From NCBI GenBank assembly GCA_965218285.1, contig OZ244616.1, positions 5,635,757 through 5,699,756 on the forward strand: a stretch of 64,000 bases of DNA, read 5' to 3'. The notes under the pieces were generated by a model. It did not search any database. It saw only the letters and a list, made by a program, of their open reading frames with translations, and had not been told where the DNA came from. Source of the DNA: Candidatus Poribacteria bacterium (GTDB lineage Bacteria > Poribacteria > WGA-4E > WGA-3G). Shown here one piece after another: positions 1 to 64,000 of this stretch. The number at the start of each line of letters is the position of its first letter. Within the stretch, counting starts at the first letter, position 1. Made by a program: the position numbers and the translations under genes.

Positions 1-1
1 T

Positions 2-1630
2 TATATTCTCAGAACAGGATTACCAACCATTGACAATTCTGACCTATATGTTGGGCAAATTCAACACAGTTACGGTATTGGAGATGGGCAACGGTTTACC
101 TACGGATTAGATGTGTTGCTCACTCGTCCGGATACTGAAGGCACGATTAATGGTGCTAATGAAGAAAACGACGACATCAACGAGATAGGCGTTTATTTGC
201 AGTCGGAAACCAATATCCTGCCACAGTTAAAGTTGCTTGCTGCAGGTAGAGCGGATAATCATAACCATCTCAACGATATTGTGCTATCACCGAGGGTCGC
301 ACTTGCGTTTCAACCAAACGATGACCATAACATCAGGGTAACCTATAACCGCGCTTTCAATACGCCAGGAACTTCAAACCTATTTCTTGATATTCTGTCA
401 AAAGAAAACCCATTTATGGTAGGAATCGATATACGGGCACAGGGTGTCCCCTCCGAAACGGGATTTACTTTTAAAAGAAGTGTAGATGGTCGACCAGAGT
501 TTCGATCCCCCTTCTCACCCTCAGGTGACAATTTCATCCCGCTTGATAGCCCCGCATTTACCGACGTCATGTGGAACGTTGCCAGAAGTGCTGTGATGAG
601 TGGCGCGAAACCGGTTTTTGAAGCGGGTTTAGCCGCACAAGGACTTCCTGCAGAGACCGTGGCAGCACTCTCCGCAGGATTTGAAAGTATTATCCCGCAA
701 CAAGTAGCAGGTGTGGAAAACGTTTTACGCGCACTTGATCCAGCAACATCAGGCTTTATTGACGTTGAAGATGTAAATGACGTTGACACGCTTAAGCCAA
801 CCATCACGCAGACTTATGAGGTTGGCTACAAGGGGATTATACTGAATAGATTGGTTTTTTCTGCTGATGTGTATCACTCAAGAATTAACAATTTCATCGC
901 TCCGTTGGCAGTCGAAACTCCTAATGTGTTCTTGGACGCTCCAACGTTAAGTGCTTCTCTCGGTCAGCAGATCGGAGCGGCATTAGCCGATCCGCAAAAC
1001 GCACAACTTGCGCAAGCACTGCTTGCGTTAGACGCACCTACTCAGGGTGGAAACGGCGATGGTTCGCCTATTGATGAGTTGGTAACGTTGTTCGTGGCAG
1101 GAACTGCAAACAACGGTGCTGCTTACATCCCATTTGGCACAGTGACACCCGAACAGGCAGCAGACCCAAACGCTGTCATGCTAACCTATCGCAACTACGG
1201 TGACATATCGCTCAACGGATTAGACCTGAATTTCACCTTTTTCCTCAATCCGAGTTGGAGTCTCGGTGCAAATTATTCGTTTGTCAGCAAAGACCTCTTT
1301 GAGAACGTTGATAGAATCGGTGACATTGCCCTAAATGCACCTAAAAACAAGTACGGTGCGAATGTTCAATACATTAACACGGGGCTTGGATTAGGAGTCG
1401 GACTCCGCGCGCGTTATGTGCAAGGATTTCCTGTCCGATCAGGGGTTTATGTCGGCGAAGTCGAATCGTATTGGACGGTTGATCTAACTGCAGGCTACGA
1501 TATTCCACTCGGTCCCAAGCCACGTCTTTCGGTGACTGTCCAAAATCTGCTGGATCGTAAACACCAACAATTTGTCGGAACACCCGAAATTGGTAGGTTG
1601 GCAATTGCACGTTTGACGCAAACTTTTTAA
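2..1630 (+). CDS. TonB-dependent outer-membrane receptor, C-terminal about 540 aa (5' end lies outside window)
   Basis: Frame is open from position 2 with no upstream stop. Sequence shows alternating amphipathic beta-strand character (e.g. RVTYNRAFNTPG, VGLRARYVQGF) and ends with a terminal aromatic residue (..ARLTQTF), as TBDR barrels do. Confidence 0.55.
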   Translation, partial: YILRTGLPTIDNSDLYVGQIQHSYGIGDGQRFTYGLDVLLTRPDTEGTINGANEENDDINEIGVYLQSETNILPQLKLLAAGRADNHNHLNDIVLSPRVALAFQPNDDHNIRVTYNRAFNTPGTSNLFLDILSKENPFMVGIDIRAQGVPSETGFTFKRSVDGRPEFRSPFSPSGDNFIPLDSPAFTDVMWNVARSAVMSGAKPVFEAGLAAQGLPAETVAALSAGFESIIPQQVAGVENVLRALDPATSGFIDVEDVNDVDTLKPTITQTYEVGYKGIILNRLVFSADVYHSRINNFIAPLAVETPNVFLDAPTLSASLGQQIGAALADPQNAQLAQALLALDAPTQGGNGDGSPIDELVTLFVAGTANNGAAYIPFGTVTPEQAADPNAVMLTYRNYGDISLNGLDLNFTFFLNPSWSLGANYSFVSKDLFENVDRIGDIALNAPKNKYGANVQYINTGLGLGVGLRARYVQGFPVRSGVYVGEVESYWTVDLTAGYDIPLGPKPRLSVTVQNLLDRKHQQFVGTPEIGRLAIARLTQTF

Positions 1631-1702
1631 CGCTCTTCCATCAAATCCCCATGCTTTAGCTTGTGGGATGTAGATGGCGCATGATGTGTGTGAAAAATAA
1701 AC

Positions 1703-1732
1703 TTGACAAACGCCCCGAAAATGTAGTATAAT
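1703..1732 (+). promoter_or_regulatory. consensus sigma70-type promoter inside element left end (TTGACA 1703-1708, 18-nt spacer, TATAAT 1727-1732)
   Basis: Read directly. The same hairpin-then-promoter arrangement recurs in every element of this family. Confidence 0.5.
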
Positions 1733-1899
1733 TATAGCAACTTGCTGGATAGGAATACTACCCTGCATACTTATGCAGGTCCTATCCTTACCAGTAGTAT
1801 GGTGTGTGGCAAGTTGCAAGTGAGACCTTGTCCAACATCTATTATTTCGGTGTCGTTCATGTAAGTCGCAAGCGGAGTAATAACCCCGCGCCTTGTATC

Positions 1900-2088
1900 G
1901 GCACCCCCATTTATTATTTTTTGCAGGCTGGGGTGCCCAGGACAAGAATGCCTGATAAAACCGATCTGATTCGGAATAATAGCCTGCTGGTGGAGCGATA
2001 ATAAGACGGTGGACTCTCTGAGAAAACCGCAGTTGCTACGAAGCCGAGGTCTCCCCTACCTTTAGGTAGTGGGTGGTATCACAATATA
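1900..2088 (+). ncRNA. putative TnpB-type omegaRNA (reRNA) scaffold. Boundaries approximate.
   Basis: Homologous to the region downstream of the tnpB remnant at 30420-30608. Ends in the RE hairpin cccctacctttaggtagtggg. Confidence 0.35.
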
Positions 2089-2092
2089 AAGA

Positions 2093-3025
2093 CTAAGGCT
2101 TTACCGGCTTCACACACCGAAAACCGGCGGGAGAAAAGCTGCTGTCTTCTGGAGCCTGTCTGCTACGCCTGGAAACTCTTACATGATCAGGTCCAAAGAT
2201 AAATCCACCACCACGCGACACACGGGGACTTTTAACATCTTTATAGTTTTTTACTATATCCGTAATGCTATCCGCACCCGCAATCGGATTTCGATCCGGT
2301 GAATCCTTATAAAAATTAGCTTGATATTCATCAAGACACCACTCTTCCAGGTTACCCGCCATATCATACAAGCCATAGTCGTTAGGAGGGTATGACCCTA
2401 CAGATACTGTAGAAGGATTCACCTCGTAATTTGCCATACTGGTATCAATTGAATCGCCCCGCGGGTAATCTTTATTTTTCAAACCACCGCGAGCCGCTTT
2501 CTCCCATTCCGCTTCTGTCGGCAAACGTTTCCCTACCCATTTTGCATAAGCCATTGCTGCATACCAGTCCACATTAACGGGATGATTACCCTGTCCTTCT
2601 GGATAGTCATTTCCATTCCAATAGCCCAGGTAAGTTTCGTTACCTACAAATCTAACATTGTCCTTTTGCCACTCCGGATTAGCATCAAGGAATTTTTTAA
2701 ATTCAGCATTTGTTACTTCGTATTTATCTATATAAAAAGCGTCTACATAGACGGTATGCACTGGGACTTCGTCTGCCTGAGGACCATACGGACCATACTT
2801 TTCAACTTCAACAGGTCCATTGTTTCCCATCTGAAATTTGCCTATGGGAATCAGGACCATACCCGTTTCATCGTTGGCATCAGGATTCGGTGTTCTACAA
2901 CCAATAAAAGATACAAGCACCATGCAAGGAATTGAGATGAATTTTACCATTTTCCAGACATTTTGAAGTGTAACTACTGCAGTACCAGTAGCAGTTCTTT
3001 TTTCGAACGTGTTTTTATTATGCAT
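2093..3025 (-). CDS. formylglycine-generating-enzyme (FGE/SUMF1, DUF323) family protein, probable lipoprotein. True start likely near 2950 (MVKFISIPCMVLVSFIGC).
   Basis: FGE-sulfatase-domain motifs: GMVLIP...F.MG, YIDKYEVTNAEF, RLPTEAEWE.AARGG, YGLYDMAGN..EW. Lipobox FIGC. Confidence 0.65.
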   Translation of the reverse strand: MHNKNTFEKRTATGTAVVTLQNVWKMVKFISIPCMVLVSFIGCRTPNPDANDETGMVLIPIGKFQMGNNGPVEVEKYGPYGPQADEVPVHTVYVDAFYIDKYEVTNAEFKKFLDANPEWQKDNVRFVGNETYLGYWNGNDYPEGQGNHPVNVDWYAAMAYAKWVGKRLPTEAEWEKAARGGLKNKDYPRGDSIDTSMANYEVNPSTVSVGSYPPNDYGLYDMAGNLEEWCLDEYQANFYKDSPDRNPIAGADSITDIVKNYKDVKSPRVSRGGGFIFGPDHVRVSRRSRQAPEDSSFSPAGFRCVKPVKP

Positions 3026-3074
3026 TTTTTCTCCTAAAGAATTAAATTACATCAGAATTTTTACACTCTTCCTG

Positions 3075-3468
3075 TCAAATCCCCATGCTTTAGCTTGTGG
3101 GATGTAGACGGCTAAAATCGTTATTTGTCAAAAAACCTTGACATTTTCACTGACACTTGATATACTCTTTTTAGCAGTCGGCATTGGTTCTGATTGATGC
3201 GGTGGTAGACCGCTTGGCAGTGAAACAATCAGGTAAAAGCCTTGCGATTCAATACTGCTAAAGTTCTTTGTAACATCTATTGCACGTTTAGGATAGCACG
3301 TTTGAAAAGACAGCATCCGCTTGAAAATCACGTGTCAAAATAATTAGTTGCCTTCGGGCAAGTGGCTGGCTTAGCAGCCACTGTGGAGCAGACATAAGAC
3401 GCTTCTTCGGAAACGCTGACTGCTACGAAGCACAAGCCCCAGCCTTTAGGCTGTGGGTACTATGACTA
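3075..3468 (+). mobile_element. ORF-less TnpB-family derivative (LE hairpin, promoter, omegaRNA-like RE)
   Basis: Hairpin ccccatgctttagcttgtggg at 3081-3101 plus atgtagacggc. TTGACA(3138-3143)-17-TATACT(3161-3166). 3' end ...agcctttaggctgtgggtactatgac parallels the other right ends. Confidence 0.45.
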
Positions 3469-3962
3469 AAGCCTTTGCCAGAAGGTTGCATATATGCCCG
3501 TACTAACTCTGGTGATGCACTCCCACACGTAAACGAGTGGGCTTCTTGAAGAAGATCCGCCTCCACAAGGCACAACGACGAACCCAAGTGACGTAGGAGA
3601 TATGCAACACCTACGGTACGCACCACAGATACGACTACAGGGAGAGTTTTGAGTGTGGAACTCCCTGATACGTTACCGCTCAATTAGCGAGTATAACGGA
3701 GACCCTAAAAGTCTCACTTGCGTTTAGGCGAAACAAAACTTTTGTTGTTTCGGTATCTAAATCGGGGTTTTCCCAGCAACAAGCAAAGTCCTCTATGCAA
3801 TTTGGATGGGGAGACACTTTCGTAAGGATACGAAAGATTGCATTGCCTCCCACTGCTTGATACTCCAATTATACCACATTTTTTTGTTTTGTGTCAACTT
3901 TTTTTTTGACTTTGGCACGGGCGTTACTGGGTTGGACCCACAGCTAAAGCAGTGGGATTGTT
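3469..3962 (-). mobile_element. probable minus-strand ORF-less TnpB-family derivative (LE hairpin at 3937-3956, promoter on minus strand)
   Basis: Hairpin cccacagctaaagcagtggg with flank attgttag. On the minus strand it is followed by TTGACA-17-TATAAT (plus-strand complements TGTCAA 3892-3897 and ATTATA 3869-3874). The same hairpin and flank occur at 53061 (+) and 62898 (-). Confidence 0.3.
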
Positions 3963-4589
3963 AGACAATGCCCTTCAGTAAAAGCACTTAATTATTAGGA
4001 TGGCGTCGCGTGGTTTGTTGATGAAGTTACGAACCTCGTTACAGGCAACAATCCAGCAAATGTCTACATGTTTATTTGAGATTTTACATTTTACTATAAA
4101 TCGGATCACTTCGTTATTTGAGCAAGTTTCGTGCCAATGTTTCTAAGAATGCGTAATATTGTGTCAGGAAAGATGAAATTCTATGCATATTTTTATCATC
4201 TGTCTTAAACATAGACTCAGACTAAGTTTATCAAGTGAGCGGATATCTTAATTTTTTCGAGAAAAATCACATTAGCGTTCGTTTTCCAACCTTTGCTTTT
4301 TATGGTGTGCAAAAATTGTGGTAGAGTCCTGCATAAATTGCTGCATTATAGTAAGGTCTATAATTATTTACATAATTTGACCTTTGGACAACTTCAAAAC
4401 ACGACTATAAATGTAAGAGGCGCAATGAATTGCGCGACTACAAACGCAGTAAACCCAAAGAAAAGTGTATAGGTATTTTTGGATTTCACTATAAGCAATT
4501 TTGGTAGTGGATATTTGGAAGAAATTTACCATTAGTAGCAGGCGAACGTAGTCATTATTGGAGTGGGTCGAACTGTCCTTATACTGGAC

Positions 4590-5381
4590 TCAGGTTCTAG
4601 GGTGCTCTACTCTCCTGGCTTTAACAGCATACATAGGCCACGAAAAATAGAAATCGTCCTCAGAGGCTTCAACTGTGTAATGCTTTTTTGCATCATCAGG
4701 TGAAAGTTTAGCAAACGCATCACGGATTTCTTGGACCACTTCTGGTGGGTTTTTCTGTGGACGTACCCACCACAAAAACGACATTTGTGCATTTCGCACA
4801 TGCGCTGTTTTCTCAATCTCAAAATCCGCATTCGCAATCATCGCATCCCACTGAGATGGCGGATACCCAAATACATGAGAATCGTCGCGTAATTTCTCTA
4901 CGCGGTTCTGCCATGCTATTAACTGTTCTGATTCAGGGGAAACGGAATCGACGAGACAAAAAAGTCCAGCTATTCGTAGAACCCGATGGACCTCAGACAA
5001 GAATTTTGGGACGTTTTGAAAATGGTGAGGGGCAAGTCGACAGGTCACTAAATCTAACGACGCAGTAGCAAACGGTAGAGATTCTGCAGCGGCAACAGAA
5101 AACGCGATATTCTCTATCGTTTGTTCCTGTGCGAGTTCGGATGCTTTCGTTACCATCTCCGGTGTTAAATCAGTAGCGACAACATGCGCTACTTTTGGAG
5201 CAAGTGCGAACGCTGTAAAACCTGTGCCTGTCGCAATATCCAGTGCTTTTTCTGTCCCTTTTGGATCCGCAAAGTTAAGGATTACCTCAAGGGTATCACC
5301 TTTTGCATGCGCACTGCTTTGCGCGTAGTACTCAGCATGTTGGCTAAACTGGTCTCGGACAGTGGTATGGATGGATTTCAT
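4590..5381 (-). CDS. class I SAM-dependent methyltransferase
   Basis: Motif I LDIATGTGFTA, acidic motif II VATDL, Methyltransf_11-like layout. Confidence 0.7.
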   Translation of the reverse strand: MKSIHTTVRDQFSQHAEYYAQSSAHAKGDTLEVILNFADPKGTEKALDIATGTGFTAFALAPKVAHVVATDLTPEMVTKASELAQEQTIENIAFSVAAAESLPFATASLDLVTCRLAPHHFQNVPKFLSEVHRVLRIAGLFCLVDSVSPESEQLIAWQNRVEKLRDDSHVFGYPPSQWDAMIANADFEIEKTAHVRNAQMSFLWWVRPQKNPPEVVQEIRDAFAKLSPDDAKKHYTVEASEDDFYFSWPMYAVKARRVEHPRT

Positions 5382-5466
5382 ATATTAGTTGTCGGGTAAA
5401 GAGGATTATTTCAAACTGGAAGAGGCACGATGTATTGCGCGACTACAAACGATTTATGAGAATGCG

Positions 5467-6594
5467 TTAGTTAAAGACAATAACGCCACGGGCATTTTCA
5501 CCGGCTTCCATATCCGCAAACGCCTCATTAATCTGATCAAGTTGATAATGTTTTGTGATCAGTTCATCTAACTTCAACTTCCCTTCCGTATATAGATTAA
5601 GAAGTTTCGGCATATCCACCCGGGGTTGACATGAACCGTAGAACGAACCGATTATCTGCCTTTCAGATGCGACGAAGTGTTGCGCTGGAATGCTGAATTC
5701 CATTTCATGGTGTGCCATTCCAACAATTACCGCAGTGCCAGCAGCGCGCACCATACGATATGCTTGAACGATAGTTTTCGGATTGCCGATGACTTCAAAA
5801 GCATAATCTACGCCGCGACCATCGGTTAATTCACGAACCGCTTCAATAGGATCACATTCAGCAGCGTTGACGACATCCGTAGCACCAAAACGTTTGGCAA
5901 AGTCAAGTTTTTTCTGAGCAATATCAACAGCGATAATCTTTTCTGCTTGTGCAAGCACAGCACCTTGAATGGCATTTAAACCTACACCGCCGGTTCCAAT
6001 AATCGCTACAGAACTACCGGGTTCCACCTTCGCTGTATTGAGAACTGCACCAACACCTGTTGTCACACCACATCCGACAAGCGCAGCTTGCGCTAACGAA
6101 TAATGATTATCTATTTTGACGAGGTTTTGTTGTGGCACGACCATATATTCCGACATCGTTGCAATCCGTGTCATCTGAAGGATACCCTCACCCGATTTGT
6201 TATATAAGCGATAAGTGCCATCTAATTGAAACCCGCGAGGTACATCGTAACTTTCGCAAAGGCAGACTTTCTCCATCTGACACATGTGGCAATCACCGCA
6301 ATATGTGACGAAGGATAGAATTACATGGTCACCCGGTTGGAAATCTGCTACATCCTCACCTACACGTTCAATTATACCTGCGCCTTCGTGTCCGAGTACG
6401 ACAGCAGCATCGTAGTAGATAGCACCCGTAACGACCGATAGATCAGAGTGGCACACACCACTTGCAGCAGTACGGACAAGGACTTCATTGGCTTTCGGTT
6501 CTTCTAAGTCCAGTTCCTCAACAACCACAGGTTGATTATGTTCATACATAACAGCGGCGCGTGTTTTCATCACTCTTCGGACTGGAGACCCCAT
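5467..6594 (-). CDS. zinc-dependent alcohol dehydrogenase family oxidoreductase. True start probably MKTRAAV near 6570.
   Basis: GHEGAGIIERVGEDV zinc-ADH signature, structural-zinc cysteines (CGDCHMC), GTGGVGL Rossmann motif. The first 8 codons of the listed ORF are supplied by an IS-derived repeat. Confidence 0.75.
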   Translation of the reverse strand: MGSPVRRVMKTRAAVMYEHNQPVVVEELDLEEPKANEVLVRTAASGVCHSDLSVVTGAIYYDAAVVLGHEGAGIIERVGEDVADFQPGDHVILSFVTYCGDCHMCQMEKVCLCESYDVPRGFQLDGTYRLYNKSGEGILQMTRIATMSEYMVVPQQNLVKIDNHYSLAQAALVGCGVTTGVGAVLNTAKVEPGSSVAIIGTGGVGLNAIQGAVLAQAEKIIAVDIAQKKLDFAKRFGATDVVNAAECDPIEAVRELTDGRGVDYAFEVIGNPKTIVQAYRMVRAAGTAVIVGMAHHEMEFSIPAQHFVASERQIIGSFYGSCQPRVDMPKLLNLYTEGKLKLDELITKHYQLDQINEAFADMEAGENARGVIVFN

Positions 6595-6908
6595 CCTTTA
6601 GGTTGGGGAGGAAAGCCCGCTCCTTTTATTTTTGGTATTAGGAGTTTAGTTTCCAATCAAATATAACTGAAAACTAAATCCCTAATATGCACAAACATAA
6701 GTTTGCGTTCTCCCTTTCGGGGTGTCTGTTGCCCCATCCAGATCACAGTATCCGAGAGGAATCGGACTTGGGGAGCATCCGAAACATCGTGCTGGCTACC
6801 ACGCCAAGATACTGCGATATTTTACTGTAGTCAACGGTTTAACTTGTGAAGTGGACGCTCGGATTGCGCTTTGCACAAGCCCCATGCTTTAGCTTGGGGT
6901 TATTGACC
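6568..6908 (-). mobile_element. ORF-less IsrB-type element: RE repeat (6568-6624) plus omegaRNA module (about 6715-6908), with no isrB gene
   Basis: 6568-6624 matches 14918-14973 (catcactcttcgg.ctggagaccccatcctttaggttggggaggaaagcccgctcc). 6722-6908 aligns almost base-for-base with 16000-16190, the region between the IsrB start codon and the LE terminus ...ccccatgctttagcttggggttattgac. Confidence 0.55.
6715..6908 (-). ncRNA. orphan IscB/IsrB-type omegaRNA scaffold copy
   Basis: Near-identity to the 5' UTR module of the intact isrB at 15977-16190. Confidence 0.4.
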
Positions 6909-6963
6909 ACTAACCGATGATATTAACCTGTATATTTTCGTGCAATGCTGTGCATTTCACTTC

Positions 6964-8055
6964 TTATACGGTTTGCAAGTTACTCATAGATAGTAACCAG
7001 GGTTCATCTACCAAAGCACGCAGGAATATCCCGCGTGCGCCATTCAAGTCTCTGTTCATCTTGAGTCCTGTGCTATCTTTGATTATCTTTCGTCCGCCGA
7101 GTGATTTTCTAATCTCACCATTCCAAGAAACTGTTTTTGATGTGTATGCTTCACAGACATCAACTACAATACATCCAGTTTCTTCTGCTTTATGTTTTAG
7201 AAATTGTTTGAATCTGTAGTGAGATAGTGTCAACATTTGTCTTGCAGACTTTTTTCGTAGTTTGCGTTTTCCACGCATCACCATATCTGAAGTCTCAAAT
7301 GTGGGGAGCAAGATAATATCAAAGTTATCAACAAGGTATCGTGCAACTTTATGGTGCAATTCATCAACAAGATTTCTGATACGTGTGCGTATTCTGTTTG
7401 CAGCACGTCTCATATTCTTGCGTGATTGTTGAGTCGCTTTTGTTGCATGGGATAAAAGATTATCAAGGTGTGAACAAAGTCTTTGAATCCGATTAATAGC
7501 ATGGTGTCCAAGCCATCCGAAACCACGCTCATGAAAATATGTGAGGAATGTTCTCACGCCAAGGTCTAAAGCAACAACACGTCCGTTTGACTTTCGCTTC
7601 GGAGTTGTCACAGTATAAGATACACATAGATAGTATTTATCATTCTCTTTTACCAGTCGGGAGTCACAGATATTATCAGGTAACATCTCTGACATCTTTA
7701 GCTCACCAAGTAAGGTATGATAGACACCGCGTGGTTTTATAGCAGACTTTGGAATGAAAATACTATCTGATGGATGACGTTTAGACTTGAAAGAAACAGA
7801 TTGAAACTCACCTGTTTTCTTACATTTTCGCTTTGCTTCTCTGACAGCAATAGACTTTATCTGATACGGAGTTTCTTTGCTCCAATCAGGTAGATCGTGA
7901 AGAATGCCTGTTTTTATCGCTTTCCAATTTGCTTTTGTGTCTGTTTCGTTCAACAAAGCAACGGTTTTATCGAGTTTCGGTGTCAAAACCCAATGCTTTA
8001 GCTTTGGGATGTAGACACCGCCCTCTTGTATTAGACCAAAACTTTTTCTTGACAT
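6964..8055 (-). CDS. tnpB: TnpB-like RuvC-fold nuclease (IS200/IS605/IS607 accessory protein). N-terminus probably disrupted; the annotated first ~25 codons run through another element's left end.
   Basis: RuvC-I VVALDLGVRTF, RuvC-II LLPTFETSDM, C-terminal ..CEAYTSKT..NRDLNGARGIF (RuvC-III D.N.A..I motif) with a degenerate zinc finger. The -35 box of an opposite-strand promoter overlaps the annotated ATG. Confidence 0.65.
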   Translation of the reverse strand: MSRKSFGLIQEGGVYIPKLKHWVLTPKLDKTVALLNETDTKANWKAIKTGILHDLPDWSKETPYQIKSIAVREAKRKCKKTGEFQSVSFKSKRHPSDSIFIPKSAIKPRGVYHTLLGELKMSEMLPDNICDSRLVKENDKYYLCVSYTVTTPKRKSNGRVVALDLGVRTFLTYFHERGFGWLGHHAINRIQRLCSHLDNLLSHATKATQQSRKNMRRAANRIRTRIRNLVDELHHKVARYLVDNFDIILLPTFETSDMVMRGKRKLRKKSARQMLTLSHYRFKQFLKHKAEETGCIVVDVCEAYTSKTVSWNGEIRKSLGGRKIIKDSTGLKMNRDLNGARGIFLRALVDEPWLLSMSNLQTV

Positions 8056-8411
8056 AAAACACGATTCTTGCTATAATCTCTTTTCGTAACTCCACGGGTT
8101 GTGAGCAGGCGTTCTGGGTGCTACATACCGAGTGAACTCACGTAAAGTTGCGACACAAGCGGTAGAAGTCTTTGACACCAGATAGTTGCTGATGGAAGCT
8201 TAGAGTGTAATGGGAAAGAGTGGTAGGACACCATCCCGAAAACAGCACTCTCAAAAATGTTCATAAGACACCTTCGGGTGTGCAGGCGGGGCATCGTCTG
8301 TTGGAGTAGAGGGTGTTAGACTTGCTTAGCAAGCAACCCTTGTTGATACCACAATCTACACAGCAGGTGGGACAAAAGAACCCCACTGCTTTAGCTGTGG
8401 GAGTATGTCAG
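7983..8411 (+). mobile_element. plus-strand ORF-less TnpB-family derivative lying between the tnpB body and its N-terminal fragment
   Basis: LE hairpin cccaatgctttagctttggg (7995-8014) plus atgtagacacc. TTGACA(8049-8054)-17-TATAAT(8072-8077). RE hairpin ccccactgctttagctgtggg (8388-8408) plus agtatgtcag, as at 63502-63530. Confidence 0.4.
8049..8077 (+). promoter_or_regulatory. consensus sigma70 promoter (TTGACA-17-TATAAT) on the plus strand
   Basis: Read directly. Confidence 0.45.
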
Positions 8412-8530
8412 TGTAAGTGAAACGTGCAGTGCCCAACCACTGCCGAAGTGTTTCACGTTGTTCTGTTGTCGGATAGACTCTTATCTTCTTTGATTTTGTC
8501 ACGGTAACTTCTGAGCCCGTGCATCCGGCA
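8356..8530 (-). pseudogene. tnpB: tnpB N-terminal fragment (..KKIRVYPTTEQRETLRQWLGTARFTYTD..) directly downstream of tnpA. Same frame as the 6964-8055 body, but separated from it by about 300 bp containing a stop.
   Basis: Canonical TnpB N-terminus pattern (Y.FRLYPT.EQ...L....G.ARFVYN). The listed ORF 8356-8967 ends inside hairpin 8388-8408. Confidence 0.45.
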
Positions 8531-9040
8531 ACTGAAGACATGCAAGATTGCGAGAAGATCCGCTGTGAGTTCTTCTTGTGGACTGTGTTCTGTTTTGTCC
8601 AAAACCACGAGTTCGCCACCGTTTTGTTCAATAAGGTATCGTATAAGGTCGATACCGAAGCGGGCGAGTCTATCCCAATGGGCAATAACAACTTGGAGCT
8701 TATCACCTCGCATAAGCCGTTCCAATAAGGTTCTAAGACCTTTTCTTTTGAAGTTGATACCACTTCCGATGTCTCTGATAACTGCTGCGTCGGGGTAGAT
8801 GCTTCGCATATACGCAACTTGTCGTTCAAGGTCATCTCTTTGCTTTGTGCTGGATACTCTGCAGTAGCAAACAGTTGTAATTGATTTGGATTTGCTTTTG
8901 ATGTATCCTTCAACATCATAGCGTCTGTGTCCGCCTCCTGTGCGGATAATATCAATCTTTCCTTCATTTGCTAACTTCCTTAAATGGTCGGGTGTATAAT
9001 CCAGCAGTTCACTTGCTTTACGGGCTGATACATAAGTCAT
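8453..9040 (-). CDS. tnpA: IS607-family serine recombinase TnpA (MerR-like HTH plus resolvase catalytic domain)
   Basis: N-terminal HTH (ASELLDYTPDHLRKLANEGKI). Catalytic-serine motif YCRVSSTKQ. tnpB starts overlapping its 3' end, as in IS607. Confidence 0.75.
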   Translation of the reverse strand: MTYVSARKASELLDYTPDHLRKLANEGKIDIIRTGGGHRRYDVEGYIKSKSKSITTVCYCRVSSTKQRDDLERQVAYMRSIYPDAAVIRDIGSGINFKRKGLRTLLERLMRGDKLQVVIAHWDRLARFGIDLIRYLIEQNGGELVVLDKTEHSPQEELTADLLAILHVFSCRMHGLRSYRDKIKEDKSLSDNRTT

Positions 9041-9099
9041 ACTATATTATAATATATATCAATAGAAATGTAAAGAAAAATATAGATTTTTAGATACTG

Positions 9100-9999
9100 T
9101 TACTCAACCTCTTTAAGCAATGCCTGTGTTTGCCGATTGGATGTTTTGAAGTACGTCGCTAAGGTTTGTTGTAATTTATCAAGTTGATGACGGTCACTTT
9201 CAAGAGAGTTAATTCGCTTTTCATAACTTTCTAAGTTGGTGAGACGTTCAAAGATATCTTGTAGTAGGTTTTCCAATTCGCGGTAGCGCACCTGCTCTTC
9301 TTCCAATAATTCCATTTTCTCTGCCATTAAGGTGAGCGTTTTCTTAGTCTTGTCCAACTCAGTCTGAAGCGTTCGTGTAAAAACGATTAATTTCTCCAGC
9401 GTATTAGTCGTTTTATAGACCGGTACCTCTGGATCCGTAGGAGGGAAACTTTTGGGGATAACATGGACATCATCTTTTTCTGGAATATCTTCTGAATTAT
9501 CTTCAGTTAAATCTATATCAGTTTTTTGGGGAATACCAAGTTCTGGATTTGGTGGAGTAACAGGTTGAATTTCAAAGACACCTAACAATTTGATATTATA
9601 TGTAGATGGAATATAGTTCTCTTTACGCTCAGTATAAGATATTTGGACACGAAGTTCCTGAGTAATCTTCAGAGAATTCAGACGGGTATGGATATTTCGG
9701 ATCGCAACCTCATTATACCCGAATGCTTGATTCGATTTCGGAGTTAACTGCCGGAGATAACGGTAGAGTTCCATCACATCAGAACTTTCCCGCGAGATAC
9801 CCTCTTTCGTTAAAATTCCGACTATGTCTTCATCTTCAGGATTTGTGGATGTTTGCAAACTCGGTATGACAATGTCCAGAGGCACTTCGCCTTGAATTGC
9901 CTTCATCCCAAGAGTCCAACTGTTCTCTGAAAGTCTACCGCTGAAGGCGATAAAGTCGTAACTTATTGTCATTGTTTTTTCAACCTTATCTTTTTTCAA
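9100..9999 (-). CDS. hypothetical protein with an acidic Pro-rich middle region and a C-terminal coiled coil
   Basis: Long ORF with no recognisable catalytic motifs. C-terminal heptad-like E/L/K-rich segment. Confidence 0.4.
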   Translation of the reverse strand: MKKDKVEKTMTISYDFIAFSGRLSENSWTLGMKAIQGEVPLDIVIPSLQTSTNPEDEDIVGILTKEGISRESSDVMELYRYLRQLTPKSNQAFGYNEVAIRNIHTRLNSLKITQELRVQISYTERKENYIPSTYNIKLLGVFEIQPVTPPNPELGIPQKTDIDLTEDNSEDIPEKDDVHVIPKSFPPTDPEVPVYKTTNTLEKLIVFTRTLQTELDKTKKTLTLMAEKMELLEEEQVRYRELENLLQDIFERLTNLESYEKRINSLESDRHQLDKLQQTLATYFKTSNRQTQALLKEVE

Positions 10000-10095
10000 T
10001 CTTTGAAATCACACAAGCAAGATTTTGGACACCTCACTTGCTTAGTGTTTAGGTGTTTTGGCTATAACTCAAACACAGGTTCCATTTGTGCCCAC

Positions 10096-10320
10096 CATTC
10101 ATCACTCTTCGGGCTGGAGACCTTATCCTTTAGGTTGGGGAGGAAAGCCCGCCTCCTTTTGTTAATAAGTGCAGGTGATTTAATCTTGCACCTGCTACGA
10201 GATGTCTGTGTTGGGTATCGCCCAGACGACGCGACCTGTAGTCAACTGTTTAACTTGTGGAGTGGACGCTTGGTATGCGCTTCGCACAAGCCCCATGCTT
10301 TAGTTTGGGGTTATTGACTC
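10096..10320 (-). mobile_element. truncated ORF-less IsrB-type element (RE repeat plus about 85 nt of the omegaRNA 5' region plus LE terminus)
   Basis: 10096-10150 matches the RE repeat. 10237-10318 matches 16105-16190 (ctgtagt.caac.gtttaacttgtggagtg.acgcttggtatgcgcttcgcacaagccccatgctttag.ttggggttattgac). Confidence 0.5.
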
Positions 10321-10740
10321 TAATCCTTCTAACGCCTTTTGAATAATTTCACTATGATCAAAGGCAAGTTGTGGCAAGCCTGATGTTGAAAACCATGCAA
10401 CTTCCGAGGCATCGGAGCCCGCTACGGTTTTCTGTTGTTCCGATTTAATGATTCCAACGTAGGCGACGGTGATAACACGTCCACGTGGATCACGGTCAGG
10501 ATGTCCAAATGTCCCTATCTGTGTCAATTGCACTTCAGATATACCTGTTTCCTCATGCAACTCGCGAAGAGCACTCTCCTTAAGAGTTTCATCCATTTCC
10601 AGAAACCCACCTGGCAATGCCCACAAGTCTTTGAAAGGTGGATTCTTACGACGAATTAATAAGACTTGTGGATGCAGTGCATCCATCAATAGTACAACAT
10701 CAACAGTAACTGAGGGACGTGGATAATCATAACAATACAC
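10300..10740 (-). CDS. NUDIX hydrolase
   Basis: Nudix box GG.LE..E....A..REL.EETGI (ALPGGFLEMDETLKESALRELHEETGI). The last 5 codons and the stop are supplied by the terminus of the adjacent IS-derived element. Confidence 0.75.
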   Translation of the reverse strand: MYCYDYPRPSVTVDVVLLMDALHPQVLLIRRKNPPFKDLWALPGGFLEMDETLKESALRELHEETGISEVQLTQIGTFGHPDRDPRGRVITVAYVGIIKSEQQKTVAGSDASEVAWFSTSGLPQLAFDHSEIIQKALEGLESITPN

Positions 10741-11000
10741 TTAGAAAATATAATATCAGATTACAACGGTTTGTGTCAACACTTTTATTTTTTATGGGGT
10801 GTGTAAAGTTTTTGTCACAGATGTTCAATTTACCAAGAAAACTTCACTTTTTCTATTGTAGAGCGGAATCAACGCAGCGTGCACGTTTGGCACGTTGCGG
10901 GGTCTCTGTGTCCCGACAGGCTTCTTGTCTGAACCAGGATTTTTAGGATCTTATGTTTATAGAGACAGATATAAACATAACCAGATAGTGCAAAACATTT

Positions 11001-12077
11001 CTATGCCTTGACAATATTCACTGACTGTCCATTTTCTGATGACTCATAGATGCCATCAAGCATCTGCATCAACATTACACCTTGTTCTGCTGAGGAGATA
11101 GGTTCTGTCCCGTCTACTATACACCCTACGAAATGTTTTACTTCTTCATCAAAGCCATTAATTGAGGGTGCTTCAAGCTGCTTATTGAGTTCCTTTCCAT
11201 CTTCCTCTGTGTAAAGCATGAAAGGATTGAGGGTTGCGCCGGCTTTAGTCCCAGCAATTTTAATGTAGTTGTCTCCGGGTAAGTTGAGTGACCACGTCGT
11301 TTCAAGGATTACGGTGGCCCCATTTTCAAAAAGGATTTGGGCAAAGGTTGCATCATCAACATCGTATTTTACGTCTTTTGGCACAAGGTGTGAAAAGTGT
11401 GAATATGCTGCACCCATAACCGCCACGGGTCTTGGTGAACCCATTAACCACCATACACAATCTAAAGCGTGAACTCCAATATCAATAAGTGCTCCACCGC
11501 CAGAACGTTCTTTATCGACGAACCAACCGCCTTTACCGATAGGAATACCACGACGGCGTACATAAGCAGCTTTGCCAAAATAAACGTCACCGAGTTCACC
11601 TTCTTGAACCAGTTGTTTGAGTTTCTGGCTATTTCCGCCGAACCGCTGCACGAGGGCGTACATCAAAGTCTTGCTGTTTTGATGCGCTGCATCCGCTATT
11701 TCTCTGGCTTCCTGTGTACTCCGAGCAGGCGGTTTTTCACAAAGCACATGTTTTCCGGTGTTGAGTGCATCAATAGCAATAGGTGCGTGGAGGAAATTCG
11801 GCAGACAGACACTAACAGCATCAATATCTTTGTTTTCCAACATCTCCAGATGGTTTGTATAGGCATTAGGGATGTCATGTTCCTTAGCTACTTCTTGGGT
11901 ACGCTTTTCATCAAGATCGCAGACTGCAATGACTTCAGAACGAGGGTCAATGGTATAGCCTTTGAGGTGTTGCATCCCGGGCCAACCGAGTCCGACGACA
12001 GCCGCTCTTACCTTTGTGGTTTTATTTTTCATGGTATTTGCTCCTTTACGGATTTTGTTTGTGTATATTATACCCAA
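11001..12077 (-). CDS. Gfo/Idh/MocA family NAD(P)-dependent oxidoreductase. Start probably MKNKTTKVRAAVVG.
   Basis: N-terminal Rossmann AVVGLGWPG, EKP motif (CEKPPAR), typical C-terminal alpha/beta domain. Confidence 0.7.
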   Translation of the reverse strand: MGIIYTNKIRKGANTMKNKTTKVRAAVVGLGWPGMQHLKGYTIDPRSEVIAVCDLDEKRTQEVAKEHDIPNAYTNHLEMLENKDIDAVSVCLPNFLHAPIAIDALNTGKHVLCEKPPARSTQEAREIADAAHQNSKTLMYALVQRFGGNSQKLKQLVQEGELGDVYFGKAAYVRRRGIPIGKGGWFVDKERSGGGALIDIGVHALDCVWWLMGSPRPVAVMGAAYSHFSHLVPKDVKYDVDDATFAQILFENGATVILETTWSLNLPGDNYIKIAGTKAGATLNPFMLYTEEDGKELNKQLEAPSINGFDEEVKHFVGCIVDGTEPISSAEQGVMLMQMLDGIYESSENGQSVNIVKA

Positions 12078-12162
12078 TTAACTTGATTAGAAGTTTTCCG
12101 ATAAAGTCAGCATTGCGAGGAGGACCCAGAGACCTCACGCTACAAATCCCGTTAATTGGGTA

Positions 12163-13404
12163 TTAATCATGGCGAAGTGCTTCGGTTGGGGTGAGACTTG
12201 CAGCTTTGTTTGCGGGATAGATACCGAAAAATACGCCGATGAACGCTGAAACACAGAACGCGATAACAGCTGCCTGAACAGATACAACTGCAGGCCAAGT
12301 TGCATCTTTAATCATGAATGTTGAGATGACCCAACCTGATCCGGTAGCAAGCGCACTGCCAATAAAAATACCGATAAGACCCCCACAAATGCTTAAGACA
12401 ATTGATTCAATCAGAAATTGTATAAGGATGTCGGCACGTCTTGCCCCGATAGATTTGCGTAACCCGATTTCTCGGGTTCTCTCTGTTACGGAAACCAACA
12501 TGATATTCATAATACCGATCCCACCGACAAATAGGGCAATACTGGCAACTGCACCGAGAAGAATCTGAATTATCCGACTTACACTGCCAACCTGCTTTAT
12601 TATCTCCTTGGCCGTAAAAAAATCAAAATATTTTTCATCACCGTGTTGTTGGCGAAAGGCGACTTTGATTTCAGCGACAGCTTGCTCAACTTTATCATAA
12701 CTCTCTGCTTGTGCAAACAGCATGATCCAGCCTTTCTGCTTGCCGATAAAACGCGCCCCCATTGTGGTGATCGGTATAATCACACGATTATCCCACCCCT
12801 CACTTGCCATCTTATTGCCTTTTGCCTCCATGACTCCGATGACGGTGAACCGTTCTCTGTCAATTTTTAACTCCCTACCAATAGGATCATCCATCTGAAA
12901 TAGGTCTTTATGCACTTCAGAACCGATCAAACAGATAGGGTCATCCCGTCCCATGTCTTCTTCGGTAAAAAACCTTCCTGAATCAACATACCAGTTATTG
13001 ACATCTTGAAAATAGGGTGTCACGCCATGCACTTGAAGCGATTGATTAACATGTCTGTGTGATACGCGGCGCACCATGCGAGATTGCGCGGTAGCTGTTT
13101 TAAGAGAGGGGCACATTTTAAGTATAAAGGCGAGGTCTTGATACTCAATATATTCCGGATGCTTATTTTTTATATAAGAACCATCTGTTCTACGAATATG
13201 TTCCTTACGGAAGCAGACGATCATGCCTGCGCCACCGACCCGTTCCAGTTCAATCAGTACTAGGTGTTCGGCACCACCGCCGACTGAAACTACAGCGACA
13301 ACAGCCGCAATGCCGATGATGATTCCAAGTGTTGTAAGCACGGAACGTAATTTGTTACGTCTTAGTGCTGCTAAGCCAACGCTAATGCCTTGCGTAATCT
13401 GCAT
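12163..13404 (-). CDS. ABC transporter permease, MacB/FtsX family
   Basis: N-terminal TM helix plus periplasmic MacB_PCD-like domain. C-terminal FtsX 3-TM bundle (..GIGIMNIMLVSVTERTREIGLRKSIGA..). Confidence 0.7.
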   Translation of the reverse strand: MQITQGISVGLAALRRNKLRSVLTTLGIIIGIAAVVAVVSVGGGAEHLVLIELERVGGAGMIVCFRKEHIRRTDGSYIKNKHPEYIEYQDLAFILKMCPSLKTATAQSRMVRRVSHRHVNQSLQVHGVTPYFQDVNNWYVDSGRFFTEEDMGRDDPICLIGSEVHKDLFQMDDPIGRELKIDRERFTVIGVMEAKGNKMASEGWDNRVIIPITTMGARFIGKQKGWIMLFAQAESYDKVEQAVAEIKVAFRQQHGDEKYFDFFTAKEIIKQVGSVSRIIQILLGAVASIALFVGGIGIMNIMLVSVTERTREIGLRKSIGARRADILIQFLIESIVLSICGGLIGIFIGSALATGSGWVISTFMIKDATWPAVVSVQAAVIAFCVSAFIGVFFGIYPANKAASLTPTEALRHD

Positions 13405-13433
13405 AGTTTTCTAAGTTATCGTAACAGGTAATG

Positions 13434-14597
13434 TTACTCAGGTTTCATGGACTCTCCGCTTAATAGAAATGCACGGATGTCATACCTACCAGGACGTTCA
13501 ATCGGCAAATCACCGCTCTCAATCATTAAATCGAGGGGGTTTGCATGTGTCCGCAACGGCAATTGCACCACTTCATGCATACGCGCGGATTCATAGATCG
13601 CCATGATAATCTCAATAGCGGCGCGACCGTGTTTTGCTTCTCCCCGGTGTTCTGGACCGCCAGCAAACCATTCGACTAATTCCTTTGCTTGGGCAACGTG
13701 CTGGTTAGTTCCATCAGAGGGACGTTCTTCCCAATCCGTAGATTTATTGTTGAGGAGACGAACACGTCCCTCTGTCACATCTACAATTCCATCTGCCCCA
13801 TAGACAATGCCACCTTGATAGTTAGGTCTTCCGATCTCTTGCATTAGCATGCCGAGGCACCCGTTCGAAAAACCTACTATTCCAGCACTCCGATCCTCAA
13901 TCTGAATATCGCGTTCGAAACGATCCGTTTTGCGTTCAACATTGCCAATAACCCACTGAGGAGCAGGGTCACTGAGCACATATCGCATCATATCAAAGAG
14001 ATGTGAGCAGTCATTCAACAATCCTTGTCCACCGTGACAAACTATCTGTCTTGGCTCACCAATTGCCCCATCAGCGATGAGATTGCGTGCATCTGTCCAA
14101 GCGGAATTAAAACGACGTTGATGTCCAATCACAAGCTTGACACTATTTCGGCTTGCAGCGATTAACATCTCATCGCACTCACCGAGATTCACCCCCATCG
14201 GTTTTTCACATAGGATTACTTTCGGTCCCCTTGAACACGCTGCAATTGTCATCGGTGCATGAAGTTTGTGCCACGTTGCGATGCTGACAATATCAAGATT
14301 TTCGTTACCTAACATCTCCCGTGCATCCAAATAGCAGTTTTGCTCGGATACGCCGTAGGTGTTTGCAAACTTGTCAAGCGCAGCTTGAACGGGGTCTGCA
14401 AGCGCAACAATTTCTGTTTGTTCAACACCCTGATAGCCACGTGCATGTGCATTGGCAATCCCACCACACCCAATGATTCCGACCCGATATTTTGACGCCA
14501 TTTTCTTCTCCATATCTCCGATTAGTGATTTTTGGCTCATGTCAAGACTAAGTGCGGAGGCTTCTAGAGAATCCAAGTGTACAGCGAGTTTATTCAA
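13434..14597 (-). CDS. Gfo/Idh/MocA family oxidoreductase. Start probably near MASKYRVGIIG.
   Basis: GIIGCGGIANAH Rossmann motif, CEKPMG motif. Confidence 0.7.
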   Translation of the reverse strand: MNKLAVHLDSLEASALSLDMSQKSLIGDMEKKMASKYRVGIIGCGGIANAHARGYQGVEQTEIVALADPVQAALDKFANTYGVSEQNCYLDAREMLGNENLDIVSIATWHKLHAPMTIAACSRGPKVILCEKPMGVNLGECDEMLIAASRNSVKLVIGHQRRFNSAWTDARNLIADGAIGEPRQIVCHGGQGLLNDCSHLFDMMRYVLSDPAPQWVIGNVERKTDRFERDIQIEDRSAGIVGFSNGCLGMLMQEIGRPNYQGGIVYGADGIVDVTEGRVRLLNNKSTDWEERPSDGTNQHVAQAKELVEWFAGGPEHRGEAKHGRAAIEIIMAIYESARMHEVVQLPLRTHANPLDLMIESGDLPIERPGRYDIRAFLLSGESMKPE

Positions 14598-14947
14598 ATA
14601 AAACGCACTTACTTTTTACATGAGCCTGATTTTTTACTATAGACTTATTATTCTTCGGCACACAACGTATGCATGCTAATCGTTATAGAAAACCCACAAT
14701 CATTCTTATGATGTGGTAGATGCCGAATTCTAAAAGCGTATCTGCTGTTAATTCACCACGCGTTTCCCTACCGAATAATCTATTCGTGTAACGTTTCTTC
14801 AAAGACTTCAAGGTTTTGTGCCTGAGCTGCATCGAGGAGCAGCTGTTCCAGGCGTTGCAAATCTTCTATGTTTTGAAGTGCCGGTGTTAAGGCATTCACG
14901 GCTTCTACATGGAATTTCATCACTCTTCGGGCTGGAGACCCCATCCT

Positions 14948-15976
14948 TTAGGTTGGGGAGGAAAGCCCGCTCCTATAGTTAAAATTCAGACGCGTAAGAA
15001 CTTTGAAATCCTGTCGTTTCGCGCCTGTGGTGATTCGTTTCCCATCCAAACTGTAGATAGAAAACAAACCTTTTGCGTTAATACCTGAAAGTCTTGTTAA
15101 TCCGTGTTTGACATGCTTCACCAAAGTGTTCTTGACCAAGCCTTGTGCTAATATGGTGCCACCATATCGCGAACGAATGCCGTTCTTTTGTGGGTTCTGC
15201 CGATGAAGTTCACGTCTTGAAACAGGTATCGGTGCGATGCAGAATATATCTGTGTTGTCGGGGACATCCACCCCACCGACAGTGTGATATGCCAAACACC
15301 AACTATCTACACAGTGTGCATCAAACGTCTCTGTGAGTTTCTTGAAAGACTTCTTGAGTCCAAGTCTATCTCGAAGTTCTTTCGTCTCCCAACCTTGAAG
15401 TGTGAACAATGTCCATCGCTTTTGTATCTCACTATAGAACCAAGACTTTCCGACTTCAAGAGGACTGAAAGAACTATTCCACTTTTTCGCACGTTTGATA
15501 GTCCTTGCTCTAATATCCTCTACACAGACATGTGTGACAGGATACATATTAGACAACCAATCCAAAATACGCAGTTTCCAATCCCATCTCGCACGCGTGC
15601 CAGCCGGTATCCTTTCTTTATTAGCAGGGTGCCGATTAGTTCGGTTCTTTCGGTTTGGACACGAACGACTCCGACGGGTTCTCCGAAGTTCGCGACGCTT
15701 TTCTATTTTTTTACCCACTTTGCTATGTGCATCAGTTTGAACATTCAAATACGTGTGTGCCTCAGACTTCACCGTGAACCCTTCTTTCTTGCTGCCAGGG
15801 TCTACACCTACAGCAATCTCTTGTTTGTATTCTGTTGTTTCGTAGTTTAATCGAATACAGAAGATACCATTATTCCAATACGGGGTCGCCTTACCACTTT
15901 TGATAAGGTGCCTCGCAACTGGCGGAGAAGTGGGCATCAGTTGTTCACCATCCTTAGATTTCACTGGAACGAACAT
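14948..15976 (-). CDS. isrB: IsrB: RNA-guided RuvC nuclease/nickase of the IscB family lacking the HNH insert (342 aa)
   Basis: N-terminal PLMP domain (KSKDGEQLMPTSPPVARHLIKSGKA). RuvC-I AVGVDPGSKKEGFTV. Arg-rich bridge helix KRRELRRTRRSRS. RuvC-II CVEDIRARTIKRA. RuvC-III DAHCVDSWCLAY. No HNH/Cys4 segment. Size typical of IsrB. Confidence 0.7.
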   Translation of the reverse strand: MFVPVKSKDGEQLMPTSPPVARHLIKSGKATPYWNNGIFCIRLNYETTEYKQEIAVGVDPGSKKEGFTVKSEAHTYLNVQTDAHSKVGKKIEKRRELRRTRRSRSCPNRKNRTNRHPANKERIPAGTRARWDWKLRILDWLSNMYPVTHVCVEDIRARTIKRAKKWNSSFSPLEVGKSWFYSEIQKRWTLFTLQGWETKELRDRLGLKKSFKKLTETFDAHCVDSWCLAYHTVGGVDVPDNTDIFCIAPIPVSRRELHRQNPQKNGIRSRYGGTILAQGLVKNTLVKHVKHGLTRLSGINAKGLFSIYSLDGKRITTGAKRQDFKVLTRLNFNYRSGLSSPT

Positions 15977-16190
15977 GTCGTTAGAACTCCTTTTCAGGGT
16001 ATGTGTTTCCCCATCCAGATCACAGTATCCGAGAGGGATCGGACTTGGGGGGCATCCGAAACATCGTGCTGGCTACCACGCCAAGATACCACGATATATT
16101 ACTGTAGTACAACGGTTTAACTTGTGGAGTGAACGCTTGGTATGCGCTTCGCACAAGCCCCATGCTTTAGCTTGGGGTTATTGACCTTCA
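15977..16190 (-). ncRNA. IsrB omegaRNA (5' of isrB, same strand). Guide segment expected immediately beyond 16190.
   Basis: About 215-nt conserved structured module between the LE terminus and the start codon. Copied without the ORF at 6715-6908, 10237-10320 and 30635-30800. Confidence 0.5.
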
Positions 16191-16411
16191 ATAATGTTAA
16201 GATGGACTTAATCGTAGCATCCCTCGCCCCTTGGGTGATGAATTCTTCGCGTAGAAGTTGGTAATATTTAGATTCACGCATAAACTCCTCCGGTATGATG
16301 GTGCTTCGGAAGAACTCCCTATATCCTCTGATAAGGAGGATATAGGGGGTTGGAAACTGATAAAGGGTCTATGACCAACGATCCGACAATTCTATAGTTT
16401 CGAATTTGAAA

Positions 16412-19400
16412 CTACTGATTTGCTTGGACAATTTCCGCGTGTGTTTTACCGAAATAGGAGGCAACCTGAACGAGGTCAAGGATATTTACCTCACCATCCA
16501 TGTTCACATCGCCAGAAAGTCCTTCGCCAGATTCGCCGAATTGGTTTGCAACCGCAACCAAATCCAAGATATTCACCGTGCCATCTGCATTGAGATCCCA
16601 CGGCACTGGTTCAATCGTAGTATTAGTTGTAAGTTCAGCAGTTTTCGTGCTATCACCTTGCGAAGTTGCCGTAACTTTGGTTTCATATTCACCTGGTTTT
16701 GTGAAGAAATCACCTGCTGCTGTAAATATAACTTCAGCAGAAGCACCGGCAGCAAGCATAATTTCCAACTGACTTGTAGTAGGTTCCTGATCGGCAGATT
16801 CACTGAATGATCCAAGGACGCTACCTTCAATGCCTACTTCAGCAGAAGATCCAAGCACTACCGTATCTTCTGTGTTACCGGTGTTTGTCACTGTGAGGGT
16901 ATAACTGACACCTGCAAGCATATCCATCGTTGCGCCTTTGAGTTCACCTTCACTTTGCAACGTAACGCCGTAAACAGGGAGAATAGTTGTCTTTGTTGAA
17001 ACCTCCGCAGTTTTCGTGCTATCGCCTTGCGAAGTAGCCGTGACTTTGATTTCATATTCACCTGGTTTTGTGAAGAAATCACCTGCTGCTGTAAATATAA
17101 CTTCAGCAGAAGCACCGGCAGCAAGCATAATCTCCAACTGATTTGTAGTAGGTTCCTGATCGTCAGATTGGCTGAATGAACCAAGAACACTCCCTTCAAT
17201 CCCAAACTCTGCAGAAGATCCAAGCACTACCGTATCTTCTGTATTACCGGTGTTTGTCACTGTGAGGGTATAACTGACACCTGCAAGCATATCCATCGTT
17301 GTGCCTGTGAGTTCACCTTCACCTGTCAATGTAACACCATAAACAGGGAGAATAGTCGTGTTCGTTGAAATCACAGCAGTTTTCTTGCTATCACCTTGCG
17401 AAGTTGCTGTAACTTTGATTTCATATTCACCTGGTTTTGTGAAGAAATCACCTGCTGCTGTAAATATAACTTCAGCAGAAGCACCGGCAGCAAGTATAAT
17501 CTCCAACTGACTTGTAGTAGGTTCCTGATCGGCAGATTGGCTGAACGAACCAAGAACACTCCCTTCAATCCCAAACTCTGCAGAAGATCCAAGCACTACC
17601 GTATCTTCTGTATTACCGGTGTTTGTCACTGTGAGGGTATAACTGACACCTGCAAGCATATCCATCGTTGCGCCTTTGAGTTCACCTTCACTTTGCAACG
17701 TAACGCCGTAAACAGGGAAAACAGGGAGAATAGTTGTCTTTGTTGAAACCTCAGCAGTTTTCTCGGTATCGCCTTGCGAAGTAGCCGTAACTTTGATTTC
17801 ATATTCACCTGGTTTTGTGAAGAAATCACCTGCTGCTGTAAATATAACTTCAGCAGAAGCACCGGCAGCAAGCATAATCTCCAACTGATTTGTAGTAGGT
17901 TCCTGATCGGCAGATTCACTGAATGATCCAAGGACGCTACCTCCAATGCCTACTTCAGCAGAAGATCCAAGCACTACCGTATCGTCTGTATTACCGGTGT
18001 TTGTCACTGTGAGGGTATAACTGACACCTGCAAGCATATCCATCGTTGTGCCTTTGAGTTCACCTTCACCTGTCAATGTAACACCGTAAACAGGGAGAAT
18101 AGTCGTGTTTGTTGAAACCTCAGCAGTTTTCGTGCTATCACCTTGCGAAGTTGCCGTAACTTTGGTTTCATATTCACCTGGTTTTGTGAAGAAATCACCT
18201 GCTGCTGTAAATATAACTTCAGCAGAAGCACCGGCAGCAAGCATAATTTCCAACTGACTTGTAGTAGGTTCCTGATCGTCAGATTCACTGAACGAACCGA
18301 GAACACTCCCTCCAATCCCAAACTCTGCAGAAGATCCAAGCACTACCGTATCTTCTGTATTACCGGTGTTTGTCACTGTGAGGGTATAACTGACACCTGC
18401 AAGCATATCCATCGTTGCGCCTTTGAGTTCACCTTCACTTTGCAACGTAACGCCGTAAACAGGAAGAATAGTTGTCTTTGTTGAAATCACAGCAGTTTTC
18501 GTTTTATCGACTTGTGAGGTTGCTGTAACGTTAACTTCGTACTGACCAGCAATCGCAAGGTCATCACCGGAAATCGTTAATATTATTTCTGCTGAAGCCC
18601 CCGCGGCAAGCGATACAACGGTCTGACTTAAGGTAGCAGCATCACCTGACGTTGTTAAATCTATCACGTCATCTGTGTTACTAATATTTGTGATTTTGAG
18701 GGTATAACTGACACCTTCCCTTGCATCAGATGTCTCGGTGGTCAAGACTCCTACGCCAACTAACGTAACACCATGAACAGGAAGAATAGTTGTGGTCGTT
18801 GAGACCGCAGCCGTTTTCGTGTTATCTCCCTGTGAGGTAGCTGTAACTTTGACTTCATAATCCCCTGCAGTTGTAAGCACAGCATCGGAAACAGTCAATG
18901 TCACTTCAGTTGAAGCACCCGCGGCAAGCGAGACAGATGTTTCACTTAAGGTCGCTGTGGCATCGCCTGACGTTGATAAATCTACAACGTCATCTGTGTT
19001 GCCGGTGTTCGCGATGGTGAGCATATAACTGATACCTTCACTTGCATCAGATATTTTAGTAGTCAACTCATCTACACCTGCTAACGTAACACCATAAACA
19101 GGGAGAATAGTTGTGTTCGTTGAAATCACAGCAGTTTTCGTTTTATCGACTTGTGAGGTTGCTGTAATCTTAACTTCGTAGTTGCCTGCTGTCGCAAGGG
19201 CATCACCAGAAAGCGTTATTGTTACTTCCGCAGAAGCACCCGCAGCAAGCGACACAGATGTCTGACTCAAGATAGCAGCATCATCTGATGATGTTAAATC
19301 AATGACGTCATCTGTATTCCCAGTGTTCGTGGCGGTGAGCATATAACTGACGCCTTCACTTGCATCAGTTGTTTCACTGGTCAATTCACCTACGCCTGCT

Positions 19401-22400
19401 AACGTAACACCATAAATCGGGAGAATAGTTGTTTGGGTTGTGACCTCAGCCGTTTTCTCCTCATCCCCTTGTGAGGTTGCTGTAACGTTAACTTCGTAGT
19501 TGCCTGCTGTCGCAAGGGCATCACCAGAAAGCGTTATTGTTACTTCCGTAGAAGCACCTCCGGCAAGCGACACGGATGCCTGACTCAATGTAGCAGCATC
19601 ATTTGATGATGTTAAATCAATGACGTCATCTGTATTCCCCGTGTTCGTGGCGGTGAGCATATAACTGACACCTTCCCTTGCATCAGATGTCTCGGTGGTC
19701 AAGACTCCTATGCCAACTAACGTAACACCATGAACAGGAAGAATAGTTGTGGTCGTTGAGACCGCAGCCGTTTTCGTGTTATCTCCCTGTGAGGTAGCTG
19801 TAACTTTGACTTCATAATCCCCTGCAGTTGTAAGCACAGCATCGGAAACAGTCAATGTCACTTCAGTTGAAGCACCCGCGGCAAGCGAGACAGATGTTTC
19901 ACTTAAGGTCGCTGTGGCATCGCCTGACGTTGATAAATCTACAACGTCATCTGTGTTGCCGGTGTTCGCGATGGTGAGCATATAACTGATACCTTCACTT
20001 GCATCAGATATTTTAGTAGTCAACTCATCTACACCTGCCAACGTAACACCATAAACAGGAAGAATAGTCGTTTGGGTTGTGACCTCAGCAGTTTTCTCCT
20101 CATCCCCTTGTGAGGTTGCTGTAACGTTAACTTCGTAGTTGCCTGCTGTCGCAAGGGCATCACCAGAAAGCGTTATTGTTACTTCCGTAGAAGCACCTCC
20201 GGCAAGCGACACGGATGCCTGACTCAATGTAGCAGCATCATTTGATGATGTTAAATTGATGACGTCATCTGTGTTTCCAGTGTTCGTTATGGTGAGCGTA
20301 TAGGTGACACCTTTACTTGCATCAGATGTTTCGGTCATCAAATCGCCTACACTTGCCAACGTGACACCGTAAACAGGAAGAATAGTCGTGGTTGTTGTAA
20401 CCACAGACGACATCGTGCTATCGCCTTGCGAGGTAGCGGTAACCGTAACTTCGTAGTCCCCCGCTGTCGCGAGGTCATCACCGGAAGTCGTTATCGTTAC
20501 TTCCGCAGAAGCACCTGCAGCAAGCGAGACAGAAGTCTGACTCAATGTAGCAGCATCATTTGATGATGTTAAATTGATGACGTCATCTGTGTTTCCAGTG
20601 TTCGTGGCGGTGAGCATATAACTGATGCCTTCACTTGCATCAGATGTTTTACTGGTCAATTCACCTACGCCTGCTAACGTAACACCGTAAACAGGAAGAA
20701 TCTTCGTGTTCGTTGAGACTTCTGACGACATCGTGTTATCGCCTTGCGAGGTAGCGGTAACCGTAACTTCGTAGTCCCCCGCTGTCGCGAGGTCATCACC
20801 GGAAGTCGTTATCGTTACTTCCGCAGAGGCACCCGCAGCAAGCGACACAGATGTCTGACTCAAGATAGCAGCATCATCTGACGTTGTTAAATCAATGACG
20901 TCATCTGTGTTGCCGGTGTTCGTGGCGGTGAGCATATAACTGATACCTTCACTTGCATCAGATGTTTTAGTAGTCAACTCATCTACACCTGCCAAGGTAA
21001 CGCCATAAACAGGGAGAATAGTCGTGGTCGTTGAGACCTCAGCCGTTTTCTCCTCGTCCCCTTGCGATGTCGCGGTAACCTTGACTTCATAATCGCCCGC
21101 TGTCGCGAGGTCATCACCAGAAATCGTTATTGTCACTTCCGCAGAAGCACCTGCAGCAAGCGACACAGAAGTCTGACTCAATGTAGCAGCATCACCTGAC
21201 GTTGTTAAATCTATCACGTCATCTGTGTTGCCGGTGTTCGTGACGGTAAGCATATAACTGACACCTTCACTTGCATCAGATGTTTCAGTGGTCAACTCAC
21301 CCACACCGGCTAATGTAACGCCGTAAACAGGGAGAATAGTTGTCTTTGTTGAAACCTCCGCAGTTTTCGTGCTATCGCCTTGCGAAGTAGCCGTGACTTT
21401 GATTTCATATTCACCTGGTTTTGTGAAGAAATCACCTGCTGCTGTAAATATAACTTCAGCAGAAGCACCGGCAGCAAGCATAATCTCCAACTGACTTGTA
21501 GTAGGTTCCTGATCGTCAGATTGGCTGAACGAACCAAGAACACTCCCTTCAATCCCAAACCCTGCAGAAGATCCAAGCACTACCGTATCTTCTGTATTAC
21601 CGGTGTTTGTCACTGTGAGGGTATAACTGACACCTGCAAGCATATCCATCGTTGCGCCTTTGAGTTCACCTTCACTTTGCAACGTAACGCCGTAAACAGG
21701 GAGAATAGTTGTCTTTGTTGAAACCTCCGCAGTTTTCGTGCTATCGCCTTGCGAAGTAGCCGTGACTTTGATTTCATATTCACCTGGTTTTGTGAAGAAA
21801 TCACCTGCTGCTGTAAATATAACTTCAGCAGAAGCACCGGCAGCAAGCATAATCTCCAACTGACTTGTAGTAGGTTCCTGATCGTCAGATTGGCTGAACG
21901 AACCGAGAACACTCCCTTCAATCCCAAACTCAGCAGAAGATCCAAGCACTACCGTATCTTCTGTATTACCGGTGTTTGTCACTGTGAGGGTATAACTGAC
22001 ACCTGCAAGCATATCCATCGTTGCGCCTTTGAGTTCACCTTCACTTTGCAACGTAACGCCATAAACAGGGAGAATAGTTGTGTTCGTTGAAATCACAGCA
22101 GTTTTCGTTTTATCGACTTGCGAGGTTGCTGTAATCTTAACTTCGTAGTCACCTGCTGTCGCAAGGGCATCACCGGAAGTCGTTATCGTTACTTCCGCAG
22201 AAGCACCTGCAGCAAGCGAGACAGAAGTCTGACTCAATGTAGCAGCATCATTTGATGATGTTAAATTGATGACGTCATCTGTGTTTCCAGTGTTCGTTAT
22301 GGTGAGCGTATAGGTGACACCTTCACTTGCATCAGATGTTTCGGTCATCAAATCGCCTATACTTGCCAACGTGACACCGTAAACAGGAAGAATAGTCGTG

Positions 22401-25378
22401 GTTGTTGTAACCACAGACGACATCGTGCTATCGCCTTGCGAGGTAGCGGTAACCGTAACTTCGTAGTCCCCCGCTGTCGCGAGGTCATCACCGGAAGTCG
22501 TTATCGTTACTTCCGCAGAGGCACCCGCAGCAAGCGACACAGATGTCTGACTCAAGATAGCAGCATCATCTGACGTTGTTAAATCTATCACGTCATCTGT
22601 GTTGCCGGTGTTCGTGACGGTAAGCATATAACTGACACCTTCACTTGCATCAGATGTTTCAGTGGTCAACTCACCCACACCGGCTAATGTAACGCCGTAA
22701 ACAGGGAGAATAGTTGTCTTTGTTGAAACCTCCGCAGTTTTCGTGCTATCGCCTTGCGAAGTAGCCGTGACTTTGATTTCATATTCACCTGGTTTTGTGA
22801 AGAAATCACCTGCTGCTGTAAATATAACTTCAGCAGAAGCACCGGCAGCAAGCATAATCTCCAACTGACTTGTAGTAGGTTCCTGATCGTCAGATTGGCT
22901 GAACGAACCAAGAACACTCCCTTCAATCCCAAACCCTGCAGAAGATCCAAGCACTACCGTATCTTCTGTATTACCGGTGTTTGTCACTGTGAGGGTATAA
23001 CTGACACCTGCAAGCATATCCATCGTTGCGCCTTTGAGTTCACCTTCACTTTGCAACGTAACGCCGTAAACAGGAAGAATAGTTGTCTTTGTTGAAACCT
23101 CAGCAGTTTTCTCGGTATCGCCTTGCGAAGTAGCCGTGACTTTGATTTCATATTCACCTGGTTTTGTGAAGAAATCACCTGCTGCTGTAAATATAACTTC
23201 AGCAGAAGCACCGGCAGCAAGCATAATTTCCAACTGACTTGTAGTAGGTTCCTGATCGTCAGATTGGCTGAACGAACCGAGAACACTCCCTTCAATCCCA
23301 AACTCAGCAGAAGATCCAAGCACTACCGTATCTTCTGTATTACCGGTGTTTGTCACTGTGAGGGTATAACTGACACCTGCAAGCATATCCATCGTTGCGC
23401 CTTTGAGTTCACCTTCACTTTGCAACGTAACGCCGTAAACAGGGAGAATAGTTGTCTTTGTTGAAACCTCCGCAGTTTTCGTGCTATCGCCTTGCGAAGT
23501 AGCCGTGACTTTGATTTCATATTCACCTGGTTTTGTGAAGAAATCACCTGCTGCTGTAAATATAACTTCAGCAGAAGCACCGGCAGCAAGCATAATTTCC
23601 AACTGACTTGTAGTAGGTTCCTGATCGTCAGATTGGCTGAACGAACCGAGAACACTCCCTTCAATCCCAAACCCTGTAGAAGATCCAAGCACTACCGTAT
23701 CTTCTGTATTACCGGTGTTTGTCACTGTGAGGGTATAACTGACACCTGCAAGCATATCCATCGTTGCGCCTTTGAGTTCACCTTCACTTTGCAACGTAAC
23801 GCCGTAAACAGGGAGAATAGTTGTCTTTGTTGAAACCTCCGCAGTTTTCTCGGTATCGCCTTGCGAGGTTGCTGTGACTTTGATTTCATATTCACCTGGT
23901 TTTGTGAAGAAATCACCTGCTGCTGTAAATATAACTTCAGCAGAAGCACCGGCAGCAAGCATAATCTCCAACTGACTTGTAGTAGGTTCCTGATCGTCAG
24001 ATTGGCTGAACGAACCGAGAACACTCCCTTCAATCCCAAACCCTGTAGAAGATCCAAGCACTACCGTATCGTCTGTATTACCGGTGTTTGTCACTGTGAG
24101 GGTATAACTGACACCTGCAAGCATATCCATCGTTGCGCCTTTGAGTTCACCTTCACTTTGCAACGTAACGCCGTAAACAGGGAGAATAGTCGTTGTGGTC
24201 GTGATTTCAGCGGTCTTTGCGTTATCGCCTTGCGAGGTTGCTGTGACTTTTGCCGCATAATCACCAGCAGTGGCAAGCGAAGAACCGGGGATCGTCAATA
24301 CGACATTCTCTGAAGCACCTGCAGCGAGCGGGACAGAAGTTTTGTTTAATGTAGCTTTAGCGATGCCCGATACTGCTAAACTTATCTTATCGCTTGTATT
24401 CCCGGTGTTTGTGACTCGGAGGGTATACTTCATTCCACCACTTGCATCTGTCGTTTCGGTTGTCAAGTCACTTACCCCTGTTAACGTAACCTCATAAACA
24501 GGAGGAACAGTCGTTGTGGTCGTAACTTCTGCAGTTTTCGTGCTATCTCCCTGGGAGGTTGCCTTAACCTTGACTTCATAATCGCCTGCTGTTGTCAAAA
24601 CATTACCGGAAACGGTCAATGTTACGTTCCTTGCAGCACCTGCATCAAGCGGGACAGTGGTTGGACTTAGGGTAGCAGAAGCATCGCCTGAAGTACTCAA
24701 ATTTATCGTATCGTTTGTATTACCGGTATTTGTGACCTTGAGTGTATATGTGACTGCAGCACTTGCATCTGTTGTTTGGGTTGTCAAAGAGCCTACGCCG
24801 GCTAACATAACACCGTAAACAGGAACTTCTGATGTGTTACTTTGGGTATAGATGTAATCACCCGATGTGCGAAAATCGCCATTTGCAGCGTTTCCTGTAG
24901 CATAAAACGTAATAGGTCCCACATCATTAGTAGGGGCAGTCCATTTAAACGTCCACTGGTTTTTGTCTCTTGTTCCGCTTGCACTTCCTTGAGTAGTCTG
25001 CTTAATATATTGTTTACTGTTTGCTGCTGTAACCTGTGTATTCCCATTATTCGCTGGAGTAAAGGTGCCAGCACGTGCGCCATTGCCGTTCAGCGCGGTC
25101 ATCTCAAATCCCCATCGACTTTGCCCGGAACGTGATAAATCAACAACAATATCATACATCTCACCCGGCAAATAGGTTCTAGGGACTCCTAACATCAGTG
25201 AACCACCTGCAGCGTTCAGATCGTTGCCGACGTGGCAGTTTTTACAGGTGCCTTCACCGGGAGCTTCAGTTAGTCCATCTGGTGGACCACTAGAAAAAGC
25301 AAATACACTGCTGTTGCTTGCAGCAAAAAAGAACACCATTACACTGCAAATAGAAAAGATTTTTTTCAGATAATTCAA
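16412..25378 (-). CDS. giant secreted repeat protein (2988 aa). Signal peptide, then an N-terminal about 170-aa domain with a CxxCH motif (PSCyt1-like). Then about 25 tandem CARDB/DUF11-like Ig-fold repeats of two subtypes (about 100 and 115 aa). C-terminal type-I dockerin.
   Basis: SP MNYLKKIFSICSVMVFFFAASNSSVFA. Motif GTCKNCHVG....GGSLML. Repeat consensus PVYGVTL..G.L....SDAS.GVSYTLTVTNTGNTDD...L.....A.LS..SVSLAAGAS.EVT.T.SGD.L.TAG.YEV.VTATSQ. C-terminal DLNADGTVNILDLVAVANQFG ... DVNMDGEVNILDLVQVASYFG (duplicated calcium-binding dockerin segments). Confidence 0.8.
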   Translation of the reverse strand: MNYLKKIFSICSVMVFFFAASNSSVFAFSSGPPDGLTEAPGEGTCKNCHVGNDLNAAGGSLMLGVPRTYLPGEMYDIVVDLSRSGQSRWGFEMTALNGNGARAGTFTPANNGNTQVTAANSKQYIKQTTQGSASGTRDKNQWTFKWTAPTNDVGPITFYATGNAANGDFRTSGDYIYTQSNTSEVPVYGVMLAGVGSLTTQTTDASAAVTYTLKVTNTGNTNDTINLSTSGDASATLSPTTVPLDAGAARNVTLTVSGNVLTTAGDYEVKVKATSQGDSTKTAEVTTTTTVPPVYEVTLTGVSDLTTETTDASGGMKYTLRVTNTGNTSDKISLAVSGIAKATLNKTSVPLAAGASENVVLTIPGSSLATAGDYAAKVTATSQGDNAKTAEITTTTTILPVYGVTLQSEGELKGATMDMLAGVSYTLTVTNTGNTDDTVVLGSSTGFGIEGSVLGSFSQSDDQEPTTSQLEIMLAAGASAEVIFTAAGDFFTKPGEYEIKVTATSQGDTEKTAEVSTKTTILPVYGVTLQSEGELKGATMDMLAGVSYTLTVTNTGNTEDTVVLGSSTGFGIEGSVLGSFSQSDDQEPTTSQLEIMLAAGASAEVIFTAAGDFFTKPGEYEIKVTATSQGDSTKTAEVSTKTTILPVYGVTLQSEGELKGATMDMLAGVSYTLTVTNTGNTEDTVVLGSSAEFGIEGSVLGSFSQSDDQEPTTSQLEIMLAAGASAEVIFTAAGDFFTKPGEYEIKVTATSQGDTEKTAEVSTKTTILPVYGVTLQSEGELKGATMDMLAGVSYTLTVTNTGNTEDTVVLGSSAGFGIEGSVLGSFSQSDDQEPTTSQLEIMLAAGASAEVIFTAAGDFFTKPGEYEIKVTATSQGDSTKTAEVSTKTTILPVYGVTLAGVGELTTETSDASEGVSYMLTVTNTGNTDDVIDLTTSDDAAILSQTSVSLAAGASAEVTITTSGDDLATAGDYEVTVTATSQGDSTMSSVVTTTTTILPVYGVTLASIGDLMTETSDASEGVTYTLTITNTGNTDDVINLTSSNDAATLSQTSVSLAAGASAEVTITTSGDALATAGDYEVKITATSQVDKTKTAVISTNTTILPVYGVTLQSEGELKGATMDMLAGVSYTLTVTNTGNTEDTVVLGSSAEFGIEGSVLGSFSQSDDQEPTTSQLEIMLAAGASAEVIFTAAGDFFTKPGEYEIKVTATSQGDSTKTAEVSTKTTILPVYGVTLQSEGELKGATMDMLAGVSYTLTVTNTGNTEDTVVLGSSAGFGIEGSVLGSFSQSDDQEPTTSQLEIMLAAGASAEVIFTAAGDFFTKPGEYEIKVTATSQGDSTKTAEVSTKTTILPVYGVTLAGVGELTTETSDASEGVSYMLTVTNTGNTDDVIDLTTSGDAATLSQTSVSLAAGASAEVTITISGDDLATAGDYEVKVTATSQGDEEKTAEVSTTTTILPVYGVTLAGVDELTTKTSDASEGISYMLTATNTGNTDDVIDLTTSDDAAILSQTSVSLAAGASAEVTITTSGDDLATAGDYEVTVTATSQGDNTMSSEVSTNTKILPVYGVTLAGVGELTSKTSDASEGISYMLTATNTGNTDDVINLTSSNDAATLSQTSVSLAAGASAEVTITTSGDDLATAGDYEVTVTATSQGDSTMSSVVTTTTTILPVYGVTLASVGDLMTETSDASKGVTYTLTITNTGNTDDVINLTSSNDAATLSQASVSLAGGASTEVTITLSGDALATAGNYEVNVTATSQGDEEKTAEVTTQTTILPVYGVTLAGVDELTTKISDASEGISYMLTIANTGNTDDVVDLSTSGDATATLSETSVSLAAGASTEVTLTVSDAVLTTAGDYEVKVTATSQGDNTKTAAVSTTTTILPVHGVTLVGIGVLTTETSDAREGVSYMLTATNTGNTDDVIDLTSSNDAATLSQASVSLAGGASTEVTITLSGDALATAGNYEVNVTATSQGDEEKTAEVTTQTTILPIYGVTLAGVGELTSETTDASEGVSYMLTATNTGNTDDVIDLTSSDDAAILSQTSVSLAAGASAEVTITLSGDALATAGNYEVKITATSQVDKTKTAVISTNTTILPVYGVTLAGVDELTTKISDASEGISYMLTIANTGNTDDVVDLSTSGDATATLSETSVSLAAGASTEVTLTVSDAVLTTAGDYEVKVTATSQGDNTKTAAVSTTTTILPVHGVTLVGVGVLTTETSDAREGVSYTLKITNISNTDDVIDLTTSGDAATLSQTVVSLAAGASAEIILTISGDDLAIAGQYEVNVTATSQVDKTKTAVISTKTTILPVYGVTLQSEGELKGATMDMLAGVSYTLTVTNTGNTEDTVVLGSSAEFGIGGSVLGSFSESDDQEPTTSQLEIMLAAGASAEVIFTAAGDFFTKPGEYETKVTATSQGDSTKTAEVSTNTTILPVYGVTLTGEGELKGTTMDMLAGVSYTLTVTNTGNTDDTVVLGSSAEVGIGGSVLGSFSESADQEPTTNQLEIMLAAGASAEVIFTAAGDFFTKPGEYEIKVTATSQGDTEKTAEVSTKTTILPVFPVYGVTLQSEGELKGATMDMLAGVSYTLTVTNTGNTEDTVVLGSSAEFGIEGSVLGSFSQSADQEPTTSQLEIILAAGASAEVIFTAAGDFFTKPGEYEIKVTATSQGDSKKTAVISTNTTILPVYGVTLTGEGELTGTTMDMLAGVSYTLTVTNTGNTEDTVVLGSSAEFGIEGSVLGSFSQSDDQEPTTNQLEIMLAAGASAEVIFTAAGDFFTKPGEYEIKVTATSQGDSTKTAEVSTKTTILPVYGVTLQSEGELKGATMDMLAGVSYTLTVTNTGNTEDTVVLGSSAEVGIEGSVLGSFSESADQEPTTSQLEIMLAAGASAEVIFTAAGDFFTKPGEYETKVTATSQGDSTKTAELTTNTTIEPVPWDLNADGTVNILDLVAVANQFGESGEGLSGDVNMDGEVNILDLVQVASYFGKTHAEIVQANQ
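16860..24230. repeat. intragenic tandem repeats, about 300-345 nt units, many copies more than 95% identical at nucleotide level (e.g. 21310-21576 equals 22684-22950)
   Basis: Identical antisense ORF artefacts recur every about 340/370 nt in the ORF track. Direct sequence comparison confirms this. Confidence 0.85.
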
Positions 25379-25496
25379 AACGTCTCCTTATGCATGTACG
25401 CGAAAAAACGCCCCACCGCCGACGCCAATTGGGTTGATTCGCAATCGGAAAACCAGCAGTCGGGGCGTTTTTGTTAAAACGTCTAAGTCACTAAAC

Positions 25497-28205
25497 TTAT
25501 TTTAGGATGACCATTCGACGGGTAGCAGAGAAATACTGAGTTTGGAGGGCATAGAAATAGATGCCGCTCGAAACATGTTCACCTGCTGTATTTTTACCAT
25601 CCCAATAAGCAGCACTGGAGTTTGTCGTGTATGCGCCAGTTGACTTATGACCGAGATTTAGCGTCCGAACCGAATGACCGGAAACATCAAAAATCTGAAT
25701 CGTTACGTTGGAACCGCGATTCAGTTGATAAGGTATCCAAGTCTCAGGGTTGAACGGGTTCGGGAAGTTTTGTCCTAGCATGGTTTCTTTAGGACGCACA
25801 TCGCCAACACGCATCTGGACACTCATAAATGCATTGTGAATATCCGTAGTTTGGACTGTGCGTTGGAACGGACCGGACACAATAGTGCCACGTTCGTCAA
25901 GAAGTGCGATCTCAACTTTATCACCGGCTTCGACAACACTCTTATGATTTAGGTCTGCCCATACAGCAGAGACGTATCCATCTTCGCTTGAAACTTTCTC
26001 GGTTGTCGTAACGCCTGTGCGGATGTTTTTGGCAACCATGGTGTAAGACGCACCAGTCTCTTTATTCTGTAAGTCGCTGGCAACTATAAACGCCCAAGCA
26101 CTCTTAGTTGCAGAGATCTTAGGTGCTGCAGCTGCGCTTTCCGTAGGCATTTCAGCCGGTTCGTTTGACCACGCAGTACCAGAAAACGTTACCGTTCCAC
26201 CTGCAGGTGTATTGACAATATATCCCTTTCCACCTTCAATACCAAAATTGTAGCCACCTTCAATACCAGCAACATAACCAACGAAACTCTGCGTTGCTGC
26301 ATTTAACTTGATGACAACTGTCGAACCTAACATATCGGCAAGAGATTGTGCAGTGTAAGGTTCTGCAGGCATTAACGGAACAGAAATCATGTTCAATCCC
26401 GCTTCAAGTGTGACATCATAGGTAGGTAGCGGTGGTGGTGGTTCTACTGGCACTACTTCCGGTGCTGGGACATAAGGTGCGATCATCAGCATTGCTGTCG
26501 GTTCTGTCCAAGCAAAAGATGCAGCAACATCACCAACACCTTGGATACCAGCGTGATGTGTAATTACGCCACCTTCTGTGGGAACACGTGCATTGCTACC
26601 CATCGGGTCTTCATCCGCAGGTAAACCGACTGGACCGGGAATATCAGTCCCGCGCTCGGTATTCTGTTCACTACCTGCGTCGTAAGATCTGAGTTCCAAA
26701 GTCGTTGAAATCGGCATACCTGCTTCATCAAAGAGTGCTAAGTCTGTAGTCCCGATGAATGCATCATTTGTTGAGACCAACATTGTCGCAAGAGAAAGCG
26801 CAGAGTTCATCGCATCTGCTGTTAACATAACCGTGACTGAAGCACCGGGTAAGACCATGCCTTCTCCGACAGTACTGTTTGCGCCTGCAGCTACTGTGAG
26901 TGCGGCGAGCCCTGAGACATCTCCACCTTCAGCAAGCGCGACAAGAGCAGCATTAGCGGGTTGACCGACTTCGTAGAGCTTGATACCTGCAGCATGCGTT
27001 GCAAAGATTGGTGGTGAGAAGATTTGTCCACCCATTCCCGGTTCACCTGTGGTGAGGTTGGTCAGGGTAATACTGAATATTTGTGGTTCGGGAACAACGG
27101 GTTCAGGCACTACGACATCATCCACTGGAGGTGTATCATCTGCCGGAGGCGTATCATCTGCCGGAGGTGTGTCATCCGCAGGTGGCGTGTCATCTGCTGG
27201 AGGCGTATCATCCGCAGGTGGCGTGTCATCTGCCGGAGGTGTGTCATCCGCAGGTGGTGTGTCATCTGCCGGAGGTGTGTCATCCGCAGGTGGTGTGTCA
27301 TCTGCTGGAGGCGTATCATCCGCAGGTGGTGTGTCATCCGCAGGAGGCGTATCATCCGCAGGTGGCGTGTCATCTGCCGGAGGCGTATCATCCGCAGGTG
27401 GCGTGTCATCCGCAGGTGGCGTGTCATCTGCTGGAGGCGTATCATCCGCAGGTGGTGTGTCATCTGCCGGAGGCGTATCATCCGCAGGTGGCGTGTCATC
27501 TGCCGGTGGTGTGTCATCCGCAGGTGGTGTGTCATCTGCCGGAGGTGTGTCATCCGCAGGTGGTGTGTCATCTGCCGGTGGTGTGTCATCCGCAGGTGGT
27601 GTGTCATCTGCCGGAGGTGTGTCATCCGCAGGTGGTGTGTCATCTGCCGGAGGCGTATCATCCGCAGGTGGTGTGTCATCTGCCGGAGGTGTGTCATCTG
27701 CCGGAGGCGTATCATCCGCAGTGGGAACAGTAACCGATCCATCTGCAGTTGTACTTTCCAAAGCACTTCCGCCGGCACCGGAGATAAGTACATCTGTCAA
27801 GGTAATAGCGGACGCTTTTACCTCAACGACTTCAAACGTTACCGTAGCGAGAGTGTGATCACCATCCGGTGCATTACCGAATGCGTAAAATTCAACTTTA
27901 TTCTCAGATATAGTAACAGGGTCAACACCGGGAAGTGCAGGCTTAGGAAGATACTCTCCATAAGCAATAGAAACATAACTGAGAGCAGTTGAATCAAAAT
28001 TTACATCAACTTCGTAGCCTGCGACACCTGCGCCACCCGCGATATTAATATTCACGGTGAGTTGTTCCCCGACTGCCGGGGATTCAATCGTAGCGGGATC
28101 AACAGAAACGGTGGCTGCACCGTAACTCATCGCTGTCCATCCCAATAACATTACAACAGCCATTAAGGAAAATAGTATATTCCTATTGAAAAGCTGGTTT
28201 TTCAT
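25497..28205 (-). CDS. secreted modular surface protein: signal peptide, cohesin-like domain, (DDTPPA)x35 linker, Spondin_N-like domain, beta-sandwich region, T9SS C-terminal sorting domain (Por_Secre_tail)
   Basis: SP MKNQLFNRNILFSLMAVVMLLGWTAMSYGAA. Cohesin-like ..GYEVDVNFDSTALSYVSIAYGEYLP...ENKVEFYAFGN...TLATVTFEVVEVKA. Spondin_N-like FSITLTN.T..Q.FSPP..ATH..G..LYE.GQPA..AL..LAEGG...L...TND.F.G. C-terminal FPNPFNP.T.I.Y.L......IQIFD..G..V..L....WDG.N..GE.VSSGIYFY. Confidence 0.7.
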   Translation of the reverse strand: MKNQLFNRNILFSLMAVVMLLGWTAMSYGAATVSVDPATIESPAVGEQLTVNINIAGGAGVAGYEVDVNFDSTALSYVSIAYGEYLPKPALPGVDPVTISENKVEFYAFGNAPDGDHTLATVTFEVVEVKASAITLTDVLISGAGGSALESTTADGSVTVPTADDTPPADDTPPADDTPPADDTPPADDTPPADDTPPADDTPPADDTPPADDTPPADDTPPADDTPPADDTPPADDTPPADDTPPADDTPPADDTPPADDTPPADDTPPADDTPPADDTPPADDTPPADDTPPADDTPPADDTPPADDTPPADDTPPADDTPPADDTPPADDTPPADDTPPADDTPPADDTPPADDTPPVDDVVVPEPVVPEPQIFSITLTNLTTGEPGMGGQIFSPPIFATHAAGIKLYEVGQPANAALVALAEGGDVSGLAALTVAAGANSTVGEGMVLPGASVTVMLTADAMNSALSLATMLVSTNDAFIGTTDLALFDEAGMPISTTLELRSYDAGSEQNTERGTDIPGPVGLPADEDPMGSNARVPTEGGVITHHAGIQGVGDVAASFAWTEPTAMLMIAPYVPAPEVVPVEPPPPLPTYDVTLEAGLNMISVPLMPAEPYTAQSLADMLGSTVVIKLNAATQSFVGYVAGIEGGYNFGIEGGKGYIVNTPAGGTVTFSGTAWSNEPAEMPTESAAAAPKISATKSAWAFIVASDLQNKETGASYTMVAKNIRTGVTTTEKVSSEDGYVSAVWADLNHKSVVEAGDKVEIALLDERGTIVSGPFQRTVQTTDIHNAFMSVQMRVGDVRPKETMLGQNFPNPFNPETWIPYQLNRGSNVTIQIFDVSGHSVRTLNLGHKSTGAYTTNSSAAYWDGKNTAGEHVSSGIYFYALQTQYFSATRRMVILK
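27122..27720 (-). repeat. 18-bp tandem repeat x about 34 (encodes DDTPPA hexapeptide linker)
   Basis: ggaggcgtatcatctgcc / ggtggtgtgtcatccgca periodicity read directly. Only synonymous third-position variation. Confidence 0.85.
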
Positions 28206-28519
28206 AAAACACTCCTTAACTAAATTTATTTACATTGTAACTTTTCTCTACCTTTCGGTACAGGTTTGATTTTCTCGTTTGAGGGGGAGTTCACCGGAAA
28301 CCTACGGGGCACCATTCGCTTCAACTTGCCACTACTATAAAAACAAAGGCGAATCGCTCAAACGTAACTTTTCACTTAACTGATAAGTTTATTCTAACGT
28401 AAAAACGTTGTTAAGTCAAATTAGATTTCAAATAGATAGAACATTTTTTGATAAGTTAGGATACTCTAATTTCAATTATACTACAAATTACAAAAATAAA
28501 GCAAATTAAAATAACCCTA

Positions 28520-28747
28520 TTAGGTTACACGAAGCGCAAGTTGATTCCAAATATCACCTAATTTTGAAATGGCTTTGTAAACGGGATAAATTGCCTCCCA
28601 CATCGCCTTGCGAGCTGCAGTAGCAGTCTGCTCATCACCCTTGGCAACAGCAGTTCTGAGTTGATGTCCCATCTCCTCTTGAACCGCTGCACACGTTTGT
28701 GTGAGTTCTGCAAGTCGTTGTGCTGCATGTATTTGACGTGTTACCAA
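28520..28747 (-). CDS. small hypothetical ORF (75 aa), low support
   Basis: ORF only. Lies at the edge of a 1.4-kb AT-rich noncoding region. Confidence 0.15.
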   Translation of the reverse strand: MVTRQIHAAQRLAELTQTCAAVQEEMGHQLRTAVAKGDEQTATAARKAMWEAIYPVYKAISKLGDIWNQLALRVT

Positions 28748-29246
28748 TTCCGCTGATATTTCTCAAAATCGCCAGGAACCCACTAACTATCAAGGCTAAA
28801 AGAGTATAACAACATGAAAATGCGCTTTGTCTTGGACAGTTTTGCTTGATTTTTGCGTATTCATGACCACTCTAATTGACAATACAGTGTTATTAGGATT
28901 GAAAATCAGGAGAAAATCTAAAATCATATCCGATTTTCAGAAAGCATTTTCATGACATCAATTCAAGAGAACCCTTGTCTATATTGACATCTAAGCCACT
29001 TGAGAAATGTAAGTTAATTATAAGTTAAAACTAATTTAATATAAAATTAATTTTTATTTGTCTTTATATTAATAAAGAGGACTCCATAACGGAACATATC
29101 AGTTTGTCTATGTTGTACATATTTACCAACACCTATTCTATGTGCGTCCAAGGTTTTGGTTCGCTACTCCGACACTTGAAGTTTCATATTGAACGGATAT
29201 TAGTTTAACATTAAACTTAATTTTAAGCAAATTATTTTTTTATCTA

Positions 29247-29478
29247 TATATCCTACACTCCGCACTTCTGATTTCCGATTTTCGGTATTTATTTCTCAAA
29301 CCTGCGTGGTCCCTACATTGAGTAAGCAATTTCAGGTGAACCGGAAAAAAGACAAGTGGAAAATAGAATCTTAATTCACAACTCCAAATCTCCCCTACCC
29401 TGTGCGAATCCTTTCGTGACGCGGGTTTGTCGTAAAAATACCAAAATGTGTCAAAACAAGTGCGGAGTGTAGGATATA
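29247..29478. mobile_element. 232-bp MITE-like element with perfect 21-bp terminal inverted repeats (atatcctacactccgcactt)
   Basis: 29247-29267 is the exact reverse complement of 29458-29478. AT-rich interior. No ORF. Confidence 0.45.
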
Positions 29479-29644
29479 CATTCATAATATGTCTTAAATT
29501 GCGTTCTCCAAATTGCTTTTAAGTTAATATGCCATTTTTTTGAAAAAATGTCAAGCAAATAGTTTTGATGTCCAGGGTTATTTAGTTTTAAGAATTATCA
29601 GTTGATGAGTGTTACTGATAGTTTATTTCGTAGGTCGGGTAGAG

Positions 29645-29884
29645 CGGTAGCGAAACCATAGGCGTCAATTTAAGGAAAGAACTCGTTTGTAGTCGCGCAC
29701 TTCATAGTGCCTCGGACATTCAAAGAAAAGAGGCGCTATGAATTGCGCGACTACGAACGCTGATATTCTCGTCCTTTGCGTTATTTGAGATGTTGATACA
29801 AAAAGGTGCGGTTAGGAAACCGCACCTACCGGGTTGGGAACCGCTAAATTGACGCTTATGGTGCGGTTAGGAAACCGCACCTAC
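29645..29884. mobile_element. MITE of the ggtgcggtt-palindrome TIR family (type 2 interior with a 29-bp-stem hairpin). Left TIR truncated.
   Basis: Shares ataggcgtcaatttaaggaaagaactcgtttgtagtcgcgca...gaggcgctatgaattgcgcgactacgaacgctgatattctcgtcctttgcg with the units at 45412-46524. Right end has two copies of ggtgcggttaggaaaccgcacc. Confidence 0.5.
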
Positions 29885-29939
29885 CAGGTGTGTTCATATA
29901 TTAATTTTGGCTATATATTATTAACGTGTGTGACAAAAT

Positions 29940-30040
29940 GCGCCCAAAAAGTCGCGATTCGGAGATCGCTCCTACAGCGGAGAGTCTTGAGCAAAAGTTC
30001 AAAATTATTGGAAAACTAAATAACCCTGCCTTTAGCCGAA
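29940..30040. repeat. partial copy of the cagggctatttagtt-TIR MITE family (compare 49002-49123)
   Basis: aaagtcgcgattcggagatcgctc...aactaaataaccctgc matches the interior and right end of the 49-kb copies. Confidence 0.3.
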
Positions 30041-30243
30041 TTGATCTTTACTTTAACGATCTTCCGTCAAATCCCCATGCTTTAGCTTGCGGGATGTAGA
30101 TGGCAACCTTTGGTTTACTTCGTGAAAAAAGATTTGACTTTTTTCTAAAGATGTTGTATGATTAGAGTATCAAGTTGACAGGCATTTTCAGCGTAGTCGC
30201 AAGACTATGTGCCTGTCTTACCCACTGAAAAGGGGTTAAGTGC

Positions 30244-30474
30244 TTGATACTTGAGACATCGTCCATGAAAACCTATAAATATGAGTTTTCTCATCAATCT
30301 AACTTGATACAGATTGGCAATCTGATAGACGATGGACATAGCGTACATGTCCATTTATTGCGTCTACAACCGCTTTCAGACCGATATTGGACATGTCCAG
30401 AATGCAGCACACACCACGATAGAGACGTAAATGCTGCCATAAACATTTTGCAGGCTGGGGTGCCCGTGTCTTGA
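30244..30474 (+). pseudogene. tnpB: internally deleted tnpB (76 codons: N-terminal segment fused to the zinc-finger/RuvC-III C-terminus)
   Basis: [21 protein letters not shown] is a canonical TnpB C-terminus. The RuvC-I/II regions are absent. Confidence 0.6.
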
Positions 30475-30608
30475 TGCACGATAAAACTGCTCTGATGCAG
30501 AATAATAGCCTGCTGGTGGAGTGATAATAAGACGGTTGACTCTTTGAGAAAACCGCAGTCGCTATGAAACCTAAGCCCCTACCTTTAGGTAGTGGGTGGC
30601 ATCACAAT
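30440..30608 (+). ncRNA. putative TnpB-type omegaRNA (reRNA). Boundaries approximate.
   Basis: Overlaps the tnpB 3' end and runs to the RE hairpin cccctacctttaggtagtggg, as in characterised IS605/IS1341 TnpB systems. Duplicated at 1920-2088. Confidence 0.4.
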
Positions 30609-30634
30609 TAGAATATGATATAATTACCACTAAA

Positions 30635-31052
30635 GTCAATAACCCCGCGCTAAAGCATCGGGGCTTGTGCGAAGCGCATGCCAAGCGTCCACTCCACAAG
30701 TTAAACGGTTGACTAGACGATATATCGCGGGTCTTGTCGTGGCAGGAAACCACAAGATGTTACGGATGCTCCCCAAGTCTGTATCCGCTCTGATCCCGTG
30801 ATGTCGATGGGGAAACATATACCGCGAGAGCGTGGGCTTATAGCCATTATTTTCTGGTAAAGACATCGTGTCAGGTCAAGTAAGCGAGTAGTGACAGTCT
30901 CACTGAACGAAGCAGCACAACTGAATCCAGACTCCCAGTGTGCAGGTGGAGATAAAACAGCACTCCCCCTTTTGGGGACAAATTATAACTATAATAGGAG
31001 CGGGCTTTCCTCCCCTGCCTAAAGGCGAGGGGTCTCCAGCCCGAAGATTTTG
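30635..31052 (+). mobile_element. ORF-less IsrB-type element in plus orientation (LE/omegaRNA module at 30635-30800, RE repeat at about 30995-31052)
   Basis: Reverse complement of 30635-30800 aligns to 16020-16190. Reverse complement of 30997-31048 matches the RE repeat (ggagcgggctttcctcccc..cctaaagg..ggggtctccagcccgaag). Confidence 0.5.
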
Positions 31053-32294
31053 ATGAACTGCGGTCGGGAGAAATATATGAGTAGCAGTCCTGCTTATAAT
31101 CTGTTAGCTGAAACGTTAGAAAAACACGGAATTCAGGTTGAGGCAGTTAAGGCACACCTCAAACAACAACATATTGAAACACCATCATGGGGTTACGGTA
31201 ATTCTGGCACCCGATTCGGCGTGTTTGAGCAACCCGGTTTAGCAAGGAACGCTGCCGAACGTTTGGAAGATGCCGCCACCGTGCACCGATTCACTGGTGT
31301 TGCACCTACCGTCGCGCTTCACATTCCATGGGACAAAACTGATGACTGGGGCGCATTGAAACAATACGCCGCAGATGTCGGCATCGGTATCGGTGCGATT
31401 AACCCGAACGTCTTTCAAGACCAAGTGTACAAACTCGGTAGCGTCTGCAATCCGAATGCAGAAATACGCCGTCTTGCAATTGATCACATGTTAGAATGTG
31501 TTGACATCATGGAGAAAACGAGGTCAGATTTACTCAGTTTATGGTTTGCCGATGGCACTAACTTTCCTGGGCAAGCCAACTTCAGAAAACGTAAGCAGTG
31601 GATGACAGAAGCGTTAGGTGAAGTGTACGATGCACTTCCTGATGCCACCCGCATGTTGATTGAATATAAGTTCTTTGAACCGGCATTCTATCATACCGAT
31701 TTAGCGGATTGGGGTACTGCTTACCTTATGGCAACAAAACTGGGTCCGAAAGCACAAGTCCTCGTTGATCTCGGTCATCATCCGCAAGGCACCAATATTG
31801 AATTTATCGTTGCATATCTAATTGACGAAGGTAAACTTGGCGGATTCCACTTCAACTGTCGAAAATACGCAGACGATGATCTGACCGTAGGGTCTATTAA
31901 TCCACAAGAACTCTTCCTAATCTATACTGAACTTGTTGCCGCAGAACTTGATCCTGAAACAGAAACCGACATCGCTTATATGATTGACCAGAGTCATAAT
32001 TTGAAACCGAAGGTTGAAGCGAGCATCCAATCGGTTTGCAATCTGCAAAAAGCTTATGCAAAGGCACTGTTAGTTGACCGCGATGCATTGGCAGAAGCAC
32101 AAGATGCAGCAGACTTGGTTGAAGCAGAGAGCATCTTACAACGCGCCTATGAAACAGATGTTAATCCACTACTTGAGCAGGTACGTTTGGAGATAGGGCG
32201 GGACCCGCACCCGCTGACAGCGTATCGGAAAAGCGGATATTATGAGAAAATTAGTAAAGCACGCGTCGGTGGCGAGAGTCAAGGCTGGGCATGA
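31050..32294 (+). CDS. xylose-isomerase-like TIM-barrel sugar isomerase, probable L-rhamnose isomerase (P. stutzeri type). Likely true start MSSSPAY at 31078.
   Basis: About 410 aa. Motifs [14 protein letters not shown] and ALHIPWDK recalled from L-RhI-type enzymes. Metal-binding His/Asp/Glu pattern (DLGHH, DQSH). Confidence 0.45.
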
Positions 32295-32348
32295 GGAACA
32301 TTAGAGCGTATCTCGTAAATACAATATGTTGGTATTCACTGCGTTTAA

Positions 32349-32441
32349 CTTAACCTACAGTGTATATAAGAGGCGCAATGAATTGCGCGACTACAAACCT
32401 ACAGTGTATATAAGAGGCGCAATGAATTGCGCGACTACAAA
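32349..32441. repeat. tandem duplication (2 x 44 bp) of ctacagtgtatataagaggcgcaatgaattgcgcgactacaaac. Contains one arm of the 29-nt MITE hairpin.
   Basis: Read directly. The same arm occurs singly at 4416-4445 and 5423-5450, and as hairpin pairs at 29690-29760 and throughout 45412-46524. Confidence 0.5.
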
Positions 32442-32550
32442 CGCGCCTCTTTTCAAGTCAACATTCCATGAAAATCGGGCGGACAAAGCCTTCCTACCAT
32501 TTTTGCTTCGGCAAAGTCAATATGCGAAAACCGACAGATAGAGTTATGAA

Positions 32551-33225
32551 ATGAATAAAGAACATCTGAAAAAAATTGCTGCAGAAAAAGCCACTGAGGA
32601 GATCCGAGAGGGTATGGTTGTTGGATTAGGTACCGGCTCTACCGTCTACTACGCGCTATTGAAACTTGGAGCAATGGTCCGAGATGGGCTTAATATCATC
32701 GGAATTCCTACATCCGATGGCACAGAGAAAATCGCCATTGAACAAGGTATCCCACTTTCAACACTTGCTGCTCATCATACAATAGAATTAACAATTGATG
32801 GTGCCGACGAAGTGGATGCACACTTAAATTTAATTAAGGGTGGTGGTGCAGCACTTGTCAGAGAAAAGATTATTGCCAATGCCTCAAAACGAATCCTGAT
32901 TGTTGTTGATGAAAGTAAGGTTTCACACATTCTCGGCACCTCGTTCGCGCTACCAGTTGAAATTGTGCAGTTCGGTTGGGAGGCAACAAAACGTGTGGTC
33001 GATAAAATATGCGGACAAACAGAATTACGCGGCGGAATTCAAAACCCGTTGATTACAGATAACGGAAACTATATTTTGGATTGCCACTTCAATGGAATTC
33101 CTGAACCTGAAAAGATTGAGTTACAACTGAACAACATCCCCGGTGTCGTTGAGAACGGTATTTTTGTGAATCGCGCGGGCAAAGTTATTATCGGTACACC
33201 TTCCGGTATCCGATACATGGAGTAA
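32551..33225 (+). CDS. rpiA: ribose-5-phosphate isomerase A
   Basis: GLGTGST motif, DGADEVD, KGGGAAL, about 224 aa. Confidence 0.8.
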   Translation: MNKEHLKKIAAEKATEEIREGMVVGLGTGSTVYYALLKLGAMVRDGLNIIGIPTSDGTEKIAIEQGIPLSTLAAHHTIELTIDGADEVDAHLNLIKGGGAALVREKIIANASKRILIVVDESKVSHILGTSFALPVEIVQFGWEATKRVVDKICGQTELRGGIQNPLITDNGNYILDCHFNGIPEPEKIELQLNNIPGVVENGIFVNRAGKVIIGTPSGIRYME

Positions 33226-33230
33226 CATCA

Positions 33231-34055
33231 ATGGTCCGACATCTGATCTTGTTCTGTTTACTGTTTTCTGTTTCTCTCACGTTCTCTGGTCCCGTTAGCG
33301 GTGAGATATTTACTGACAGTGGATTGATGGATATTCCAACAGGTAAGGTGCTAAAACACGGCATTTTTGGGGCGGGTGTATCTGCGTTCTTCCAAAATTC
33401 ATCAGATTTTCCGGGCGATGCTGCGGCGTTCCGACTCAACTTCGGGATGTTTGATAGGGTTGAATTCGGCTTGTCAAACCTATTGCTTCAGGATAAAAAC
33501 TATTCTCGTTATGCTTTTGCTCACTTAAAAGCGCAACTTTTAGCGGAGTCAGGGTTAATCCCTAATGTGGCATTAGGTATTGAGAATCTCGGCGATGAAG
33601 TCAGTCACAAGTGGAAAACCTACCAATCCGAATCAGCATTCCTCGTTATCAGTAAGACGTTCAATCTGCCACGAATCCATCTAATTTCAGGACACATCGG
33701 TGTCGGTAATCACCGTTTTGCTTCTGGCGACCGTCCTGTTGGACTATTCGCGGGTATTAGCACAGAATTTCACCCGGCTTTCGCCAGAGGCGATATTGCA
33801 CTCAGTTTGGAATTTGATGGAGCGGGTATAAACGGTGGTGTACGTCATACTGCCGATAGTGGATTACAAGTTGCGCTCGGTGTTGAGACATTGAACAAAC
33901 CGGAAGATATCCGCTACCTCATCTCAATTTCATGGACAAATGCACAGATGATGGAACAGATAGCAGGCGCGAAGCGACTTGCACGACAGGCAGGGAAACT
34001 CGCAAGTCAGGCTAAACGCACACAAACGAAAGAAGAAGAAACGTCAGAACGGTAG
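33231..34055 (+). CDS. hypothetical exported protein
   Basis: N-terminal signal peptide (LILFCLLFSVSLTFSGPVSG). No recognisable catalytic motif. Confidence 0.4.
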   Translation: MVRHLILFCLLFSVSLTFSGPVSGEIFTDSGLMDIPTGKVLKHGIFGAGVSAFFQNSSDFPGDAAAFRLNFGMFDRVEFGLSNLLLQDKNYSRYAFAHLKAQLLAESGLIPNVALGIENLGDEVSHKWKTYQSESAFLVISKTFNLPRIHLISGHIGVGNHRFASGDRPVGLFAGISTEFHPAFARGDIALSLEFDGAGINGGVRHTADSGLQVALGVETLNKPEDIRYLISISWTNAQMMEQIAGAKRLARQAGKLASQAKRTQTKEEETSER

Positions 34056-34066
34056 GACAATTCTTC

Positions 34067-35014
34067 CTACTTTACCTCAATAGATTCCATTGCATTCTGA
34101 AGCGACTTGAGCAACTCTCCTAAGAAATCTTGCGGCGGTACAAGGATAATTTCAATTCTACGATTTTTTGCCTTCGCCTCCGCCGTTTCTGCCATATCTA
34201 TCGGTTGGTAAAACGCATATCCCGTTGCTGCTAAACGTTCTGGAGCAACTTTGGCATTTTCTTGCAGATACTTTACTGCGGAGATTGCCCGCTGTGTTGA
34301 GAGATCCCAGTTCCGTAGTGCCGAACCAGCGATCGGGTTGTTGTCTGTATGTCCTTCAATACGAATTGCGTAATCTGAATAATCAGCGTTTAGCAGGACC
34401 TCTTCTGCAATTGCGTCAAGGAGCTTTTTGCCTTCTGTACTCAGAACATCGCTACCTGTTTCGAACAGAATTTTACCTTTGACGTCAAGCGTCAGTCGTC
34501 CTGCTTCATCCAACACAGCCCCGACTGTATCTTTAAACCTATCTTGGATAGCCGCTATTGAACGTTGTGATTGATCGCGAATCCGCTGCAATTCGGTTTC
34601 AATCTTGGTCAGTTTTGTGCGGAGACTCTCCTTTTCGCTTTCAAGCGCGCTTTTGTCCTGTTGCAGTTTGTTCCGTTCAGCAGCAATTTTCCGTGCTGCT
34701 TCGCTGGCATTTTCCAATATTTCTTTCGTTTGGCTCAGTTCAGTCTGCGTGCCTTTGAGATTCTTCTCGGTTTCAGTTAACTTCTTTTCCAACTCGGTTT
34801 TCGCAGTTTCAGTCTCTTGCAATGTTGTCTTGGTCGTAGACAAGTCTGTTTCAGTAGCAGACAGTTCTGTCTGGGTCTGCTCAAGTTTGTCAGAAGTTGT
34901 ATAAAGTAAAACACCCAGCACGATTGCTGCAATAACAGTAATGATTATAGATATGACTGCAATGATTCCTTTTTTACCCATCTTATTCTCCTTGTAAGCT
35001 AAGTATGATATCAA
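34067..35014 (-). CDS. OmpA/MotB-domain protein with an N-terminal TM helix and coiled coil. Start probably MGKKGIIAV at 34981.
   Basis: C-terminal OmpA-like motif ..RIEGHTDN.PI.....NW.LS..RA..V..YL. Ends RRIEIIL. Confidence 0.7.
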   Translation of the reverse strand: MISYLAYKENKMGKKGIIAVISIIITVIAAIVLGVLLYTTSDKLEQTQTELSATETDLSTTKTTLQETETAKTELEKKLTETEKNLKGTQTELSQTKEILENASEAARKIAAERNKLQQDKSALESEKESLRTKLTKIETELQRIRDQSQRSIAAIQDRFKDTVGAVLDEAGRLTLDVKGKILFETGSDVLSTEGKKLLDAIAEEVLLNADYSDYAIRIEGHTDNNPIAGSALRNWDLSTQRAISAVKYLQENAKVAPERLAATGYAFYQPIDMAETAEAKAKNRRIEIILVPPQDFLGELLKSLQNAMESIEVK

Positions 35015-35279
35015 AACTATCGTATTTTGATGTCTTATTCTTTTTTGTTATGTCGCACACGGTGCAACGGTGGATAAGGATATAATCACCCTGCTTCATG
35101 GTGAACCCAATCGGTTCCATTAATCCGCAACAGGTCTCAGCGCGATCACCTGGATGGACATCTACATGTTGACTCCAGAGACATTCCGGACAGTGGTTGG
35201 TATAGCCATTTCCCTCCACAAATACACCGCAATTCCCGCATGTAAAATCTTCAATGTGACGTTGAAATTTCTTGTTCAC
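34983..35279 (-). CDS. RNHCP-domain zinc-ribbon protein
   Basis: FTCGNCG....YTNHCPECLWS.H.D...GDRAETCCGLM ... HRCTVC cysteine pattern. Confidence 0.5.
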   Translation of the reverse strand: MNKKFQRHIEDFTCGNCGVFVEGNGYTNHCPECLWSQHVDVHPGDRAETCCGLMEPIGFTMKQGDYILIHRCTVCDITKKNKTSKYDSFDIILSLQGE

Positions 35280-35297
35280 GAACTGTCATCTGCTCCT

Positions 35298-35498
35298 TTA
35301 GCATGTGTGATTCGGTATAAAAACACCACATTCTTCATGTGCTGCTTCGTTGAAACTCTGTGCCTTTCGTTGGAGGTAGGAGTTGCCTTTATACCCAGTT
35401 TTTCGCGAGATTTCAACATTAAAATGCTCAAGAATTTTAGTCGCAACTGTATCACTGAGTCTATCCTCAATCGCAAGAATTACGTTTTTTAATCCCAT
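35298..35498 (-). CDS. small ORF (66 aa) immediately downstream of the AAA ATPase. Possibly a truncated partner-protein N-terminus (DUF4276/TOPRIM-like VILAIEDRLSDTVATKIL).
   Basis: The 4-bp overlap with the ATPase gene suggests translational coupling. The ORF ends 18 bp before the next gene. Confidence 0.3.
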   Translation of the reverse strand: MGLKNVILAIEDRLSDTVATKILEHFNVEISRKTGYKGNSYLQRKAQSFNEAAHEECGVFIPNHTC

Positions 35499-36637
35499 TC
35501 CAATAAACTCAATTGTTTGGGGTATCTGGTTAACACGATTTCACCCACTGTAATCCCATTTTTAAGGAGGACACACACTTCCTCAAAATCGGAGGCGGGT
35601 TTAACCACTGTCCCTCCTTTGCCAGGTGTGAGCATTAGTACTTCTCTACCATCAATGCCAGGTTCAATAAGAAGCACATCACTTTGTGTGCTAATTAAAA
35701 CTTGGCATCCACTGTTTCTCCGCATCCGAGAAATCAGAGGAGCAAGTTGAGAAACAATTCCGAGATTCAATGAGAGTTCAGGTTCTTCTAACAATACTAT
35801 TGAATCGTTTTCGAGAAGTGCCCACAAGAGTCCAATAAGCCGAAGCATCCCATCCGAAAATTGATCTTCTTGATGTCCATCTTCATTTGAACCCCAGTGC
35901 GAATAATGTGCCTGTAAATGTGGTTGTCCCGTCGTTTTGTCGCGAACAAATTCCAATTTTTCGAACTGTGGAACTGCTACTTTAAGGGCATATTCAATTT
36001 TTTTGAGACAGGAACGGCGGGTGCTCGGATGGGTACTTGCGACTCTTTCAAGAAATCCCTGCCCAAAGGGATCGTCTTCAATAATTTTGCCCTGAATTGC
36101 ATCCGAAAATCGGATAAATTGTGGCACCAGATGGAGATAGGTGACGTGTCGGAGGAATCTGCCAATCTCTCGGAATTTTGCATTGGAACCACTCTGTTCA
36201 AGGGCGGTCTGGGTAAGGCGATCTGGATCCTGGTTATCGTCTGAATCGGGTCTATCAAGAAGCAGTTCACCTTCTCTCCAGACGCGTTCATACGTGAGAT
36301 AGGCTTGGCAATCGTCGCGAGTCTCTTGGCGAAATCCTACACCATATTGCCACGTAGCAGGTTCATCTGGTGTTTCCGCGATGTGAATTTCGATTGCAAC
36401 TTCTGGTTCATGTCCCGCGGACAAACACCTTATTTTGGAGACACCGCCCCGATCTTTGACTGCTTTCTGAAATCCACCACCATCCACTTTGACAATATCG
36501 CGGAGAAAGCGGAAAATGTCAAGCAGATTGGATTTACCTGATGCGTTTGGACCAACGATAAACTGCCGCTCCCTAAGGGGAACATTAACCTGTTGAAAAT
36601 TTCGCCAGTTTTTGGCAATAAGTCGATTGATTATCAT
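35489..36637 (-). CDS. AAA_21/ABC-type ATPase (SMC-like P-loop ATPase)
   Basis: Walker A GPNASGKSN. ABC-signature-like FSDGMLRL. Walker B IVLLEEPE. D-/H-loop STQS. No transmembrane or transporter partner. Confidence 0.7.
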   Translation of the reverse strand: MIINRLIAKNWRNFQQVNVPLRERQFIVGPNASGKSNLLDIFRFLRDIVKVDGGGFQKAVKDRGGVSKIRCLSAGHEPEVAIEIHIAETPDEPATWQYGVGFRQETRDDCQAYLTYERVWREGELLLDRPDSDDNQDPDRLTQTALEQSGSNAKFREIGRFLRHVTYLHLVPQFIRFSDAIQGKIIEDDPFGQGFLERVASTHPSTRRSCLKKIEYALKVAVPQFEKLEFVRDKTTGQPHLQAHYSHWGSNEDGHQEDQFSDGMLRLIGLLWALLENDSIVLLEEPELSLNLGIVSQLAPLISRMRRNSGCQVLISTQSDVLLIEPGIDGREVLMLTPGKGGTVVKPASDFEEVCVLLKNGITVGEIVLTRYPKQLSLLEWD

Positions 36638-36778
36638 AACAAGTTTCCTCTACAATAGATATGTTCGCGAACGTGATGTGAAAATGATAACATGATTAAG
36701 TAATAGATTCCAACCAAAACACCCGTGAAGATTCCAGCAGAAAAGCAACACTATCAGATAGTTTCTCAAGCCATATCT

Positions 36779-38962
36779 TTACATATCTAAATAAGGTGTC
36801 ACATCCCAAAGCAAGATAGTGCCATCAAAACCGCCACTTGCCAGCAGCGTGCTATCCGGTGAAAACGCAAGTGACTGAACGTCTGTCGTATGTCCCCAGA
36901 AGGTATGGATATTCTCACCGGTAGCAACGTCCCACAGACAGATTGCCATTTTCTTCGTTCCACCCCACCATGCACCAGAGGCAAGGTGCCTACCGCACGG
37001 TGAAAATGCAAGCGCATAAGCCCTTTGGTTGTTCTCAGGCTGCGGTATCGTCCGAATTAGACTCAAGTTTTCAGCAGACCACAAACGGATTTCTCCTTCT
37101 ATTGCACCAGCAATCACATTGCCACATGGCGAAAAGGTTATTCCCCGAATTGTATCACAAGTTTCTGATGCAGCAATTTCTTCACCGATCTCAACATCCC
37201 ACAGTCGAACAATTCCATTCCATCTACCCAATACCAATTGCCTTCCATCGGGGGAAAACATCATAGAAGTAACGTCATCACTATGTCCTGTGTCTAATTC
37301 CATATTTTCGTGAGACTGAATATTCCAGATATAGAGGGGACGCTCATCATTACCATCCTTGTTTGACGTGACACGCGCCATCGCAATCCTATCGCCCGTA
37401 GGTGCAAATACTATAGGACATGATAATCCAGGTATTGAGATACTATCAATTATCTTATTAGGTTTTCGTATATCACACACTTTAAGTGAATTTTCATCGG
37501 TTCTGTCAACCACAAGTAAACTGCCATTAGCCAAGAAAGTGAAAGAACGTATATGTCTATCTTTCATCAATATTTTATGTCCGTGCTTGCCTTCAACATT
37601 CCAAAATACAATGCCGTTCCGCACACCCGTGCTTGCTAACGTCTTTCCATTCGGTGAAAACGCTAACGGTTCTGGAAAACATGTAGGTTCACGAAGCGTT
37701 AAAAATGTATGCGTTTTATCAGATGTTGCCGAATTATTAGAAAGTGTGTGAGCAATTGCCAATTGTGGGCATTCTGAAAACCACTCCGCCCCAATGCTTT
37801 CCGTTTGTCGTTCATAAGTGCTAAGTTTTTCGCAGCGATCCACATCCCATACTTCGATTATTTCAGTACTACGAGGGAACACCGTGGTATATAGTGTGCC
37901 TTCCGGTGAATAGAACGGTTTTACCCACGGCATGTATCGTCCCGCATTCTCAGAAGCAACCTTTTTTAGCATCCAGCGTAAAAAGTTCACTAACAAATTC
38001 TTTGAATCAACTCCATAGTACGTATAATCCTTCTTCTGCACACCCGTTGTGATTTCCCATACTCGTAAGGTCCCGCCGCTATCACTTGAGGCGAGAAACT
38101 GTCCGCACGGTGAGAAGATGAGATTATCAACCCGATTTTTGTGTTCTCTAAAACAAGCGATGCGATCCTTTGTTTCTATATCCCACACTGAAACACAGCG
38201 GTGAACGCCGACTGCACCATTTTCAGTATCGTCAGGACTTGCACACGCCAGCAAACGACTATCTGGTGAAAAAGTGAATTTTCCGCCAGCAAACTTGGCT
38301 ATCCGTTCACCAGTCTCCGGATGCCATAGGTAGGTATATGGTTCTTTTGTTGCAACGCTAACTATGTTGTCATACGCTTCCACAGGAGTAGTGAATGTCG
38401 CAGCGATGATTTTGCTATTAGGTGAAAATGCAAGTTCGAAAGTAGTGTTACGATCTTTTCCTCTTGCATCTGGTTGAGGTTGAGAAACACATTCACCACA
38501 CTTAGCACCAAACACCTCAATAACGCTCATATTCGATACAGCAGTGGCAACCCACTTACTATCCGGTGAAAAAGCAATATAATCAGCCGCTAAATATATT
38601 TTCCGCTTCATTTTCGCGAGGCAATCGCCGCTTTGAACATCCAGTACCTTAACGATGCCGTCCCAATTTGTTATTGCAATTCGCTTACCATCCTTTGAGA
38701 ACTCAACGCCGTTAATCAGTCCTTGTTCTGTTTCCCACAACGCAATCGGTAACATTGACGAAACATCGTACCACCAGAGTCCCATGCCAGTCCCAGCGAC
38801 AAAATGAGTGCCATCCGGGGACAGTGCAACATCACCTAAGGATGCGTGCCTACTGTGTGTCCCTTTACCCAACCGGAAAATTGCCCCCTCCGGTAATGCC
38901 CAGGTTGTTCCTGTAGTGTCGTTTGGTACGACATTAAATGGTGCGGGTTTTGGGTTTGACAT
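36779..38962 (-). CDS. WD40-repeat beta-propeller protein (727 aa, at least 12 blades)
   Basis: Recurrent GH...V..FSPDG.......DG..R(L/V)WD motifs. Confidence 0.8.
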   Translation of the reverse strand: MSNPKPAPFNVVPNDTTGTTWALPEGAIFRLGKGTHSRHASLGDVALSPDGTHFVAGTGMGLWWYDVSSMLPIALWETEQGLINGVEFSKDGKRIAITNWDGIVKVLDVQSGDCLAKMKRKIYLAADYIAFSPDSKWVATAVSNMSVIEVFGAKCGECVSQPQPDARGKDRNTTFELAFSPNSKIIAATFTTPVEAYDNIVSVATKEPYTYLWHPETGERIAKFAGGKFTFSPDSRLLACASPDDTENGAVGVHRCVSVWDIETKDRIACFREHKNRVDNLIFSPCGQFLASSDSGGTLRVWEITTGVQKKDYTYYGVDSKNLLVNFLRWMLKKVASENAGRYMPWVKPFYSPEGTLYTTVFPRSTEIIEVWDVDRCEKLSTYERQTESIGAEWFSECPQLAIAHTLSNNSATSDKTHTFLTLREPTCFPEPLAFSPNGKTLASTGVRNGIVFWNVEGKHGHKILMKDRHIRSFTFLANGSLLVVDRTDENSLKVCDIRKPNKIIDSISIPGLSCPIVFAPTGDRIAMARVTSNKDGNDERPLYIWNIQSHENMELDTGHSDDVTSMMFSPDGRQLVLGRWNGIVRLWDVEIGEEIAASETCDTIRGITFSPCGNVIAGAIEGEIRLWSAENLSLIRTIPQPENNQRAYALAFSPCGRHLASGAWWGGTKKMAICLWDVATGENIHTFWGHTTDVQSLAFSPDSTLLASGGFDGTILLWDVTPYLDM

Positions 38963-38993
38963 TGTATTAATGTATTAATTCCTTACTATACAG

Positions 38994-39747
38994 ATCGCTG
39001 AGGCACGGGGACCTTGCGCTACACTTTTTTGACTGCGCTGAGGCACGGGGACCTTGCGCTACACTTTTTTGACTGCGCTGATGCACGGGGACCTTGCGCT
39101 ACACTTTTTTGACTGCGCTGAGGCACGGGGACCTTGCGCTACACTCTTTTTTGACTGCGCTGAGGCACGGGGACCTTGCGCTACACTCTTTTGACTGCGC
39201 TGGGGCACGGGGACCTTGCGCTACACTTTTTTGACTGCGCTGGGGCACGGGGACCTTGCGCTACACTCTTTTGACTGCGCTGGGGCACGGGGACCTTGCG
39301 CTACACTCTTTTTTGACTGCGCTGGGGCACGGGGACCTTGCGCTACACTTTTTTGACTGCGCTGGGGCACGGGGACCTTGCGCTACACTCTTTTGACTGC
39401 GCTGGGGCACGGGGACCTTGCGCTACACTTTTTTGACTGCGCTGATGCACGGGGACCTTGCGCTACACTTTTTTGACTGCGCTGATGCACGGGGACCTTG
39501 CGCTACACTTTTTTGACTGCGCTGGGGCACGGGGACCTTGCGCTACACTTTTTTGACTGCGCTGATGCACGGGGACCTTGCGCTACACTTTTTTGACTGC
39601 GCTGGGGCACGGGGACCTTGCGCTACACTTTTTTGACTGCGCTGATGCACGGGGACCTTGCGCTACACTTTTTTGACTGCGCTGGGGCACGGGGACCTTG
39701 CGCTACACTTTTTTGACTGCGCTGAGGCACGGGGACCTTGCGCTACA
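38994..39747. repeat. tandem array of about 19 copies of a 40-42-bp unit gcgctg(a/g)(g/t)gcacggggaccttgcgctacac(tc)ttttttgact, with no intervening unique spacers
   Basis: Read directly. Unit-length jitter (40/41/42) and 3 variable positions. Lies between the WD40 gene start and the M20 peptidase gene end. Confidence 0.85.
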
Positions 39748-39753
39748 ATGTAC

Positions 39754-40995
39754 TTACGAAAGTGATGCACGCGTCATAAAGGTTGCATAGATAGCAGAAG
39801 TCCGCACCAGATCAGGAATATGAACCCGTTCATTTATTGCATGACCTCCCTCACCCCTCGGTCCATAGCCAATTCCCGGCAAGCCTATATTGACAAAATA
39901 GTGCAAGTCTGTAAAACCAGTAGTGCTTTTAAATCGCGGTTGATTGTATCTTATAGTACGCACTGCATTGGCAAAATCTTGCGCTAAAGGAGATTCGGTA
40001 TCCGTTAAGCACGGTTCAATTCGTAAAATAACTTGCACTTCAGTCTTCAAATCCGAATAGTACTCACACGCCCCTAAAATCGCCTCCCGTAACTCAAGTT
40101 CAGCAAACTCCAATTTTTCATTCGGTGTAACCCGTCGATCAATCGAGAACGTGAGACGTGCCGGAACAGTGTTGACTTTATCTCCCTCAGTTCCACAAAA
40201 CGTTCCGCCAATGTTCAACGTCGGATAACGATCAGAACCATCAGGCAGTTTAAATGCGCGTTCAGGCGACTTCAAATCCCGTTTAACTCTTTGTAATGCC
40301 GATACAAGTTCAGTTGTTTTCTCAAAGGCATTTATCCCTTTACCCGGCTGTGACCCGTGTGCTGCTTTCCCCTGAACTTCAATTTCCAACCAAAGTACAC
40401 CGTTATGCCCGTTGCCGATGTACATCTCCGATCCACCCTCGCAATTGACAACGTAGTCCGCGTTGACCAATCCCTTCTCAACAATATATCCGGCCCCTAA
40501 CTGACCACCAGTCTCCTCATCACAAGTAAACGAACATTCAATGTTAAACAAAGGCTCTATACCACTCTCCTGCACAGCCTGAATTGCAAATAGAAGGGCA
40601 GCAATAGCATCCTTCATATCATCGGCACCGCGCCCGTAAAGCCATTCACCTTCAATCTTTCCGCTAAACGGATCATTGAAACGCCACTCCCCTGCCACTG
40701 GCACTACATCGTAATGTGCATTGAAATGTACTGTTTTTTCTGCACCAACATCCCAGCGTGCAATCAGGTTCAACCGTGGATGGCTTGATGCGTTTGAAAT
40801 CACTTGTTCAGCCTGTCGTTTTGGAACCTTCACAACTTTTGTCTTCATCCCCAACGTCTTGCACTTCGCTTCAAGTAACTCAACAATCTCGGCATAATTC
40901 TCACCCGGTGGATTCACAGTAGGAATTCTAACGAGTTCTTGTAGCAACCTACACAACGAAACTTGATTGTCCTTAATATAGGTTTGTACAGACAT
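39754..40995 (-). CDS. M20-family metallopeptidase (ArgE/DapE/succinyl-DAP desuccinylase-like)
   Basis: HFNAHYDVVP, GRGADDMKD, dimerisation-domain layout, HG..PG metal-site motifs. Confidence 0.7.
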   Translation of the reverse strand: MSVQTYIKDNQVSLCRLLQELVRIPTVNPPGENYAEIVELLEAKCKTLGMKTKVVKVPKRQAEQVISNASSHPRLNLIARWDVGAEKTVHFNAHYDVVPVAGEWRFNDPFSGKIEGEWLYGRGADDMKDAIAALLFAIQAVQESGIEPLFNIECSFTCDEETGGQLGAGYIVEKGLVNADYVVNCEGGSEMYIGNGHNGVLWLEIEVQGKAAHGSQPGKGINAFEKTTELVSALQRVKRDLKSPERAFKLPDGSDRYPTLNIGGTFCGTEGDKVNTVPARLTFSIDRRVTPNEKLEFAELELREAILGACEYYSDLKTEVQVILRIEPCLTDTESPLAQDFANAVRTIRYNQPRFKSTTGFTDLHYFVNIGLPGIGYGPRGEGGHAINERVHIPDLVRTSAIYATFMTRASLS

Positions 40996-41024
40996 ATCTC
41001 ATGTCTCCTTTAGCAGTTCCCTGT

Positions 41025-41438
41025 TTAGGGGACAACTGCTTGGTCACCCGAAGACAAATGCCCAACCGTTTCACCGGTTTCCGTAAAGGTACGTGTCACC
41101 TCAACAGAGGCGTACGTCCACAAAATCTTCATTGAGGCATTGCTTTCATTCCAAAACCGGTGCGGGATACCAGCAGGAACAAACGTTGTGTCGTAGGTAT
41201 TCATTGTAAAGATTTCGCCATCAACTTCGCAGGTGGCTTCACCTTCAAGAATTGTCACAGATTCATCGCAGTTATGGTAGTGGCGAGCGATCACAGCCCC
41301 TGGTTCAAACATTGTAATGCCATTCGTGAGCGATGTAGAATCAAGCCATTTACCTGCTAACGGCACCGTTTTCACACCGGTGCCACGGTCAATAGGGTTC
41401 TGTTTATCAAAATCAATTACATGTGCTTTTGTGCTCAT
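41025..41438 (-). CDS. cupin-domain protein
   Basis: Cupin_2 motifs: G.V.ARHYH...E..TILEGE and P.GIPHRF. Confidence 0.65.
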   Translation of the reverse strand: MSTKAHVIDFDKQNPIDRGTGVKTVPLAGKWLDSTSLTNGITMFEPGAVIARHYHNCDESVTILEGEATCEVDGEIFTMNTYDTTFVPAGIPHRFWNESNASMKILWTYASVEVTRTFTETGETVGHLSSGDQAVVP

Positions 41439-41536
41439 TTTGGACAGTCTCTCTTAACGTGTATTTGTCATATTTTCACACAAATACACAAAAATTTCAA
41501 CAACTAATACCCAATTAACTGGATTCTAATCTATCA

Positions 41537-41928
41537 GTGCGGTTAGGAAACCGCACCATTGGCGTCAATTTAAGAAAAGTCTGTATTTTTTTGAACACCC
41601 CTCAATAAGCATGATTATTGAGACTGTCCCATATTTAGTCCCGTAGGGACGATATGTTTATAGTACACCGTCCAGACACGTCTCTTTAGCTCCGTCCGAG
41701 CGACATATCCCGATTGGTAACCCATTGCTATAAACATTCCGCCCCTACGGGGCTGAAGAGATTGGGGTTACCACGTTTTCTATAAACATATCGTCCCTAC
41801 GGGACTAAAGAGGGTTTCTCATATTTGAAAAACCGCTAAATTGACGCCAATGGTGCGGTTAGGAAACCGCACCTACCGGGTTGGGGACCGCTAAATTGAC
41901 GCTAATGGTGCGGTTAGGAAACCGCACC
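41537..41928. mobile_element. MITE of the ggtgcggtt-palindrome TIR family (type 1 interior with nested 28-bp inverted repeats tagtcccgtagggacgatatgtttatag)
   Basis: TIRs ggtgcggttaggaaaccgcaccattggcgtcaatttaag at 41537 and the reverse complement cttaaattgacgccaatggtgcggttaggaaaccgcacc at about 41835-41874, plus an extra TIR copy to 41928. Near-identical copy at 51162-51499. Confidence 0.55.
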
Positions 41929-42193
41929 TACCGAGTGGAATCAAGTTAATTGGGTATAACGCCCATTATTAGTAGCAATATGTATATGAATTTGTAAATT
42001 CAGTTGCTATTAAGTAAAAAGTATGTTATAATTCATTCATAAAGTACTAAATATATCCATAAACAGACACTGAGCAAGAAGATTACCACTTAAATTGCTT
42101 GAACGTGCTCACTTTGAGTACCTATCTTGGATGCGCGCCATAGTCTGCAGCATCGTTCTAAATTTGATAATTCTTTAAAGTAAAACGAGGCGA

Positions 42194-44095
42194 TTGGTTG
42201 TGAACAAGAGCACAAAAAACATGTTCGTGTGGTTTATTTTGGGATTGGTTGTTGTTGTCGCTATCTACCAACTTGTCAACCGTAGCGACCAAGTTTACGA
42301 GTTAGCAACATCCGATTTTCATAACTACATAGGACAGGATAAGAACTTCTTTGAAGGCTATCTAATTCTTGATGACGAGTGGGTTGAAGGTAAGTTTGCA
42401 GAGAATTACCGGCCAGGAATTATACAAGACCTAACGTATAAAGAAGCACTCCTCCCCCCAAAGTGGCAGGGAGGTTTTAAAGCAAGTCGTGATACAAATG
42501 ATGATTACAATATACAAGAGAAACTTGATAAATCCCGTATTCCCTACCAAGTAAAGCCAAGGTCTAATTTTCCGGATTTTTTACTCATTTTTGGTACAAC
42601 AGTAGTGCCCTTGTTAATATTTTTAGGTTTGATGATATTTCTATCCCGCCAGATGCAAGGGAGCGGAAATCGTGCGCTCTCTTTTGGCAAAAGCAAGGCA
42701 AGACTCCATACTGAAAATGAAAACAGAGTTACCTTTGAAGATGTAGCAGGGGTTGACGAGGCAAAAGATGCACTTGAAGAGGTTATTGAATTCCTTAAAG
42801 CACCTAAGAAGTATGAACGTCTGGGTGGAATCATTCCCAAAGGTGTATTGTTAGTTGGTCCTCCCGGTACTGGCAAAACAATGCTGGCGCAAGCTGTCGC
42901 AGGTGAAGCGGATGTCCCATTTTTTAGCATTAGCGGCTCCGACTTTGTCGAAATGTTTGTCGGTGTTGGCGCATCAAGAGTTCGCGATCTGTTTGAGACT
43001 GGAAAGAAAAGCGCACCTTGTATTATTTTTATTGATGAATTGGATGCGGTTGGACGCCATCGCGGTGCAGGTATCGGTGGCGGACACGACGAGCGAGAAC
43101 AAACCTTAAACGCACTGCTTGTACAGATGCAGGGGTTTGAGCCGTCTAGCAACGTTATTTTGATCGCAGCTACGAACCGTCCCGATGTCCTGGACCCTGC
43201 CTTATTACGGCCCGGTAGATTTGATCGACAAATCATTGTTGATCTGCCTGATGTCCGTGGTAGACAAGCAATTCTCGTTGTCCACACAAGAGACCCCTAT
43301 AAAATTGCCGATGATGTCAGATTGGAGATTTTAGCAAAAGCGACACCAGGATTTTCAGGTGCAGATCTGAAAAATATGGCGAACGAAGCCGCACTGCTCG
43401 CTGCGAGACAGGACAAAGATATGATTGACATGGCATGCTTTGATGAGGCTAAAGATCGTGTCTTGATGGGACCTGAACGTCGTAGTTTGGTCATCAGTGA
43501 TGAAGAGAGACGCATCACAGCATATCATGAAGCAGGACATGCGCTCATGCTGCATTTTGTGCCAGAAAGCGATCCTAACTATAAATGTACAATTGTACCC
43601 CGTGGTAGAGCTCTCGGTGTAACCGCTAAACTCCCACTTGAAGAACGGCATAATCTAAGTAAGAAGGGACTCCTTGCCCATATTATCTTCGCGTTAGGGG
43701 GTCGAGTTTCTGAAGAAATTATTTTCGGCGAACAGACAACCGGTGCGCAAAACGATTTTGAACAGGCGACTCATCTTGCACGTCGAATGGTCACTCAGTG
43801 GGGTATGAGTCCATTAGGACCATTGACTTTCGGCAGAAGAGACGAGCAAATCTTTCTCGGTAAAGAATTGGCAATTCACCAAGATTATAGTGAACAGACC
43901 GCTATCGCTATTGATAAAGCAGTTTACGACATCGTAATGGAATGTTACGACAAAGCGAAAGAGATTATAGAGATAAACTTGGAAGGCTTGAAACTACTTG
44001 CAGACGCCTTGTTAGAACACGAAACTCTAATTACCGAAGAAATTGAAGACATTCTTGGTCCACGGCCACAATTGCCAGCTAAACCCCTTATATGA
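42194..44095 (+). CDS. ftsH: ATP-dependent zinc metalloprotease FtsH
   Basis: N-terminal TMs, AAA module [18 protein letters not shown] zinc site. Confidence 0.9.
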
Positions 44096-44943
44096 ACTGC
44101 CGAGGCAAACAACTCGTTTTTGGCGACAGCACCCATATCATGGGTGTCCTAAATGTCACCCCCGATTCATTTTCGGATGGTGGTGAATATCTAAACTTTG
44201 ATACTGCCGTTTTGCGTGCCAAGACCATGGTAGCAGAAGGAGCAACGATTATTGATATCGGAGGGGAGTCGTCTCGACCGGGGGCAGAACCGGTGCCAAC
44301 AGAAGTAGAATTGGATCGAGTCATACCGGTTATCCGCGCACTCGTTTCTGAACAACTGGACGTTCCACTCTCCATTGATACCACAAAAGCGGTTGTAGCA
44401 CAACGCGCACTTGAAGTTGGGGCACACATCATAAACGATATTACAGCACTTCGCGGAGATACTGCGATGGCACACGTCGCAGCTGAAATGGAAGCGGGTG
44501 TTATTCTGATGCACATGAAGGGCACACCGCGCACCATGCAACGTACCCCGCGGTATGAAAATGTCGTAAACGATATTTACGAGGCATTAGCGAATTGGAT
44601 TAGTGATGCCACGCAAAACGGTATTGACCCGAACCGAGTTATTATAGACCCCGGTATCGGATTTGGCAAAACTACTGAACAGAACCTACAGATTTTAAAA
44701 CACCTTGACGTATTCAAACGGCTAAACAAACCAATATTAATCGGCACATCGCGAAAATCCTTTATCGGCAACCTGTTAGATCTTCCCGTAACCGAAAGGG
44801 TTGAAGGTACTCTCGCAACGGTGTGCTGGGCAATTGCACATGGAGCAGATATTGTACGTGTTCATGATGTCCAAGCCACTACCCGAGCGGCACGGATGAC
44901 AGATGCCCTTTATCGCCAATGTGAAACCAACTTAGAAAAATAG
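44092..44943 (+). CDS. folP: dihydropteroate synthase
   Basis: IMGVLNVTPDSFSDGG start motif, pterin-binding TIM barrel. Overlaps the ftsH stop. Confidence 0.85.
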   Translation: MNCRGKQLVFGDSTHIMGVLNVTPDSFSDGGEYLNFDTAVLRAKTMVAEGATIIDIGGESSRPGAEPVPTEVELDRVIPVIRALVSEQLDVPLSIDTTKAVVAQRALEVGAHIINDITALRGDTAMAHVAAEMEAGVILMHMKGTPRTMQRTPRYENVVNDIYEALANWISDATQNGIDPNRVIIDPGIGFGKTTEQNLQILKHLDVFKRLNKPILIGTSRKSFIGNLLDLPVTERVEGTLATVCWAIAHGADIVRVHDVQATTRAARMTDALYRQCETNLEK

Positions 44944-45336
44944 ATGCTCCAACAAAAGATTCATGGGATCGGCATAGATATTATTGAAGTTGAACGGATT
45001 AGACGTCTCTGTCTGCGATGGGGCAGTAAGTTTGAGCATCGCGTCTATACGTCTCAGGAACTTACCTACTGTGGAAAAACCTCTACTCGTTATGCAAGAC
45101 TTGCCGTTCGGTTCGCTGCAAAGGAGGCAACTCTGAAAGCACTTGGTACTGGCTTAACGGTTGGGATGTATTGGCAGGATGTAGAAATTTGCGCCAATGA
45201 TGTTGGAAAACCATCACTCGTGTTACACGGACAAGTTGAGCAATGTGCCGCAGAACTCGGTATTGTTTCGACCTTTGTCAGTCTGTCACACGCTGTCGAT
45301 TATGCTGTCGCGCAGGTGACACTTTGTTCAGCTTAG
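44944..45336 (+). CDS. acpS: holo-[acyl-carrier-protein] synthase (4'-phosphopantetheinyl transferase)
   Basis: GIGIDIIEVERI and FAAKEATLKALG AcpS signatures, about 130 aa. Confidence 0.7.
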   Translation: MLQQKIHGIGIDIIEVERIRRLCLRWGSKFEHRVYTSQELTYCGKTSTRYARLAVRFAAKEATLKALGTGLTVGMYWQDVEICANDVGKPSLVLHGQVEQCAAELGIVSTFVSLSHAVDYAVAQVTLCSA

Positions 45337-45411
45337 TAGAATTAAACATGAAAACATAACCTAAGTTCAACTAATACCATATTAACAGGATTTATCTCAT
45401 TTTTCTTGGTA

Positions 45412-46524
45412 GGTGCGGTTTCCGAACCGCACCATTAGCGTCAATTTAAGGAAAGAACTCGTTTGTAGTCGCGCAATTCATTGCGCCTCGGACATTTGAA
45501 GAAAAGAGGCGCTATGAATTGCGCGACTACGAACGCTGATATTCTCGTCCTTTGCGTTATTTGAGATGTTGGGACAAAAAGGTGCAGTTAGGAAACCGCA
45601 CAGTCTCTTATGGAATATGCGTCCGATAACCATTTTCGCGAACGCCTCGGTGCGGTTCCAAACCGCACCATAGGCGTCAATTTAAGGAAAGAACTCGTTT
45701 GTAGTCGCGCAATTCATTGCGCCTCGGACATTTGAAGAAAAGAGGCGCTATGAATTGCGCGACTACGAACGCTGATATTCTCGTCCTTTGCGTTATTTGA
45801 GGTGTTGGGACAAAAAGGTGCAGTTAGGAAACCGCACAGTCTCTTATGGAATATGCGTCCGATAACCATTTTCGCGAACGCCTCGGTGCGGTTCCAAACC
45901 GCACCATAGGCGTCAATTTAAGGAAAGAACTCGTTTGTAGTCGCGCAATTCATTGCGCCTCGGACATTTGAAGAAAAGAGGCGCTATGAATTGCGCGACT
46001 ACGAACGCTGATATTCTCGTCCTTTGCGTTATTTGAGGTGTTGATACAAAAAGGTGCGGTTAGGAAACCGCACCATAGGCGTCAATTTAAGGAAAGAACT
46101 CGTTTGTAGTCGCGCAATTCATTGCGCCTCGGACATTTGAAGAAAAGAGGCGCTATGAATTGCGCGACTACGAACACTGATATTCTCGTCCTTTGCGTTA
46201 TTTGAGGTGTTGATACAAAAAGGTGCGGTTAGGAAACCGCACCATAGGCGTCAATTTAAGGAAAGAACTCGTTTGTAGTCGCGCAATTCATTGCGCCTCG
46301 GACATTTGAAGAAAAGAGGCGCGTGAATTGCGCGACTACGAACGCTGATATTCTCGTCCTTTGCGTTATTTGAGGTGTTGATACAAAAAGGTGCGGTTAG
46401 GAAACCGCACCTACCGTAGTTGGAAACTGCTAAATTGACGCCTATGGTGCGGTTCCAAACCGCACCTACCGGACCTGGAGGATCACTAAATTGACGCATA
46501 AGGGACGGTTAGGAAACCGAACCT
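45412..46524. repeat. tandem array (about 4.5 units of about 245-310 bp) of the ggtgcggtt-TIR MITE family, type 2. Each unit holds a perfect palindrome (ggtgcggtt-loop-aaccgcacc) and a 29-bp-stem hairpin (gtttgtagtcgcgcaattcattgcgcctc ... gaggcgctatgaattgcgcgactacgaac).
   Basis: Read directly. Units more than 95% identical. Immediately downstream of acpS. Confidence 0.7.
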
Positions 46525-46599
46525 ACGAAGCGTCCAAGTAATTCTAAAATCTACTATAGGTCGAACTCACGTTGGGTAAGCATCTCCGTTACATTTTCA

Positions 46600-47163
46600 T
46601 GACGGCTCCCAAAGCTAAAGCATTGGGTTTCCTTTAGTTCCTTCTCCGTTCTGAACTTTGGAAGGTGGGCATCTTTTGCATATTGTGATATGCTTCTGGG
46701 CTTTTACCGAGTGTTCGTCTGGTTTTTCAGCTGATAGAAAACTCGCCCATCGACTTGATAAACCTCAGCAATGTTGAGGTGGCACCCGCCAGCGGTGCGA
46801 CTACAGGGTCCTTGCTAAGCCCCAATTGAGCAACCCTGATACTTTGGTTCTTTAGCGTTCCGTTTAGTTCGCGGTTGTGGAGGGTTCTCCTACACAATCT
46901 CTAAAATGCGAATGCAGAACTCATCACAAACGAATGAAGGATCATAACCTTCGACGTATAGTCCGAATGTGGTATTGTTGGATTTACCAACACCAACTCT
47001 GTCCAAACAATTGGATTGGATAGGACACCTACGGGAAGTAGGCGATTGCTTTCCTATCCAGTTGGTAGAAATATAATACCACATTTCTTGAAATAAATCA
47101 AGGTTTTTTTGATAAATTGAGACGTTAGCGGTGTTTCATCCCAAAGCTAAAGCATTGGGCTTT
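46600..47163 (-). mobile_element. minus-strand ORF-less TnpB-family derivative (RE-type hairpin 46608-46627, LE hairpin 47138-47157 with minus-strand promoter)
   Basis: Both hairpins are cccaaagctaaagcattggg, the complement of the 7995-8014 LE hairpin. On the minus strand the 47-kb copy is followed by atgaaacacc and TTGATT-17-TATTAT. The 46.6-kb copy is followed by gagcc, an RE-style flank. Confidence 0.4.
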
Positions 47164-47221
47164 CACACCGAACGTTTGGTAATCTCTCTGATTCTCACAT
47201 TGTCACATTGTCAAAAGCGGT

Positions 47222-48412
47222 GTGTCTACATATATCTTGGAGTACGCCAGAACAGTGAAAAGAAAGTTAGATTTTTTGCAGAATTGGATTATATCACCAC
47301 AGCGTTTACAAATCTTGTTGTTAATTTTGGTGTTCTACCTATTCCTCTGTTTTTCTATTTCTGTAGGAATTGCCTCAGAGGTTAATACAACAGCAGAATC
47401 AGATGGATTTCTCAAACAGTTGCTTGGTGCTGAACATCGTGGAATGGGTGGTAGTTTTGTCGGATCGTCCGGAGGTGCAAATGCTCTCGGTAACAATCCT
47501 GCCGGTATCAGTGCTGCCCGAGGAGACCGGTTTGTTATTCAAATGACCCGTTTCCCGCGTACTATTGTCCTACTTTCCAAACCGAATTTTAATGCGAACT
47601 ACGAAGATTATAGGCGATATGAACAACGTGCATCTGGTATTGAAACTCTGAATTGGGCATTTCCTATGGGCAAATTTGGCACAATGGGTGTCGCTTTATC
47701 TACGGCACATGAGGGACCCTTTCGTCGCGTCAACCATCAAGGCAAAGCTTTAAACAATTTTCCAGAAAATAACCTTGCAATTGGACTCGGTTACGGTATA
47801 AATTGTTTTGAGGGCACCGTTGTTGGATTTGATGCGAAGTGGCTACGTTCTAAGGTCACCGACACGTCGGGTGACGAACATTTCGGACGTGGTTACGCGT
47901 ACAATGTTGGACTCATTCAACGTTTTGGTGATGCAATTCAGGTAGGCATTGTCGTTCGTAATTTAAGTAATGGGTTATCGTTTGTTGATCCTGCTATTCC
48001 AGATAATATTCGCCGTGATGTAATTGCCGGTGTAGCTTATCAGCGTGAAATTTTTTCAAACATAAATGTTCGCCTCGGATTAGATGTTCATCCACCTTTC
48101 AGTGATGGTGTCCGAACCAATCTCGGAGTTGAGGTTTGGTATCGCGATCGCATGGGTGGTAGAATCGGATACCTCAGGGATACTGAAAAACGTTACGCCT
48201 CGGTTATCCTTTTGGAAGATAATACGTTTGAAATGGAGGAACGTACGTGGAAAACGGAAGGTCTCTGCTTAGGATTTGGAGTTCGGGTAGCAAACATAAC
48301 GTTAAATGCCGCTTATACTCCCCAGTTTAAGCCGACTGTCTCCGAGAATGAACGTATTCACATCGTCCAAGGCACTTCTGTTTACACCTTTTCAATTGGA
48401 CAGGATTTTTAA
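47222..48412 (+). CDS. PorV/LptO-like outer-membrane beta-barrel (T9SS-associated, FadL-like)
   Basis: Signal peptide then ..LLGAEHRGMGGSFVGSSGGANALGNNPAGI.. (PorV-type GMGGA....NPAG motif). C-terminal ..TFSIGQDF terminal-Phe barrel signature. Confidence 0.5.
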   Translation: MSTYILEYARTVKRKLDFLQNWIISPQRLQILLLILVFYLFLCFSISVGIASEVNTTAESDGFLKQLLGAEHRGMGGSFVGSSGGANALGNNPAGISAARGDRFVIQMTRFPRTIVLLSKPNFNANYEDYRRYEQRASGIETLNWAFPMGKFGTMGVALSTAHEGPFRRVNHQGKALNNFPENNLAIGLGYGINCFEGTVVGFDAKWLRSKVTDTSGDEHFGRGYAYNVGLIQRFGDAIQVGIVVRNLSNGLSFVDPAIPDNIRRDVIAGVAYQREIFSNINVRLGLDVHPPFSDGVRTNLGVEVWYRDRMGGRIGYLRDTEKRYASVILLEDNTFEMEERTWKTEGLCLGFGVRVANITLNAAYTPQFKPTVSENERIHIVQGTSVYTFSIGQDF

Positions 48413-48549
48413 TCGGTCAAGTAACAAACATTGAATATGATCCAAACCCAATTATCGCAATACGGATTCAGCATAGTGTGCTGGAAACTTTCCAAGCACA
48501 ACTTCAGAACATTGGAAATACAACAATAAGTTTACAGTAAGGTTATAAC

Positions 48550-48999
48550 TTGTCGGAGGGATGCATGTTGAGTACGGTAAGATATACAACCACACATGAA
48601 TGGATTGAAGTTGTTGATACAGAGGGAACTATCGGCATTACAGAACGTGCCCAACACCTGCACGGTGAAATTGTTTTTGTTAATATATCCCCTGAACAAG
48701 AATGTGAACAAGGTGAAATTATTGGGAGAATTGAAACCGAAACAGGAGGGAATTTTTACCTCTATGCACCAGTCGCAGGAGAAATATACGAAGTCAACAC
48801 GTCACTTGAAGAAGAGGTAGAACTTATCAACAGTTTGCCTGAAAGCGATGGATGGATTTGCAAAATCTACATTGACAATCTTAGCGAACTTGACTCACTT
48901 CTGACTCTTGAAGATTATGAAGACTATGAAGAAGATGAACTGGATGAAGGTGAGTACTTACCAGAAACCGATTTTTTTGAAAATATTGACGACTATTGA
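48550..48999 (+). CDS. glycine-cleavage H-protein-like protein lacking the lipoyl-lysine, with an acidic C-terminal tail
   Basis: VRYTTTHEWIEV.DTEGTIGITE.AQ..GEIVFV ... YAPVAGEI.EVN ... DGWICKI align to GcvH. The conserved E-S-V-K-A is I-E-T-E-T here. Confidence 0.6.
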   Translation: MSEGCMLSTVRYTTTHEWIEVVDTEGTIGITERAQHLHGEIVFVNISPEQECEQGEIIGRIETETGGNFYLYAPVAGEIYEVNTSLEEEVELINSLPESDGWICKIYIDNLSELDSLLTLEDYEDYEEDELDEGEYLPETDFFENIDDY

Positions 49000-49001
49000 T
49001 T

Positions 49002-49123
49002 CAGGGCTATTTAGTTTTAGACTTTTTGTCCATTTTAGACGAAAAGTCGCGATTCGGAGATCGCTCGGATAGGGGAAAGTCTTAGATTGAAAATCTAAAT
49101 ATTCGGAGAACTAAATAGCCCTG
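49002..49123. mobile_element. 122-bp MITE with TIRs cagggctatttagtt / aactaaatagccctg (copy 1)
   Basis: Inverted termini read directly. Starts immediately after the gcvH-like stop codon. Confidence 0.45.
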
Positions 49124-49180
49124 CTATTGATTAGCGTTGCTGGCAATAAAAATACGTCGCACAAGACTCAGCTATTGATT

Positions 49181-49302
49181 CAGGGCTATTTAGTTTTAGA
49201 CTTTTTGTCCATTTTAGACGAAAAGTCGCGATTCGGAGATCGCTCGGACAGGGGAAAGTCTTAGATTGAAAATCTAAATATTCGGAGAACTAAATAGCCC
49301 TG
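49181..49302. mobile_element. 122-bp MITE copy 2. Part of a 175-bp tandem duplication (49008-49182 and 49183-49357) that also duplicates the last 15 codons of the downstream methyltransferase gene.
   Basis: Direct comparison of the two blocks. Confidence 0.45.
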
Positions 49303-50235
49303 CTATTGATTAGCGTTGCTGGCAATAAAAATACGTCGCACAAGACTCAGTTTTGGGACAGGAATAATAGTTTCGACTTGATATCCCAAATCATTCAGTT
49401 GCTGAGTAAGATCTCGAATGTCAATAAAACCGGCTTTCGGTGCACAGGTTCGCAGATTTGCTAATATTTCTGCCGTTGCGGTTGAATCTTTAACAAGATT
49501 TATGCCGTAAGGCAGATCTGTGGCAATTGCGTTGAATGTTCCCTGTACCGTCCTCGCATCCTCTAATTGCACGTCAGCTGTGAGTCCATAGTGTGCAAGA
49601 TTCTTCGTTGTTGCACCGACCATGCGCGGGTTGATATCGTAACCGGTTACCCGTAGACCACTATGTGCAGCAGACATAACAATCGTGCCGGTACCACAAC
49701 ACGGGTCAAGAATATGTTCACCCGGAGAAGCCACAAGGTTGACGAGAGCAAGTGCTAACCTTGTAGGAAGTGAGCTGGAAGTCATATAAGGTCTATGAAT
49801 ATACTTAACCCATATTCCATCGGATTCAGATAGGAGATGACCGAACCAGATTTTATCGGGAGTGACAACGGTTAGATAGACAACTTGTGGAAATGACAAA
49901 TTCGCTTTGCCACTAATCATATTTCCTATCTGCCGTGCCAATGCCATAGAGTCAAGGTCTATATTACGCGGCTTTTTTACAACGGATACCCGAAATTCGT
50001 CCGCATGTAAATCTGCAGAACGGATGTTTGCACAGAGTTCTGCAACGTTTGTAGTTTCGAAAATGATCTCGGTGCAACTTTTAAGATAAGCACCTCGGCG
50101 CACATCAACACAGGTGTCGGAAATCGCGATACCATGTTCATCTGGTGCAGCACCCATCAATGCAACCGATTCTGCGGATGCCAGTTCGTCCAGTTGAAAC
50201 GGAATCGCTACAAGGTAAAGATACTTTTGAACCGT
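49303..50235 (-). CDS. THUMP-like/UPF0020-family class I SAM-dependent RNA (guanine-N2) methyltransferase. Listed ORF start at 50352 is probably an over-extension.
   Basis: Motif I DPCCGTGTIV, motif IV DLPYG (N6/N2-type), GYDIN.RMV. Confidence 0.55.
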   Translation of the reverse strand, partial: TVQKYLYLVAIPFQLDELASAESVALMGAAPDEHGIAISDTCVDVRRGAYLKSCTEIIFETTNVAELCANIRSADLHADEFRVSVVKKPRNIDLDSMALARQIGNMISGKANLSFPQVVYLTVVTPDKIWFGHLLSESDGIWVKYIHRPYMTSSSLPTRLALALVNLVASPGEHILDPCCGTGTIVMSAAHSGLRVTGYDINPRMVGATTKNLAHYGLTADVQLEDARTVQGTFNAIATDLPYGINLVKDSTATAEILANLRTCAPKAGFIDIRDLTQQLNDLGYQVETIIPVPKLSLVRRIFIASNANQ

Positions 50236-50236
50236 C

Positions 50237-51130
50237 ATGTGTTTTATGATACCACAAACAGATGGAAATAACAATGTTAGAAAGGAAAACATGATGCCAG
50301 AGACTGAGATAATTAGGATCGGACATAGTCCTGATTCTGATGATGCCTTCATGTTCTACGCCCTTGCTAAAGGGCTTATTGACACTGAACCTTACGAAAT
50401 TGTCCACGTTGTTGAGGACATCGAAACTCTAAATAAACGCGCATTGGCAGCAGAACTTGAAGTTACTGCGATTTCCGTTCACGCATACGCCTACGTTGCA
50501 AATGATTATGCACTTATGCCGTGCGGCGCAAGCATCGGGGATCAGTACGGACCGCTCGTCGTTTCTAAAGCACCGATGGAAGACCTTACCGGCAAACGTA
50601 TTGCAATACCGGGAGAGATGACCACCGCGTATTTAACAATGAAACTTTTTCAACCGGATGTTGAAGTAGAAACATACCGTTTTGATAAGATTATTGAGGC
50701 TGTTCAGGATGGTAAAGTTGACGCAGGACTCATCATCCATGAAGGACAATTAACCTACGCACGCGAAGGTCTCCACAAAATCGTGGATTTGGGAGAATGG
50801 TGGTATGAGGAAACTGGATTGCCACTTCCTCTCGGAGCAAATGTTATCCGCCGCGACCTTGGTCCCGAGAAAATTCGCGTTATAACATCCTTGTTAAAGC
50901 AGAGCATCCAATATTCACTTGAACATCGTGAACGTGGACTTGAATACGCAATGACCTACGCACGAGACATGGAAACCGAACTTGCAGACAAGTTCGTTGG
51001 GATGTATGTTAATGATTATACCTTGGATTATGGAGAAAGCGGCAGAATTGCTGTGCAAGAATTGCTCAACCGTGGACACGAATCGGGTGTGATTCCCCAC
51101 CGTGTGGATGCCGATTTTGTTGATCTCTGA
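50237..51130 (+). CDS. MqnA/MqnD-family menaquinone (futalosine pathway) biosynthesis protein. Start probably MMPETEI at 50291.
   Basis: IRIGHSPDSDDAFMFYAL matches the SPCPND.F.F.AL signature of PF02621. PBP-like fold and length. Confidence 0.55.
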   Translation: MCFMIPQTDGNNNVRKENMMPETEIIRIGHSPDSDDAFMFYALAKGLIDTEPYEIVHVVEDIETLNKRALAAELEVTAISVHAYAYVANDYALMPCGASIGDQYGPLVVSKAPMEDLTGKRIAIPGEMTTAYLTMKLFQPDVEVETYRFDKIIEAVQDGKVDAGLIIHEGQLTYAREGLHKIVDLGEWWYEETGLPLPLGANVIRRDLGPEKIRVITSLLKQSIQYSLEHRERGLEYAMTYARDMETELADKFVGMYVNDYTLDYGESGRIAVQELLNRGHESGVIPHRVDADFVDL

Positions 51131-51161
51131 TATGTTAATGTAGGATTGTAAAGTACCGGTA

Positions 51162-51499
51162 GGTGCGGTTTCCTAACCGCACCATAGGTGTCAATTTAAG
51201 GAAACGTCTATGTTTTTATGAACCCTTATCAATAGGCATGGTTATTGATATTGTCGGACATTTAGTCCCGTAGGGACGATATGTTTATAGTACACCGTCC
51301 AGACACGTCTCTTTAGCTCTGTCCGAGCGACATATCCGGATTGGTAACCCATTGCTATAAACATTCCGCCCCTACGGGGCTGAAGAGATTGGGGTTACCA
51401 CGTTTTCTATAAACATATCGTCCCTACGGGACTAAAGAGGGTTTCTCATATTTGAAAAACCACTAAATTGACGCCTATGGTGCGGTTTTCTAACCGCAC
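51162..51499. mobile_element. MITE of the ggtgcggtt-palindrome TIR family, type 1 (second copy)
   Basis: About 97% identical to 41537-41874, including the internal nested inverted repeats. Confidence 0.55.
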
Positions 51500-51549
51500 T
51501 GCGTAAAATAAAATAGGCTTGTTATAATTCTCATCCTAAAGGTCTTGCT

Positions 51550-51762
51550 ATGGACGCGAAACGTCGCAGAAGTTTTCAGTTAGAAGATGATAAAGGTAAT
51601 AAACTTGCAACTGGTATTATCTATGATGAGGGTAATGTTCAGGTGCTGTGGCGAGTAGATCGCGGGTACACGGCTGAACAATATGCATCTCTCAATCCAA
51701 TATTAGATTTGATGCCGGGAGTGGTTGTCCTTCGCCTTCAAGGTTCCGAGTGCACATCTTAA
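51550..51762 (+). CDS. small hypothetical protein (70 aa)
   Basis: ORF with plausible spacing. No motif. Confidence 0.25.
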   Translation: MDAKRRRSFQLEDDKGNKLATGIIYDEGNVQVLWRVDRGYTAEQYASLNPILDLMPGVVVLRLQGSECTS

Positions 51763-52682
51763 CGTAGTCTCCGGTCAGCGAACTTAATAACCTGTCCGCT
51801 TTCTTGTGCGATGTACATATAACCGAGTCCATCTAATGTCACACCTTCTTGATCATTCCCTGGCAATAGGTATCGATGAAGCAAAGTGCCATCTCGTTTG
51901 AGTTCAACCAATAGGTTTGTTGTATCGCTGATTAACACAAGATAATCCGCTTGGGCATCGTAGGCGAGTCCAGATATATCAATGAAATCCATTTCGAAAA
52001 AACGGACAATAATCCCTTCTGCTGCTTGTGCTTCAGAAGTGTTAAGCGGCACGACCACTTCACATACAACTGAAGGCTCCCCGTTAGGTTTGAGATTAAC
52101 GGACTGATTACCGATCCAGAAAGTACCACCCTCTGGATGTGAAGTATCCGGTACGAATGTGATCGCTTCTACCCCCATGCCTCCCTCTTTCAGGAGTGTT
52201 TTGCCTTCAAAAGAACGGTTGATTTTAAATTCTCTACGAATCGTGAGTATTTGCGGATCAATCTCCAAAATCATTTCATCGTCTTCAACAACTGTGTAAA
52301 GCCATCCTGTGCCCGGATCCATCGTAATTCCTTCAAGGTCACGCGCTTGCAGATCCTTCGTTTTGATCTTCGTGCCATCAGGTCGGATTTCATGAATAAA
52401 ACCCCCATCATCTACCACAAACAGAGTTTTCCGCAACGGATGATAGGTTACCCCCGATGGTTCAGCAATTGGTACTTTGCTAATATTGCCTACCCAAGTA
52501 TAGGGAAGTTCAATTGTGAAAGAGGCGGCTCTCTTTTTTCTCTCGGAATCCTCAATTCTCAAGAGAAAGTAGACCATGAACGCGCTAATACCCATAAAGC
52601 AGAATAGAATAAAAATTTTGTAATAACGCATCGGTATTACTCTGAGTCTTTGAGTAGAAGATTTGCTAAAGTATGGAGACAA
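51759..52682 (-). CDS. SdiA-regulated/phytase-like beta-propeller domain protein with an N-terminal TM anchor
   Basis: EPSGVTYHP...LFVVDD.G.I.EI..DG......DLEGIT.D....LYTV.E.. repeats typical of PF06977. Confidence 0.55.
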   Translation of the reverse strand: MSPYFSKSSTQRLRVIPMRYYKIFILFCFMGISAFMVYFLLRIEDSERKKRAASFTIELPYTWVGNISKVPIAEPSGVTYHPLRKTLFVVDDGGFIHEIRPDGTKIKTKDLQARDLEGITMDPGTGWLYTVVEDDEMILEIDPQILTIRREFKINRSFEGKTLLKEGGMGVEAITFVPDTSHPEGGTFWIGNQSVNLKPNGEPSVVCEVVVPLNTSEAQAAEGIIVRFFEMDFIDISGLAYDAQADYLVLISDTTNLLVELKRDGTLLHRYLLPGNDQEGVTLDGLGYMYIAQESGQVIKFADRRLR

Positions 52683-52689
52683 GGATTGT

Positions 52690-53088
52690 TGACATCTCCC
52701 ACACCTTGAGGAGTGGGATTCTTAGGTCTTATATCAGTCCTTAATGTTTCTGAATGCCTTGTTCTTGCTTCTGCATCCACTGCTCCGTAGTTGAGTCTAA
52801 CACGGACTCCACAGGCGTTTAGACTCTCCCAGTGTCCCCAGGCGAGTTATTAGTGAATGTGGTAGGGATGTTGTAGTAACAACATATATTAAGTGTTCTC
52901 TACCACATTCTAATGTTTTGAGTGATTTCGCACCAGCACCACATACCTTATCACGGATGGGGACAGGACTCAACACAGGTAAGTGTTGAGGTGATAACCC
53001 TGTCCAACGATGCTACATATAGTATATACTATTTCGGTGCAAATGTCAAGCGTTTTTTGACCCACAGTTAAAGCAGTGGGATTATTAG
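52690..53088 (-). mobile_element. probable minus-strand ORF-less TnpB-family derivative bounded by two cccac..gtggg att.ttag hairpins (52698-52717, 53061-53080), with a minus-strand TTGACA-17-TATACT promoter (plus-strand complements 53044-53049 and 53021-53026)
   Basis: Hairpin-plus-promoter arrangement identical to 3937-3956/3869-3897. Hairpin family shared with 62898. Confidence 0.35.
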
Positions 53089-53330
53089 TTAATTCCCTTC
53101 AGTCCACGGCAATTAGATTCACGAATGTCCTAAAAAATGTGATGTGCATCAATTTCTTGCTTCTTGTAAAACTATCATATTTTATCTGAAATGTCAAGGT
53201 AAAAAAATATTACTTGCTTTCTCTTTTTCCTTGACAAACCTTTAATTTAATGATATAATAAATTGTTAAACTTGATACAATAGATATAATGATACAATAG
53301 ATATAATGACCTTCAGCGAAGGGCAGAAAT

Positions 53331-54749
53331 ATGGCGAGCAGGCCAAGGTTAGTTGTTGAAGTCTTTGAGCACGTCAACTATCAAGGACGCAAGATAACCC
53401 TAATAGAATCCATTCCAAATACTATTGAGATTGGTGCCCAAGACGTTATCTCTTCAGTTAAGATATACAAGGGACCCAGTTTCAGTGCGTCACCAAACTA
53501 TAAAGCGATTTTTCATGAGCACGTAAGTTATCAAGGAAGACGACTGGTTTTAGCACCAGGATTCTATCCGAATATCCATGAGATACCTTACAACTTCGGT
53601 GATGCAATATCATCTATAGGTTTCAGTCCTGCTGCGCATCCGACGCCGCCGGAGTATGGAGCAGTTCCTATTATCATTGAGGTGTTCCAAGATAATGATT
53701 TCAGTGGTCAGCGAAGCGTTATCTTACGGGACATCAGTTCAATGTTCGAAATTGGCATGAATGATGTGATATCCTCTATCCGTATTCAACGCGGTCCGAA
53801 TTTTCCTTTTAGCGGATGCCATGTCATCTTATACGAACATGTGAATTTCGAAGGACAGCGGATTAATTTAGACCTTAACTCTCGACAATACCAACAAGCA
53901 ATTAGGAATCTTCGCGCCCTTCCCCACTCACAATCGTTTTCTGACATCATATCTTCCATAAAGATTGTACCGTTAGGTGTTTTTCGTGTGTTAATTGTTG
54001 TTAGCGACAACCTAACTGGCGAACCTGCCGTTTTGGAGTCTCTCACTATTCTTGAAGGTTTAGTATTTCAATATACAACAGTCAAAATAAACGACAACCC
54101 CGATAACAGAGGCGATGCAAAGAATGCTATAAAACTTTCCAGCATAAACCTCTCTAATTTCGACATCATCTGGTTTACTTGGAATGCTCCAGGACATGAT
54201 GGAGAGTATTTCGTTGAAGACGCTGATGATGCAATCAAAGACTTCGTCAGAAAAGGCGGCATTGTGTGGGCATCGGCTATGGATAACAACATTGTCCCGC
54301 CTGATGGTGTACATAACCCTGAACCTACATGGCGAGGTGATTGGCTACCTGTGGATCAGCATCCAATCACAATTACAAATTCCAACGATTCAGACGTAAC
54401 CATTACTGAGGATGGGCAAAGAACGGGAATGTTTACATGGCCCCATAAGATCAATGTTGACGGTTTAGTAACTGACGACCATTGGGTTACGAATGACTCA
54501 AGTTACCGCAAGTTGGCGGTCAGAGAAGATAATGGTGATGCTGTCAGTATTGTGTTGCCGTGGGGTGAGGGGTACTACGTCGGTTTCGCCATAGATACAC
54601 GGGATGCACATCGTACAGCTGTCGCTAGACCTTTAATTGAAAATATCCTCTGTTATTTAGCAAACCTCGCGTGGCAAACCTCTCCACGACAACCGCTTAA
54701 GGGACGTCTTCGGACAGATCAAAAAAACAGTGAAATAATCTTCCAATAG
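53331..54749 (+). CDS. protein with three N-terminal beta/gamma-crystallin-like Greek-key domains plus an about 250-aa C-terminal domain of unknown function. No signal peptide.
   Basis: VFEHVNYQGRKITL...DVISSVKIY; IFHEHVSYQGRRLVL...DAISSIGF; VFQDNDFSGQRSVIL...DVISSIRIQ; ILYEHVNFEGQRINL...DIISSIKI (Y/F..NF.G....L......SS.). Confidence 0.55.
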   Translation: MASRPRLVVEVFEHVNYQGRKITLIESIPNTIEIGAQDVISSVKIYKGPSFSASPNYKAIFHEHVSYQGRRLVLAPGFYPNIHEIPYNFGDAISSIGFSPAAHPTPPEYGAVPIIIEVFQDNDFSGQRSVILRDISSMFEIGMNDVISSIRIQRGPNFPFSGCHVILYEHVNFEGQRINLDLNSRQYQQAIRNLRALPHSQSFSDIISSIKIVPLGVFRVLIVVSDNLTGEPAVLESLTILEGLVFQYTTVKINDNPDNRGDAKNAIKLSSINLSNFDIIWFTWNAPGHDGEYFVEDADDAIKDFVRKGGIVWASAMDNNIVPPDGVHNPEPTWRGDWLPVDQHPITITNSNDSDVTITEDGQRTGMFTWPHKINVDGLVTDDHWVTNDSSYRKLAVREDNGDAVSIVLPWGEGYYVGFAIDTRDAHRTAVARPLIENILCYLANLAWQTSPRQPLKGRLRTDQKNSEIIFQ

Positions 54750-54790
54750 AAGCAATTTCTAAAAGTGATGTTTTACCATAGGAGAAATTA

Positions 54791-57100
54791 ATGCGTCTCA
54801 TTCTTGCTGTTATCTTTTTAATTCTTGTTGTGAGTGTCATCGGTTATTTCGCCTACGACCTACTGATCGATGCGAATGACCAAGGTAACGCTCTGCGTTG
54901 GATGGGTGTTATAGCGGTCGTCTTCGTTGGAGGGTTGGCAGCAATTGTCGGTTCTGTTATCCGATATAGGATACCGAAAGCTGATGTCGCCTTGGTAAGA
55001 ACAGGTGGGGCAAGGGAAAAGATCGTTTATACCAGTGGTCTCTGGGTCAACACAATTATCCATGAAATTAAAGAGGTTTCTCTCAACACCATGCGAATTG
55101 AAGTTGTTCGTGAACAATCTGATTCCTTGATCACCAACGACTTCAACCGTGCCGATGTTGAAGTCGTCTTTTTTCTTAAGGTTACTCCAGAAGAAGATGG
55201 AGTGGATATGCTAAAAGCCGCCCAAGCCCTCGGTGATAAGTCAATGACACCGGAAACAATCCGTGAGTTGATTGAACCGATGTTAGATGGTGCATTGAGA
55301 AGCGTTGCTGCCGAAAGTGAAATTCAAGATCTCCTTCAAAAACGACTCGAATTTGCGGACAAAGTTTCAGATGCTTGTGGAGAAAGTCTGAAAGAACATA
55401 ACGGATTGACACTTGATACTGTTTCCATCATCCGAGTTGATCAAACACCCGTTAGCCAGTTAGATCCCACCAACCGATTTGATGCTGTCGGTATACGAGA
55501 AATCACTGCAATTACTGCTGAACAAGAACGTGAAAAAGAACGTATTGACCGAGAAAAAGAGGTTGCAATCGTACAAATTAATGTTGATAAGGATCTCCAA
55601 GAATTTGGATTGGAACAAAGTAGAGCCTGGGGGGAATCTGATCAACAGAAAAATATTGCTATCTATGCTGCAGATCGTGAAGCTGAAACCATCAAATTCC
55701 AGTATGAGATGGATCAGAGTATTCAAGAACGTGAATACGAAATGAAACTTGAGATTGAACGCGCCCGTATTGCTCAAGAAGAAGGCATGCAGTTGCGAGA
55801 AGTTGAGCAAGAACTCGCTGTGCAAACTGCTAAGTACGCACAAGAACAACAGGTACAACAACGCGAAATTGAGAAGAACCTCGTCGTTGAAACCGCACAG
55901 ATTGACCAAAACAAAGTTGTCCAACTCGCTGAAATACAACAGCATCTCACTGTTCAAATGGAAAAAATCGAACAGGAACAAACGATTGCTGTTCGTGATA
56001 TAGAAAAAGAGTTGTTCGTAGAGAAAGCGCGTATCGCTCAGGAAGAGGGCGTTATGTTGCGAGATGTTGAACGAGACTTGACCGTGCAAACCGCTAAGTT
56101 CGCACAGGAACAACAAGTGCAACAACGCGAGATTGAAAAGAACCTCGTCGTTGAAACCGCACAGATTGACCAAAACAAACATGTTGAACTTGCAGAAATC
56201 GCCAAGACATTAAACGTTGAAGTCAGCAAGATAAGTATGGAACAACAGATCCAAGAACGTGATATAGAAAAAGAGTTGTTCGTAGAGAAAGCGCGTATCG
56301 CTCAGGAAGAGGGCGTTATGTTGCGAGATGTTGAACGAGACTTGACCGTGCAAACCGCTAAGTTCGCACAGGAACAACAGGTGCAACAACGCGAGATTGA
56401 AAAGAACCTCGTCGTTGAAACCGCACAGATTGACCAAAACAAACATGTTGAACTCACTGAAATTGCCAAGATGTTGTCAGTGGAACAGTCCCGTATCAAT
56501 CAAGAATTACGCGTCGCTCTCACTGATGAGGACAGGAAAATTGAGGTTGCAGGCAAGCAACAACTTACAGCACTTGCAGAGAAAGAGCAGTTAGTTGCTG
56601 AAGCAGAACGTGTCGGAGCTGAAGTTGATGTTACTGCGACTGAACAGGTGAAAGGAGCTGAATGGCAACGCGATGTAGCGATCATCGGTGCCGAAGCACA
56701 AGCACAGCCGATTGAACGTCTTGCGGATGCTGTGTTGTCGGAAGCCCGTGCCAAAGCACAAGGTGAAATGGCTGAATACGAAGCCCGGAACGTTGCTGAA
56801 CAACGTGTTCTTGTTCAAGAAGCTATCCTTGAACTGATTGAGGAAGCACCAGAGATTGTTGAACAACTCATGCGTCCCGTAGAGAAAATCGACAGTATCA
56901 AGATTCTTGATATGGGTAATAATGATGGTAAAGGTGGCATCAACCGCAGCAGCATGGGGCGTCTTGCGAATGCGTTGCTTGACACAGGGGCAATATCACC
57001 GATGCTTAAGGAACTCTTTAACTTTGCTGATGTTGATGCCGAACAGATAACAGACAAAATCGCAGAATACCTTGCTGACCTTGTTAACCGCCCAAGTTAA
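54791..57100 (+). CDS. flotillin-like SPFH/band-7 membrane protein with a long coiled-coil containing three near-identical about 79-aa internal repeats
   Basis: N-terminal TMs, SPFH core (IPKADVALVRTGG...), EIEKNLVVETAQIDQNK.V.L.EI... repeated. 56000-56230 is near-identical to 56240-56470 at nucleotide level. Confidence 0.6.
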   Translation: MRLILAVIFLILVVSVIGYFAYDLLIDANDQGNALRWMGVIAVVFVGGLAAIVGSVIRYRIPKADVALVRTGGAREKIVYTSGLWVNTIIHEIKEVSLNTMRIEVVREQSDSLITNDFNRADVEVVFFLKVTPEEDGVDMLKAAQALGDKSMTPETIRELIEPMLDGALRSVAAESEIQDLLQKRLEFADKVSDACGESLKEHNGLTLDTVSIIRVDQTPVSQLDPTNRFDAVGIREITAITAEQEREKERIDREKEVAIVQINVDKDLQEFGLEQSRAWGESDQQKNIAIYAADREAETIKFQYEMDQSIQEREYEMKLEIERARIAQEEGMQLREVEQELAVQTAKYAQEQQVQQREIEKNLVVETAQIDQNKVVQLAEIQQHLTVQMEKIEQEQTIAVRDIEKELFVEKARIAQEEGVMLRDVERDLTVQTAKFAQEQQVQQREIEKNLVVETAQIDQNKHVELAEIAKTLNVEVSKISMEQQIQERDIEKELFVEKARIAQEEGVMLRDVERDLTVQTAKFAQEQQVQQREIEKNLVVETAQIDQNKHVELTEIAKMLSVEQSRINQELRVALTDEDRKIEVAGKQQLTALAEKEQLVAEAERVGAEVDVTATEQVKGAEWQRDVAIIGAEAQAQPIERLADAVLSEARAKAQGEMAEYEARNVAEQRVLVQEAILELIEEAPEIVEQLMRPVEKIDSIKILDMGNNDGKGGINRSSMGRLANALLDTGAISPMLKELFNFADVDAEQITDKIAEYLADLVNRPS

Positions 57101-57475
57101 CAGGTACGCTTTTTTAGGTTCGGCTGCGGGTGTCGTTCGTTAACACCAAAAGTAGTGCACACTTGCCGTTCGAATTGCACCCGTATACAAGCGGAAAGTC
57201 ATAAACCCATGCGCCATCAGAGACTTCTTACCAGACAAAAACGCACAAAACGGCAAAGGTGTCGTACATGCCGTTCCAATAATGGAAAGCGCGCGTGTCC
57301 GGCTCTCAGCGGCATGGTCATCTGCCCGGAATGCTGTAGTGCCAAACGCGCCAAAATACCTGGTTGCGACCATCACTGCCGTTATTATAGTCCGCTCATC
57401 GTAAAAAGCCGAAAAGTTGCCTCCCCCGAATTTCCACTACATCTATGCCTTGTCAGTCGTTCACGAGATACCGGC

Positions 57476-58525
57476 ATGCTTATTGTCGTTGGCACCCGTA
57501 AACGACCTGATGGAAATCTTAAGGCTATGTTTGTCCTGCTTGACCTTTGGAAGAAAGGGGTTCGAGATTGCTTCTACGATGCTAACCTTTCCGAAAAACA
57601 GTTTGAACGTGCATGTCAACGGTTCGGGAATAGTTATGTTGAACCCGACCAAGCGTTACCAGAAGAAAAAAAAGAAGAAACTGACGCGGAAAATATAGAC
57701 GCGAAGCATGAACCAATTCGCATTCCAAGAAATACCCTTATCATTGAGGCAGAAACTGCAATGCATTTTGATAACGGTGTAAATATTGTGGAAGACGAAG
57801 AAGCCTCTAATCGAAGAGCAATTGATAGCGCGAGAGGTGCTCGCGCTATTTATGAAGTAAACATCCCGAAAACTGGTAAATGGTATGTATGGATTCGCAC
57901 CTACTATAAAACCAGCAGTCAAGACTCCTATTGGATCGGCATTGAAGATGTAGCACCATATCCTTGGGACCAAGAGGGTGGACCGAACGCGATCAAAATT
58001 TGGGCTGTCCCCGGCGATAACTCCAAATGGAATAGATGGTTGTGGGATACTTCAACACATCCGCTCGGTAAGAAAATTCCCGGCTATTTTAACGTCAAAC
58101 ACAAGGGGTACTACCGCCTCTGGTCAAAAGGCAGAGAGCCAGGTACACGCTTAGACCAAATTTTGCTGACACGTTCCCGTAGATTCAATCCGCAAAACGC
58201 TTCCGAAGGGAAACCTATCCCTGTGCTAACAGTACCACATCCCTATGAACCTGCTACCTTTGAAGAATGCAGGAAATTAATTCGGCATGCAGTTGAGATT
58301 TCAAAAGCAGTTGAGACAGAATTTCCTTGGGAATTTAAATACTGGCTAAACGATATATGGGGCGATATTAGAAAATTTCCTGAACTTGAAGGTTCGCTCT
58401 ACAAATGCCATAAATGTGAAGAAGATTTGCCGGACCAAGCAGTCGATCTCATCAAACAACATGCCCATTCTACCGACATCCAATTTTATATCTTATGCAG
58501 GAAATGTGGTGGTGAATTTGATTGA
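57476..58525 (+). CDS. hypothetical protein with a C-terminal CxxC...CxxC zinc ribbon. The listed ORF start (57155) is probably an over-extension.
   Basis: Trp/Tyr-rich central region (WYVWIRTYYK...YWIGIEDV...WNRWLWD). KCHKCEE...CRKCGGEF. Confidence 0.35.
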   Translation: MLIVVGTRKRPDGNLKAMFVLLDLWKKGVRDCFYDANLSEKQFERACQRFGNSYVEPDQALPEEKKEETDAENIDAKHEPIRIPRNTLIIEAETAMHFDNGVNIVEDEEASNRRAIDSARGARAIYEVNIPKTGKWYVWIRTYYKTSSQDSYWIGIEDVAPYPWDQEGGPNAIKIWAVPGDNSKWNRWLWDTSTHPLGKKIPGYFNVKHKGYYRLWSKGREPGTRLDQILLTRSRRFNPQNASEGKPIPVLTVPHPYEPATFEECRKLIRHAVEISKAVETEFPWEFKYWLNDIWGDIRKFPELEGSLYKCHKCEEDLPDQAVDLIKQHAHSTDIQFYILCRKCGGEFD

Positions 58526-60686
58526 GAAGTCTTTTGCTTTGCGGCTGTTCTGTTTGGCATGTCTGCTCACGTTTACCACACTCAGCCTTGCTGCCCCGCC
58601 TCATCCCCATCTCTACTTTGACGTTGATCCGGCTAATGGAGAATTGAAGCCAAAAACCGCCACTGGACTTAATTCTGAGCTTGGTGTTTCAGCATATTTA
58701 CAAGCGTTGGATGGCTGTTGCTTCTCAAAAGAGTTGAGCGTCCTACAATCGGACGGTATAGAATATGTCCTAGCTCTCAAAATTGATTTTAGCGATCAAC
58801 CGGGCAAGAGAACCAGTGCGGAATTCAATACGTATCTATTCGCTGAAAAAGGGGTTTCATTAAAATCCTACTTTCGCGAAAACTCTTACAACCAGATGGA
58901 TGTGCAACCGGGACCCGTTGGAGGTGTTCTACCTGCTGGAGATACATGGATTCGTGCAAAGAATCCAATGCATTATTACGGAGAAGGAAGAATACATGTC
59001 CCACGGTATCAGGAACTAATCGCCGAAACGTGTCGTGCTGTAGATGCTACCGTTGATTTTTCAAAGTACGATCGTGATAAAGATGGAGTCGTTGACCATC
59101 TTTTTGTGATTCATGCGGGTAACGACGAAGCCTCTACAGGTGTAGTTGAGGATATCTGGTCTGTCTTAACACCAAACGTCAACATCATCGTTGATGGTGT
59201 TCGAGTTGATACTGCCATCATTGTCGCTGAAGAACCAGATTTTGATAAACCGCACTTAGGCATCTATTTTCACGAATTCTTCCACGACTTCGGTGCACCA
59301 GATGTCTATGGGTTAAACTTCACAGATGCTCGTGACCATAAGTGGGGATTGATGGGAGCATTCGGACCTTATCAGGGACCGGACATTGCCGGTATAGGAA
59401 ATGGGTTGGCACCCAGTCACATCATCGGTTATCTGAAATGGGACTTTGATGCGCGTCCCGAAAATGGGCGCGTCGGATGGATTGAACCTGTTAACATCAC
59501 ACAAAGTGGTCAGGTATCTATTCCAGCTTTTGAACTGCTTCCTAAAACAGACAAACTTTTCAAAATTGACATTCCACTTACGCGGGAAGCGCATAGCATC
59601 CTCAATAGTGAATCTTCTATTTCAAACGCTGCGGTTAATAGAGAATTTTTCCTTATTGAAAACCGCTATAAAGACTCTGGTGCTACTTTTGATGTCTATC
59701 TTCCCGAATCTGGCATCCTCATCTGGCATATTGATGAGACACAGGTGCGCCCACTTGGTAGTTATGATGCTGGACAACAGATTTGGCTTGAAGACCCAAA
59801 TGACCCCGAGCACCTTGGCATCCGACCTGATGACCCCGGCTTTATAGACATTCAAACCATTACTGAAGGTGCAGCCTATTCTGCGGATGACAACCAAACC
59901 GCCTTCACCCCAGGAACTTTGCCTAACAGTAGTGCGAACGATAGGACACCTTCCGGTATATCTATCACTAATATAGGTCCTGAGGGTATAATCATGCAGC
60001 TGCTCGTCTCATTTGGCGATACCTATGAACCGAACAACACCATAGAAACAGCATTTCCAATCTTCTACAACCAGCCATACTACTCCTTTTTATATGATGC
60101 TTCGGATATCCAAGATTTTTATCAAGTTGAGGCTGCTGGTGGCATAACAATTCGCGCTACGTTGTCAGAAATACCAGCGGACAAGAATTACCGTCTATCT
60201 CTTCTGAAGGCAACAGGTGAGACATTGGCAACAGGTGAAAAAGCTACCGATGCACTCGGATACCAAATTCTCTACCAACCCACTACACAACAAACGTTAT
60301 ATCTCATGGTAACATCCGATGGTGGATTCAGCAGCGTTGGGTCATATAGATTATCAGTAGAACAGATAGAACCTGAATCTTTCGCGCTTGCAAAGACCCG
60401 TGTTTATCCAAATCCTTTTCGTGCACCGGTAACGGAGATGACGTTTGCATATCAACTTTCTGCCTCCCAATCCGCAGAGACCGTGTCGCTTGAAATCTTT
60501 ACAATTAAGGGTGAAAAGGTCTACAGTAAAACACATCAGGCTGTGTTCGCTCCCGGTAAATTTCAATGGAACGGTTCGAACCTACGTGGAACTCCGCTTG
60601 CTTCCGGTATCTACATTTACAACATTACAGCAACCCAAGAAGATTCCGTCGTTAGAGACATCGGTAAATTTAGTATCCTCAGATAA
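58507..60686 (+). CDS. M6-family (immune-inhibitor-A-like) zinc metalloprotease with a pre-peptidase C-terminal (PPC) domain and a T9SS C-terminal sorting domain. Start is probably a GTG/TTG near 58507-58519, ahead of the signal peptide.
   Basis: HEFFHDFGAPDVYG (HExxH+D, M6 type). PPC domain EPNNTIETAFPI...YQV. C-terminal VYPNPF......F.Y.L......V.L.I.TI.GE.V......GIYIY sorting domain. Confidence 0.65.
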
Positions 60687-60727
60687 TTTTCCCTATTCTG
60701 TAGGAGCGACCTTTGATTTATATAGAA

Positions 60728-62659
60728 TCAGATCCAACTATACACTGATGACCGCAAAATTAAGCTCAACAGTGGCCAAAAACACCCCATCAACGCTTCC
60801 CCTAAAACCAACCCGATGAAAAACGGTATTGCCCGTCGATAAGCTTTGATCCCTCCGTTCCGCAAAATAATCCATTTTGCTACCATGGCAATTAGCAGCG
60901 GAAACCAGATTATATCAGTTGTCCCGGGGGCAACGCCAATAACATAACCTGCAGGGTGAAGTGGACACCAGACAAAACGTGATCGGAGAAACATAATACC
61001 TAAATTTGCGGCAAACGTTAACCCAAGCACAGTTGTTGCTAACCAATCCATTGGCTTTGGATTCACCAACCACGATGACAAGAAATTATATGTATCTGCC
61101 CCACCAGCGTGGATCTGTTCGGAACCTGCAGCCACACCCTCACGGTATATCGCGTAGGGATAGAGAATTAAGCTTGACAGAATACCGACGAGGCTTGCAA
61201 TGACTAACACGATGAACATCGTTCGGTTTCGGACACCGGTCCGTTCCCCAAGTTTGAACGCTTCCAACTGATCAGGCATAGGATGTGTGCGGAATGAAGC
61301 ATAACTTGCGCCGCTAAGCCAATTCAATAATGAGAGCATTGTAAGATTACCGGCACGTAGCCTCCGTGTGCCAAGAAGTGAAATCATCATGTATTGTGGT
61401 GTCAGATAGCCGATTGCGTGTATCGGCGGACCGAGTTCTGCACGCATACGGGTCAGACCGATAACAATTATCAGGTAAATACTGATGAAAACTGAAAATG
61501 CCCATAAAGACATGCCACCCCGAATACACAAAATAGCAAGCAAAAGCAAGCATAACCCCAATGTAACTAAAGTGCTGCGGTAGGAAAATGCCTCATTTTG
61601 TGTCCGCTCACGATTCTGTCGAATTACTTGTGAAAACACCGATGCAAAATACTTTCTCCCATTCCAACACGCTATAGCAAGGAGTGCAACCAACGCACCA
61701 GCACCTTGCTCCCCTAAAAATGGGTACCCTTGCAACTTTGAAACACCTGTTGCACTTCCAAATATCAGTTGCACCTTCTTCATCAAATAGAAGAACGAAC
61801 ATGAAAACGCTAAATCAAGTGGTAGAATGAACGAAAAGCCTATTAGGTAAGGATGAAACCGAAGCGGCGTGTTCCCCATGGCGTTCCACGGTTTCTGTGT
61901 GAAATAGATATTAAGGTTATATTTTTTTACAGGTATTTCGGGTAGTACTGGAAAAAAGAATTGTAACCCATTGAGTAGGTTTATCCCCATCGCTATGCCG
62001 AAACCAATCCAAAGCAGACGGTTTCTGAAGATACGACGGTTTGTCGTTATTTCAAGTGGAATCTGTATTATCGGATATGCAAGTTTTTCGTTTTCTATCC
62101 ACTGTTTACGGATCAAAGATGTCAAGCAGAGGAAGATTAGCATCAGCAGAAAGATAACTGCCGACCACGAAAGAATAGGGACAATCCAATATTGCACATA
62201 CCCCTCGGTAAAGAAGTTGACATTGCCCTCATAGAAATCGTTTACCGTTTTTGGATGTTTGACAACAAGCCATTCAGGAAGATGGTGAAAAAGCAGTGCT
62301 TCCCAATCATTCTCAGCAGTCGCAAAGCGAAAGGCGTACGGAATAAGCCCCATAAGCCGCGGAATACAATCGTGACCAGAAAACGCACTGCCGACTGCGA
62401 GCATGCTGTAAACAACGATCAGGTCGCGCTGCGTCAGCGAAAGACTCGGCGCAAAACTACGTATCCACATGTTTAGCACCGTGATGATAAAAATACCGAA
62501 CATGACATTAACAGACATAGCGACTGTTGTCAGATGTGCGGTGTGCCAGATCATCTCTACATAAGCTATCCAGTAACTATTGGCGATGATCAGAACAGTA
62601 CCAATTAATACTGCCCGTTTAGCTATTGGAGACGAGGGCTGAAAGTTTGTTTGACGCAT
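60728..62659 (-). CDS. large polytopic integral membrane protein of unknown function (at least 14 predicted TM helices)
   Basis: Hydrophobic periodicity throughout. No transporter signature recognised. Confidence 0.45.
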   Translation of the reverse strand: MRQTNFQPSSPIAKRAVLIGTVLIIANSYWIAYVEMIWHTAHLTTVAMSVNVMFGIFIITVLNMWIRSFAPSLSLTQRDLIVVYSMLAVGSAFSGHDCIPRLMGLIPYAFRFATAENDWEALLFHHLPEWLVVKHPKTVNDFYEGNVNFFTEGYVQYWIVPILSWSAVIFLLMLIFLCLTSLIRKQWIENEKLAYPIIQIPLEITTNRRIFRNRLLWIGFGIAMGINLLNGLQFFFPVLPEIPVKKYNLNIYFTQKPWNAMGNTPLRFHPYLIGFSFILPLDLAFSCSFFYLMKKVQLIFGSATGVSKLQGYPFLGEQGAGALVALLAIACWNGRKYFASVFSQVIRQNRERTQNEAFSYRSTLVTLGLCLLLLAILCIRGGMSLWAFSVFISIYLIIVIGLTRMRAELGPPIHAIGYLTPQYMMISLLGTRRLRAGNLTMLSLLNWLSGASYASFRTHPMPDQLEAFKLGERTGVRNRTMFIVLVIASLVGILSSLILYPYAIYREGVAAGSEQIHAGGADTYNFLSSWLVNPKPMDWLATTVLGLTFAANLGIMFLRSRFVWCPLHPAGYVIGVAPGTTDIIWFPLLIAMVAKWIILRNGGIKAYRRAIPFFIGLVLGEALMGCFWPLLSLILRSSVYSWI

Positions 62660-62897
62660 TCTGTCTTGTAGAGGAAGGTAAGATATAGTCGTAGGTACGG
62701 TTTCTGTGTCGAAACAGTTGAAGGCAATATATCAAAAAATAATGGATATATTTTCTATAGTATGTTATACTAAGCAATCAGAACTGTCAAGGTGAAAATC
62801 AGGGTGATCTGTTTTTAGCTTTTGCTAATATTAAGCGCGTGTTTCCGACACAATTCGCTCCTGCCTTTCCAGTATTTTGAAGTGAGTACTTAACAAT

Positions 62898-63530
62898 CCC
62901 ACTGCTTTAGTTGTGGGTCAAAAAAGTGTTTAAAGTTCTTGTTTTATATATGCAATTATGTTGGACTAATTAGACCGTTCAGTAGTCCGTGCTGATACAC
63001 GGACTATGCCTTATCGGAGGGAACGGAATCCTGTCAGAACGGTATATCATAATGTTCAAAACACACAAGATAGCGTTAAATCCAAATAAAAAGCAACGTG
63101 CGTGGTTTGCTCAACAATGCATCTATGATTGGTATTGAAACACTGAAAATAACGAACATGCTAAAGAACAGGAAATTAGCAAAAGCGTTATCTGATAGTG
63201 CGTTAGGTGGGTTTCTCACTAAACTCAAATGCAAAGCGGAAACGCTTGGTATTCCAGTTATTGAGGCACCACAATTCTTTGCGTCAAGCAAGACGTGCAG
63301 CAGTTGTGGACATAAGAAAACAGAGTTATCATTGGCAGAACGGCAATACAATTGTGATGTGTGTCAATACACAGAAGATCGTGATGTTAACGCTGCCAGA
63401 AATCTAAAACAACTCGCCGCGGGATACGCGGAGAGTCTAAACGCTTGTGGAGTCTAAGTCAGACCTCCACAAGAGGAGGCATCGGATGAAGAAGCAAGAA
63501 GCCCACGACTTTAGTCGTGGGAGTATCACA
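62898..63530 (+). mobile_element. TnpB-family element with disrupted tnpB: LE hairpin 62898-62917 (-35 box mutated), N-terminal tnpB fragment, fused C-terminal fragment, omegaRNA-like RE with hairpin 63502-63521
   Basis: MFKTHKIALNPNKKQRAWFAQQC (63052-) is a TnpB N-terminus that hits a stop after 28 codons. 63098-63457 ends ..CSSCGHKK....YNCDVCQY.EDRDVNAARN (zinc finger plus RuvC-III). RE flank gtgggagtatcac. Confidence 0.5.
63052..63457 (+). pseudogene. tnpB: tnpB pseudogene (N-terminal and C-terminal pieces in different frames, RuvC-I/II missing)
   Basis: See above. Confidence 0.5.
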
Positions 63531-63848
63531 ACTTTGATCATAGAATTTCAAATGTTTAATAACAAACCTGATTCTCTTCACATAAGTTAAATATATATTG
63601 ACTTTTAAATTTTTTAATGTATAATTTATTCAGGCTTACGTAAAAATCCAGCAAATTGCTTTCAAGTACATATCCAAGAAAGGATCCTGGATTAAAATTT
63701 AGCAAACGTAAGTCCTATTATCATACCGAATTACCCCGATTTGTCCTGTGAGGTCCCCGTGCCTTGCAATGCTAACTTTATCAGCAAACTTCAGATCCAG
63801 TTAATTTGGTATCAGTTGTTTTATATAAAATAAATAGGAGCACTTGGA

Positions 63849-64000
63849 ATGGAACTTGCTTTTGAAAAAGACGAATTCTTATATGCACTTCAAATGGTGC
63901 AGGGTGTAGCAGGTGGACGTAACACGTTACCAATTCTTTCAAACGTCCTGATTCGTGCACAAGATGGGAACATAGAATGTGCAGCGACTGATTTGGAAAT
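63849..64000 (+). CDS. dnaN: DNA polymerase III beta subunit (sliding clamp), N-terminal 50 aa. Continues beyond window.
   Basis: MELAFEKDEFLYALQMVQGVAGGRNTLPILSNVLIRAQDG is the canonical DnaN N-terminus. GGAG RBS 9 nt upstream. Confidence 0.8.
   Translation, partial: MELAFEKDEFLYALQMVQGVAGGRNTLPILSNVLIRAQDGNIECAATDLE

Follow-up and report, generated by a model that had tools for sequence, protein, structure and literature searches.

Introduction

PATEs (palindrome-associated transposable elements) have been described in Haloquadratum walsbyi (Dyall-Smith et al. 2011, PMC3119063) and among the ISGst1/ISGst5 elements of Geobacillus stearothermophilus; they "often encode omegaRNAs" for TnpB in trans (Meers et al. 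2023, 10.1101/2023.03.14.532601). In the accessible parts of these two reports, PATEs are too short for a protein, have no terminal inverted repeats, carry subterminal palindromes on one strand and ends as in IS605-type elements, insert without target duplication and originate by deletion of the core. Eight elements within the window, meaning the whole 64,000-nucleotide stretch of DNA analysed here, share these properties and, judged by their ends and homologies, are PATEs, that is, protein-less internal-deletion derivatives of tnpB-only IS200/IS605 transposons. Compared with the PATEs of those accessible accounts, the host is Candidatus Poribacteria-like, a promoter close to consensus and a 5' leader with a pseudoknot are consistently retained upstream of the omegaRNA, and compensatory evolution is seen within an ORF-less lineage. 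For the eight elements, the IS605-type elements with matching ends are known from related genomes. A retained promoter or structured leader is not mentioned in the accessible parts of either Dyall-Smith et al. (PMC3119063) or Meers et al. (10.1101/2023.03.14.532601).

The tnpB-only IS200/IS605 transposons (IS1341 type; for example ISDra2 and ISGst2-4) have LE/RE hairpins and an LE target motif in common with the eight elements, and their omegaRNA likewise overlaps the tnpB 3' end and ends at the RE. In the minis, by contrast, tnpB is deleted wholly or to stubs of 25-35 residues, so that not only TnpA but also TnpB has to come in trans. IStrons (CdiIStron, CboIStron) also combine a structured RNA on the LE side with an RE-side omegaRNA of a TnpB-family element, and gene-less mini IStrons were functional as RNA in the experiments of Zedaveinyte et al. 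(10.1101/2023.11.20.567912); the elements described here differ in having no group I intron core and no sign of splicing, their 5' RNA being a pseudoknot of about 90 nt behind its own promoter. Guide RNAs of TnpB ancestry are also found apart from a nuclease-active transposon gene at TldR/domesticated TnpB loci (Wiegand et al., PMC10705468), but here the RNAs stay in mobile hairpin-bounded elements, the guides match their own flanks only and no nuclease-dead TnpB partner is present.

Results

Boundaries and composition of the elements

The original prediction of eight hairpin-bounded, promoter-bearing elements was borne out at all eight loci (E1-E8) for the hairpins, the elements measuring 400-650 bp (402-652 bp as delimited here), and in seven of the eight for the promoter, E8 being the exception. 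Same-strand hairpins of the form CCCnnnnC-TTTA-Gnnnn(T)GGG mark both ends of every element, and there are no terminal inverted repeats; the strict form of this pattern gave 7 matches in the window and 0 in 100 shuffles. The proposed loci were correct and the proposed coordinates were not, as each LE begins 15-22 nt further out, that is, 15-22 nt upstream of its hairpin and directly 3' of a conserved TTAAC/TTTAC or TTATC/TTACC motif. The former motif precedes the LE of E1/E2/E5 type in more than 15 copies and the latter precedes the E4/E6 type, while no clear target motif was found for the E3/E7/E8-type LE. The elements fall into these three LE subgroups and do not make up a single homogeneous family. 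Most bodies have no similarity detectable by blastn, the only body matches being E1 to E5 over 167 bp and E7 to E8 over 93 bp. Protein-coding content is limited to TnpB stubs in E5 and E8, with no intact gene in any element, and no TnpB remnant was found by blastx in E1 or E7. The elements originated through several independent internal deletions of tnpB.

E1, an ORF-less mini of 451 bp on the forward strand (1632-2082), is inserted directly after TTAAC. Its LE subterminal hairpin (1647-1667) reads CCCCATGC-TTTA-GCTTGTGGG, the stem being extended by flanking nucleotides. The promoter at 1703-1732 matches the consensus in 12/12 positions (TTGACA-18-TATAAT), the leader RNA at 1736-1824 contains P1, P2, P3 and a 7-bp pseudoknot formed by atactac and gtagtat (36.6 bits, E=2.8e-7), and the omegaRNA 3' core at 1984-2082 includes the RE hairpin (2053-2073) and the terminal TATCAC. 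By homology to the tnpB 3' end of the full-length relative L010, the omegaRNA scaffold probably starts near 1919 (ttgcaggctgg). The predicted guide is the flank just outside the RE (2083-2102), assigned by position only from the IS605 omegaRNA layout. The TTAAC before E1 contains the stop codon of a TonB-receptor ORF (113-1630).

E2, also ORF-less and on the forward strand (402 bp, 3065-3466), follows TTTAC and consists of an LE hairpin (3081-3101), a promoter with 11/12 matches and a TG extension (3138-3166), a different structured leader at about 3172-3265 with relatives in L112, L086 and L088, and an omegaRNA core (3377-3466) with the RE hairpin at 3437-3457. E3 is an ORF-less mini of about 467 bp on the reverse strand, extending from its RE end (...gcatcac) at 3512 to about 3978. 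It has an LE hairpin at 3937-3956, a 12/12 promoter at 3897-3868, a leader at 3769-3864 (23.7 bits, E=0.0011) and the RE hairpin CCCACTCG-TTTA-CGTGTGGG at 3522-3541. Given these limits of E3, the two elements do not abut, as had been thought from a boundary at 3468/3469; positions 3467-3511 are flanking DNA between two REs placed face to face.

The mini E4 (438 bp, 7972-8409, forward strand) lies after TTATC inside an IS607-type tnpB, with its LE hairpin at 7989-8008, a 12/12 promoter at 8049-8077 and the RE hairpin at 8382-8401. E5 (548 bp, 30058-30605, forward strand) has an LE hairpin at 30073-30093, a promoter at 30134-30162, a leader at 30166-30257 that scores 99.9 bits and an omegaRNA core at 30510-30605 that scores 110.7 bits, the RE hairpin being at 30576-30596. 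Between leader and core is a tnpB scrap of 69 codons (30265-30474), in which N-terminal residues 1-35 of L010 TnpB are joined in frame to C-terminal residues 338-368.

E6 and E7 are ORF-less and on the reverse strand. E6 (578 bp, 46600 to about 47177) has its LE hairpin at 47140-47159, promoter at 47101-47073 (TTGATT-17-TATTAT with TG), leader at 46984-47069 and RE hairpin at 46608-46627. The corresponding parts of E7 (about 413 bp, 52690 to about 53102) are at 53061-53080, 53049-53021 (11/12), 52927-53016 (16.5 bits, E=0.11) and 52698-52717 (loop TCAA). The RE end of E7 lies 8 nt upstream of an ORF on the same strand (51759-52682). E8 is a decayed element of about 652 bp on the forward strand (about 62878 to 63529) without a near-consensus promoter, retaining an LE hairpin (62898-62917), an RE hairpin (63502-63521) and an omegaRNA core (63441-63529, 31.8 bits). 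It carries an N-terminal TnpB scrap at 63052-63126 (residues 1-25 of L105 TnpB) and, within ORF 63098-63457, a C-terminal scrap at about 63107-63436 that matches residues 283-392 of the same protein by blastx. The N- and C-terminal tnpB scraps that had been predicted in two copies are therefore present in E5 and E8.

Promoters

Sigma70 -35/-10 hexamers at a spacing of 16-18 nt were found in 7/8 elements. With at most one mismatch to TTGACA-16..18-TATAAT, 10 sites were present on both strands of the window as opposed to 2.0 +/- 1.4 in shuffles, and half of these fall in E1, E2, E3, E4 and E7, each on the sense strand and at a matching place within its element. Of the four perfect sites in the window, three belong to E1, E3 and E4; the element promoters are among the strongest consensus matches of the window, as predicted. 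The E5 promoter has 2 mismatches and that of E6 has 3 together with a TG-extended -10; no near-consensus promoter was found in E8, where the best site has 4 mismatches. Near LE-type hairpins in general, a promoter with at most 2 mismatches lies within 75 nt in 34/43 cases compared with 4/400 random windows. The mini promoter is that of the parental tnpB, conserved both in full-length elements and in minis. Inside E1, E2 and E4 no terminator-like sites were found on the sense strand.

A pseudoknotted leader RNA

In five of the eight elements (E1, E3, E5, E6 and E7) the body opens with a conserved, pseudoknotted leader of about 90 nt; E2, E4 and E8 are without this leader type. The leader model R1 gave 22 matches, and when the window was searched with filters off, the top five were exactly E5, E1, E3, E6 and E7. 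In the leader alignment 91.4% of cells were paired as compared with 72.8% in shuffles. The pseudoknot was left out of the model, yet covariation was seen in all 7 of its pairs. Despite their divergence, the leaders of E1, E3, E6 and E7 retain both the pseudoknot and helices P1, P2 and P3. The first nucleotide of P1 lies 3-5 nt past the -10 box in every copy. An alternative pairing, P1', is also supported by covariation: the 5' strand of P1 has two possible 3' partners arranged in tandem, and the second one directly adjoins the tnpB start codon. A P4 helix (CCC/GGG) closing the pseudoknot loop is neither supported nor refuted, because its nucleotides are almost invariant. Pairing of the leader 5' end with the omegaRNA appeared in the minimum-free-energy folds of E1 and E2; it was not seen in E5 or L010 and is therefore treated as possibly due to chance.

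E6 is 85% identical to L020:550-1134, the flanks being unrelated. Between the two there are about four double compensatory changes in leader P1, and an RE-proximal hairpin has compensatory changes too. Occurring in an ORF-less lineage, these fit selection on the RNA and agree with the earlier suggestion that the minis are selected or propagated as promoter-plus-omegaRNA cassettes.

Neither the leader nor the TnpB omegaRNA was matched by Rfam at gathering score over the whole window or at permissive E-values over 1500-10500, 29500-64000 and four related loci. Literature searches on structured 5'UTRs of tnpB, and on TnpB in Poribacteria, returned nothing relevant, which is not proof of novelty. 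The leader motif is apparently undescribed and is possibly new, the only part of the elements that looks so. A tRNA gene search found none.

The omegaRNA module and its guides

The RE-proximal 96 nt form a fold with covariation support that is common to mini and full-length copies, and the omegaRNA reading is therefore supported; conserved secondary structure had been predicted for this region. The omegaRNA model R2 gave 19 strong matches in mini and full-length copies, ending at the RE in the full-length L010, L048, L037, L062 and L046 and in the minis E1, E2, E5 and E8. In the R2 alignment, which is fitted to the model, 89.1% of cells were paired, while shuffles gave 72.4% and slid controls 34-45%; in the same fitted alignment 13/23 pairs were changed on both sides, and the covariation score was reached by 0/500 shuffles. 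In E3, E6 and largely E7, the putative omegaRNA was assigned by position and RE hairpin only, with R2 scores of 15-16 bits. No full-length relatives of the RE-proximal bodies of E3 and E6 were found among 114 loci. The eight putative guides match their own flanks only, no second target within the window rising above the noise at 4 mismatches.

Full-length relatives, insertion and mobility

Descent from IS605-type tnpB elements, likewise part of the original prediction, is evident from the RE-proximal part, which is homologous to the tnpB 3' end and RE of full-length relatives; in E4 this applies to the RE-proximal 150 nt and locus L030. LE, promoter and RE are common to the minis and to loci L010, L048, L105, L030 and L072 of related Candidatus Poribacteria genomes. 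Scanning genome contigs for the LE hairpin yielded such related Poribacteria and no locus identical to that of the window. The full-length relative in L010 (1641-3116) encodes a 370-aa TnpB and has the same LE, promoter, leader and RE, as do L105, L049 and L030. On this homology, tnpB-only elements such as these four are regarded as the direct parents of the minis. At two loci of a related genome, L072 and L023, the same two ends enclose a Y1 tnpA, accompanied by tnpB in L072; this tnpA is frameshifted in both. The leader is absent where the promoter feeds tnpA instead of tnpB. The 64-kb window contains no Y1 TnpA and no intact cognate TnpB.

Removal of the 438 bp of E4 restores the interrupted ORF exactly, the insertion having occurred without target duplication. 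In the related genome OZ241378.1, three minis of about 590 bp at 1.10, 2.40 and 2.82 Mb are identical from TTTATC to the terminal ...GTCAA; each sits after TTTATC, with no flanking repeat beyond this target motif. The identity of these copies indicates that minis transposed recently in that genome. A search with the E8-type TnpB fragment returned only fragments of 86-208 aa as its best 120 matches, which indicates pervasive decay of this TnpB family. The closest protein match, P0002 with 93% identity, comes from other genomes, where it is part of a frameshifted tnpB.

The neighbouring TnpB gene and a second ORF-less family

The TnpB at 6964-8055 had been put forward as the candidate effector. 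It belongs to an IS607-type unit on the reverse strand (6964-9040), composed of a serine-recombinase tnpA (8453-9040) and a tnpB split by E4 into 8410 to about 8530 and 6964-7971. Excision of 7972-8409 yields one ORF of 405 codons with HTH_OrfB_IS605, OrfB_IS605 and TNB domains. The 3' region of this tnpB has no match to the omegaRNA model. Being of IS607 type and interrupted by E4, with a 3' region unlike the omegaRNA model, it was rejected as the cognate effector.

The only Rfam matches, weak HEARO ones, revealed a second ORF-less family, probably of IscB/IsrB (HEARO) type. The window also has one intact IsrB gene. Copies without an IscB/IsrB ORF are at about 6565-6907 and at 30635-31056, with a partial copy at 10175-10318, and a complete element contains an IsrB-like RRXRR ORF (14948-15976). 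The scaffold of these copies starts with GUCAAUAACCCC exactly at the element end. Against RF02033 they reached 30.5 bits, the gathering score being 83 (E=0.003-0.04), and one copy adjoins the RRXRR ORF. With scores so far below gathering they represent a divergent lineage, separate from the eight-element family.

Discussion

The overall explanation favoured here, to which we assign a probability of roughly 0.7, is that the eight elements are PATEs which keep their ends, promoter, leader and omegaRNA module and whose guide RNA is used in trans by a cognate TnpB. The strand-specific hairpins and terminal motifs would serve a Y1 (HUH) TnpA supplied in trans, which would cut out the element and, in single-stranded form, join it to the 3' side of a short target motif, leaving no duplication. 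A transcript from the LE promoter, whose start is expected a few nucleotides past the -10 box and close to where the leader begins, would span the leader, the omegaRNA scaffold and then 16-20 nt of flank as guide. This RNA would be processed and loaded onto the cognate TnpB of a full-length family member elsewhere in the genome, and the complex would cut the emptied donor site, that is, the target motif and flank. It is proposed that recombination following such a cut restores the element.

An alternative is that the elements are inert decay relics, dead internal-deletion remnants in which RNA parts persist by nearness to the ends or through youth. E5 and E8 with their ORF scraps, and E8 with its lost promoter, do look like plain decay products, and the fragmented TnpB matches of E8 and P0002 within a frameshifted tnpB point the same way, as do the heterogeneous bodies and the lack of a cognate TnpB or TnpA in the window. 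The frameshifted TnpA of L072 and L023 also counts against the favoured explanation. Retention of promoter and leader could moreover be hitch-hiking, because both are adjacent to the LE. In IS608 and ISDra2, however, a few tens of nucleotides per end suffice for TnpA, and near-consensus promoters are kept in 7/8 elements. The divergent leaders of E1, E3, E6 and E7 still fold, pseudoknot included, E6 and L020 maintain leader P1 and an RE-proximal hairpin through double compensatory changes at 85% identity, and minis have transposed recently in a related genome. Inert decay is on balance considered unlikely. It is more unlikely still that the selected product is the leader rather than the omegaRNA, the leader acting as a small regulatory RNA or as a decoy or regulator of TnpB or tnpB mRNAs in trans. 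Such a role would suit its strong covariation, including the pseudoknot and the P1' pairing by the tnpB start codon, its retention in 5/8 copies, the compensatory evolution of P1 in an ORF-less lineage and its absence from Rfam. Yet E2, E4 and E8 keep the RE module without this leader, no trans target was identified, and the leader sits exactly at the position of a cis-acting tnpB 5'UTR; together with its absence where the promoter feeds tnpA, this position points to a role in cis tied to tnpB.

Outward transcription from the LE promoter could also rewire host genes and so account for retention of the elements as mobile promoter cassettes. E7, with its RE end 8 nt upstream of the same-strand ORF 51759-52682, and E5, which points towards ORF 31050-32294, are placed as this would require, and E1, E2 and E4 have no internal sense terminators. 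Orientation relative to host genes is nevertheless inconsistent, as E1 points at the 3' end of a convergent gene, E2 and E3 point at one another and E4 is antisense in a transposon gene, and full-length elements, in which the promoter drives tnpB, conserve it just as well. We regard this explanation as improbable. An IStron-like element, in which a group I intron is fused to an IS605/IS607 end, or another known RNA family is superficially suggested by the order of a 5' structured RNA and a 3' omegaRNA. The 5' structure is only about 90 nt and lies behind its own promoter, however, and as no Intron_gpI or other Rfam family was found inside any element at gathering or permissive thresholds, the intron reading is effectively refuted.

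For the leader within the favoured PATE reading, our guess is that it stabilises the 5' end, or is a translational switch that came with tnpB, or both. A tentative extension, for which the odds are against rather than in favour, would make the leader an undescribed cis-acting tnpB RNA and the minis self-sufficient RNA-only OMEGA elements that give guides in trans. The leader, whose 7-bp pseudoknot joins an internal loop and a hairpin loop, may then tune tnpB translation as a conformational switch or by stabilising the 5' end, and purifying selection may keep it in ORF-less copies for accumulation or maturation of the downstream omegaRNA. The IsrB-type ORF-less copies of the window may be a parallel case.

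Since PATEs with omegaRNAs are already published, the finding is mainly confirmatory. It corrects the identity of the nearby TnpB, which is not the effector but an interrupted gene of IS607 type, and brings a modest practical gain in natural compact cassettes of promoter and scaffold and in covariation-supported models of the TnpB omegaRNA and the new 5' leader. In the window of this Poribacteria-like genome of sponge-symbiont type, both OMEGA classes are largely represented by protein-less, promoter-bearing guide-RNA elements, with a TnpB-type omegaRNA at the RE in one and an IsrB-type HEARO-like RNA in the other. Should these RNAs be produced and used in trans, a single nuclease gene could protect or home a large number of elements, a modularity of the kind suggested as an intermediate stage from transposon guides to multi-guide systems.

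Results

Eight mini-elements were delimited in the window, with refined coordinates E1 1632–2082, E2 3065–3466, E3 3512–~3978 (-), E4 7972–8409, E5 30058–30605, E6 46600–~47177 (-), E7 52690–~53102 (-) and E8 ~62878–63529. They are bounded by same-strand hairpin pairs, CCCnnnnC-TTTA-Gnnnn(T)GGG with the T bulged or mismatched, that lay at the places given by the original prediction. The strict hairpin pattern was matched 7 times in the window and not once in 100 shuffles. A sigma70-like promoter followed each left-end (LE) hairpin by 11–40 nt except in E8, where scanning returned no near-consensus sigma70 promoter. At a criterion of TTGACA-16..18-TATAAT with at most one mismatch, 10 sites were found in the window compared to 2.0 ± 1.4 in shuffles, and half of these 10 lay inside E1, E2, E3, E4 and E7, in the sense orientation and at a common relative position. 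Three of the four perfect sites in the window belonged to E1, E3 and E4; the E5 promoter had two mismatches and that of E6 three plus a TG extension.

The common layout originally proposed holds for the hairpins and, in seven of the eight elements, for the promoter, but not for the promoter of E8 or the exact boundaries. The LE was found to start 15–22 nt upstream of the hairpin, immediately 3' of a conserved motif, and the span of E3 was corrected from 3469–3962, with 3467–3511 being flanking DNA between the right ends (RE) of E2 and E3 that face one another. The elements fell into three LE subgroups, and body-to-body similarity was undetected by blastn for most of them. Remnants of tnpB were confirmed in two copies: E5 (30265–30474) encodes residues 1–35 joined in frame to residues 338–368 of a 370-aa TnpB relative, and E8 retains residues 1–25 and 283–392 of a 392-aa relative. 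The RE of E7 ends 8 nt upstream (52682–52690) of a same-strand SdiA-regulated/phytase-like ORF (51759–52682), into which the E7 promoter could read.

Scanning one genome per species for the LE hairpin recovered 114 loci, and Candidatus Poribacteria MAGs contributed many of these; window positions 48415–51123 were also syntenic with one Poribacteria contig at 74–80% identity. Full-length elements with LE, promoter and RE as in the minis were found at L010 (1641–3116, 370-aa TnpB) and at L105, L049 and L030 (TnpB of 392, 357 and 404 aa, respectively). A 1.76-kb IS605-type element present in two copies in its genome (L072:4365–6127 and L023, OZ242325.1) carried a Y1 tnpA and an intact 370-aa tnpB between an LE and RE like those of E1, E2 and E5, its tnpA being frameshifted and split into ORFs of 83 and 61 aa. 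Full-length forms (1.37–1.76 kb) occur alongside minis (0.37–0.59 kb) in these genomes. When the E8 TnpB fragment (63098–63457) was used in a protein search, the best 120 relatives were all 86–208 aa long and, where sources were named, were labelled Poribacteria, suggesting that truncated and decayed members are very common in this TnpB lineage.

Excision of exactly 7972–8409 (E4) produced one continuous 405-codon frame, the TnpB part of which comprised 366 residues from a VTKSKK start with HTH_OrfB_IS605, OrfB_IS605 and TNB domains. Since excision restores the ORF, E4 must have entered the tnpB of an IS607-type unit (6964–9040, (-)) 3' of a TTATC and without duplicating it; in this unit a serine-recombinase TnpA (8453–9040, Resolvase plus MerR) precedes the split tnpB. 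The TnpB at 6964–8055, originally considered the only candidate effector, is accordingly a disrupted IS607-type protein that is not related to the minis. Three ORF-less minis of ~590 bp were found at 1.10, 2.40 and 2.82 Mb of OZ241378.1 (L033:~3400–4025, L084:~215–830 and L098:~720–1345). Each is preceded by TTTATC, identity among them is complete from this common TTTATC to a common terminal ...GTCAA, and a perfect promoter and pseudoknot leader are present in every copy; comparison of the copies indicates that they transposed recently. E6 was 85% identical over its full length to L020:550–1134 of another species, with unrelated flanks. One further mini (L112:5941–6348) was a mosaic of an E2-like leader half and an E4-like RE half, suggestive of recombination between mini-element modules.

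The bodies of five of the eight elements (E5, E1, E3, E6 and E7), as well as many full-length relatives, were found to start immediately 3' of the -10 box with a structured leader of ~90 nt that was absent from the original prediction. The strands of its helix P1 have the commonest form GTATCAGG / CCTGATAC and are followed by P2, a 7-nt bulge and hairpin P3, and the N7 of a CCCA-N7-GGGG segment pairs with the complementary bulge to give a pseudoknot. A covariance model restricted to P1–P3, with the pseudoknot left out, gave 22 matches, and with filters off its top five matches in the window were exactly these five elements. Including the pseudoknot, 91.4% of alignment cells were paired compared to 72.8% in shuffles and 27–41% when partners were slid, and 7 of 7 pseudoknot pairs, which lie outside the model, covaried. 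G-U pairs are frequent, which assigns the fold to the sense strand. The 3' strand of P1 has a tandem duplicate immediately 5' of the tnpB ATG, and the alternative pairing P1' also covaries (81.6% paired against 26–48% slid). The leader is missing where the promoter feeds tnpA instead of tnpB, which ties it to tnpB. Another structured leader type was shared by E2 and its relatives L112, L086 and L088, and yet another was found in E4; no Rfam family matched any of the three types.

At the opposite end, the RE-proximal 160–230 nt of E1 and E5 were 82–86% identical to the last ~25 tnpB codons plus RE of L010, and the RE-proximal 150 nt of E4 matched the 3' end of L030 tnpB. The anticipated conserved structure was recovered by a covariance model built on the final 96 nt, which had 19 strong matches (E1, E2, E5, E8 and 15 related loci); in an alignment of related sequences fitted to this model, 89.1% of cells were paired compared to 72.4% when shuffled and 34–45% with partners slid, and 13 of 23 pairs had changes on both sides. 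The putative assignment of a TnpB guide RNA (omegaRNA) to E3, E6 and E7 is based on position, RE hairpin and partial similarity. The putative guides in the RE flanks of E1–E8 had no other match within the window. In minimum-free-energy folds of E1 and E2, the first 8–11 nt of the leader were predicted to pair with a conserved omegaRNA segment, GCAGTTGC / GCTGACTGCTA (E1 1737–1747 with ~2030–2040; E2 3172–3182 with ~3413–3423). No such pairing was seen in E5 or L010, and that in the E1 and E2 folds may be due to chance.

Identity of E6 to L020 was 92–100% in the promoter-proximal and RE-proximal parts and 72–80% in the middle. Leader P1 showed ~4 double compensatory substitutions with the stretch between its strands unchanged, and an RE-proximal hairpin was likewise compensated (CAGGGT.../...ACCCTG against CAGGAAC.../...GTTCCTG). 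These compensated helices argue that RNA structure is under selection in this lineage even without tnpB.

Elements of IscB/IsrB (OMEGA) type formed a second hairpin-bounded family, represented by a complete element (~14915–16185) with a 342-aa RRXRR (IsrB-like) ORF (14948–15976, (-)), in which an HNH domain was not found, by ORF-less copies at ~6565–6907 and ~30635–31056 and by a partial copy (10175–10318). In the latter three the RNA begins GUCAAUAACCCC at the element end. All of these copies gave weak HEARO (RF02033) matches (E=0.003–0.04) and were 79–96% alike, and the RRXRR protein is a candidate effector for this family inside the window. A REP-like palindromic repeat, TAAATTGACGC...GGTGCGGTTAGGAAACCGCACC, occurred in many copies in both orientations (29845–29886, 41507–41957, 45390–45448, 46390–46439 and 51134–51501), with weak Rfam ncS025 matches near two of them (29797–29879 and 46382–46464). 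Further repeat regions (45460–46307, 38901–39864, 27010–27829 and 16412–25378) included tandem units with AAATGTAAGAGGCGCAATGAATTGCGCG, at spacings of 236 and 169 bp, together with a 40-bp tandem array, a coding repeat of 18 nt and a protein of 2988 aa composed of ~318–369-nt repeats.

Discussion

Judged by their sequences, E1–E8 are palindrome-associated transposable elements (PATEs) descended from tnpB-only IS200/IS605 transposons. Their strong LE promoter is that of the parental tnpB, and it is kept at 34 of 43 LE hairpins compared to 4 of 400 random windows. Insertion of E4 without duplication and the mobility of the minis agree with the PATE properties as defined by Dyall-Smith et al. (PMC3119063).

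The proposal that the minis persist as promoter-plus-omegaRNA cassettes finds its best support in this analysis in the compensatory changes between E6 and L020; their transcription and use by TnpB we infer. TnpA acting in trans likely moves the elements; the LE promoter would produce a transcript of leader, omegaRNA and guide, TnpB would be supplied by a full-length relative and the complex would cleave emptied donor sites. What the analysis establishes is the anatomy and descent of the elements, their mobility and the conservation of structure; the remainder of the mechanism is drawn from the established IS605/TnpB pathway. As PATEs encoding omegaRNAs for use in trans were already noted by Meers et al. 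(10.1101/2023.03.14.532601), the concept is not new. No description of the leaders was found in the literature searched, and the structured leader RNA is potentially the new part of the finding.

What the first reader, a model, noticed from the sequence alone, without database searches (positions are those of the whole stretch)
1647..1667. One subterminal hairpin architecture shared by all IS200/IS605-type elements here, present more than 20 times
The motif is 5'-CCC(A/C)N-x-(G/C)C-T(T/A)A(A/G)-(G/C)(C/G)-x-N(T/G)GGG-3'. It has a 5-bp stem, one mismatched pair (A.A or T.T), a 2-bp stem and a 4-nt loop.

It occurs at 1647, 3081, 3937, 6880, 7995, 8388, 10291, 14945 (as ccccaacctaaaggatgggg), 16162, 30073, 30650, 46608, 47138, 52698, 53061, 62898, 63502 and elsewhere.

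Imperfect hairpins with an extrahelical or mismatched base are what Y1 (HUH) TnpA transposases of IS200/IS605 recognise. No tnpA is present in this window. Both the TnpB-type and the IsrB-type elements carry the same hairpin, which implies a single trans-acting TnpA (or a related mechanism) mobilises both classes.

One frame through the hairpin reads P-(Q/K)-L-K-(Q/H)-W, which lets it sit silently inside ORFs (e.g. 8388-8408, 7995-8014).
Basis: partly seen in the sequence, partly recalled or inferred. Interest (0 to 1): 0.55.

Follow-up and report, generated by a model that had tools for sequence, protein, structure and literature searches.

The report
Shared end hairpins of IS200/IS605 transposons
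The repeated 20-base hairpin is real and marks both ends of twelve small IS200/IS605-type mobile elements (one carries an IsrB gene, one a TnpB fragment, ten carry no gene) in a sponge-symbiont (Poribacteria-like) genome, which is a new example of an arrangement already described in other bacteria.

Summary
The window has 24 copies of the hairpin CCCnn-T-SS-TTTA-SS-T-nnGGG; 15 fit the strictest definition against 0.13 expected by chance. All 24 fall into 12 pairs, each pair on one strand and bounding an element of 216-1265 bp. Four elements are IsrB-type: one full copy and three without the gene that keep all or part of the omega-RNA region. Eight are TnpB-type with no intact gene.

A closely related strain (96-98% identical) has empty sites. 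These show exact insertion without duplication, next to a 4-base target (TCAT or TTAA on the hairpin strand).

The hairpin strand matches the tnpB strand but is opposite to isrB. That puts the guide-RNA end of both classes at the same transposon right end.

No Y1 TnpA is in the window. A metagenome contig does carry tnpA-tnpB between ends 87-92% identical to two window elements.

This matches published work (Kapitonov et al. 2016; Meers et al. 2023): shared hairpin ends, and TnpA acting in trans on IscB/IsrB, TnpB and gene-less elements.

Those two copies are the ends of a 444-bp element that splits an IS607-type tnpB.

Verdict: real, well explained, new members of a known kind.

The parts
1631..2082 (+). 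Element 1. TnpB-type, no gene, A-type ends. Left-end hairpin 1647-1667, right-end hairpin 2053-2073. Target TTAA at 1627-1630.
   Evidence: The right-end junction GGTATCAC|AATATAAAG and the TTAA target are confirmed against empty strain L120. A 12/12 sigma-70 promoter at 1703-1732 reads inward. Ends are 83-91% identical to those of the tnpA-tnpB element in L125.
3064..3466 (+). Element 2. TnpB-type, no gene, A-type left end. Left-end hairpin 3081-3101, right-end hairpin 3437-3457.
   Evidence: Promoter 3138-3166 scores 11/12. The interval is absent from L120, where the methyltransferase and FGE genes lie 2 nt apart. Boundaries are accurate to about 2 nt.
3512..3974 (-). Element 3. TnpB-type, no gene, D-type. 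Left-end hairpin 3937-3956, right-end hairpin 3522-3541. Lies tail-to-tail with element 2.
   Evidence: A 12/12 promoter at 3897-3868 on the minus strand reads inward. Boundaries are inferred from the consensus CTGA|AGGG...ATCAC|.
6571..6907 (+). Element 4 (m1). IsrB-type, no gene; keeps about 200 nt of the omega-RNA region (6710-6907, transcribed on the minus strand). TnpA-defined left-end hairpin 6589-6608, right-end hairpin 6880-6899. Target TCAT at 6567-6570.
   Evidence: Weak HEARO hit at 6697-6907 on the minus strand.
7969..8412 (+). Element 5. A 444-bp TnpB-type element with no gene, inserted in the IS607-type tnpB. Left-end hairpin 7989-8008, right-end hairpin 8382-8401. Boundaries are ambiguous by 1 nt.
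   Evidence: Removing 444 nt restores a 366-aa TnpB ORF with HTH, OrfB_IS605 and TNB domains.
10103..10318 (+). Element 6 (m2). IsrB-type, internally deleted (216 bp). Left-end hairpin 10121-10140 (decayed, CCTTAT...), right-end hairpin 10291-10310.
   Evidence: It occupies the site where L001 has a full IsrB element (itself carrying a ~660-nt internal insertion) and L120 is empty.
14921..16185 (+). Element 7. Full IsrB element (1265 bp). The coordinates are on the hairpin (top) strand; isrB and its omega RNA are on the minus strand. Left-end hairpin 14939-14958, right-end hairpin 16158-16177. Target TCAT at 14917-14920.
   Evidence: Exact ends are inferred from the homologous L001 copy compared with empty L120.
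14948..15976 (-). isrB ORF, 342 aa, RRXRR domain and no HNH domain. Its TAA stop codon lies in the loop of the 14939-14958 hairpin.
   Evidence: Pfam RRXRR 3.7e-30 with no HNH hit. ORF list.
15977..16185 (-). Predicted IsrB omega-RNA scaffold. It starts GUCAAUAA followed by the hairpin CCCCAAGCUAAAGCAUGGGG. The guide would be the flank just upstream (16186 onward).
   Evidence: Weak HEARO RF02033 hit from model position 1: 28.4 bits against a gathering score of 83. The HEARO consensus begins GUCAacuaCCCCcgcccUaAAggAgGGGG.
30057..30605 (+). Element 8. TnpB-type, no gene, A-type. Left-end hairpin 30073-30093, right-end hairpin 30576-30596. Target TTAA at 30053-30056.
   Evidence: The left end is 92% and the right-end region 87% identical to the tnpA-tnpB element in L125.
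30635..31052 (-). Element 9 (m3). IsrB-type, no gene; its omega-RNA region is on the plus strand. Right-end hairpin 30643-30663, left-end hairpin 31012-31032. Both hairpins carry compensatory stem changes.
46598..47179 (-). Element 10. TnpB-type, no gene. Right-end hairpin 46608-46627, left-end hairpin 47140-47159. Boundaries are approximate (about 5 nt).
   Evidence: It is 85% identical over about 590 nt to a copy in Ca. Poribacteria OZ250160.1 (L040).
52688..53098 (-). Element 11. TnpB-type, no gene, D-type. Right-end hairpin 52698-52717 (loop CTCA on the top strand), left-end hairpin 53061-53080.
   Evidence: A homologous copy sits at L001 15797-16193.
62881..63529 (+). Element 12. TnpB-type, D-type, with a TnpB C-terminal remnant (zinc finger plus ...DRDVNAARNL...) on the plus strand. 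Left-end hairpin 62898-62917, right-end hairpin 63502-63521.
   Evidence: The remnant was read directly from the sequence shown.

Best explanation
The hairpins are the subterminal imperfect palindromes at the left and right ends of one clade of IS200/IS605-family transposons. These transposons move as single-stranded DNA ('peel and paste').

On the strand where the loop reads TTTA (the top strand), each element is laid out as follows:
- a 4-nt target (TCAT for the IsrB-type, TTAA or TTTA for the A-type TnpB-type, NTGA for the D-type);
- 16-20 nt of left end;
- the left-end hairpin;
- the cargo;
- the right-end hairpin;
- an 8-10 nt tail ending ...TGAC or ...TCAC.

A Y1 (HUH) TnpA dimer would bind the two folded hairpins on the top strand and cut at the two boundaries. 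It would rejoin the flanks and insert the excised circle 3' of another copy of the target. Most elements here carry no gene and none carries tnpA, so TnpA must act in trans.

The cargo is an RNA-guided nuclease module. In the TnpB-type, tnpB and its omega RNA run on the top strand and end at the right end. In the IsrB-type, the gene and omega RNA are on the bottom strand, so the omega RNA begins at the same right end. In both classes the guide is the DNA flanking the right end. This is what lets the nuclease recut an emptied donor site (target plus right flank) and restore the element by recombination.

The right-end hairpin therefore has two roles: a TnpA binding site in DNA and the first or last stem of the omega RNA.

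What is shown: the paired architecture, stem covariation, exact target-specific insertion without duplication, the orientation rule, and the existence of a tnpA-tnpB element with the same ends.

What is inferred: TnpA binding and cleavage, action in trans in this genome, and omega-RNA function.
For: 1. All 24 hairpins form 12 same-strand pairs bounding elements of 216-1265 bp. None stands alone.

2. The stems covary. The top strands fold into the hairpin as single-stranded DNA.

3. Filled-versus-empty sites:
- L120 reads GCAAGCGG|ATGAATGG. L001 reads GCAAGCAG|GTCAATAA...GAAGAGTG|ATGAGTGG. The insertion is exact, with no duplication and target N|ATGA (TCAT| on the top strand).
- The right-end junction and TTAA target of element 1 are also confirmed.
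- All four window IsrB-type copies are preceded by TCAT.

4. The asymmetry is typical of the family: 16-20 nt outside the left-end hairpin and 8-10 nt outside the right-end hairpin.

5. Orientation rule. In 23 of 23 outside loci with tnpB, the TTTA hairpin is on the tnpB strand. In 2 of 2 with isrB it is on the opposite strand. The same holds in the window for element 12 and element 7.

6. Y1 TnpA next to the same hairpin:
- It occurs in 9 genome loci, for example Alicyclobacillus L084 with hairpin-tnpA-tnpB-hairpin.
- It occurs in metagenome loci L125 and L126. L125 reads TTTAA|left end-tnpA (PF01797, 7e-41)-tnpB-right end. Its ends are 87-92% identical to window element 8 (83-91% to element 1).
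- The tnpB of L125 is 86% nt identical to a tnpB-only copy in a Ca. Poribacteria chromosome.

7. The IsrB-type right end matches the 5' end of Rfam HEARO, whose consensus starts with this hairpin.

8. Published precedent covers every step.
Against: No Y1 tnpA was found in the 64-kb window, in L001, L002 or L120, or in 28 Poribacteria 8-kb blocks. I could not scan the genome itself. A protein search for TnpA was swamped by 8000 unrelated homologues.

Rfam HEARO hits are far below the gathering score: 25-30 bits against 83. No Rfam family matched the TnpB-type elements.

Two of the three junction comparisons also involve deletions next to the element, so those sites are not simple insertions.

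Seventy-seven of the 117 genome blocks hit by the pattern could not be tied to a transposon context with my quick screens. About 70 chance matches were expected for a complete scan of that collection.
Confidence: 0.88

Rival explanations
1. The hairpins are REP-like intergenic palindromes. They would be scattered singly or in clusters between genes and handled, if at all, by a RAYT-type enzyme. They would not be transposon ends.
For: They are short G+C-rich palindromes, numerous, mostly intergenic, and no transposase lies nearby.
Against: Every copy is paired with a second copy on the same strand 170-1220 nt away. Each pair encloses omega-RNA or nuclease remnants and an inward-reading promoter. 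One pair sits inside a gene. Whole elements are present or absent between strains, with exact ends. The window does hold other, truly REP-like hairpin families (GGTGCGGTTAGGAAACCGCACC and CGCGCAATTCATTGCGCC), and these are unrelated in sequence.
Confidence: 0.03
2. The hairpin is conserved only as an RNA element: a stem of the omega RNA, or a transcription terminator. It would have no role in DNA transposition.
For: The IsrB-type right-end hairpin aligns with the first stem of the HEARO consensus. The TnpB-type right-end hairpin lies at or just after the end of tnpB, where the omega RNA is encoded.
Against: The left-end hairpins lie outside any omega RNA. In TnpB-type elements they are upstream of the promoter. 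In IsrB elements they are beyond the isrB stop. The two classes would transcribe the hairpin in opposite senses (UUUA versus UAAA loop, U.U versus A.A mismatch), yet the DNA top-strand form is the same in both. The same hairpin lies upstream of tnpA in autonomous elements.
Confidence: 0.05
3. The elements are relics. The ends are IS200/IS605 ends, but the lineage has lost TnpA. The copies now persist or spread only by recombination and nuclease-driven homing, not by transposition.
For: No tnpA was found in about 330 kb of Poribacteria-type sequence examined. Many copies have lost their gene or are internally deleted or decayed, for example 10121 CCTTAT.... Strain differences at one hot spot look like recombination among copies.
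Against: Three strains 96-98% identical differ by clean insertions at fixed targets. A tnpA-tnpB copy with near-identical ends exists in metagenome contigs L125 and L126, and the tnpB of L125 is 86% identical to a Poribacteria chromosomal copy.
Confidence: 0.12

Closest known systems
ISC1 (IsrB) and IS605B (TnpB-only) transposons with shared termini (Kapitonov, Makarova and Koonin 2016, PMC4810608), for example ISC1-1_MA and IS605B-1_MA of Microcystis aeruginosa
   Same: These are non-autonomous elements with subterminal imperfect hairpins at both ends. The ISC termini are 5'-GTCA... and the target is N|ATGA with no duplication. TnpB is encoded antisense relative to the ISC gene. Mobilisation in trans by a Y1 transposase is predicted. 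The window's IsrB element reads GTCAATAA...GAAGAGTG|ATGA.
   Different: The host is different (Poribacteria-like, not a cyanobacterium). The 3' terminus is ...TG rather than ...CG. Most copies here have lost the gene. The TnpB-type subfamilies use other targets (TTAA or NTGA).
ISGst1-5 of Geobacillus stearothermophilus (Meers et al. 2023, doi 10.1101/2023.03.14.532601)
   Same: One TnpA excises several families that encode TnpB or IscB, plus gene-less PATE-like elements. All have similar hairpin ends. The iscB omega RNA is bounded by the right end. The guide flanks the right end, so the nuclease recuts the donor joint.
   Different: That system was tested by experiment and its tnpA is known in the same genome. 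Here nothing is tested and tnpA is seen only in related metagenome contigs. The cargo here is IsrB (no HNH domain) rather than IscB.
IS608 (Helicobacter pylori) and ISDra2 (Deinococcus radiodurans), the mechanistic models for the family
   Same: Both have top-strand subterminal hairpins with an unpaired or mismatched T. The left cleavage site is farther from its hairpin than the right one. Both insert 3' of a 4-5 nt target (TTAC, TTGAT) without duplication. (From my own knowledge of the family.)
   Different: The hairpin sequence and targets differ. I could not derive the pairing rule between target and internal guide bases for these elements.
Rfam RF02033 HEARO (the omega RNA of IscB/IsrB)
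   Same: The consensus begins GUCAacuaCCCCcgcccUaAAggAgGGGG. That is the same GUCA start and the same hairpin as the window's IsrB-type right end. All four window copies align from model position 1.
   Different: Scores of 25-30 bits are far below the gathering score of 83. The rest of the scaffold is divergent or deleted.
PATEs (palindrome-associated transposable elements)
   Same: These are short elements without ORFs that share both ends with IS200/IS605 or IS1341 elements and often keep the omega RNA.
   Different: None in kind. These are further examples.

Membership tests
IS200/IS605 family transposon ends (Y1 TnpA, single-strand transposition) | Imperfect subterminal hairpins at both ends, both on the same strand, with no terminal inverted repeats | tested here: met
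   Twelve of 12 elements. Covariation. Single-stranded DNA folds.
IS200/IS605 family transposon ends (Y1 TnpA, single-strand transposition) | Insertion 3' of a fixed 4-5 nt target, no target-site duplication, exact ends | tested here: met
   Empty L120 against filled L001 for the IsrB element. Right-end junction and TTAA target for window element 1. TCAT precedes all four IsrB-type left ends.
IS200/IS605 family transposon ends (Y1 TnpA, single-strand transposition) | Asymmetric ends: the left cleavage site is farther from its hairpin than the right one | tested here: met
   16-20 nt against 8-10 nt.
IS200/IS605 family transposon ends (Y1 TnpA, single-strand transposition) | A Y1 HUH transposase (PF01797) in the element or elsewhere in the same genome | tested here: inconclusive
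   None in the window, in L001, L002 or L120, or in 28 Poribacteria blocks. Present with near-identical ends in metagenome loci L125 and L126 and with the same hairpin in 9 loci of other phyla. The whole genome could not be scanned.
IS200/IS605 family transposon ends (Y1 TnpA, single-strand transposition) | TnpA binds the hairpins and cleaves the top strand | not testable with these tools
   Needs biochemistry or an excision assay.
ISC1 / IsrB transposon | RuvC-type RRXRR protein without an HNH domain, with a structured RNA upstream that abuts a transposon end | tested here: met
   Pfam finds RRXRR only, in a 342-aa protein. A conserved 200-nt upstream region is shared by four copies.
Rfam RF02033 HEARO | Score at or above the family's gathering threshold (83 bits) | tested here: not met
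   25.6-30.5 bits and nothing at the gathering score. Only the 5' module (GUCA, hairpin, P1 stem) clearly matches.
PATE (gene-less IS200/IS605 derivative) | No ORF; both ends shared with a gene-carrying element | tested here: met
   m1, m2 and m3 against the full IsrB copy. Elements 1 and 8 against the L125 tnpA-tnpB element and against L044 and L101 tnpB copies.
REP / RAYT system | Short palindromes that stand alone or in clusters in intergenic DNA and do not bound a longer conserved element | tested here: not met
   No solitary copies. All are paired around elements, and one pair lies inside a gene.
IS607 family | Serine recombinase TnpA, with ends lacking hairpins | tested here: not met
   The hairpin elements lack a serine recombinase. 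The one IS607-type unit (8453-9040 plus the split tnpB) contains hairpins only because element 5 is inserted in it and element 4 abuts it.

The most novel reading that the evidence does not exclude
This genome may truly lack a Y1 TnpA even though closely related strains differ by clean, target-specific insertions. The elements would then be moved by a transposase supplied from outside the chromosome, or from another member of the sponge community. Alternatively they spread by nuclease-driven homing alone.

A related reading concerns the deletions that run from an element's right end exactly to the next copy of its target (window m2 against L120). These may be a so-far undescribed TnpA side reaction that erodes host genes next to these elements.
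Probability: 0.1. Interest if true: 0.6.

Novelty: new member of a known kind. Interest (0 to 1): 0.25.

Why it matters
The result annotates about 6.5 kb of this window that would otherwise be unexplained 'intergenic' DNA. It also explains two spurious ORFs and a split tnpB.

It gives exact ends and targets for three subfamilies of guide-RNA transposons in a sponge-symbiont lineage that appears rich in them (12 elements in 64 kb).

It offers a clean natural illustration of one point. TnpB and IsrB cargoes are mounted in opposite orientation on the same transposon chassis, so both guides read out of the right end.

It does not change current understanding. The shared ends, trans mobilisation, gene-less derivatives and right-end-linked guides are all published.

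Tried and rejected
- Rfam at gathering thresholds found nothing. At permissive thresholds only weak HEARO hits were relevant. The ncS025, miRNA and other hits fall on unrelated repeats and look like chance.
- Exact-protein look-ups for three window genes, and for the 100%-identical hit P0001, found no contig. I could not fetch the window's own genome. The route through an 85%-identical homologue (P0003) gave the useful empty-site strain L120.
The search saturated at 8000 candidates and listed only Clostridia-like proteins.
- I tried to read off the pairing between the target and the bases 5' of each hairpin, as known for IS608. No consistent rule emerged, and I do not trust my memory of the IS608 right-end rule, so I make no claim.
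One caveat: the unspliced ORF matches the Pfam HTH profile ten positions further than the spliced one (40.9 against 36.1 bits). I take this as chance. The unspliced frame stops 15 codons after the hairpin, and the same right-end sequence occurs in elements 3 and 12 outside any tnpB 5' region.
- The built-in repeat finder was swamped by coding tandem repeats. A self-BLAST did the job instead.

Full report
**Observation.** A strict structural scan required CCC...GGG, five outer pairs and two inner pairs. It finds 15 copies against 0.13 expected from Markov shuffles. A scan that also allows a one-base bulge finds 24 distinct copies, plus one poor hit at 42543 that looks like chance. I then chose copies only by the 12 bases of the motif held fixed in that scan. 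Their four variable stem pairs are Watson-Crick in 29 of 32 cells, G-T in 2 and unpaired in 1, with at least two pair types at each position. The stem is therefore selected. The top strands fold into the hairpin as single-stranded DNA.

**What the window contains.** Pfam scans of all ORFs of 150 aa or more find very few transposon genes:
- one IsrB (RRXRR domain, no HNH; 14948-15976, minus strand);
- one serine recombinase (8453-9040, minus strand);
- a TnpB split into an HTH piece and a 363-aa piece (6964-8055, minus strand).

There is no Y1 transposase. A tblastn search with two Y1 TnpA proteins also finds none. So most hairpins are not next to any gene.

**Anatomy.** A self-BLAST and direct reading show that the 24 hairpins form 12 pairs. 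Each pair lies on one strand and bounds an element of 216-1265 bp.

Four elements are IsrB-type. One is the full copy (14921-16185). Three lack the gene (6571-6907, 10103-10318, 30635-31052) but keep both ends and all or part of the 200-nt region upstream of isrB.

Eight are TnpB-type:
- 1631-2082
- 3064-3466
- 3512-3974
- 7969-8412
- 30057-30605
- about 46598-47179
- 52688-53098
- 62881-63529

None has an intact gene. Element 12 (62881-63529) keeps a TnpB C-terminal remnant (zinc finger and DRDVNAARNL).

On the strand where the loop reads TTTA, each TnpB-type element has this layout: 16-20 nt, the left hairpin, a near-perfect sigma-70 promoter reading inward, the body, the right hairpin, and an 8-10 nt tail ending TCAC or similar. 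The promoters are 12/12 at 1703-1732 and at 3897-3868, and 11/12 at 3138-3166.

**Orientation.** In TnpB-type elements the TTTA strand is the tnpB strand. In IsrB-type elements it is the opposite strand. The start of the IsrB omega RNA (GTCAATAA plus hairpin) is therefore the end with the short 8-nt tail, which is the transposase-defined right end. The end beyond the isrB stop codon is the left end, with an 18-nt lead. The isrB stop codon TAA lies in the loop of that left-end hairpin.

The rule holds outside the window. Among loci fetched with the pattern CCCMNTGCTTTAGCTNKGGG, 23 of 23 with tnpB have the hairpin on the tnpB strand. Two of 2 with isrB have it on the opposite strand.

**Link to the omega RNA.** At permissive thresholds all four IsrB-type right ends hit Rfam HEARO, the IscB/IsrB omega RNA. 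The hits start at model position 1 but score only 25-30 bits against a gathering score of 83. The HEARO consensus itself starts GUCAacuaCCCCcgcccUaAAggAgGGGG, which is this hairpin.

**Host.** The isrB product is encoded identically on a 6.18-Mb circular metagenome-assembled contig (L001), which is 97-98% identical to the window. The nearest genomes in the species collection are Candidatus Poribacteria, at 85-87% identity over shared elements.

**Mobility and exact ends.** A homologue of the window's FGE-sulfatase led to L120, a strain 96-98% identical to the window whose genes are tightly packed. It supplies empty sites.

- At rhaM, L120 reads GCAAGCGG|ATGAATGG. L001 reads GCAAGCAG|GTCAATAA...GAAGAGTG|ATGAGTGG. 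The IsrB element is therefore exactly GTCAATAA...GAAGAGTG. It is inserted without duplication in front of ATGA, which is TCAT| on the hairpin strand. All four window IsrB-type copies are preceded by TCAT.
- The right junction of window element 1 (GGTATCAC|AATATAAAG) and its TTAA target are both present in L120, as ...TTC TTAA|AATATAAAG.
- Elements 2 and 3 lie in an interval that is 2 nt long in L120.
- Element 5 sits inside the IS607-type tnpB. Deleting 444 nt joins the two pieces into one 366-aa ORF with HTH, OrfB_IS605 and TNB domains.

**The transposase.** The same hairpin lies 55-140 nt upstream of Y1 tnpA genes, or just downstream of the tnpB that follows them, in nine loci from Firmicutes, Deinococcus, Endozoicomonas and others.

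A scan of metagenome contigs with the A-type left-end pattern gave 19 loci, two of them with tnpA. L125 reads TTTAA|left end, tnpA (PF01797, 7e-41), tnpB, right end.
- Its left-end hairpin is identical to window 30073.
- Its ends are 87-92% identical to window element 8 and 83-91% identical to element 1.
- Its tnpB and right end are 86% nt identical to a tnpB-only copy in a Ca. Poribacteria chromosome.

So an autonomous relative of the window's A-type elements exists. Whether the window's own genome has one is unknown. I could not scan it, and a protein search for TnpA saturated.

**Mechanism.** The best account is the standard one for this family. Y1 TnpA binds the two top-strand hairpins and cuts at the target|left-end and right-end|flank boundaries. 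It rejoins the flanks and inserts the excised single-stranded circle 3' of another target. TnpB or IsrB, loaded with an omega RNA whose guide is the right-end flank, recuts the emptied site so that recombination restores the element.

The hairpin's common constraint must act on DNA, for three reasons:
- the two classes would transcribe it in opposite senses;
- the left-end copies lie outside the omega RNA;
- the hairpin precedes tnpA in autonomous copies.

The architecture, covariation, exact target-specific insertion, orientation rule and existence of a cognate tnpA-tnpB element are shown. Binding, cleavage, action in trans and RNA function are inferred.

**Comparison with what is known.** Kapitonov, Makarova and Koonin (2016) described ISC (IscB/IsrB) and TnpB-only IS605B transposons that share termini. 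Their description matches this window on each point:
- TnpB is antisense to the ISC gene;
- the termini are 5'-GTCA... and the target is N|ATGA;
- mobilisation in trans is predicted.

Meers et al. (2023) showed by experiment that one Geobacillus TnpA excises several TnpB and IscB families. They also described gene-less PATE-like elements with similar ends, predicted to be mobilised in trans, and found that the iscB omega RNA is bounded by the right end. The window fits these descriptions point for point. It adds a new host lineage and new subfamilies, not a new principle.

The 'silent coding' idea fails. The copies at 7989 and 8382 are the two ends of an insertion, and the ORFs reading through them are artefacts. 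'All IS200/IS605-type elements here' also overstates the gene content: one isrB, one tnpB fragment and ten gene-less elements. The only near-complete tnpB is IS607-type and has no hairpin ends of its own.

**Verdict.** The feature is real and correctly recognised in its essentials. It is explained by a known mechanism. I rate it a new member of a known kind, with interest 0.25.

Noticed in passing
window 10098-10330 compared with L120 830-1180 and L001 15740-18330: The right end of window element m2 is joined to TCTAATCC. In the empty strain that sequence lies directly 3' of a second TCAT (the reverse complement of the NUDIX stop region ATGA), about 290 nt away. The deletion therefore runs from the right end exactly to the next copy of the element's target. 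A TnpA right-end strand transfer to a nearby target would produce this. It removed the 5' part of rhaM.
   Followed up: partly
L001 15797-16193; window 1620-1631 compared with L120 6639-6730: There are two more deletions next to elements. The D-type element in L001 is inserted after the NUDIX stop ATGA| and lacks 128 nt of host DNA on its right side. Next to window element 1, 88 nt on the 5' side of the TTAA target, including a likely terminator hairpin, are missing relative to L120. Which state is ancestral is not established.
   Followed up: partly
window 3466/3512 and 30605/30635: Two pairs of elements lie tail to tail, right end facing right end, 45 and 29 nt apart. The 29-nt spacer 30606-30634 would serve as guide for both the TnpB-type and the IsrB-type omega RNA. 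A third such pair is in L001 (16193/16348). This could be chance at this element density.
   Followed up: no
window 6964-9040, minus strand: An IS607-type unit: a serine recombinase (Resolvase plus MerR-type HTH, 8453-9040) followed by a tnpB that is split by element 5. At the same position between the 305-aa gene and the ADH gene, strain L120 has an AP_endonuc_2 gene and strain L001 has other repeats. This is a rearrangement hot spot.
   Followed up: partly
window 29655-29885, 41830-41960, 45412-46530, 51156-51200: An unrelated repeat family built around the hairpin GGTGCGGTTAGGAAACCGCACC. It includes tandem arrays of 169- and 236-nt units. It gives a weak, probably meaningless Rfam hit to ncS025 (37.6 bits against a gathering score of 46). 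It looks more REP- or MITE-like than the hairpin studied here.
   Followed up: no
window 4409-4450, 32352-32444, and within the 45460-46307 array: A second unrelated palindrome family, CGCGCAATTCATTGCGCC, about 38-47 nt per copy. It is also present in L120.
   Followed up: no
window 38996-39747: A tandem array of 18.7 copies of a 40-nt unit (CGCTGAGGCACGGGGACCTTGCGCTACACTTTTTTGACTG, 95% matches), starting about 30 nt upstream of the WD40-repeat gene (36779-38962, minus strand). There are no spacers, so it is not a CRISPR array.
   Followed up: no
window 41537-41860 and 51163-51487; 48993-49350: A 325-nt dispersed repeat (92% identical, also present in L001 and L120) and a 179-nt near-exact tandem duplication. 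Their nature is unknown.
   Followed up: no
window 16412-25378 and 25497-28205, minus strand: A 2988-aa ORF built from 318- and 369-nt repeats; its copy number differs between strains (2776 aa in L001). A 902-aa ORF with a 36-nt coding repeat at 27118-27716. Both are probably surface proteins.
   Followed up: no
Genome-contig scan, loci L003-L119: The exact hairpin core is spread across many phyla: Bacillota, Bacteroidota, Chloroflexota, Pseudomonadota, Halobacteriota, Methanolobus and Woesearchaeota. About a quarter of the hit blocks come from Candidatus Poribacteria chromosomes.
   Followed up: partly

What the first reader, a model, noticed from the sequence alone, without database searches (positions are those of the whole stretch)
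6568..6908. ORF-less copies of the IsrB element that keep both termini and the omegaRNA scaffold (6568-6908, 10096-10320, 30635-31052)
Three loci share the RE repeat and the LE/omegaRNA module of the intact isrB element but have no coding sequence between them. Their element lengths are 340, 225 and 418 bp, against 1273 bp for the intact copy.

Each has a different sequence beyond the ..ttattgac terminus. If transcribed, each would therefore present a different guide to an IsrB protein supplied in trans from 14948-15976.

This looks like a natural, transposon-generated library of guide RNAs for a single effector. Equally, these may be non-autonomous elements that depend on a TnpA encoded elsewhere.
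Basis: seen in the sequence. Interest (0 to 1): 0.65.

Follow-up and report, generated by a model that had tools for sequence, protein, structure and literature searches.

The report
Gene-less IsrB transposon copies carrying guide RNAs
Three short, gene-less offshoots of an IsrB transposon are real mobile elements in a sponge-symbiont (Poribacteria) genome; two keep the complete guide-RNA scaffold, a kind of element already described for related transposons.

Summary
The window holds one intact IsrB element (14921-16185) and three ORF-less relatives: 6571-6907, 10103-10318 and 30635-31052. All share both hairpin-bearing ends and have different flanks.

One claim fails. Copies 1 and 3 keep the whole ~212-nt omegaRNA, with 42-43 of 43 consensus pairs. 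Copy 2 keeps only the first ~85 nt.

These are not one-off deletions. They belong to three families (~340, ~420 and ~220 bp). Each family recurs nearly unchanged at other sites in a related complete Poribacteria genome, which holds at least 14 ORF-less and 4 intact copies among the loci recovered.

Close strains lack copies 1 and 2. One gives an empty site for copy 2: ...GGATTAGA|ATGA, with no target duplication.

All copies insert next to TTCAT (ATGA on the RNA strand). This matches published IscB/IsrB target-adjacent motifs. Each guide is simply the flanking sequence, so it matches that copy's own vacated site.

Best reading: these are non-autonomous IS200/IS605 "PATE" elements. Two of the three can probably borrow IsrB in trans for retention. 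Such elements are already described, so this is a new member of a known kind.

A side result: ORF-less copies often sit exactly at host start codons.

The parts
6571..6907 (-). ORF-less element, family A (337 bp): omegaRNA, then a remnant of the RBS and first 3 codons of isrB, ~85 bp of filler, and the left-end hairpin module
   Evidence: blastn. Family alignment with 5 near-identical copies from OZ250160.1. Absent from strain L054.
6696..6907 (-). Complete omegaRNA scaffold of copy 1
   Evidence: Covariance model R1 scores 249.9 bits over model positions 1-212. 43 of 43 consensus pairs are kept. Sub-threshold Rfam HEARO match, 30.5 bits.
6908..6927 (-). Flank that would form the 5' guide of copy 1 (GTTAATATCATCGGTTAGTG). 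It lies just downstream of a TnpB gene's stop codon.
   Evidence: Sequence. TnpB Pfam hits for 6964-8055. No viral match.
6567..6570 (-). Target-adjacent motif ATGA (TCAT on +). Its ATG is the start codon of the Zn-alcohol dehydrogenase gene 5467-6570.
   Evidence: 116 of the 120 listed orthologues are 367 aa, the length read from this ATG, and the five orthologous loci read begin MKTRAAV at it. Homology with strain L054 breaks exactly here.
10103..10318 (-). ORF-less element, family C (216 bp): only the 5' ~85 nt of the omegaRNA, ~75 bp of unrelated sequence with a hairpin, and the left-end module
   Evidence: R1 scores 101.8 bits with a large internal deletion. Absent from L052 and L054.
10319..10338 (-). 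Flank-derived guide of copy 2 (AAGGCGTTAGAAGGATTAGA), which is the 3' end of the NUDIX gene
   Evidence: Exact match followed by ATGA at the empty site in L052.
10099..10102 (-). Target-adjacent motif ATGA of copy 2
   Evidence: Empty-site comparison with L052.
14921..16185 (-). Intact IsrB element (1265 bp)
   Evidence: The same element is present in strain L052.
14948..15976 (-). isrB gene, 342 aa, with no HNH domain detected
   Evidence: Pfam RRXRR PF14239, E = 3.7e-30, is the only hit. PDB 8DMB DtIsrB, E = 1.4e-36, with the aligned motifs DPG, VED and H..D conserved.
15974..16185 (-). omegaRNA of the intact element
   Evidence: R1 scores 235 bits. The RNAalifold structure has 43 pairs, 19 with compensatory changes.
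30635..31052 (+). ORF-less element, family B (418 bp): complete omegaRNA, ~160 bp of unrelated internal sequence, and the left-end module
   Evidence: Family alignment with 6 copies from OZ250160.1.
30635..30848 (+). Complete omegaRNA scaffold of copy 3
   Evidence: R1 scores 206 bits. 42 of 43 pairs are kept, several through family-specific compensatory changes.
30615..30634 (+). Flank-derived guide of copy 3 (ATGATATAATTACCACTAAA). It is the short spacer to a neighbouring unrelated ORF-less element.
   Evidence: No viral match.
31053..31056 (+). Target-adjacent motif ATGA of copy 3. It opens a 413-codon ORF for a xylose-isomerase-like TIM-barrel protein.

Best explanation
The three loci are non-autonomous, ORF-less derivatives of an IsrB-type IS200/IS605 insertion sequence. 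They are palindrome-associated transposable elements (PATEs).

Mobility:
- Each keeps the two subterminal imperfect hairpins on the same strand. A Y1 transposase (TnpA) encoded elsewhere would recognise these hairpins on single-stranded DNA.
- They move by peel-and-paste, inserting 3' of TTCAT without target duplication.

Guide RNA:
- The TnpA-defined right end lies inside the 5' end of the omegaRNA gene, so any derivative must keep at least that part.
- Families A and B (copies 1 and 3) keep the entire scaffold.
- Transcription entering from the flank would join the adjacent ~20 nt to the scaffold as a guide.
- IsrB from an intact copy, such as 14948-15976, could load this RNA.
- The resulting complex matches only the vacated site: flank followed by ATGA. 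The occupied site reads flank followed by GTCA, so it is spared.
- Nicking of the vacated site would promote recombinational restoration of the element.

On this reading, families A and B free-ride on both TnpA and IsrB. Family C (copy 2) has lost the scaffold and free-rides on TnpA only.

Shown here: anatomy, family structure, mobility, target motif, intact RNA structure, and the guide-to-empty-site match.

Inferred, not shown: transcription, IsrB loading in trans, and nick-driven retention.
For: Ends and target:
- Both ends carry CCCCAT(G/C)CTTTAG(C/G)TTGGGG hairpins on the + strand. One is preceded by TTCAT plus 18 nt and the other is followed by TTATTGAC.
- This is the IS608-like geometry, recalled from knowledge of IS200/IS605.

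Families:
- A 19-nt omegaRNA word finds 51 loci, about 44 of them in Candidatus Poribacteria genomes.
- Elements fall into a full-length class (~1265-1275 bp with isrB) and three ORF-less classes of ~343, ~415-423 and ~221 bp. Copies within each ORF-less class align along their whole length at different sites: the ~343 and ~420 bp classes nearly unchanged, the ~221 bp class closely only between the window copy and L037.
- Among the loci recovered from genome OZ250160.1, 4 are intact and at least 14 are ORF-less.

Mobility:
- Strain L052 is ~98.5% identical and syntenic. It reads GGATTAGA|ATGA where the window has GGATTAGA|element|ATGA.
- Strain L054 is 97% identical. It has no copy upstream of the alcohol dehydrogenase gene or in the rhaM segment next to copy 2's TAM-side end; its contig does not reach the NUDIX junction. 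Homology breaks exactly at 6570 and 10103.

Target motif:
- ATGA or a close variant (GTGA, ATAA) follows 34 of the 35 elements read.
- All four window copies have TTCAT, the motif reported for G. stearothermophilus IscB and its IS (PMC10055086). It also fits the NTGA motif of DtIsrB (PMC9581776).

RNA:
- The consensus structure has 43 pairs, 19 of them with compensatory changes.
- Families A and B keep 98-100% of the pairs. These include family-specific double changes such as G38A/C61U in family A.
- Rfam HEARO matches all four loci on the right strand, starting at model position 1, though below threshold.

Effector:
- IsrB is intact and is identical in a second strain.

Guide specificity:
- Copy 2's guide matches the L052 empty site plus ATGA exactly.

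Precedent:
- PATEs that encode omegaRNAs needing a nuclease in trans are described in PMC10055086.
- Standalone omegaRNAs working with IscB are cited in PMC9581776.
Against: - No TnpA gene was found in the window or in ~480 kb of related loci. The transposase is therefore inferred.
- No promoter-like site above chance lies upstream of the guides, and there are no expression data.
- Family C is mobile without the scaffold. Keeping the omegaRNA is therefore not needed for spread and could be incidental in families A and B.
- Copies within a family are too similar (at least 97%) to test for selection on the RNA after the ORF was lost.
- Restorative homing has been shown for TnpB and IscB, which make double-strand breaks. 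To my knowledge it has not been shown for the nickase IsrB.
- Family B's omegaRNA is only 82% identical to that of the intact copy, so compatibility with this IsrB is uncertain.
Confidence: 0.7

Rival explanations
1. These are plain PATEs or MITEs. The omegaRNA sequence survives only because the transposase-recognised right end lies inside it and the deletion endpoints happened to fall downstream. The RNAs are not used by IsrB.
For: - Family C keeps only ~85 nt of the omegaRNA, yet is polymorphic between strains and recurs in two other genomes.
- No promoter signal or expression evidence was found.
- Within-family divergence is too low to show purifying selection.
Against: - Two independent families both keep the scaffold complete up to the ribosome-binding site, and lose the ORF just after.
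- Both keep 98-100% of the pairs, including family-specific compensatory changes.
- Scaffold-complete families have 13 copies in OZ250160.1 against 1 for family C. That is the pattern expected if the scaffold aids retention.
Confidence: 0.22
2. This is a host-domesticated library of guide RNAs. It would direct one IsrB to many different targets for defence or gene regulation.
For: - Each copy has a different upstream flank.
- ORF-less copies outnumber intact ones.
- Many copies sit at the 5' ends of host genes.
Against: - The guides are just the insertion-site flanks. Copy 2's guide is the 3' end of the NUDIX gene.
- The only TAM-flanked match to any guide is the copy's own empty site.
- The three guides have no exact match in the viral collection.
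- The loci are not conserved between strains that are 97-98.5% identical. That fits selfish mobility, not a fixed host function.
- IsrB is catalytically intact, so it is not a dead repressor.
Confidence: 0.04
3. The copies are an assembly or duplication artefact.
For: None was found. The region is repeat-rich.
Against: - The flanks differ on both sides.
- The three copies differ from each other in length and content.
- The same families occur in independently assembled genomes.
Confidence: 0.01

Closest known systems
PATEs (palindrome-associated transposable elements) of the IS200/IS605 superfamily that encode omegaRNAs, as noted for Geobacillus stearothermophilus (Meers et al., PMC10055086)
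   Same: - They have no coding capacity.
- They keep both hairpin ends of a parent IS.
- They need TnpA in trans.
- They carry an omegaRNA that would need a nuclease encoded by another element.
- The TAM is shared by transposase and nuclease. It is TTCAT here, as for ISGst5 IscB.
   Different: - The parent here encodes IsrB, a nickase without HNH, rather than TnpB or IscB.
- The host is Candidatus Poribacteria.
- Three distinct derivative families coexist, one of them with a truncated scaffold.
- ORF-less copies are enriched at host start codons.
Standalone (trans) omegaRNAs functioning with IscB (Altae-Tran et al. 2021, cited in PMC9581776 and PMC11610941; the original paper is not held)
   Same: An omegaRNA scaffold is encoded away from any effector gene. 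Its guide comes from the sequence 5' of the scaffold.
   Different: Activity with the effector was shown experimentally there, but only inferred here. The transposon ends and the mobility of the ORF-less units are documented here.
DtIsrB-omegaRNA (PDB 8DMB; Hirano et al., PMC9581776)
   Same: - The protein is homologous (E = 1.4e-36), with the RuvC motifs and no HNH domain.
- The guide is 5' of the scaffold and the TAM lies 3' of the target.
- The TAM is NTGA or TTGA there, against ATGA here.
   Different: - The omegaRNA upstream of the ORF is ~212 nt here, against 284 nt for DtIsrB.
- The pseudoknots were not tested here.
- The RNA sequence resembles the Rfam HEARO model only weakly.
HEARO RNA (Rfam RF02033)
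   Same: - All four loci match on the correct strand, starting at model position 1 (GUCAA...).
- They share the first hairpin and the GGGGCUUG motif.
   Different: Scores are 25.6-30.5 bits, against a gathering score of 83. By Rfam's criterion these are not family members.

Membership tests
IS200/IS605 PATE (non-autonomous derivative) | Subterminal imperfect palindromes at both ends on the same strand, with no terminal inverted repeats | tested here: met
   The hairpins CCCCATCCTTTAGGTTGGGG and CCCCATGCTTTAGCTTGGGG both lie on the + strand, 18 nt and 8 nt from the termini.
IS200/IS605 PATE (non-autonomous derivative) | Insertion 3' of a short specific target, without target-site duplication | tested here: met
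   The empty site in L052 is GGATTAGA|ATGA. The occupied site is GGATTAGA|element|ATGA. ATGA/TTCAT or a close variant lies next to 34 of the 35 elements read.
IS200/IS605 PATE (non-autonomous derivative) | No protein-coding gene inside the element | tested here: met
   Only spurious ORFs of at most 76 aa are present. tblastn with IsrB finds no hit in any ORF-less locus.
IS200/IS605 PATE (non-autonomous derivative) | Multi-copy, with evidence of transposition as the short unit | tested here: met
   Three families recur at different sites, with copies aligning end to end. Copies are present or absent between strains.
IS200/IS605 PATE (non-autonomous derivative) | A cognate Y1 (HUH) transposase TnpA in the same genome | tested here: inconclusive
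   None was found in the window ORFs scanned or in ~480 kb of related loci. The whole genome could not be searched.
IsrB (OMEGA nickase) | PLMP and split RuvC domains with a bridge helix, no HNH domain, ~350 aa | tested here: met
   The protein is 342 aa. Pfam RRXRR is the only hit. It aligns to DtIsrB 8DMB over residues 3-316, with the DPG, VED and H..D motifs conserved.
IsrB (OMEGA nickase) | omegaRNA encoded upstream of the ORF, abutting a transposon end, with conserved structure | tested here: met
   A 212-nt region with 43 consensus pairs, 19 of them covarying.
IsrB (OMEGA nickase) | RNA-guided, TAM-dependent nicking activity | not testable with these tools
   This needs biochemistry.
HEARO RNA (Rfam RF02033) | Score at or above the Rfam gathering threshold (83 bits) | tested here: not met
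   There are no hits in gathering mode. E-value mode gives 25.6-30.5 bits.
Functional standalone omegaRNA | Complete scaffold, including the long-range stem and 3' hairpins | tested here: met
   Met for copy 1 (43 of 43 pairs) and copy 3 (42 of 43 pairs). Not met for copy 2, which keeps only ~85 nt.
Functional standalone omegaRNA | Transcribed together with its upstream guide and bound by the effector | not testable with these tools
   No RNA-seq is available. Promoter scans are at chance level.

The most novel reading that the evidence does not exclude
ORF-less omegaRNA elements are hyperparasites of the IsrB retention system, and they persist preferentially at host start codons. A host promoter then transcribes the native 5' UTR as the guide, fused to the scaffold. 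The start codon itself (ATGA) serves as the target-adjacent motif. Retention of a copy would then depend on expression of the host gene it sits in front of, linking transposon persistence to host transcription.
Probability: 0.2. Interest if true: 0.6.

Novelty: new member of a known kind. Interest (0 to 1): 0.38.

Why it matters
This is a clean natural example of how the OMEGA guide-RNA module can be separated from its nuclease gene. The parent element, two scaffold-complete offshoots and one scaffold-truncated offshoot sit side by side, and empty sites are available in sister strains.

That set is a ready-made comparison for testing whether an omegaRNA in trans helps a gene-less element persist. 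It would also test whether a nickase (IsrB) can support restorative homing at all.

The data also show how heavily these elements remodel Poribacteria genomes. Deletions abut the copies, and many insertions lie exactly at start codons.

The finding does not reveal a new type of system.

Tried and rejected
- Rfam in gathering mode found nothing. Only sub-threshold HEARO hits appeared in E-value mode.
- Exact-protein look-ups of window genes found nothing on record: ADH with two different starts, the methyltransferase, the TIM-barrel protein and the 224-aa protein. The window's own genome is therefore not in those collections. Orthologous loci were reached through a homologue search instead.
- The TnpA search used a motif regex and tblastn with IS608 and IS200 TnpA sequences recalled from memory. 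It gave only one weak fragment in L003 (E = 0.024) with no open frame.
- I looked for conserved RNA structure in the 160-bp internal filler of family B and found no convincing covariation.
- I tested whether the other ORF-less elements in the window (1624-2090, 3058-3465, 7970-8352, 30052-30625) carry the same omegaRNA. The covariance model matches only their hairpins, at 23 bits or less, and blastn finds no relatives in the fetched loci.
- Three guide sequences were searched in viral contigs, with zero matches.
- Altae-Tran 2021 and Weinberg 2009 are not held in the library. They are cited only through papers that quote them.
- The metagenome scan was not used.
Full report
**1. What is in the sequence**

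The intact element runs from 14921 to 16185.
- On the + strand it begins just after TTCAT, with CACTCTTCGGGCTGGAGA followed by the hairpin CCCCATCCTTTAGGTTGGGG.
- It ends with the hairpin CCCCATGCTTTAGCTTGGGG followed by TTATTGAC.
- On the - strand it encodes a 342-aa protein (14948-15976). Its only Pfam hit is RRXRR (PF14239, E = 3.7e-30), with no HNH domain.
- The protein aligns to the solved IsrB of Desulfovirgula thermocuniculi (8DMB, E = 1.4e-36). The DPG, VED and H..D RuvC motifs are conserved.
- The 209 nt between the ORF's start codon and the terminus are the omegaRNA region; covariance model R1 (212 positions) matches 15974-16185.

blastn of this element against the window finds both end modules at three further places, with no coding part between them:

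| Copy | Coordinates | Strand of omegaRNA | Length |
|---|---|---|---|
| 1 | 6571-6907 | - | 337 bp |
| 2 | 10103-10318 | - | 216 bp |
| 3 | 30635-31052 | + (inverted) | 418 bp |

- The hairpin motif occurs 14 times in the window, against 0 expected.
- A covariance model built from 19 related omegaRNAs, scanned with filters off, finds exactly four strong matches: 250, 235, 206 and 102 bits. The next best hit scores 23 bits.
- The observation therefore holds, with one correction. Copy 2 shares only the first ~85 nt of the omegaRNA, and the rest is unrelated sequence.
- Each short copy also carries 70-160 bp of internal sequence with no blastn match to the intact neighbour.

**2. Which organism, and how many copies**

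A 19-nt word from the omegaRNA, scanned across one genome per species, gives 51 loci. About 44 of them are in Candidatus Poribacteria genomes, which are sponge symbionts. Twenty-one lie in the complete 5.9-Mb genome OZ250160.1. The window itself is not among these loci.

Pairing end modules in each locus sorts the elements into four classes:
- full-length copies of ~1265-1275 bp with isrB;
- family A, ~343 bp;
- family B, ~415-423 bp;
- family C, ~221 bp.

Within families A and B the copies are nearly identical along their whole length, including the internal filler, yet they sit at different genomic sites. In family C the window copy and L037 are close, and L032 from another genome is more divergent. 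The short forms have therefore transposed as short forms. They are not independent decay products. Among the loci recovered from OZ250160.1, 4 are intact and at least 14 are ORF-less (5-6 of family A, 7 of family B, 1 of family C).

**3. Mobility and exact boundaries**

Strain L052:
- The IsrB protein is encoded identically on a 6.18-Mb contig from another assembly (L052). That contig is ~98.5% identical to window 12163-17038 and syntenic with it.
- L052 lacks copy 2. It reads ...GGCGTTAGAAGGATTAGA|ATGA|..., where the window reads ...GGATTAGA|GTCAAT...GAAGAGTG|ATGA|....
- This fixes both termini. It also shows insertion next to ATGA (TCAT on the transposase strand) with no target duplication.

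Strain L054:
- Its alcohol dehydrogenase is 99% identical in protein and 97% in DNA.
- It keeps the ancestral gene order rhaM, 303-aa gene, AP_endonuc_2, ADH, methyltransferase, FGE-sulfatase. Related contigs L055 and L056 place NUDIX upstream of rhaM. L054 has no element.
- Homology with the window breaks exactly at 6570, the ADH start codon, and at 10103.

Other points:
- 116 of the 120 listed ADH orthologues are 367 aa, the length read from the ATG at 6568-6570, and the five orthologous loci read begin MKTRAAV at that ATG. It is therefore the true start, and it is also the target-adjacent motif of copy 1.
- Relative to L054, the window has lost the AP_endonuc_2 gene and the 5' part of rhaM, both next to elements.
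- L052 has a full-length IsrB element at the rhaM-internal ATGA, which is where copy 2's TAM-side end lies.
- I infer that recombination between co-oriented elements caused these deletions.

**4. Target motif and guides**

- ATGA, or a close variant such as GTGA or ATAA, follows the element on the RNA strand in 34 of the 35 elements read.
- The four window copies all have TTCAT on the opposite strand.
- TTCAT is the motif reported for both the transposase target and the IscB nuclease of ISGst5 (PMC10055086).
- NTGA or TTGA is the motif of DtIsrB (PMC9581776).
[quoted passage not shown] This agrees with the geometry here: isrB is antisense to the strand carrying the TnpA-type left and right ends.

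The 20 nt upstream of each GTCAAT terminus differ between copies. After scarless excision, this flank would be followed by ATGA, which makes a valid target. In the occupied state it is followed by GTCA, which does not.

In silico results:
- Copy 2's guide matches the L052 empty site plus ATGA exactly.
- No other guide has a TAM-flanked second-site match in ~490 kb.
- The three window guides have no exact match in viral contigs.

**5. Is the RNA intact in the short copies?**

- RNAalifold on 12 full-length and 7 ORF-less omegaRNAs gives 43 pairs, 19 of them with compensatory changes.
- Families A and B keep 42-43 of the 43 pairs, as well as the intact copies do.
- Family A has its own double change, G38A with C61U.
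- Family B has compensatory changes in the long-range stem and in the terminal hairpin.
- Family A ends its homology just after the ribosome-binding site and the third isrB codon. Family B ends just after the last hairpin.
- Family C lacks everything beyond the first two hairpins. By the mutational data on DtIsrB, where the pseudoknots are essential, it should not support IsrB.
- Rfam's HEARO model matches all four loci on the right strand from position 1, but far below threshold: 25.6-30.5 bits against 83.

**6. Mechanism**

The best-supported reading is that these are PATE-type non-autonomous IS200/IS605 elements moved by a TnpA encoded elsewhere. Families A and B probably also exploit IsrB in trans to restore themselves after excision.

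| Status | Steps |
|---|---|
| Shown | Ends, target, no duplication, family spread, strain polymorphism, intact structure, guide-to-empty-site match, intact effector gene |
| Inferred | TnpA (none found in the sequence available), transcription, IsrB loading, nick-driven restoration |

On transcription: the promoter-like sites are at chance level. Copy 2 lies downstream of the NUDIX gene, whose promoter-like site scores 11 of 12. Copy 3 is preceded by a TATAAT that lies too close to yield a full guide.

The main rival is that scaffold retention is incidental. Mobile family C supports this. Against it stand the independent, complete retention in two families and their greater copy number.

A domesticated guide library is not supported, and an assembly artefact is excluded.

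**7. Comparison with what is known**

- Meers et al. describe PATE-like elements in G. stearothermophilus. [quoted passage not shown]
- Hirano et al. cite standalone omegaRNAs that function with IscB.
- The present case is therefore a new member of a known kind. It is IsrB-type, in Poribacteria, with three coexisting derivative families.

**8. Side result**

I reconstructed each insertion site. In 11 of 34 elements, the element lies exactly 5' of an ATG that opens an ORF of at least 150 codons, with an in-frame stop within 40 codons upstream. The figure for control ATGA sites is 5.4% (p about 1e-6).
- The count is 10 of 18 for ORF-less copies and 1 of 16 for full-length copies.
- Several sites show the original ribosome-binding site left behind in the guide flank, for example aaaggagggcataaa|element|ATGAAACAT in L030.
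- Part of this is expected, because ATGAA is a common gene start and intragenic insertions would be selected against.
- The ORF-less versus full-length contrast is confounded by genome of origin.
- The result is still compatible with dependence on host promoters for guide transcription.

Noticed in passing
window 1624-2090, 3058-3465, 7970-8352, 30052-30625 (+ strand): A second kind of ORF-less IS200/IS605-like element is present.
- The left end lies after TTTAA or TTTAC, with the hairpin CCCCATGCTTTAGCTTGTGG.
- Next comes a sigma70-like promoter pointing inward, for example TTGACT-17-TATGAT at 30134-30162.
- Two of the four copies (1624-2090 and 30052-30625) share a 167-bp conserved segment near the right end.
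- In three of the four the right end is a hairpin followed by ..ACCACAAT/..ATCACAAT; 3058-3465 instead ends with an IsrB-type right end (hairpin + GTACTATGAC).

These may be TnpB-type guide-RNA units with their own promoter. The IsrB omegaRNA model does not match them.
   Followed up: partly
34 insertion sites in the window and loci L001-L051: ORF-less IsrB-type elements are strongly enriched exactly between the ribosome-binding site and the start codon of host genes. The count is 10 of 18, against 1 of 16 for full-length elements and 5.4% for control ATGA sites. The displaced ribosome-binding site ends up in the would-be guide.
   Followed up: partly
window 6909-9100 and 10099-10103, compared with L054 and L052: Next to copies 1 and 2 the window has lost the AP_endonuc_2 gene and ~200 bp of rhaM relative to a 97%-identical strain. 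L052 carries a full-length IsrB element at the rhaM-internal ATGA that bounds copy 2. This suggests deletions by recombination between elements.
   Followed up: partly
window 6964-8055 (-) and 8356-8967 (-): A TnpB gene (Pfam OrfB_IS605 plus the Cas12f1-like TNB domain) lies at 6964-8055. A separate HTH_OrfB_IS605 fragment lies upstream, and the two are apparently split by the nested small element 7970-8352. Copy 1's guide flank begins 37 bp beyond this TnpB gene's stop codon (guide 6908-6927, stop at 6964).
   Followed up: partly
window 10300-10318: Insertion of copy 2 at the NUDIX stop codon (the TGA within ATGA) extends the predicted NUDIX protein by 5 residues read from the element: ..ALEGLE* becomes ..ALEGLESITPN*.
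   Followed up: yes
window 38996-39747: A tandem array of a 40-bp unit has 18.7 copies with 95% matches. It lies in an intergenic region and its function is unknown.
   Followed up: no
window 45412-46411; also 29655-29885, 41537-41933, 51155-51500: Tandem arrays of 236-bp and 169-bp units have dispersed relatives elsewhere in the window. They carry GC-rich hairpins that give weak Rfam ncS025 hits (37.6 bits against a threshold of 46). Related pieces also occur in strain L052, where the window instead has a GFO/IDH/MocA gene.
   Followed up: no
window 16412-25378 (-) and 25497-28205 (-): A 2988-aa protein is built of 318/369-bp repeats and ends in a dockerin domain. The next gene encodes a 902-aa protein with a cohesin domain and a T9SS sorting domain. 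This is a possible cohesin-dockerin surface pair in a Poribacteria genome.
   Followed up: no
L040 2505-4319 (OZ250160.1): A family-A-like element is 1815 bp long instead of ~343 bp. Its omegaRNA and left end are intact, it has no IsrB homology inside, and there is a weak second omegaRNA-model hit at 4086-4190. It probably carries a nested insertion.
   Followed up: no
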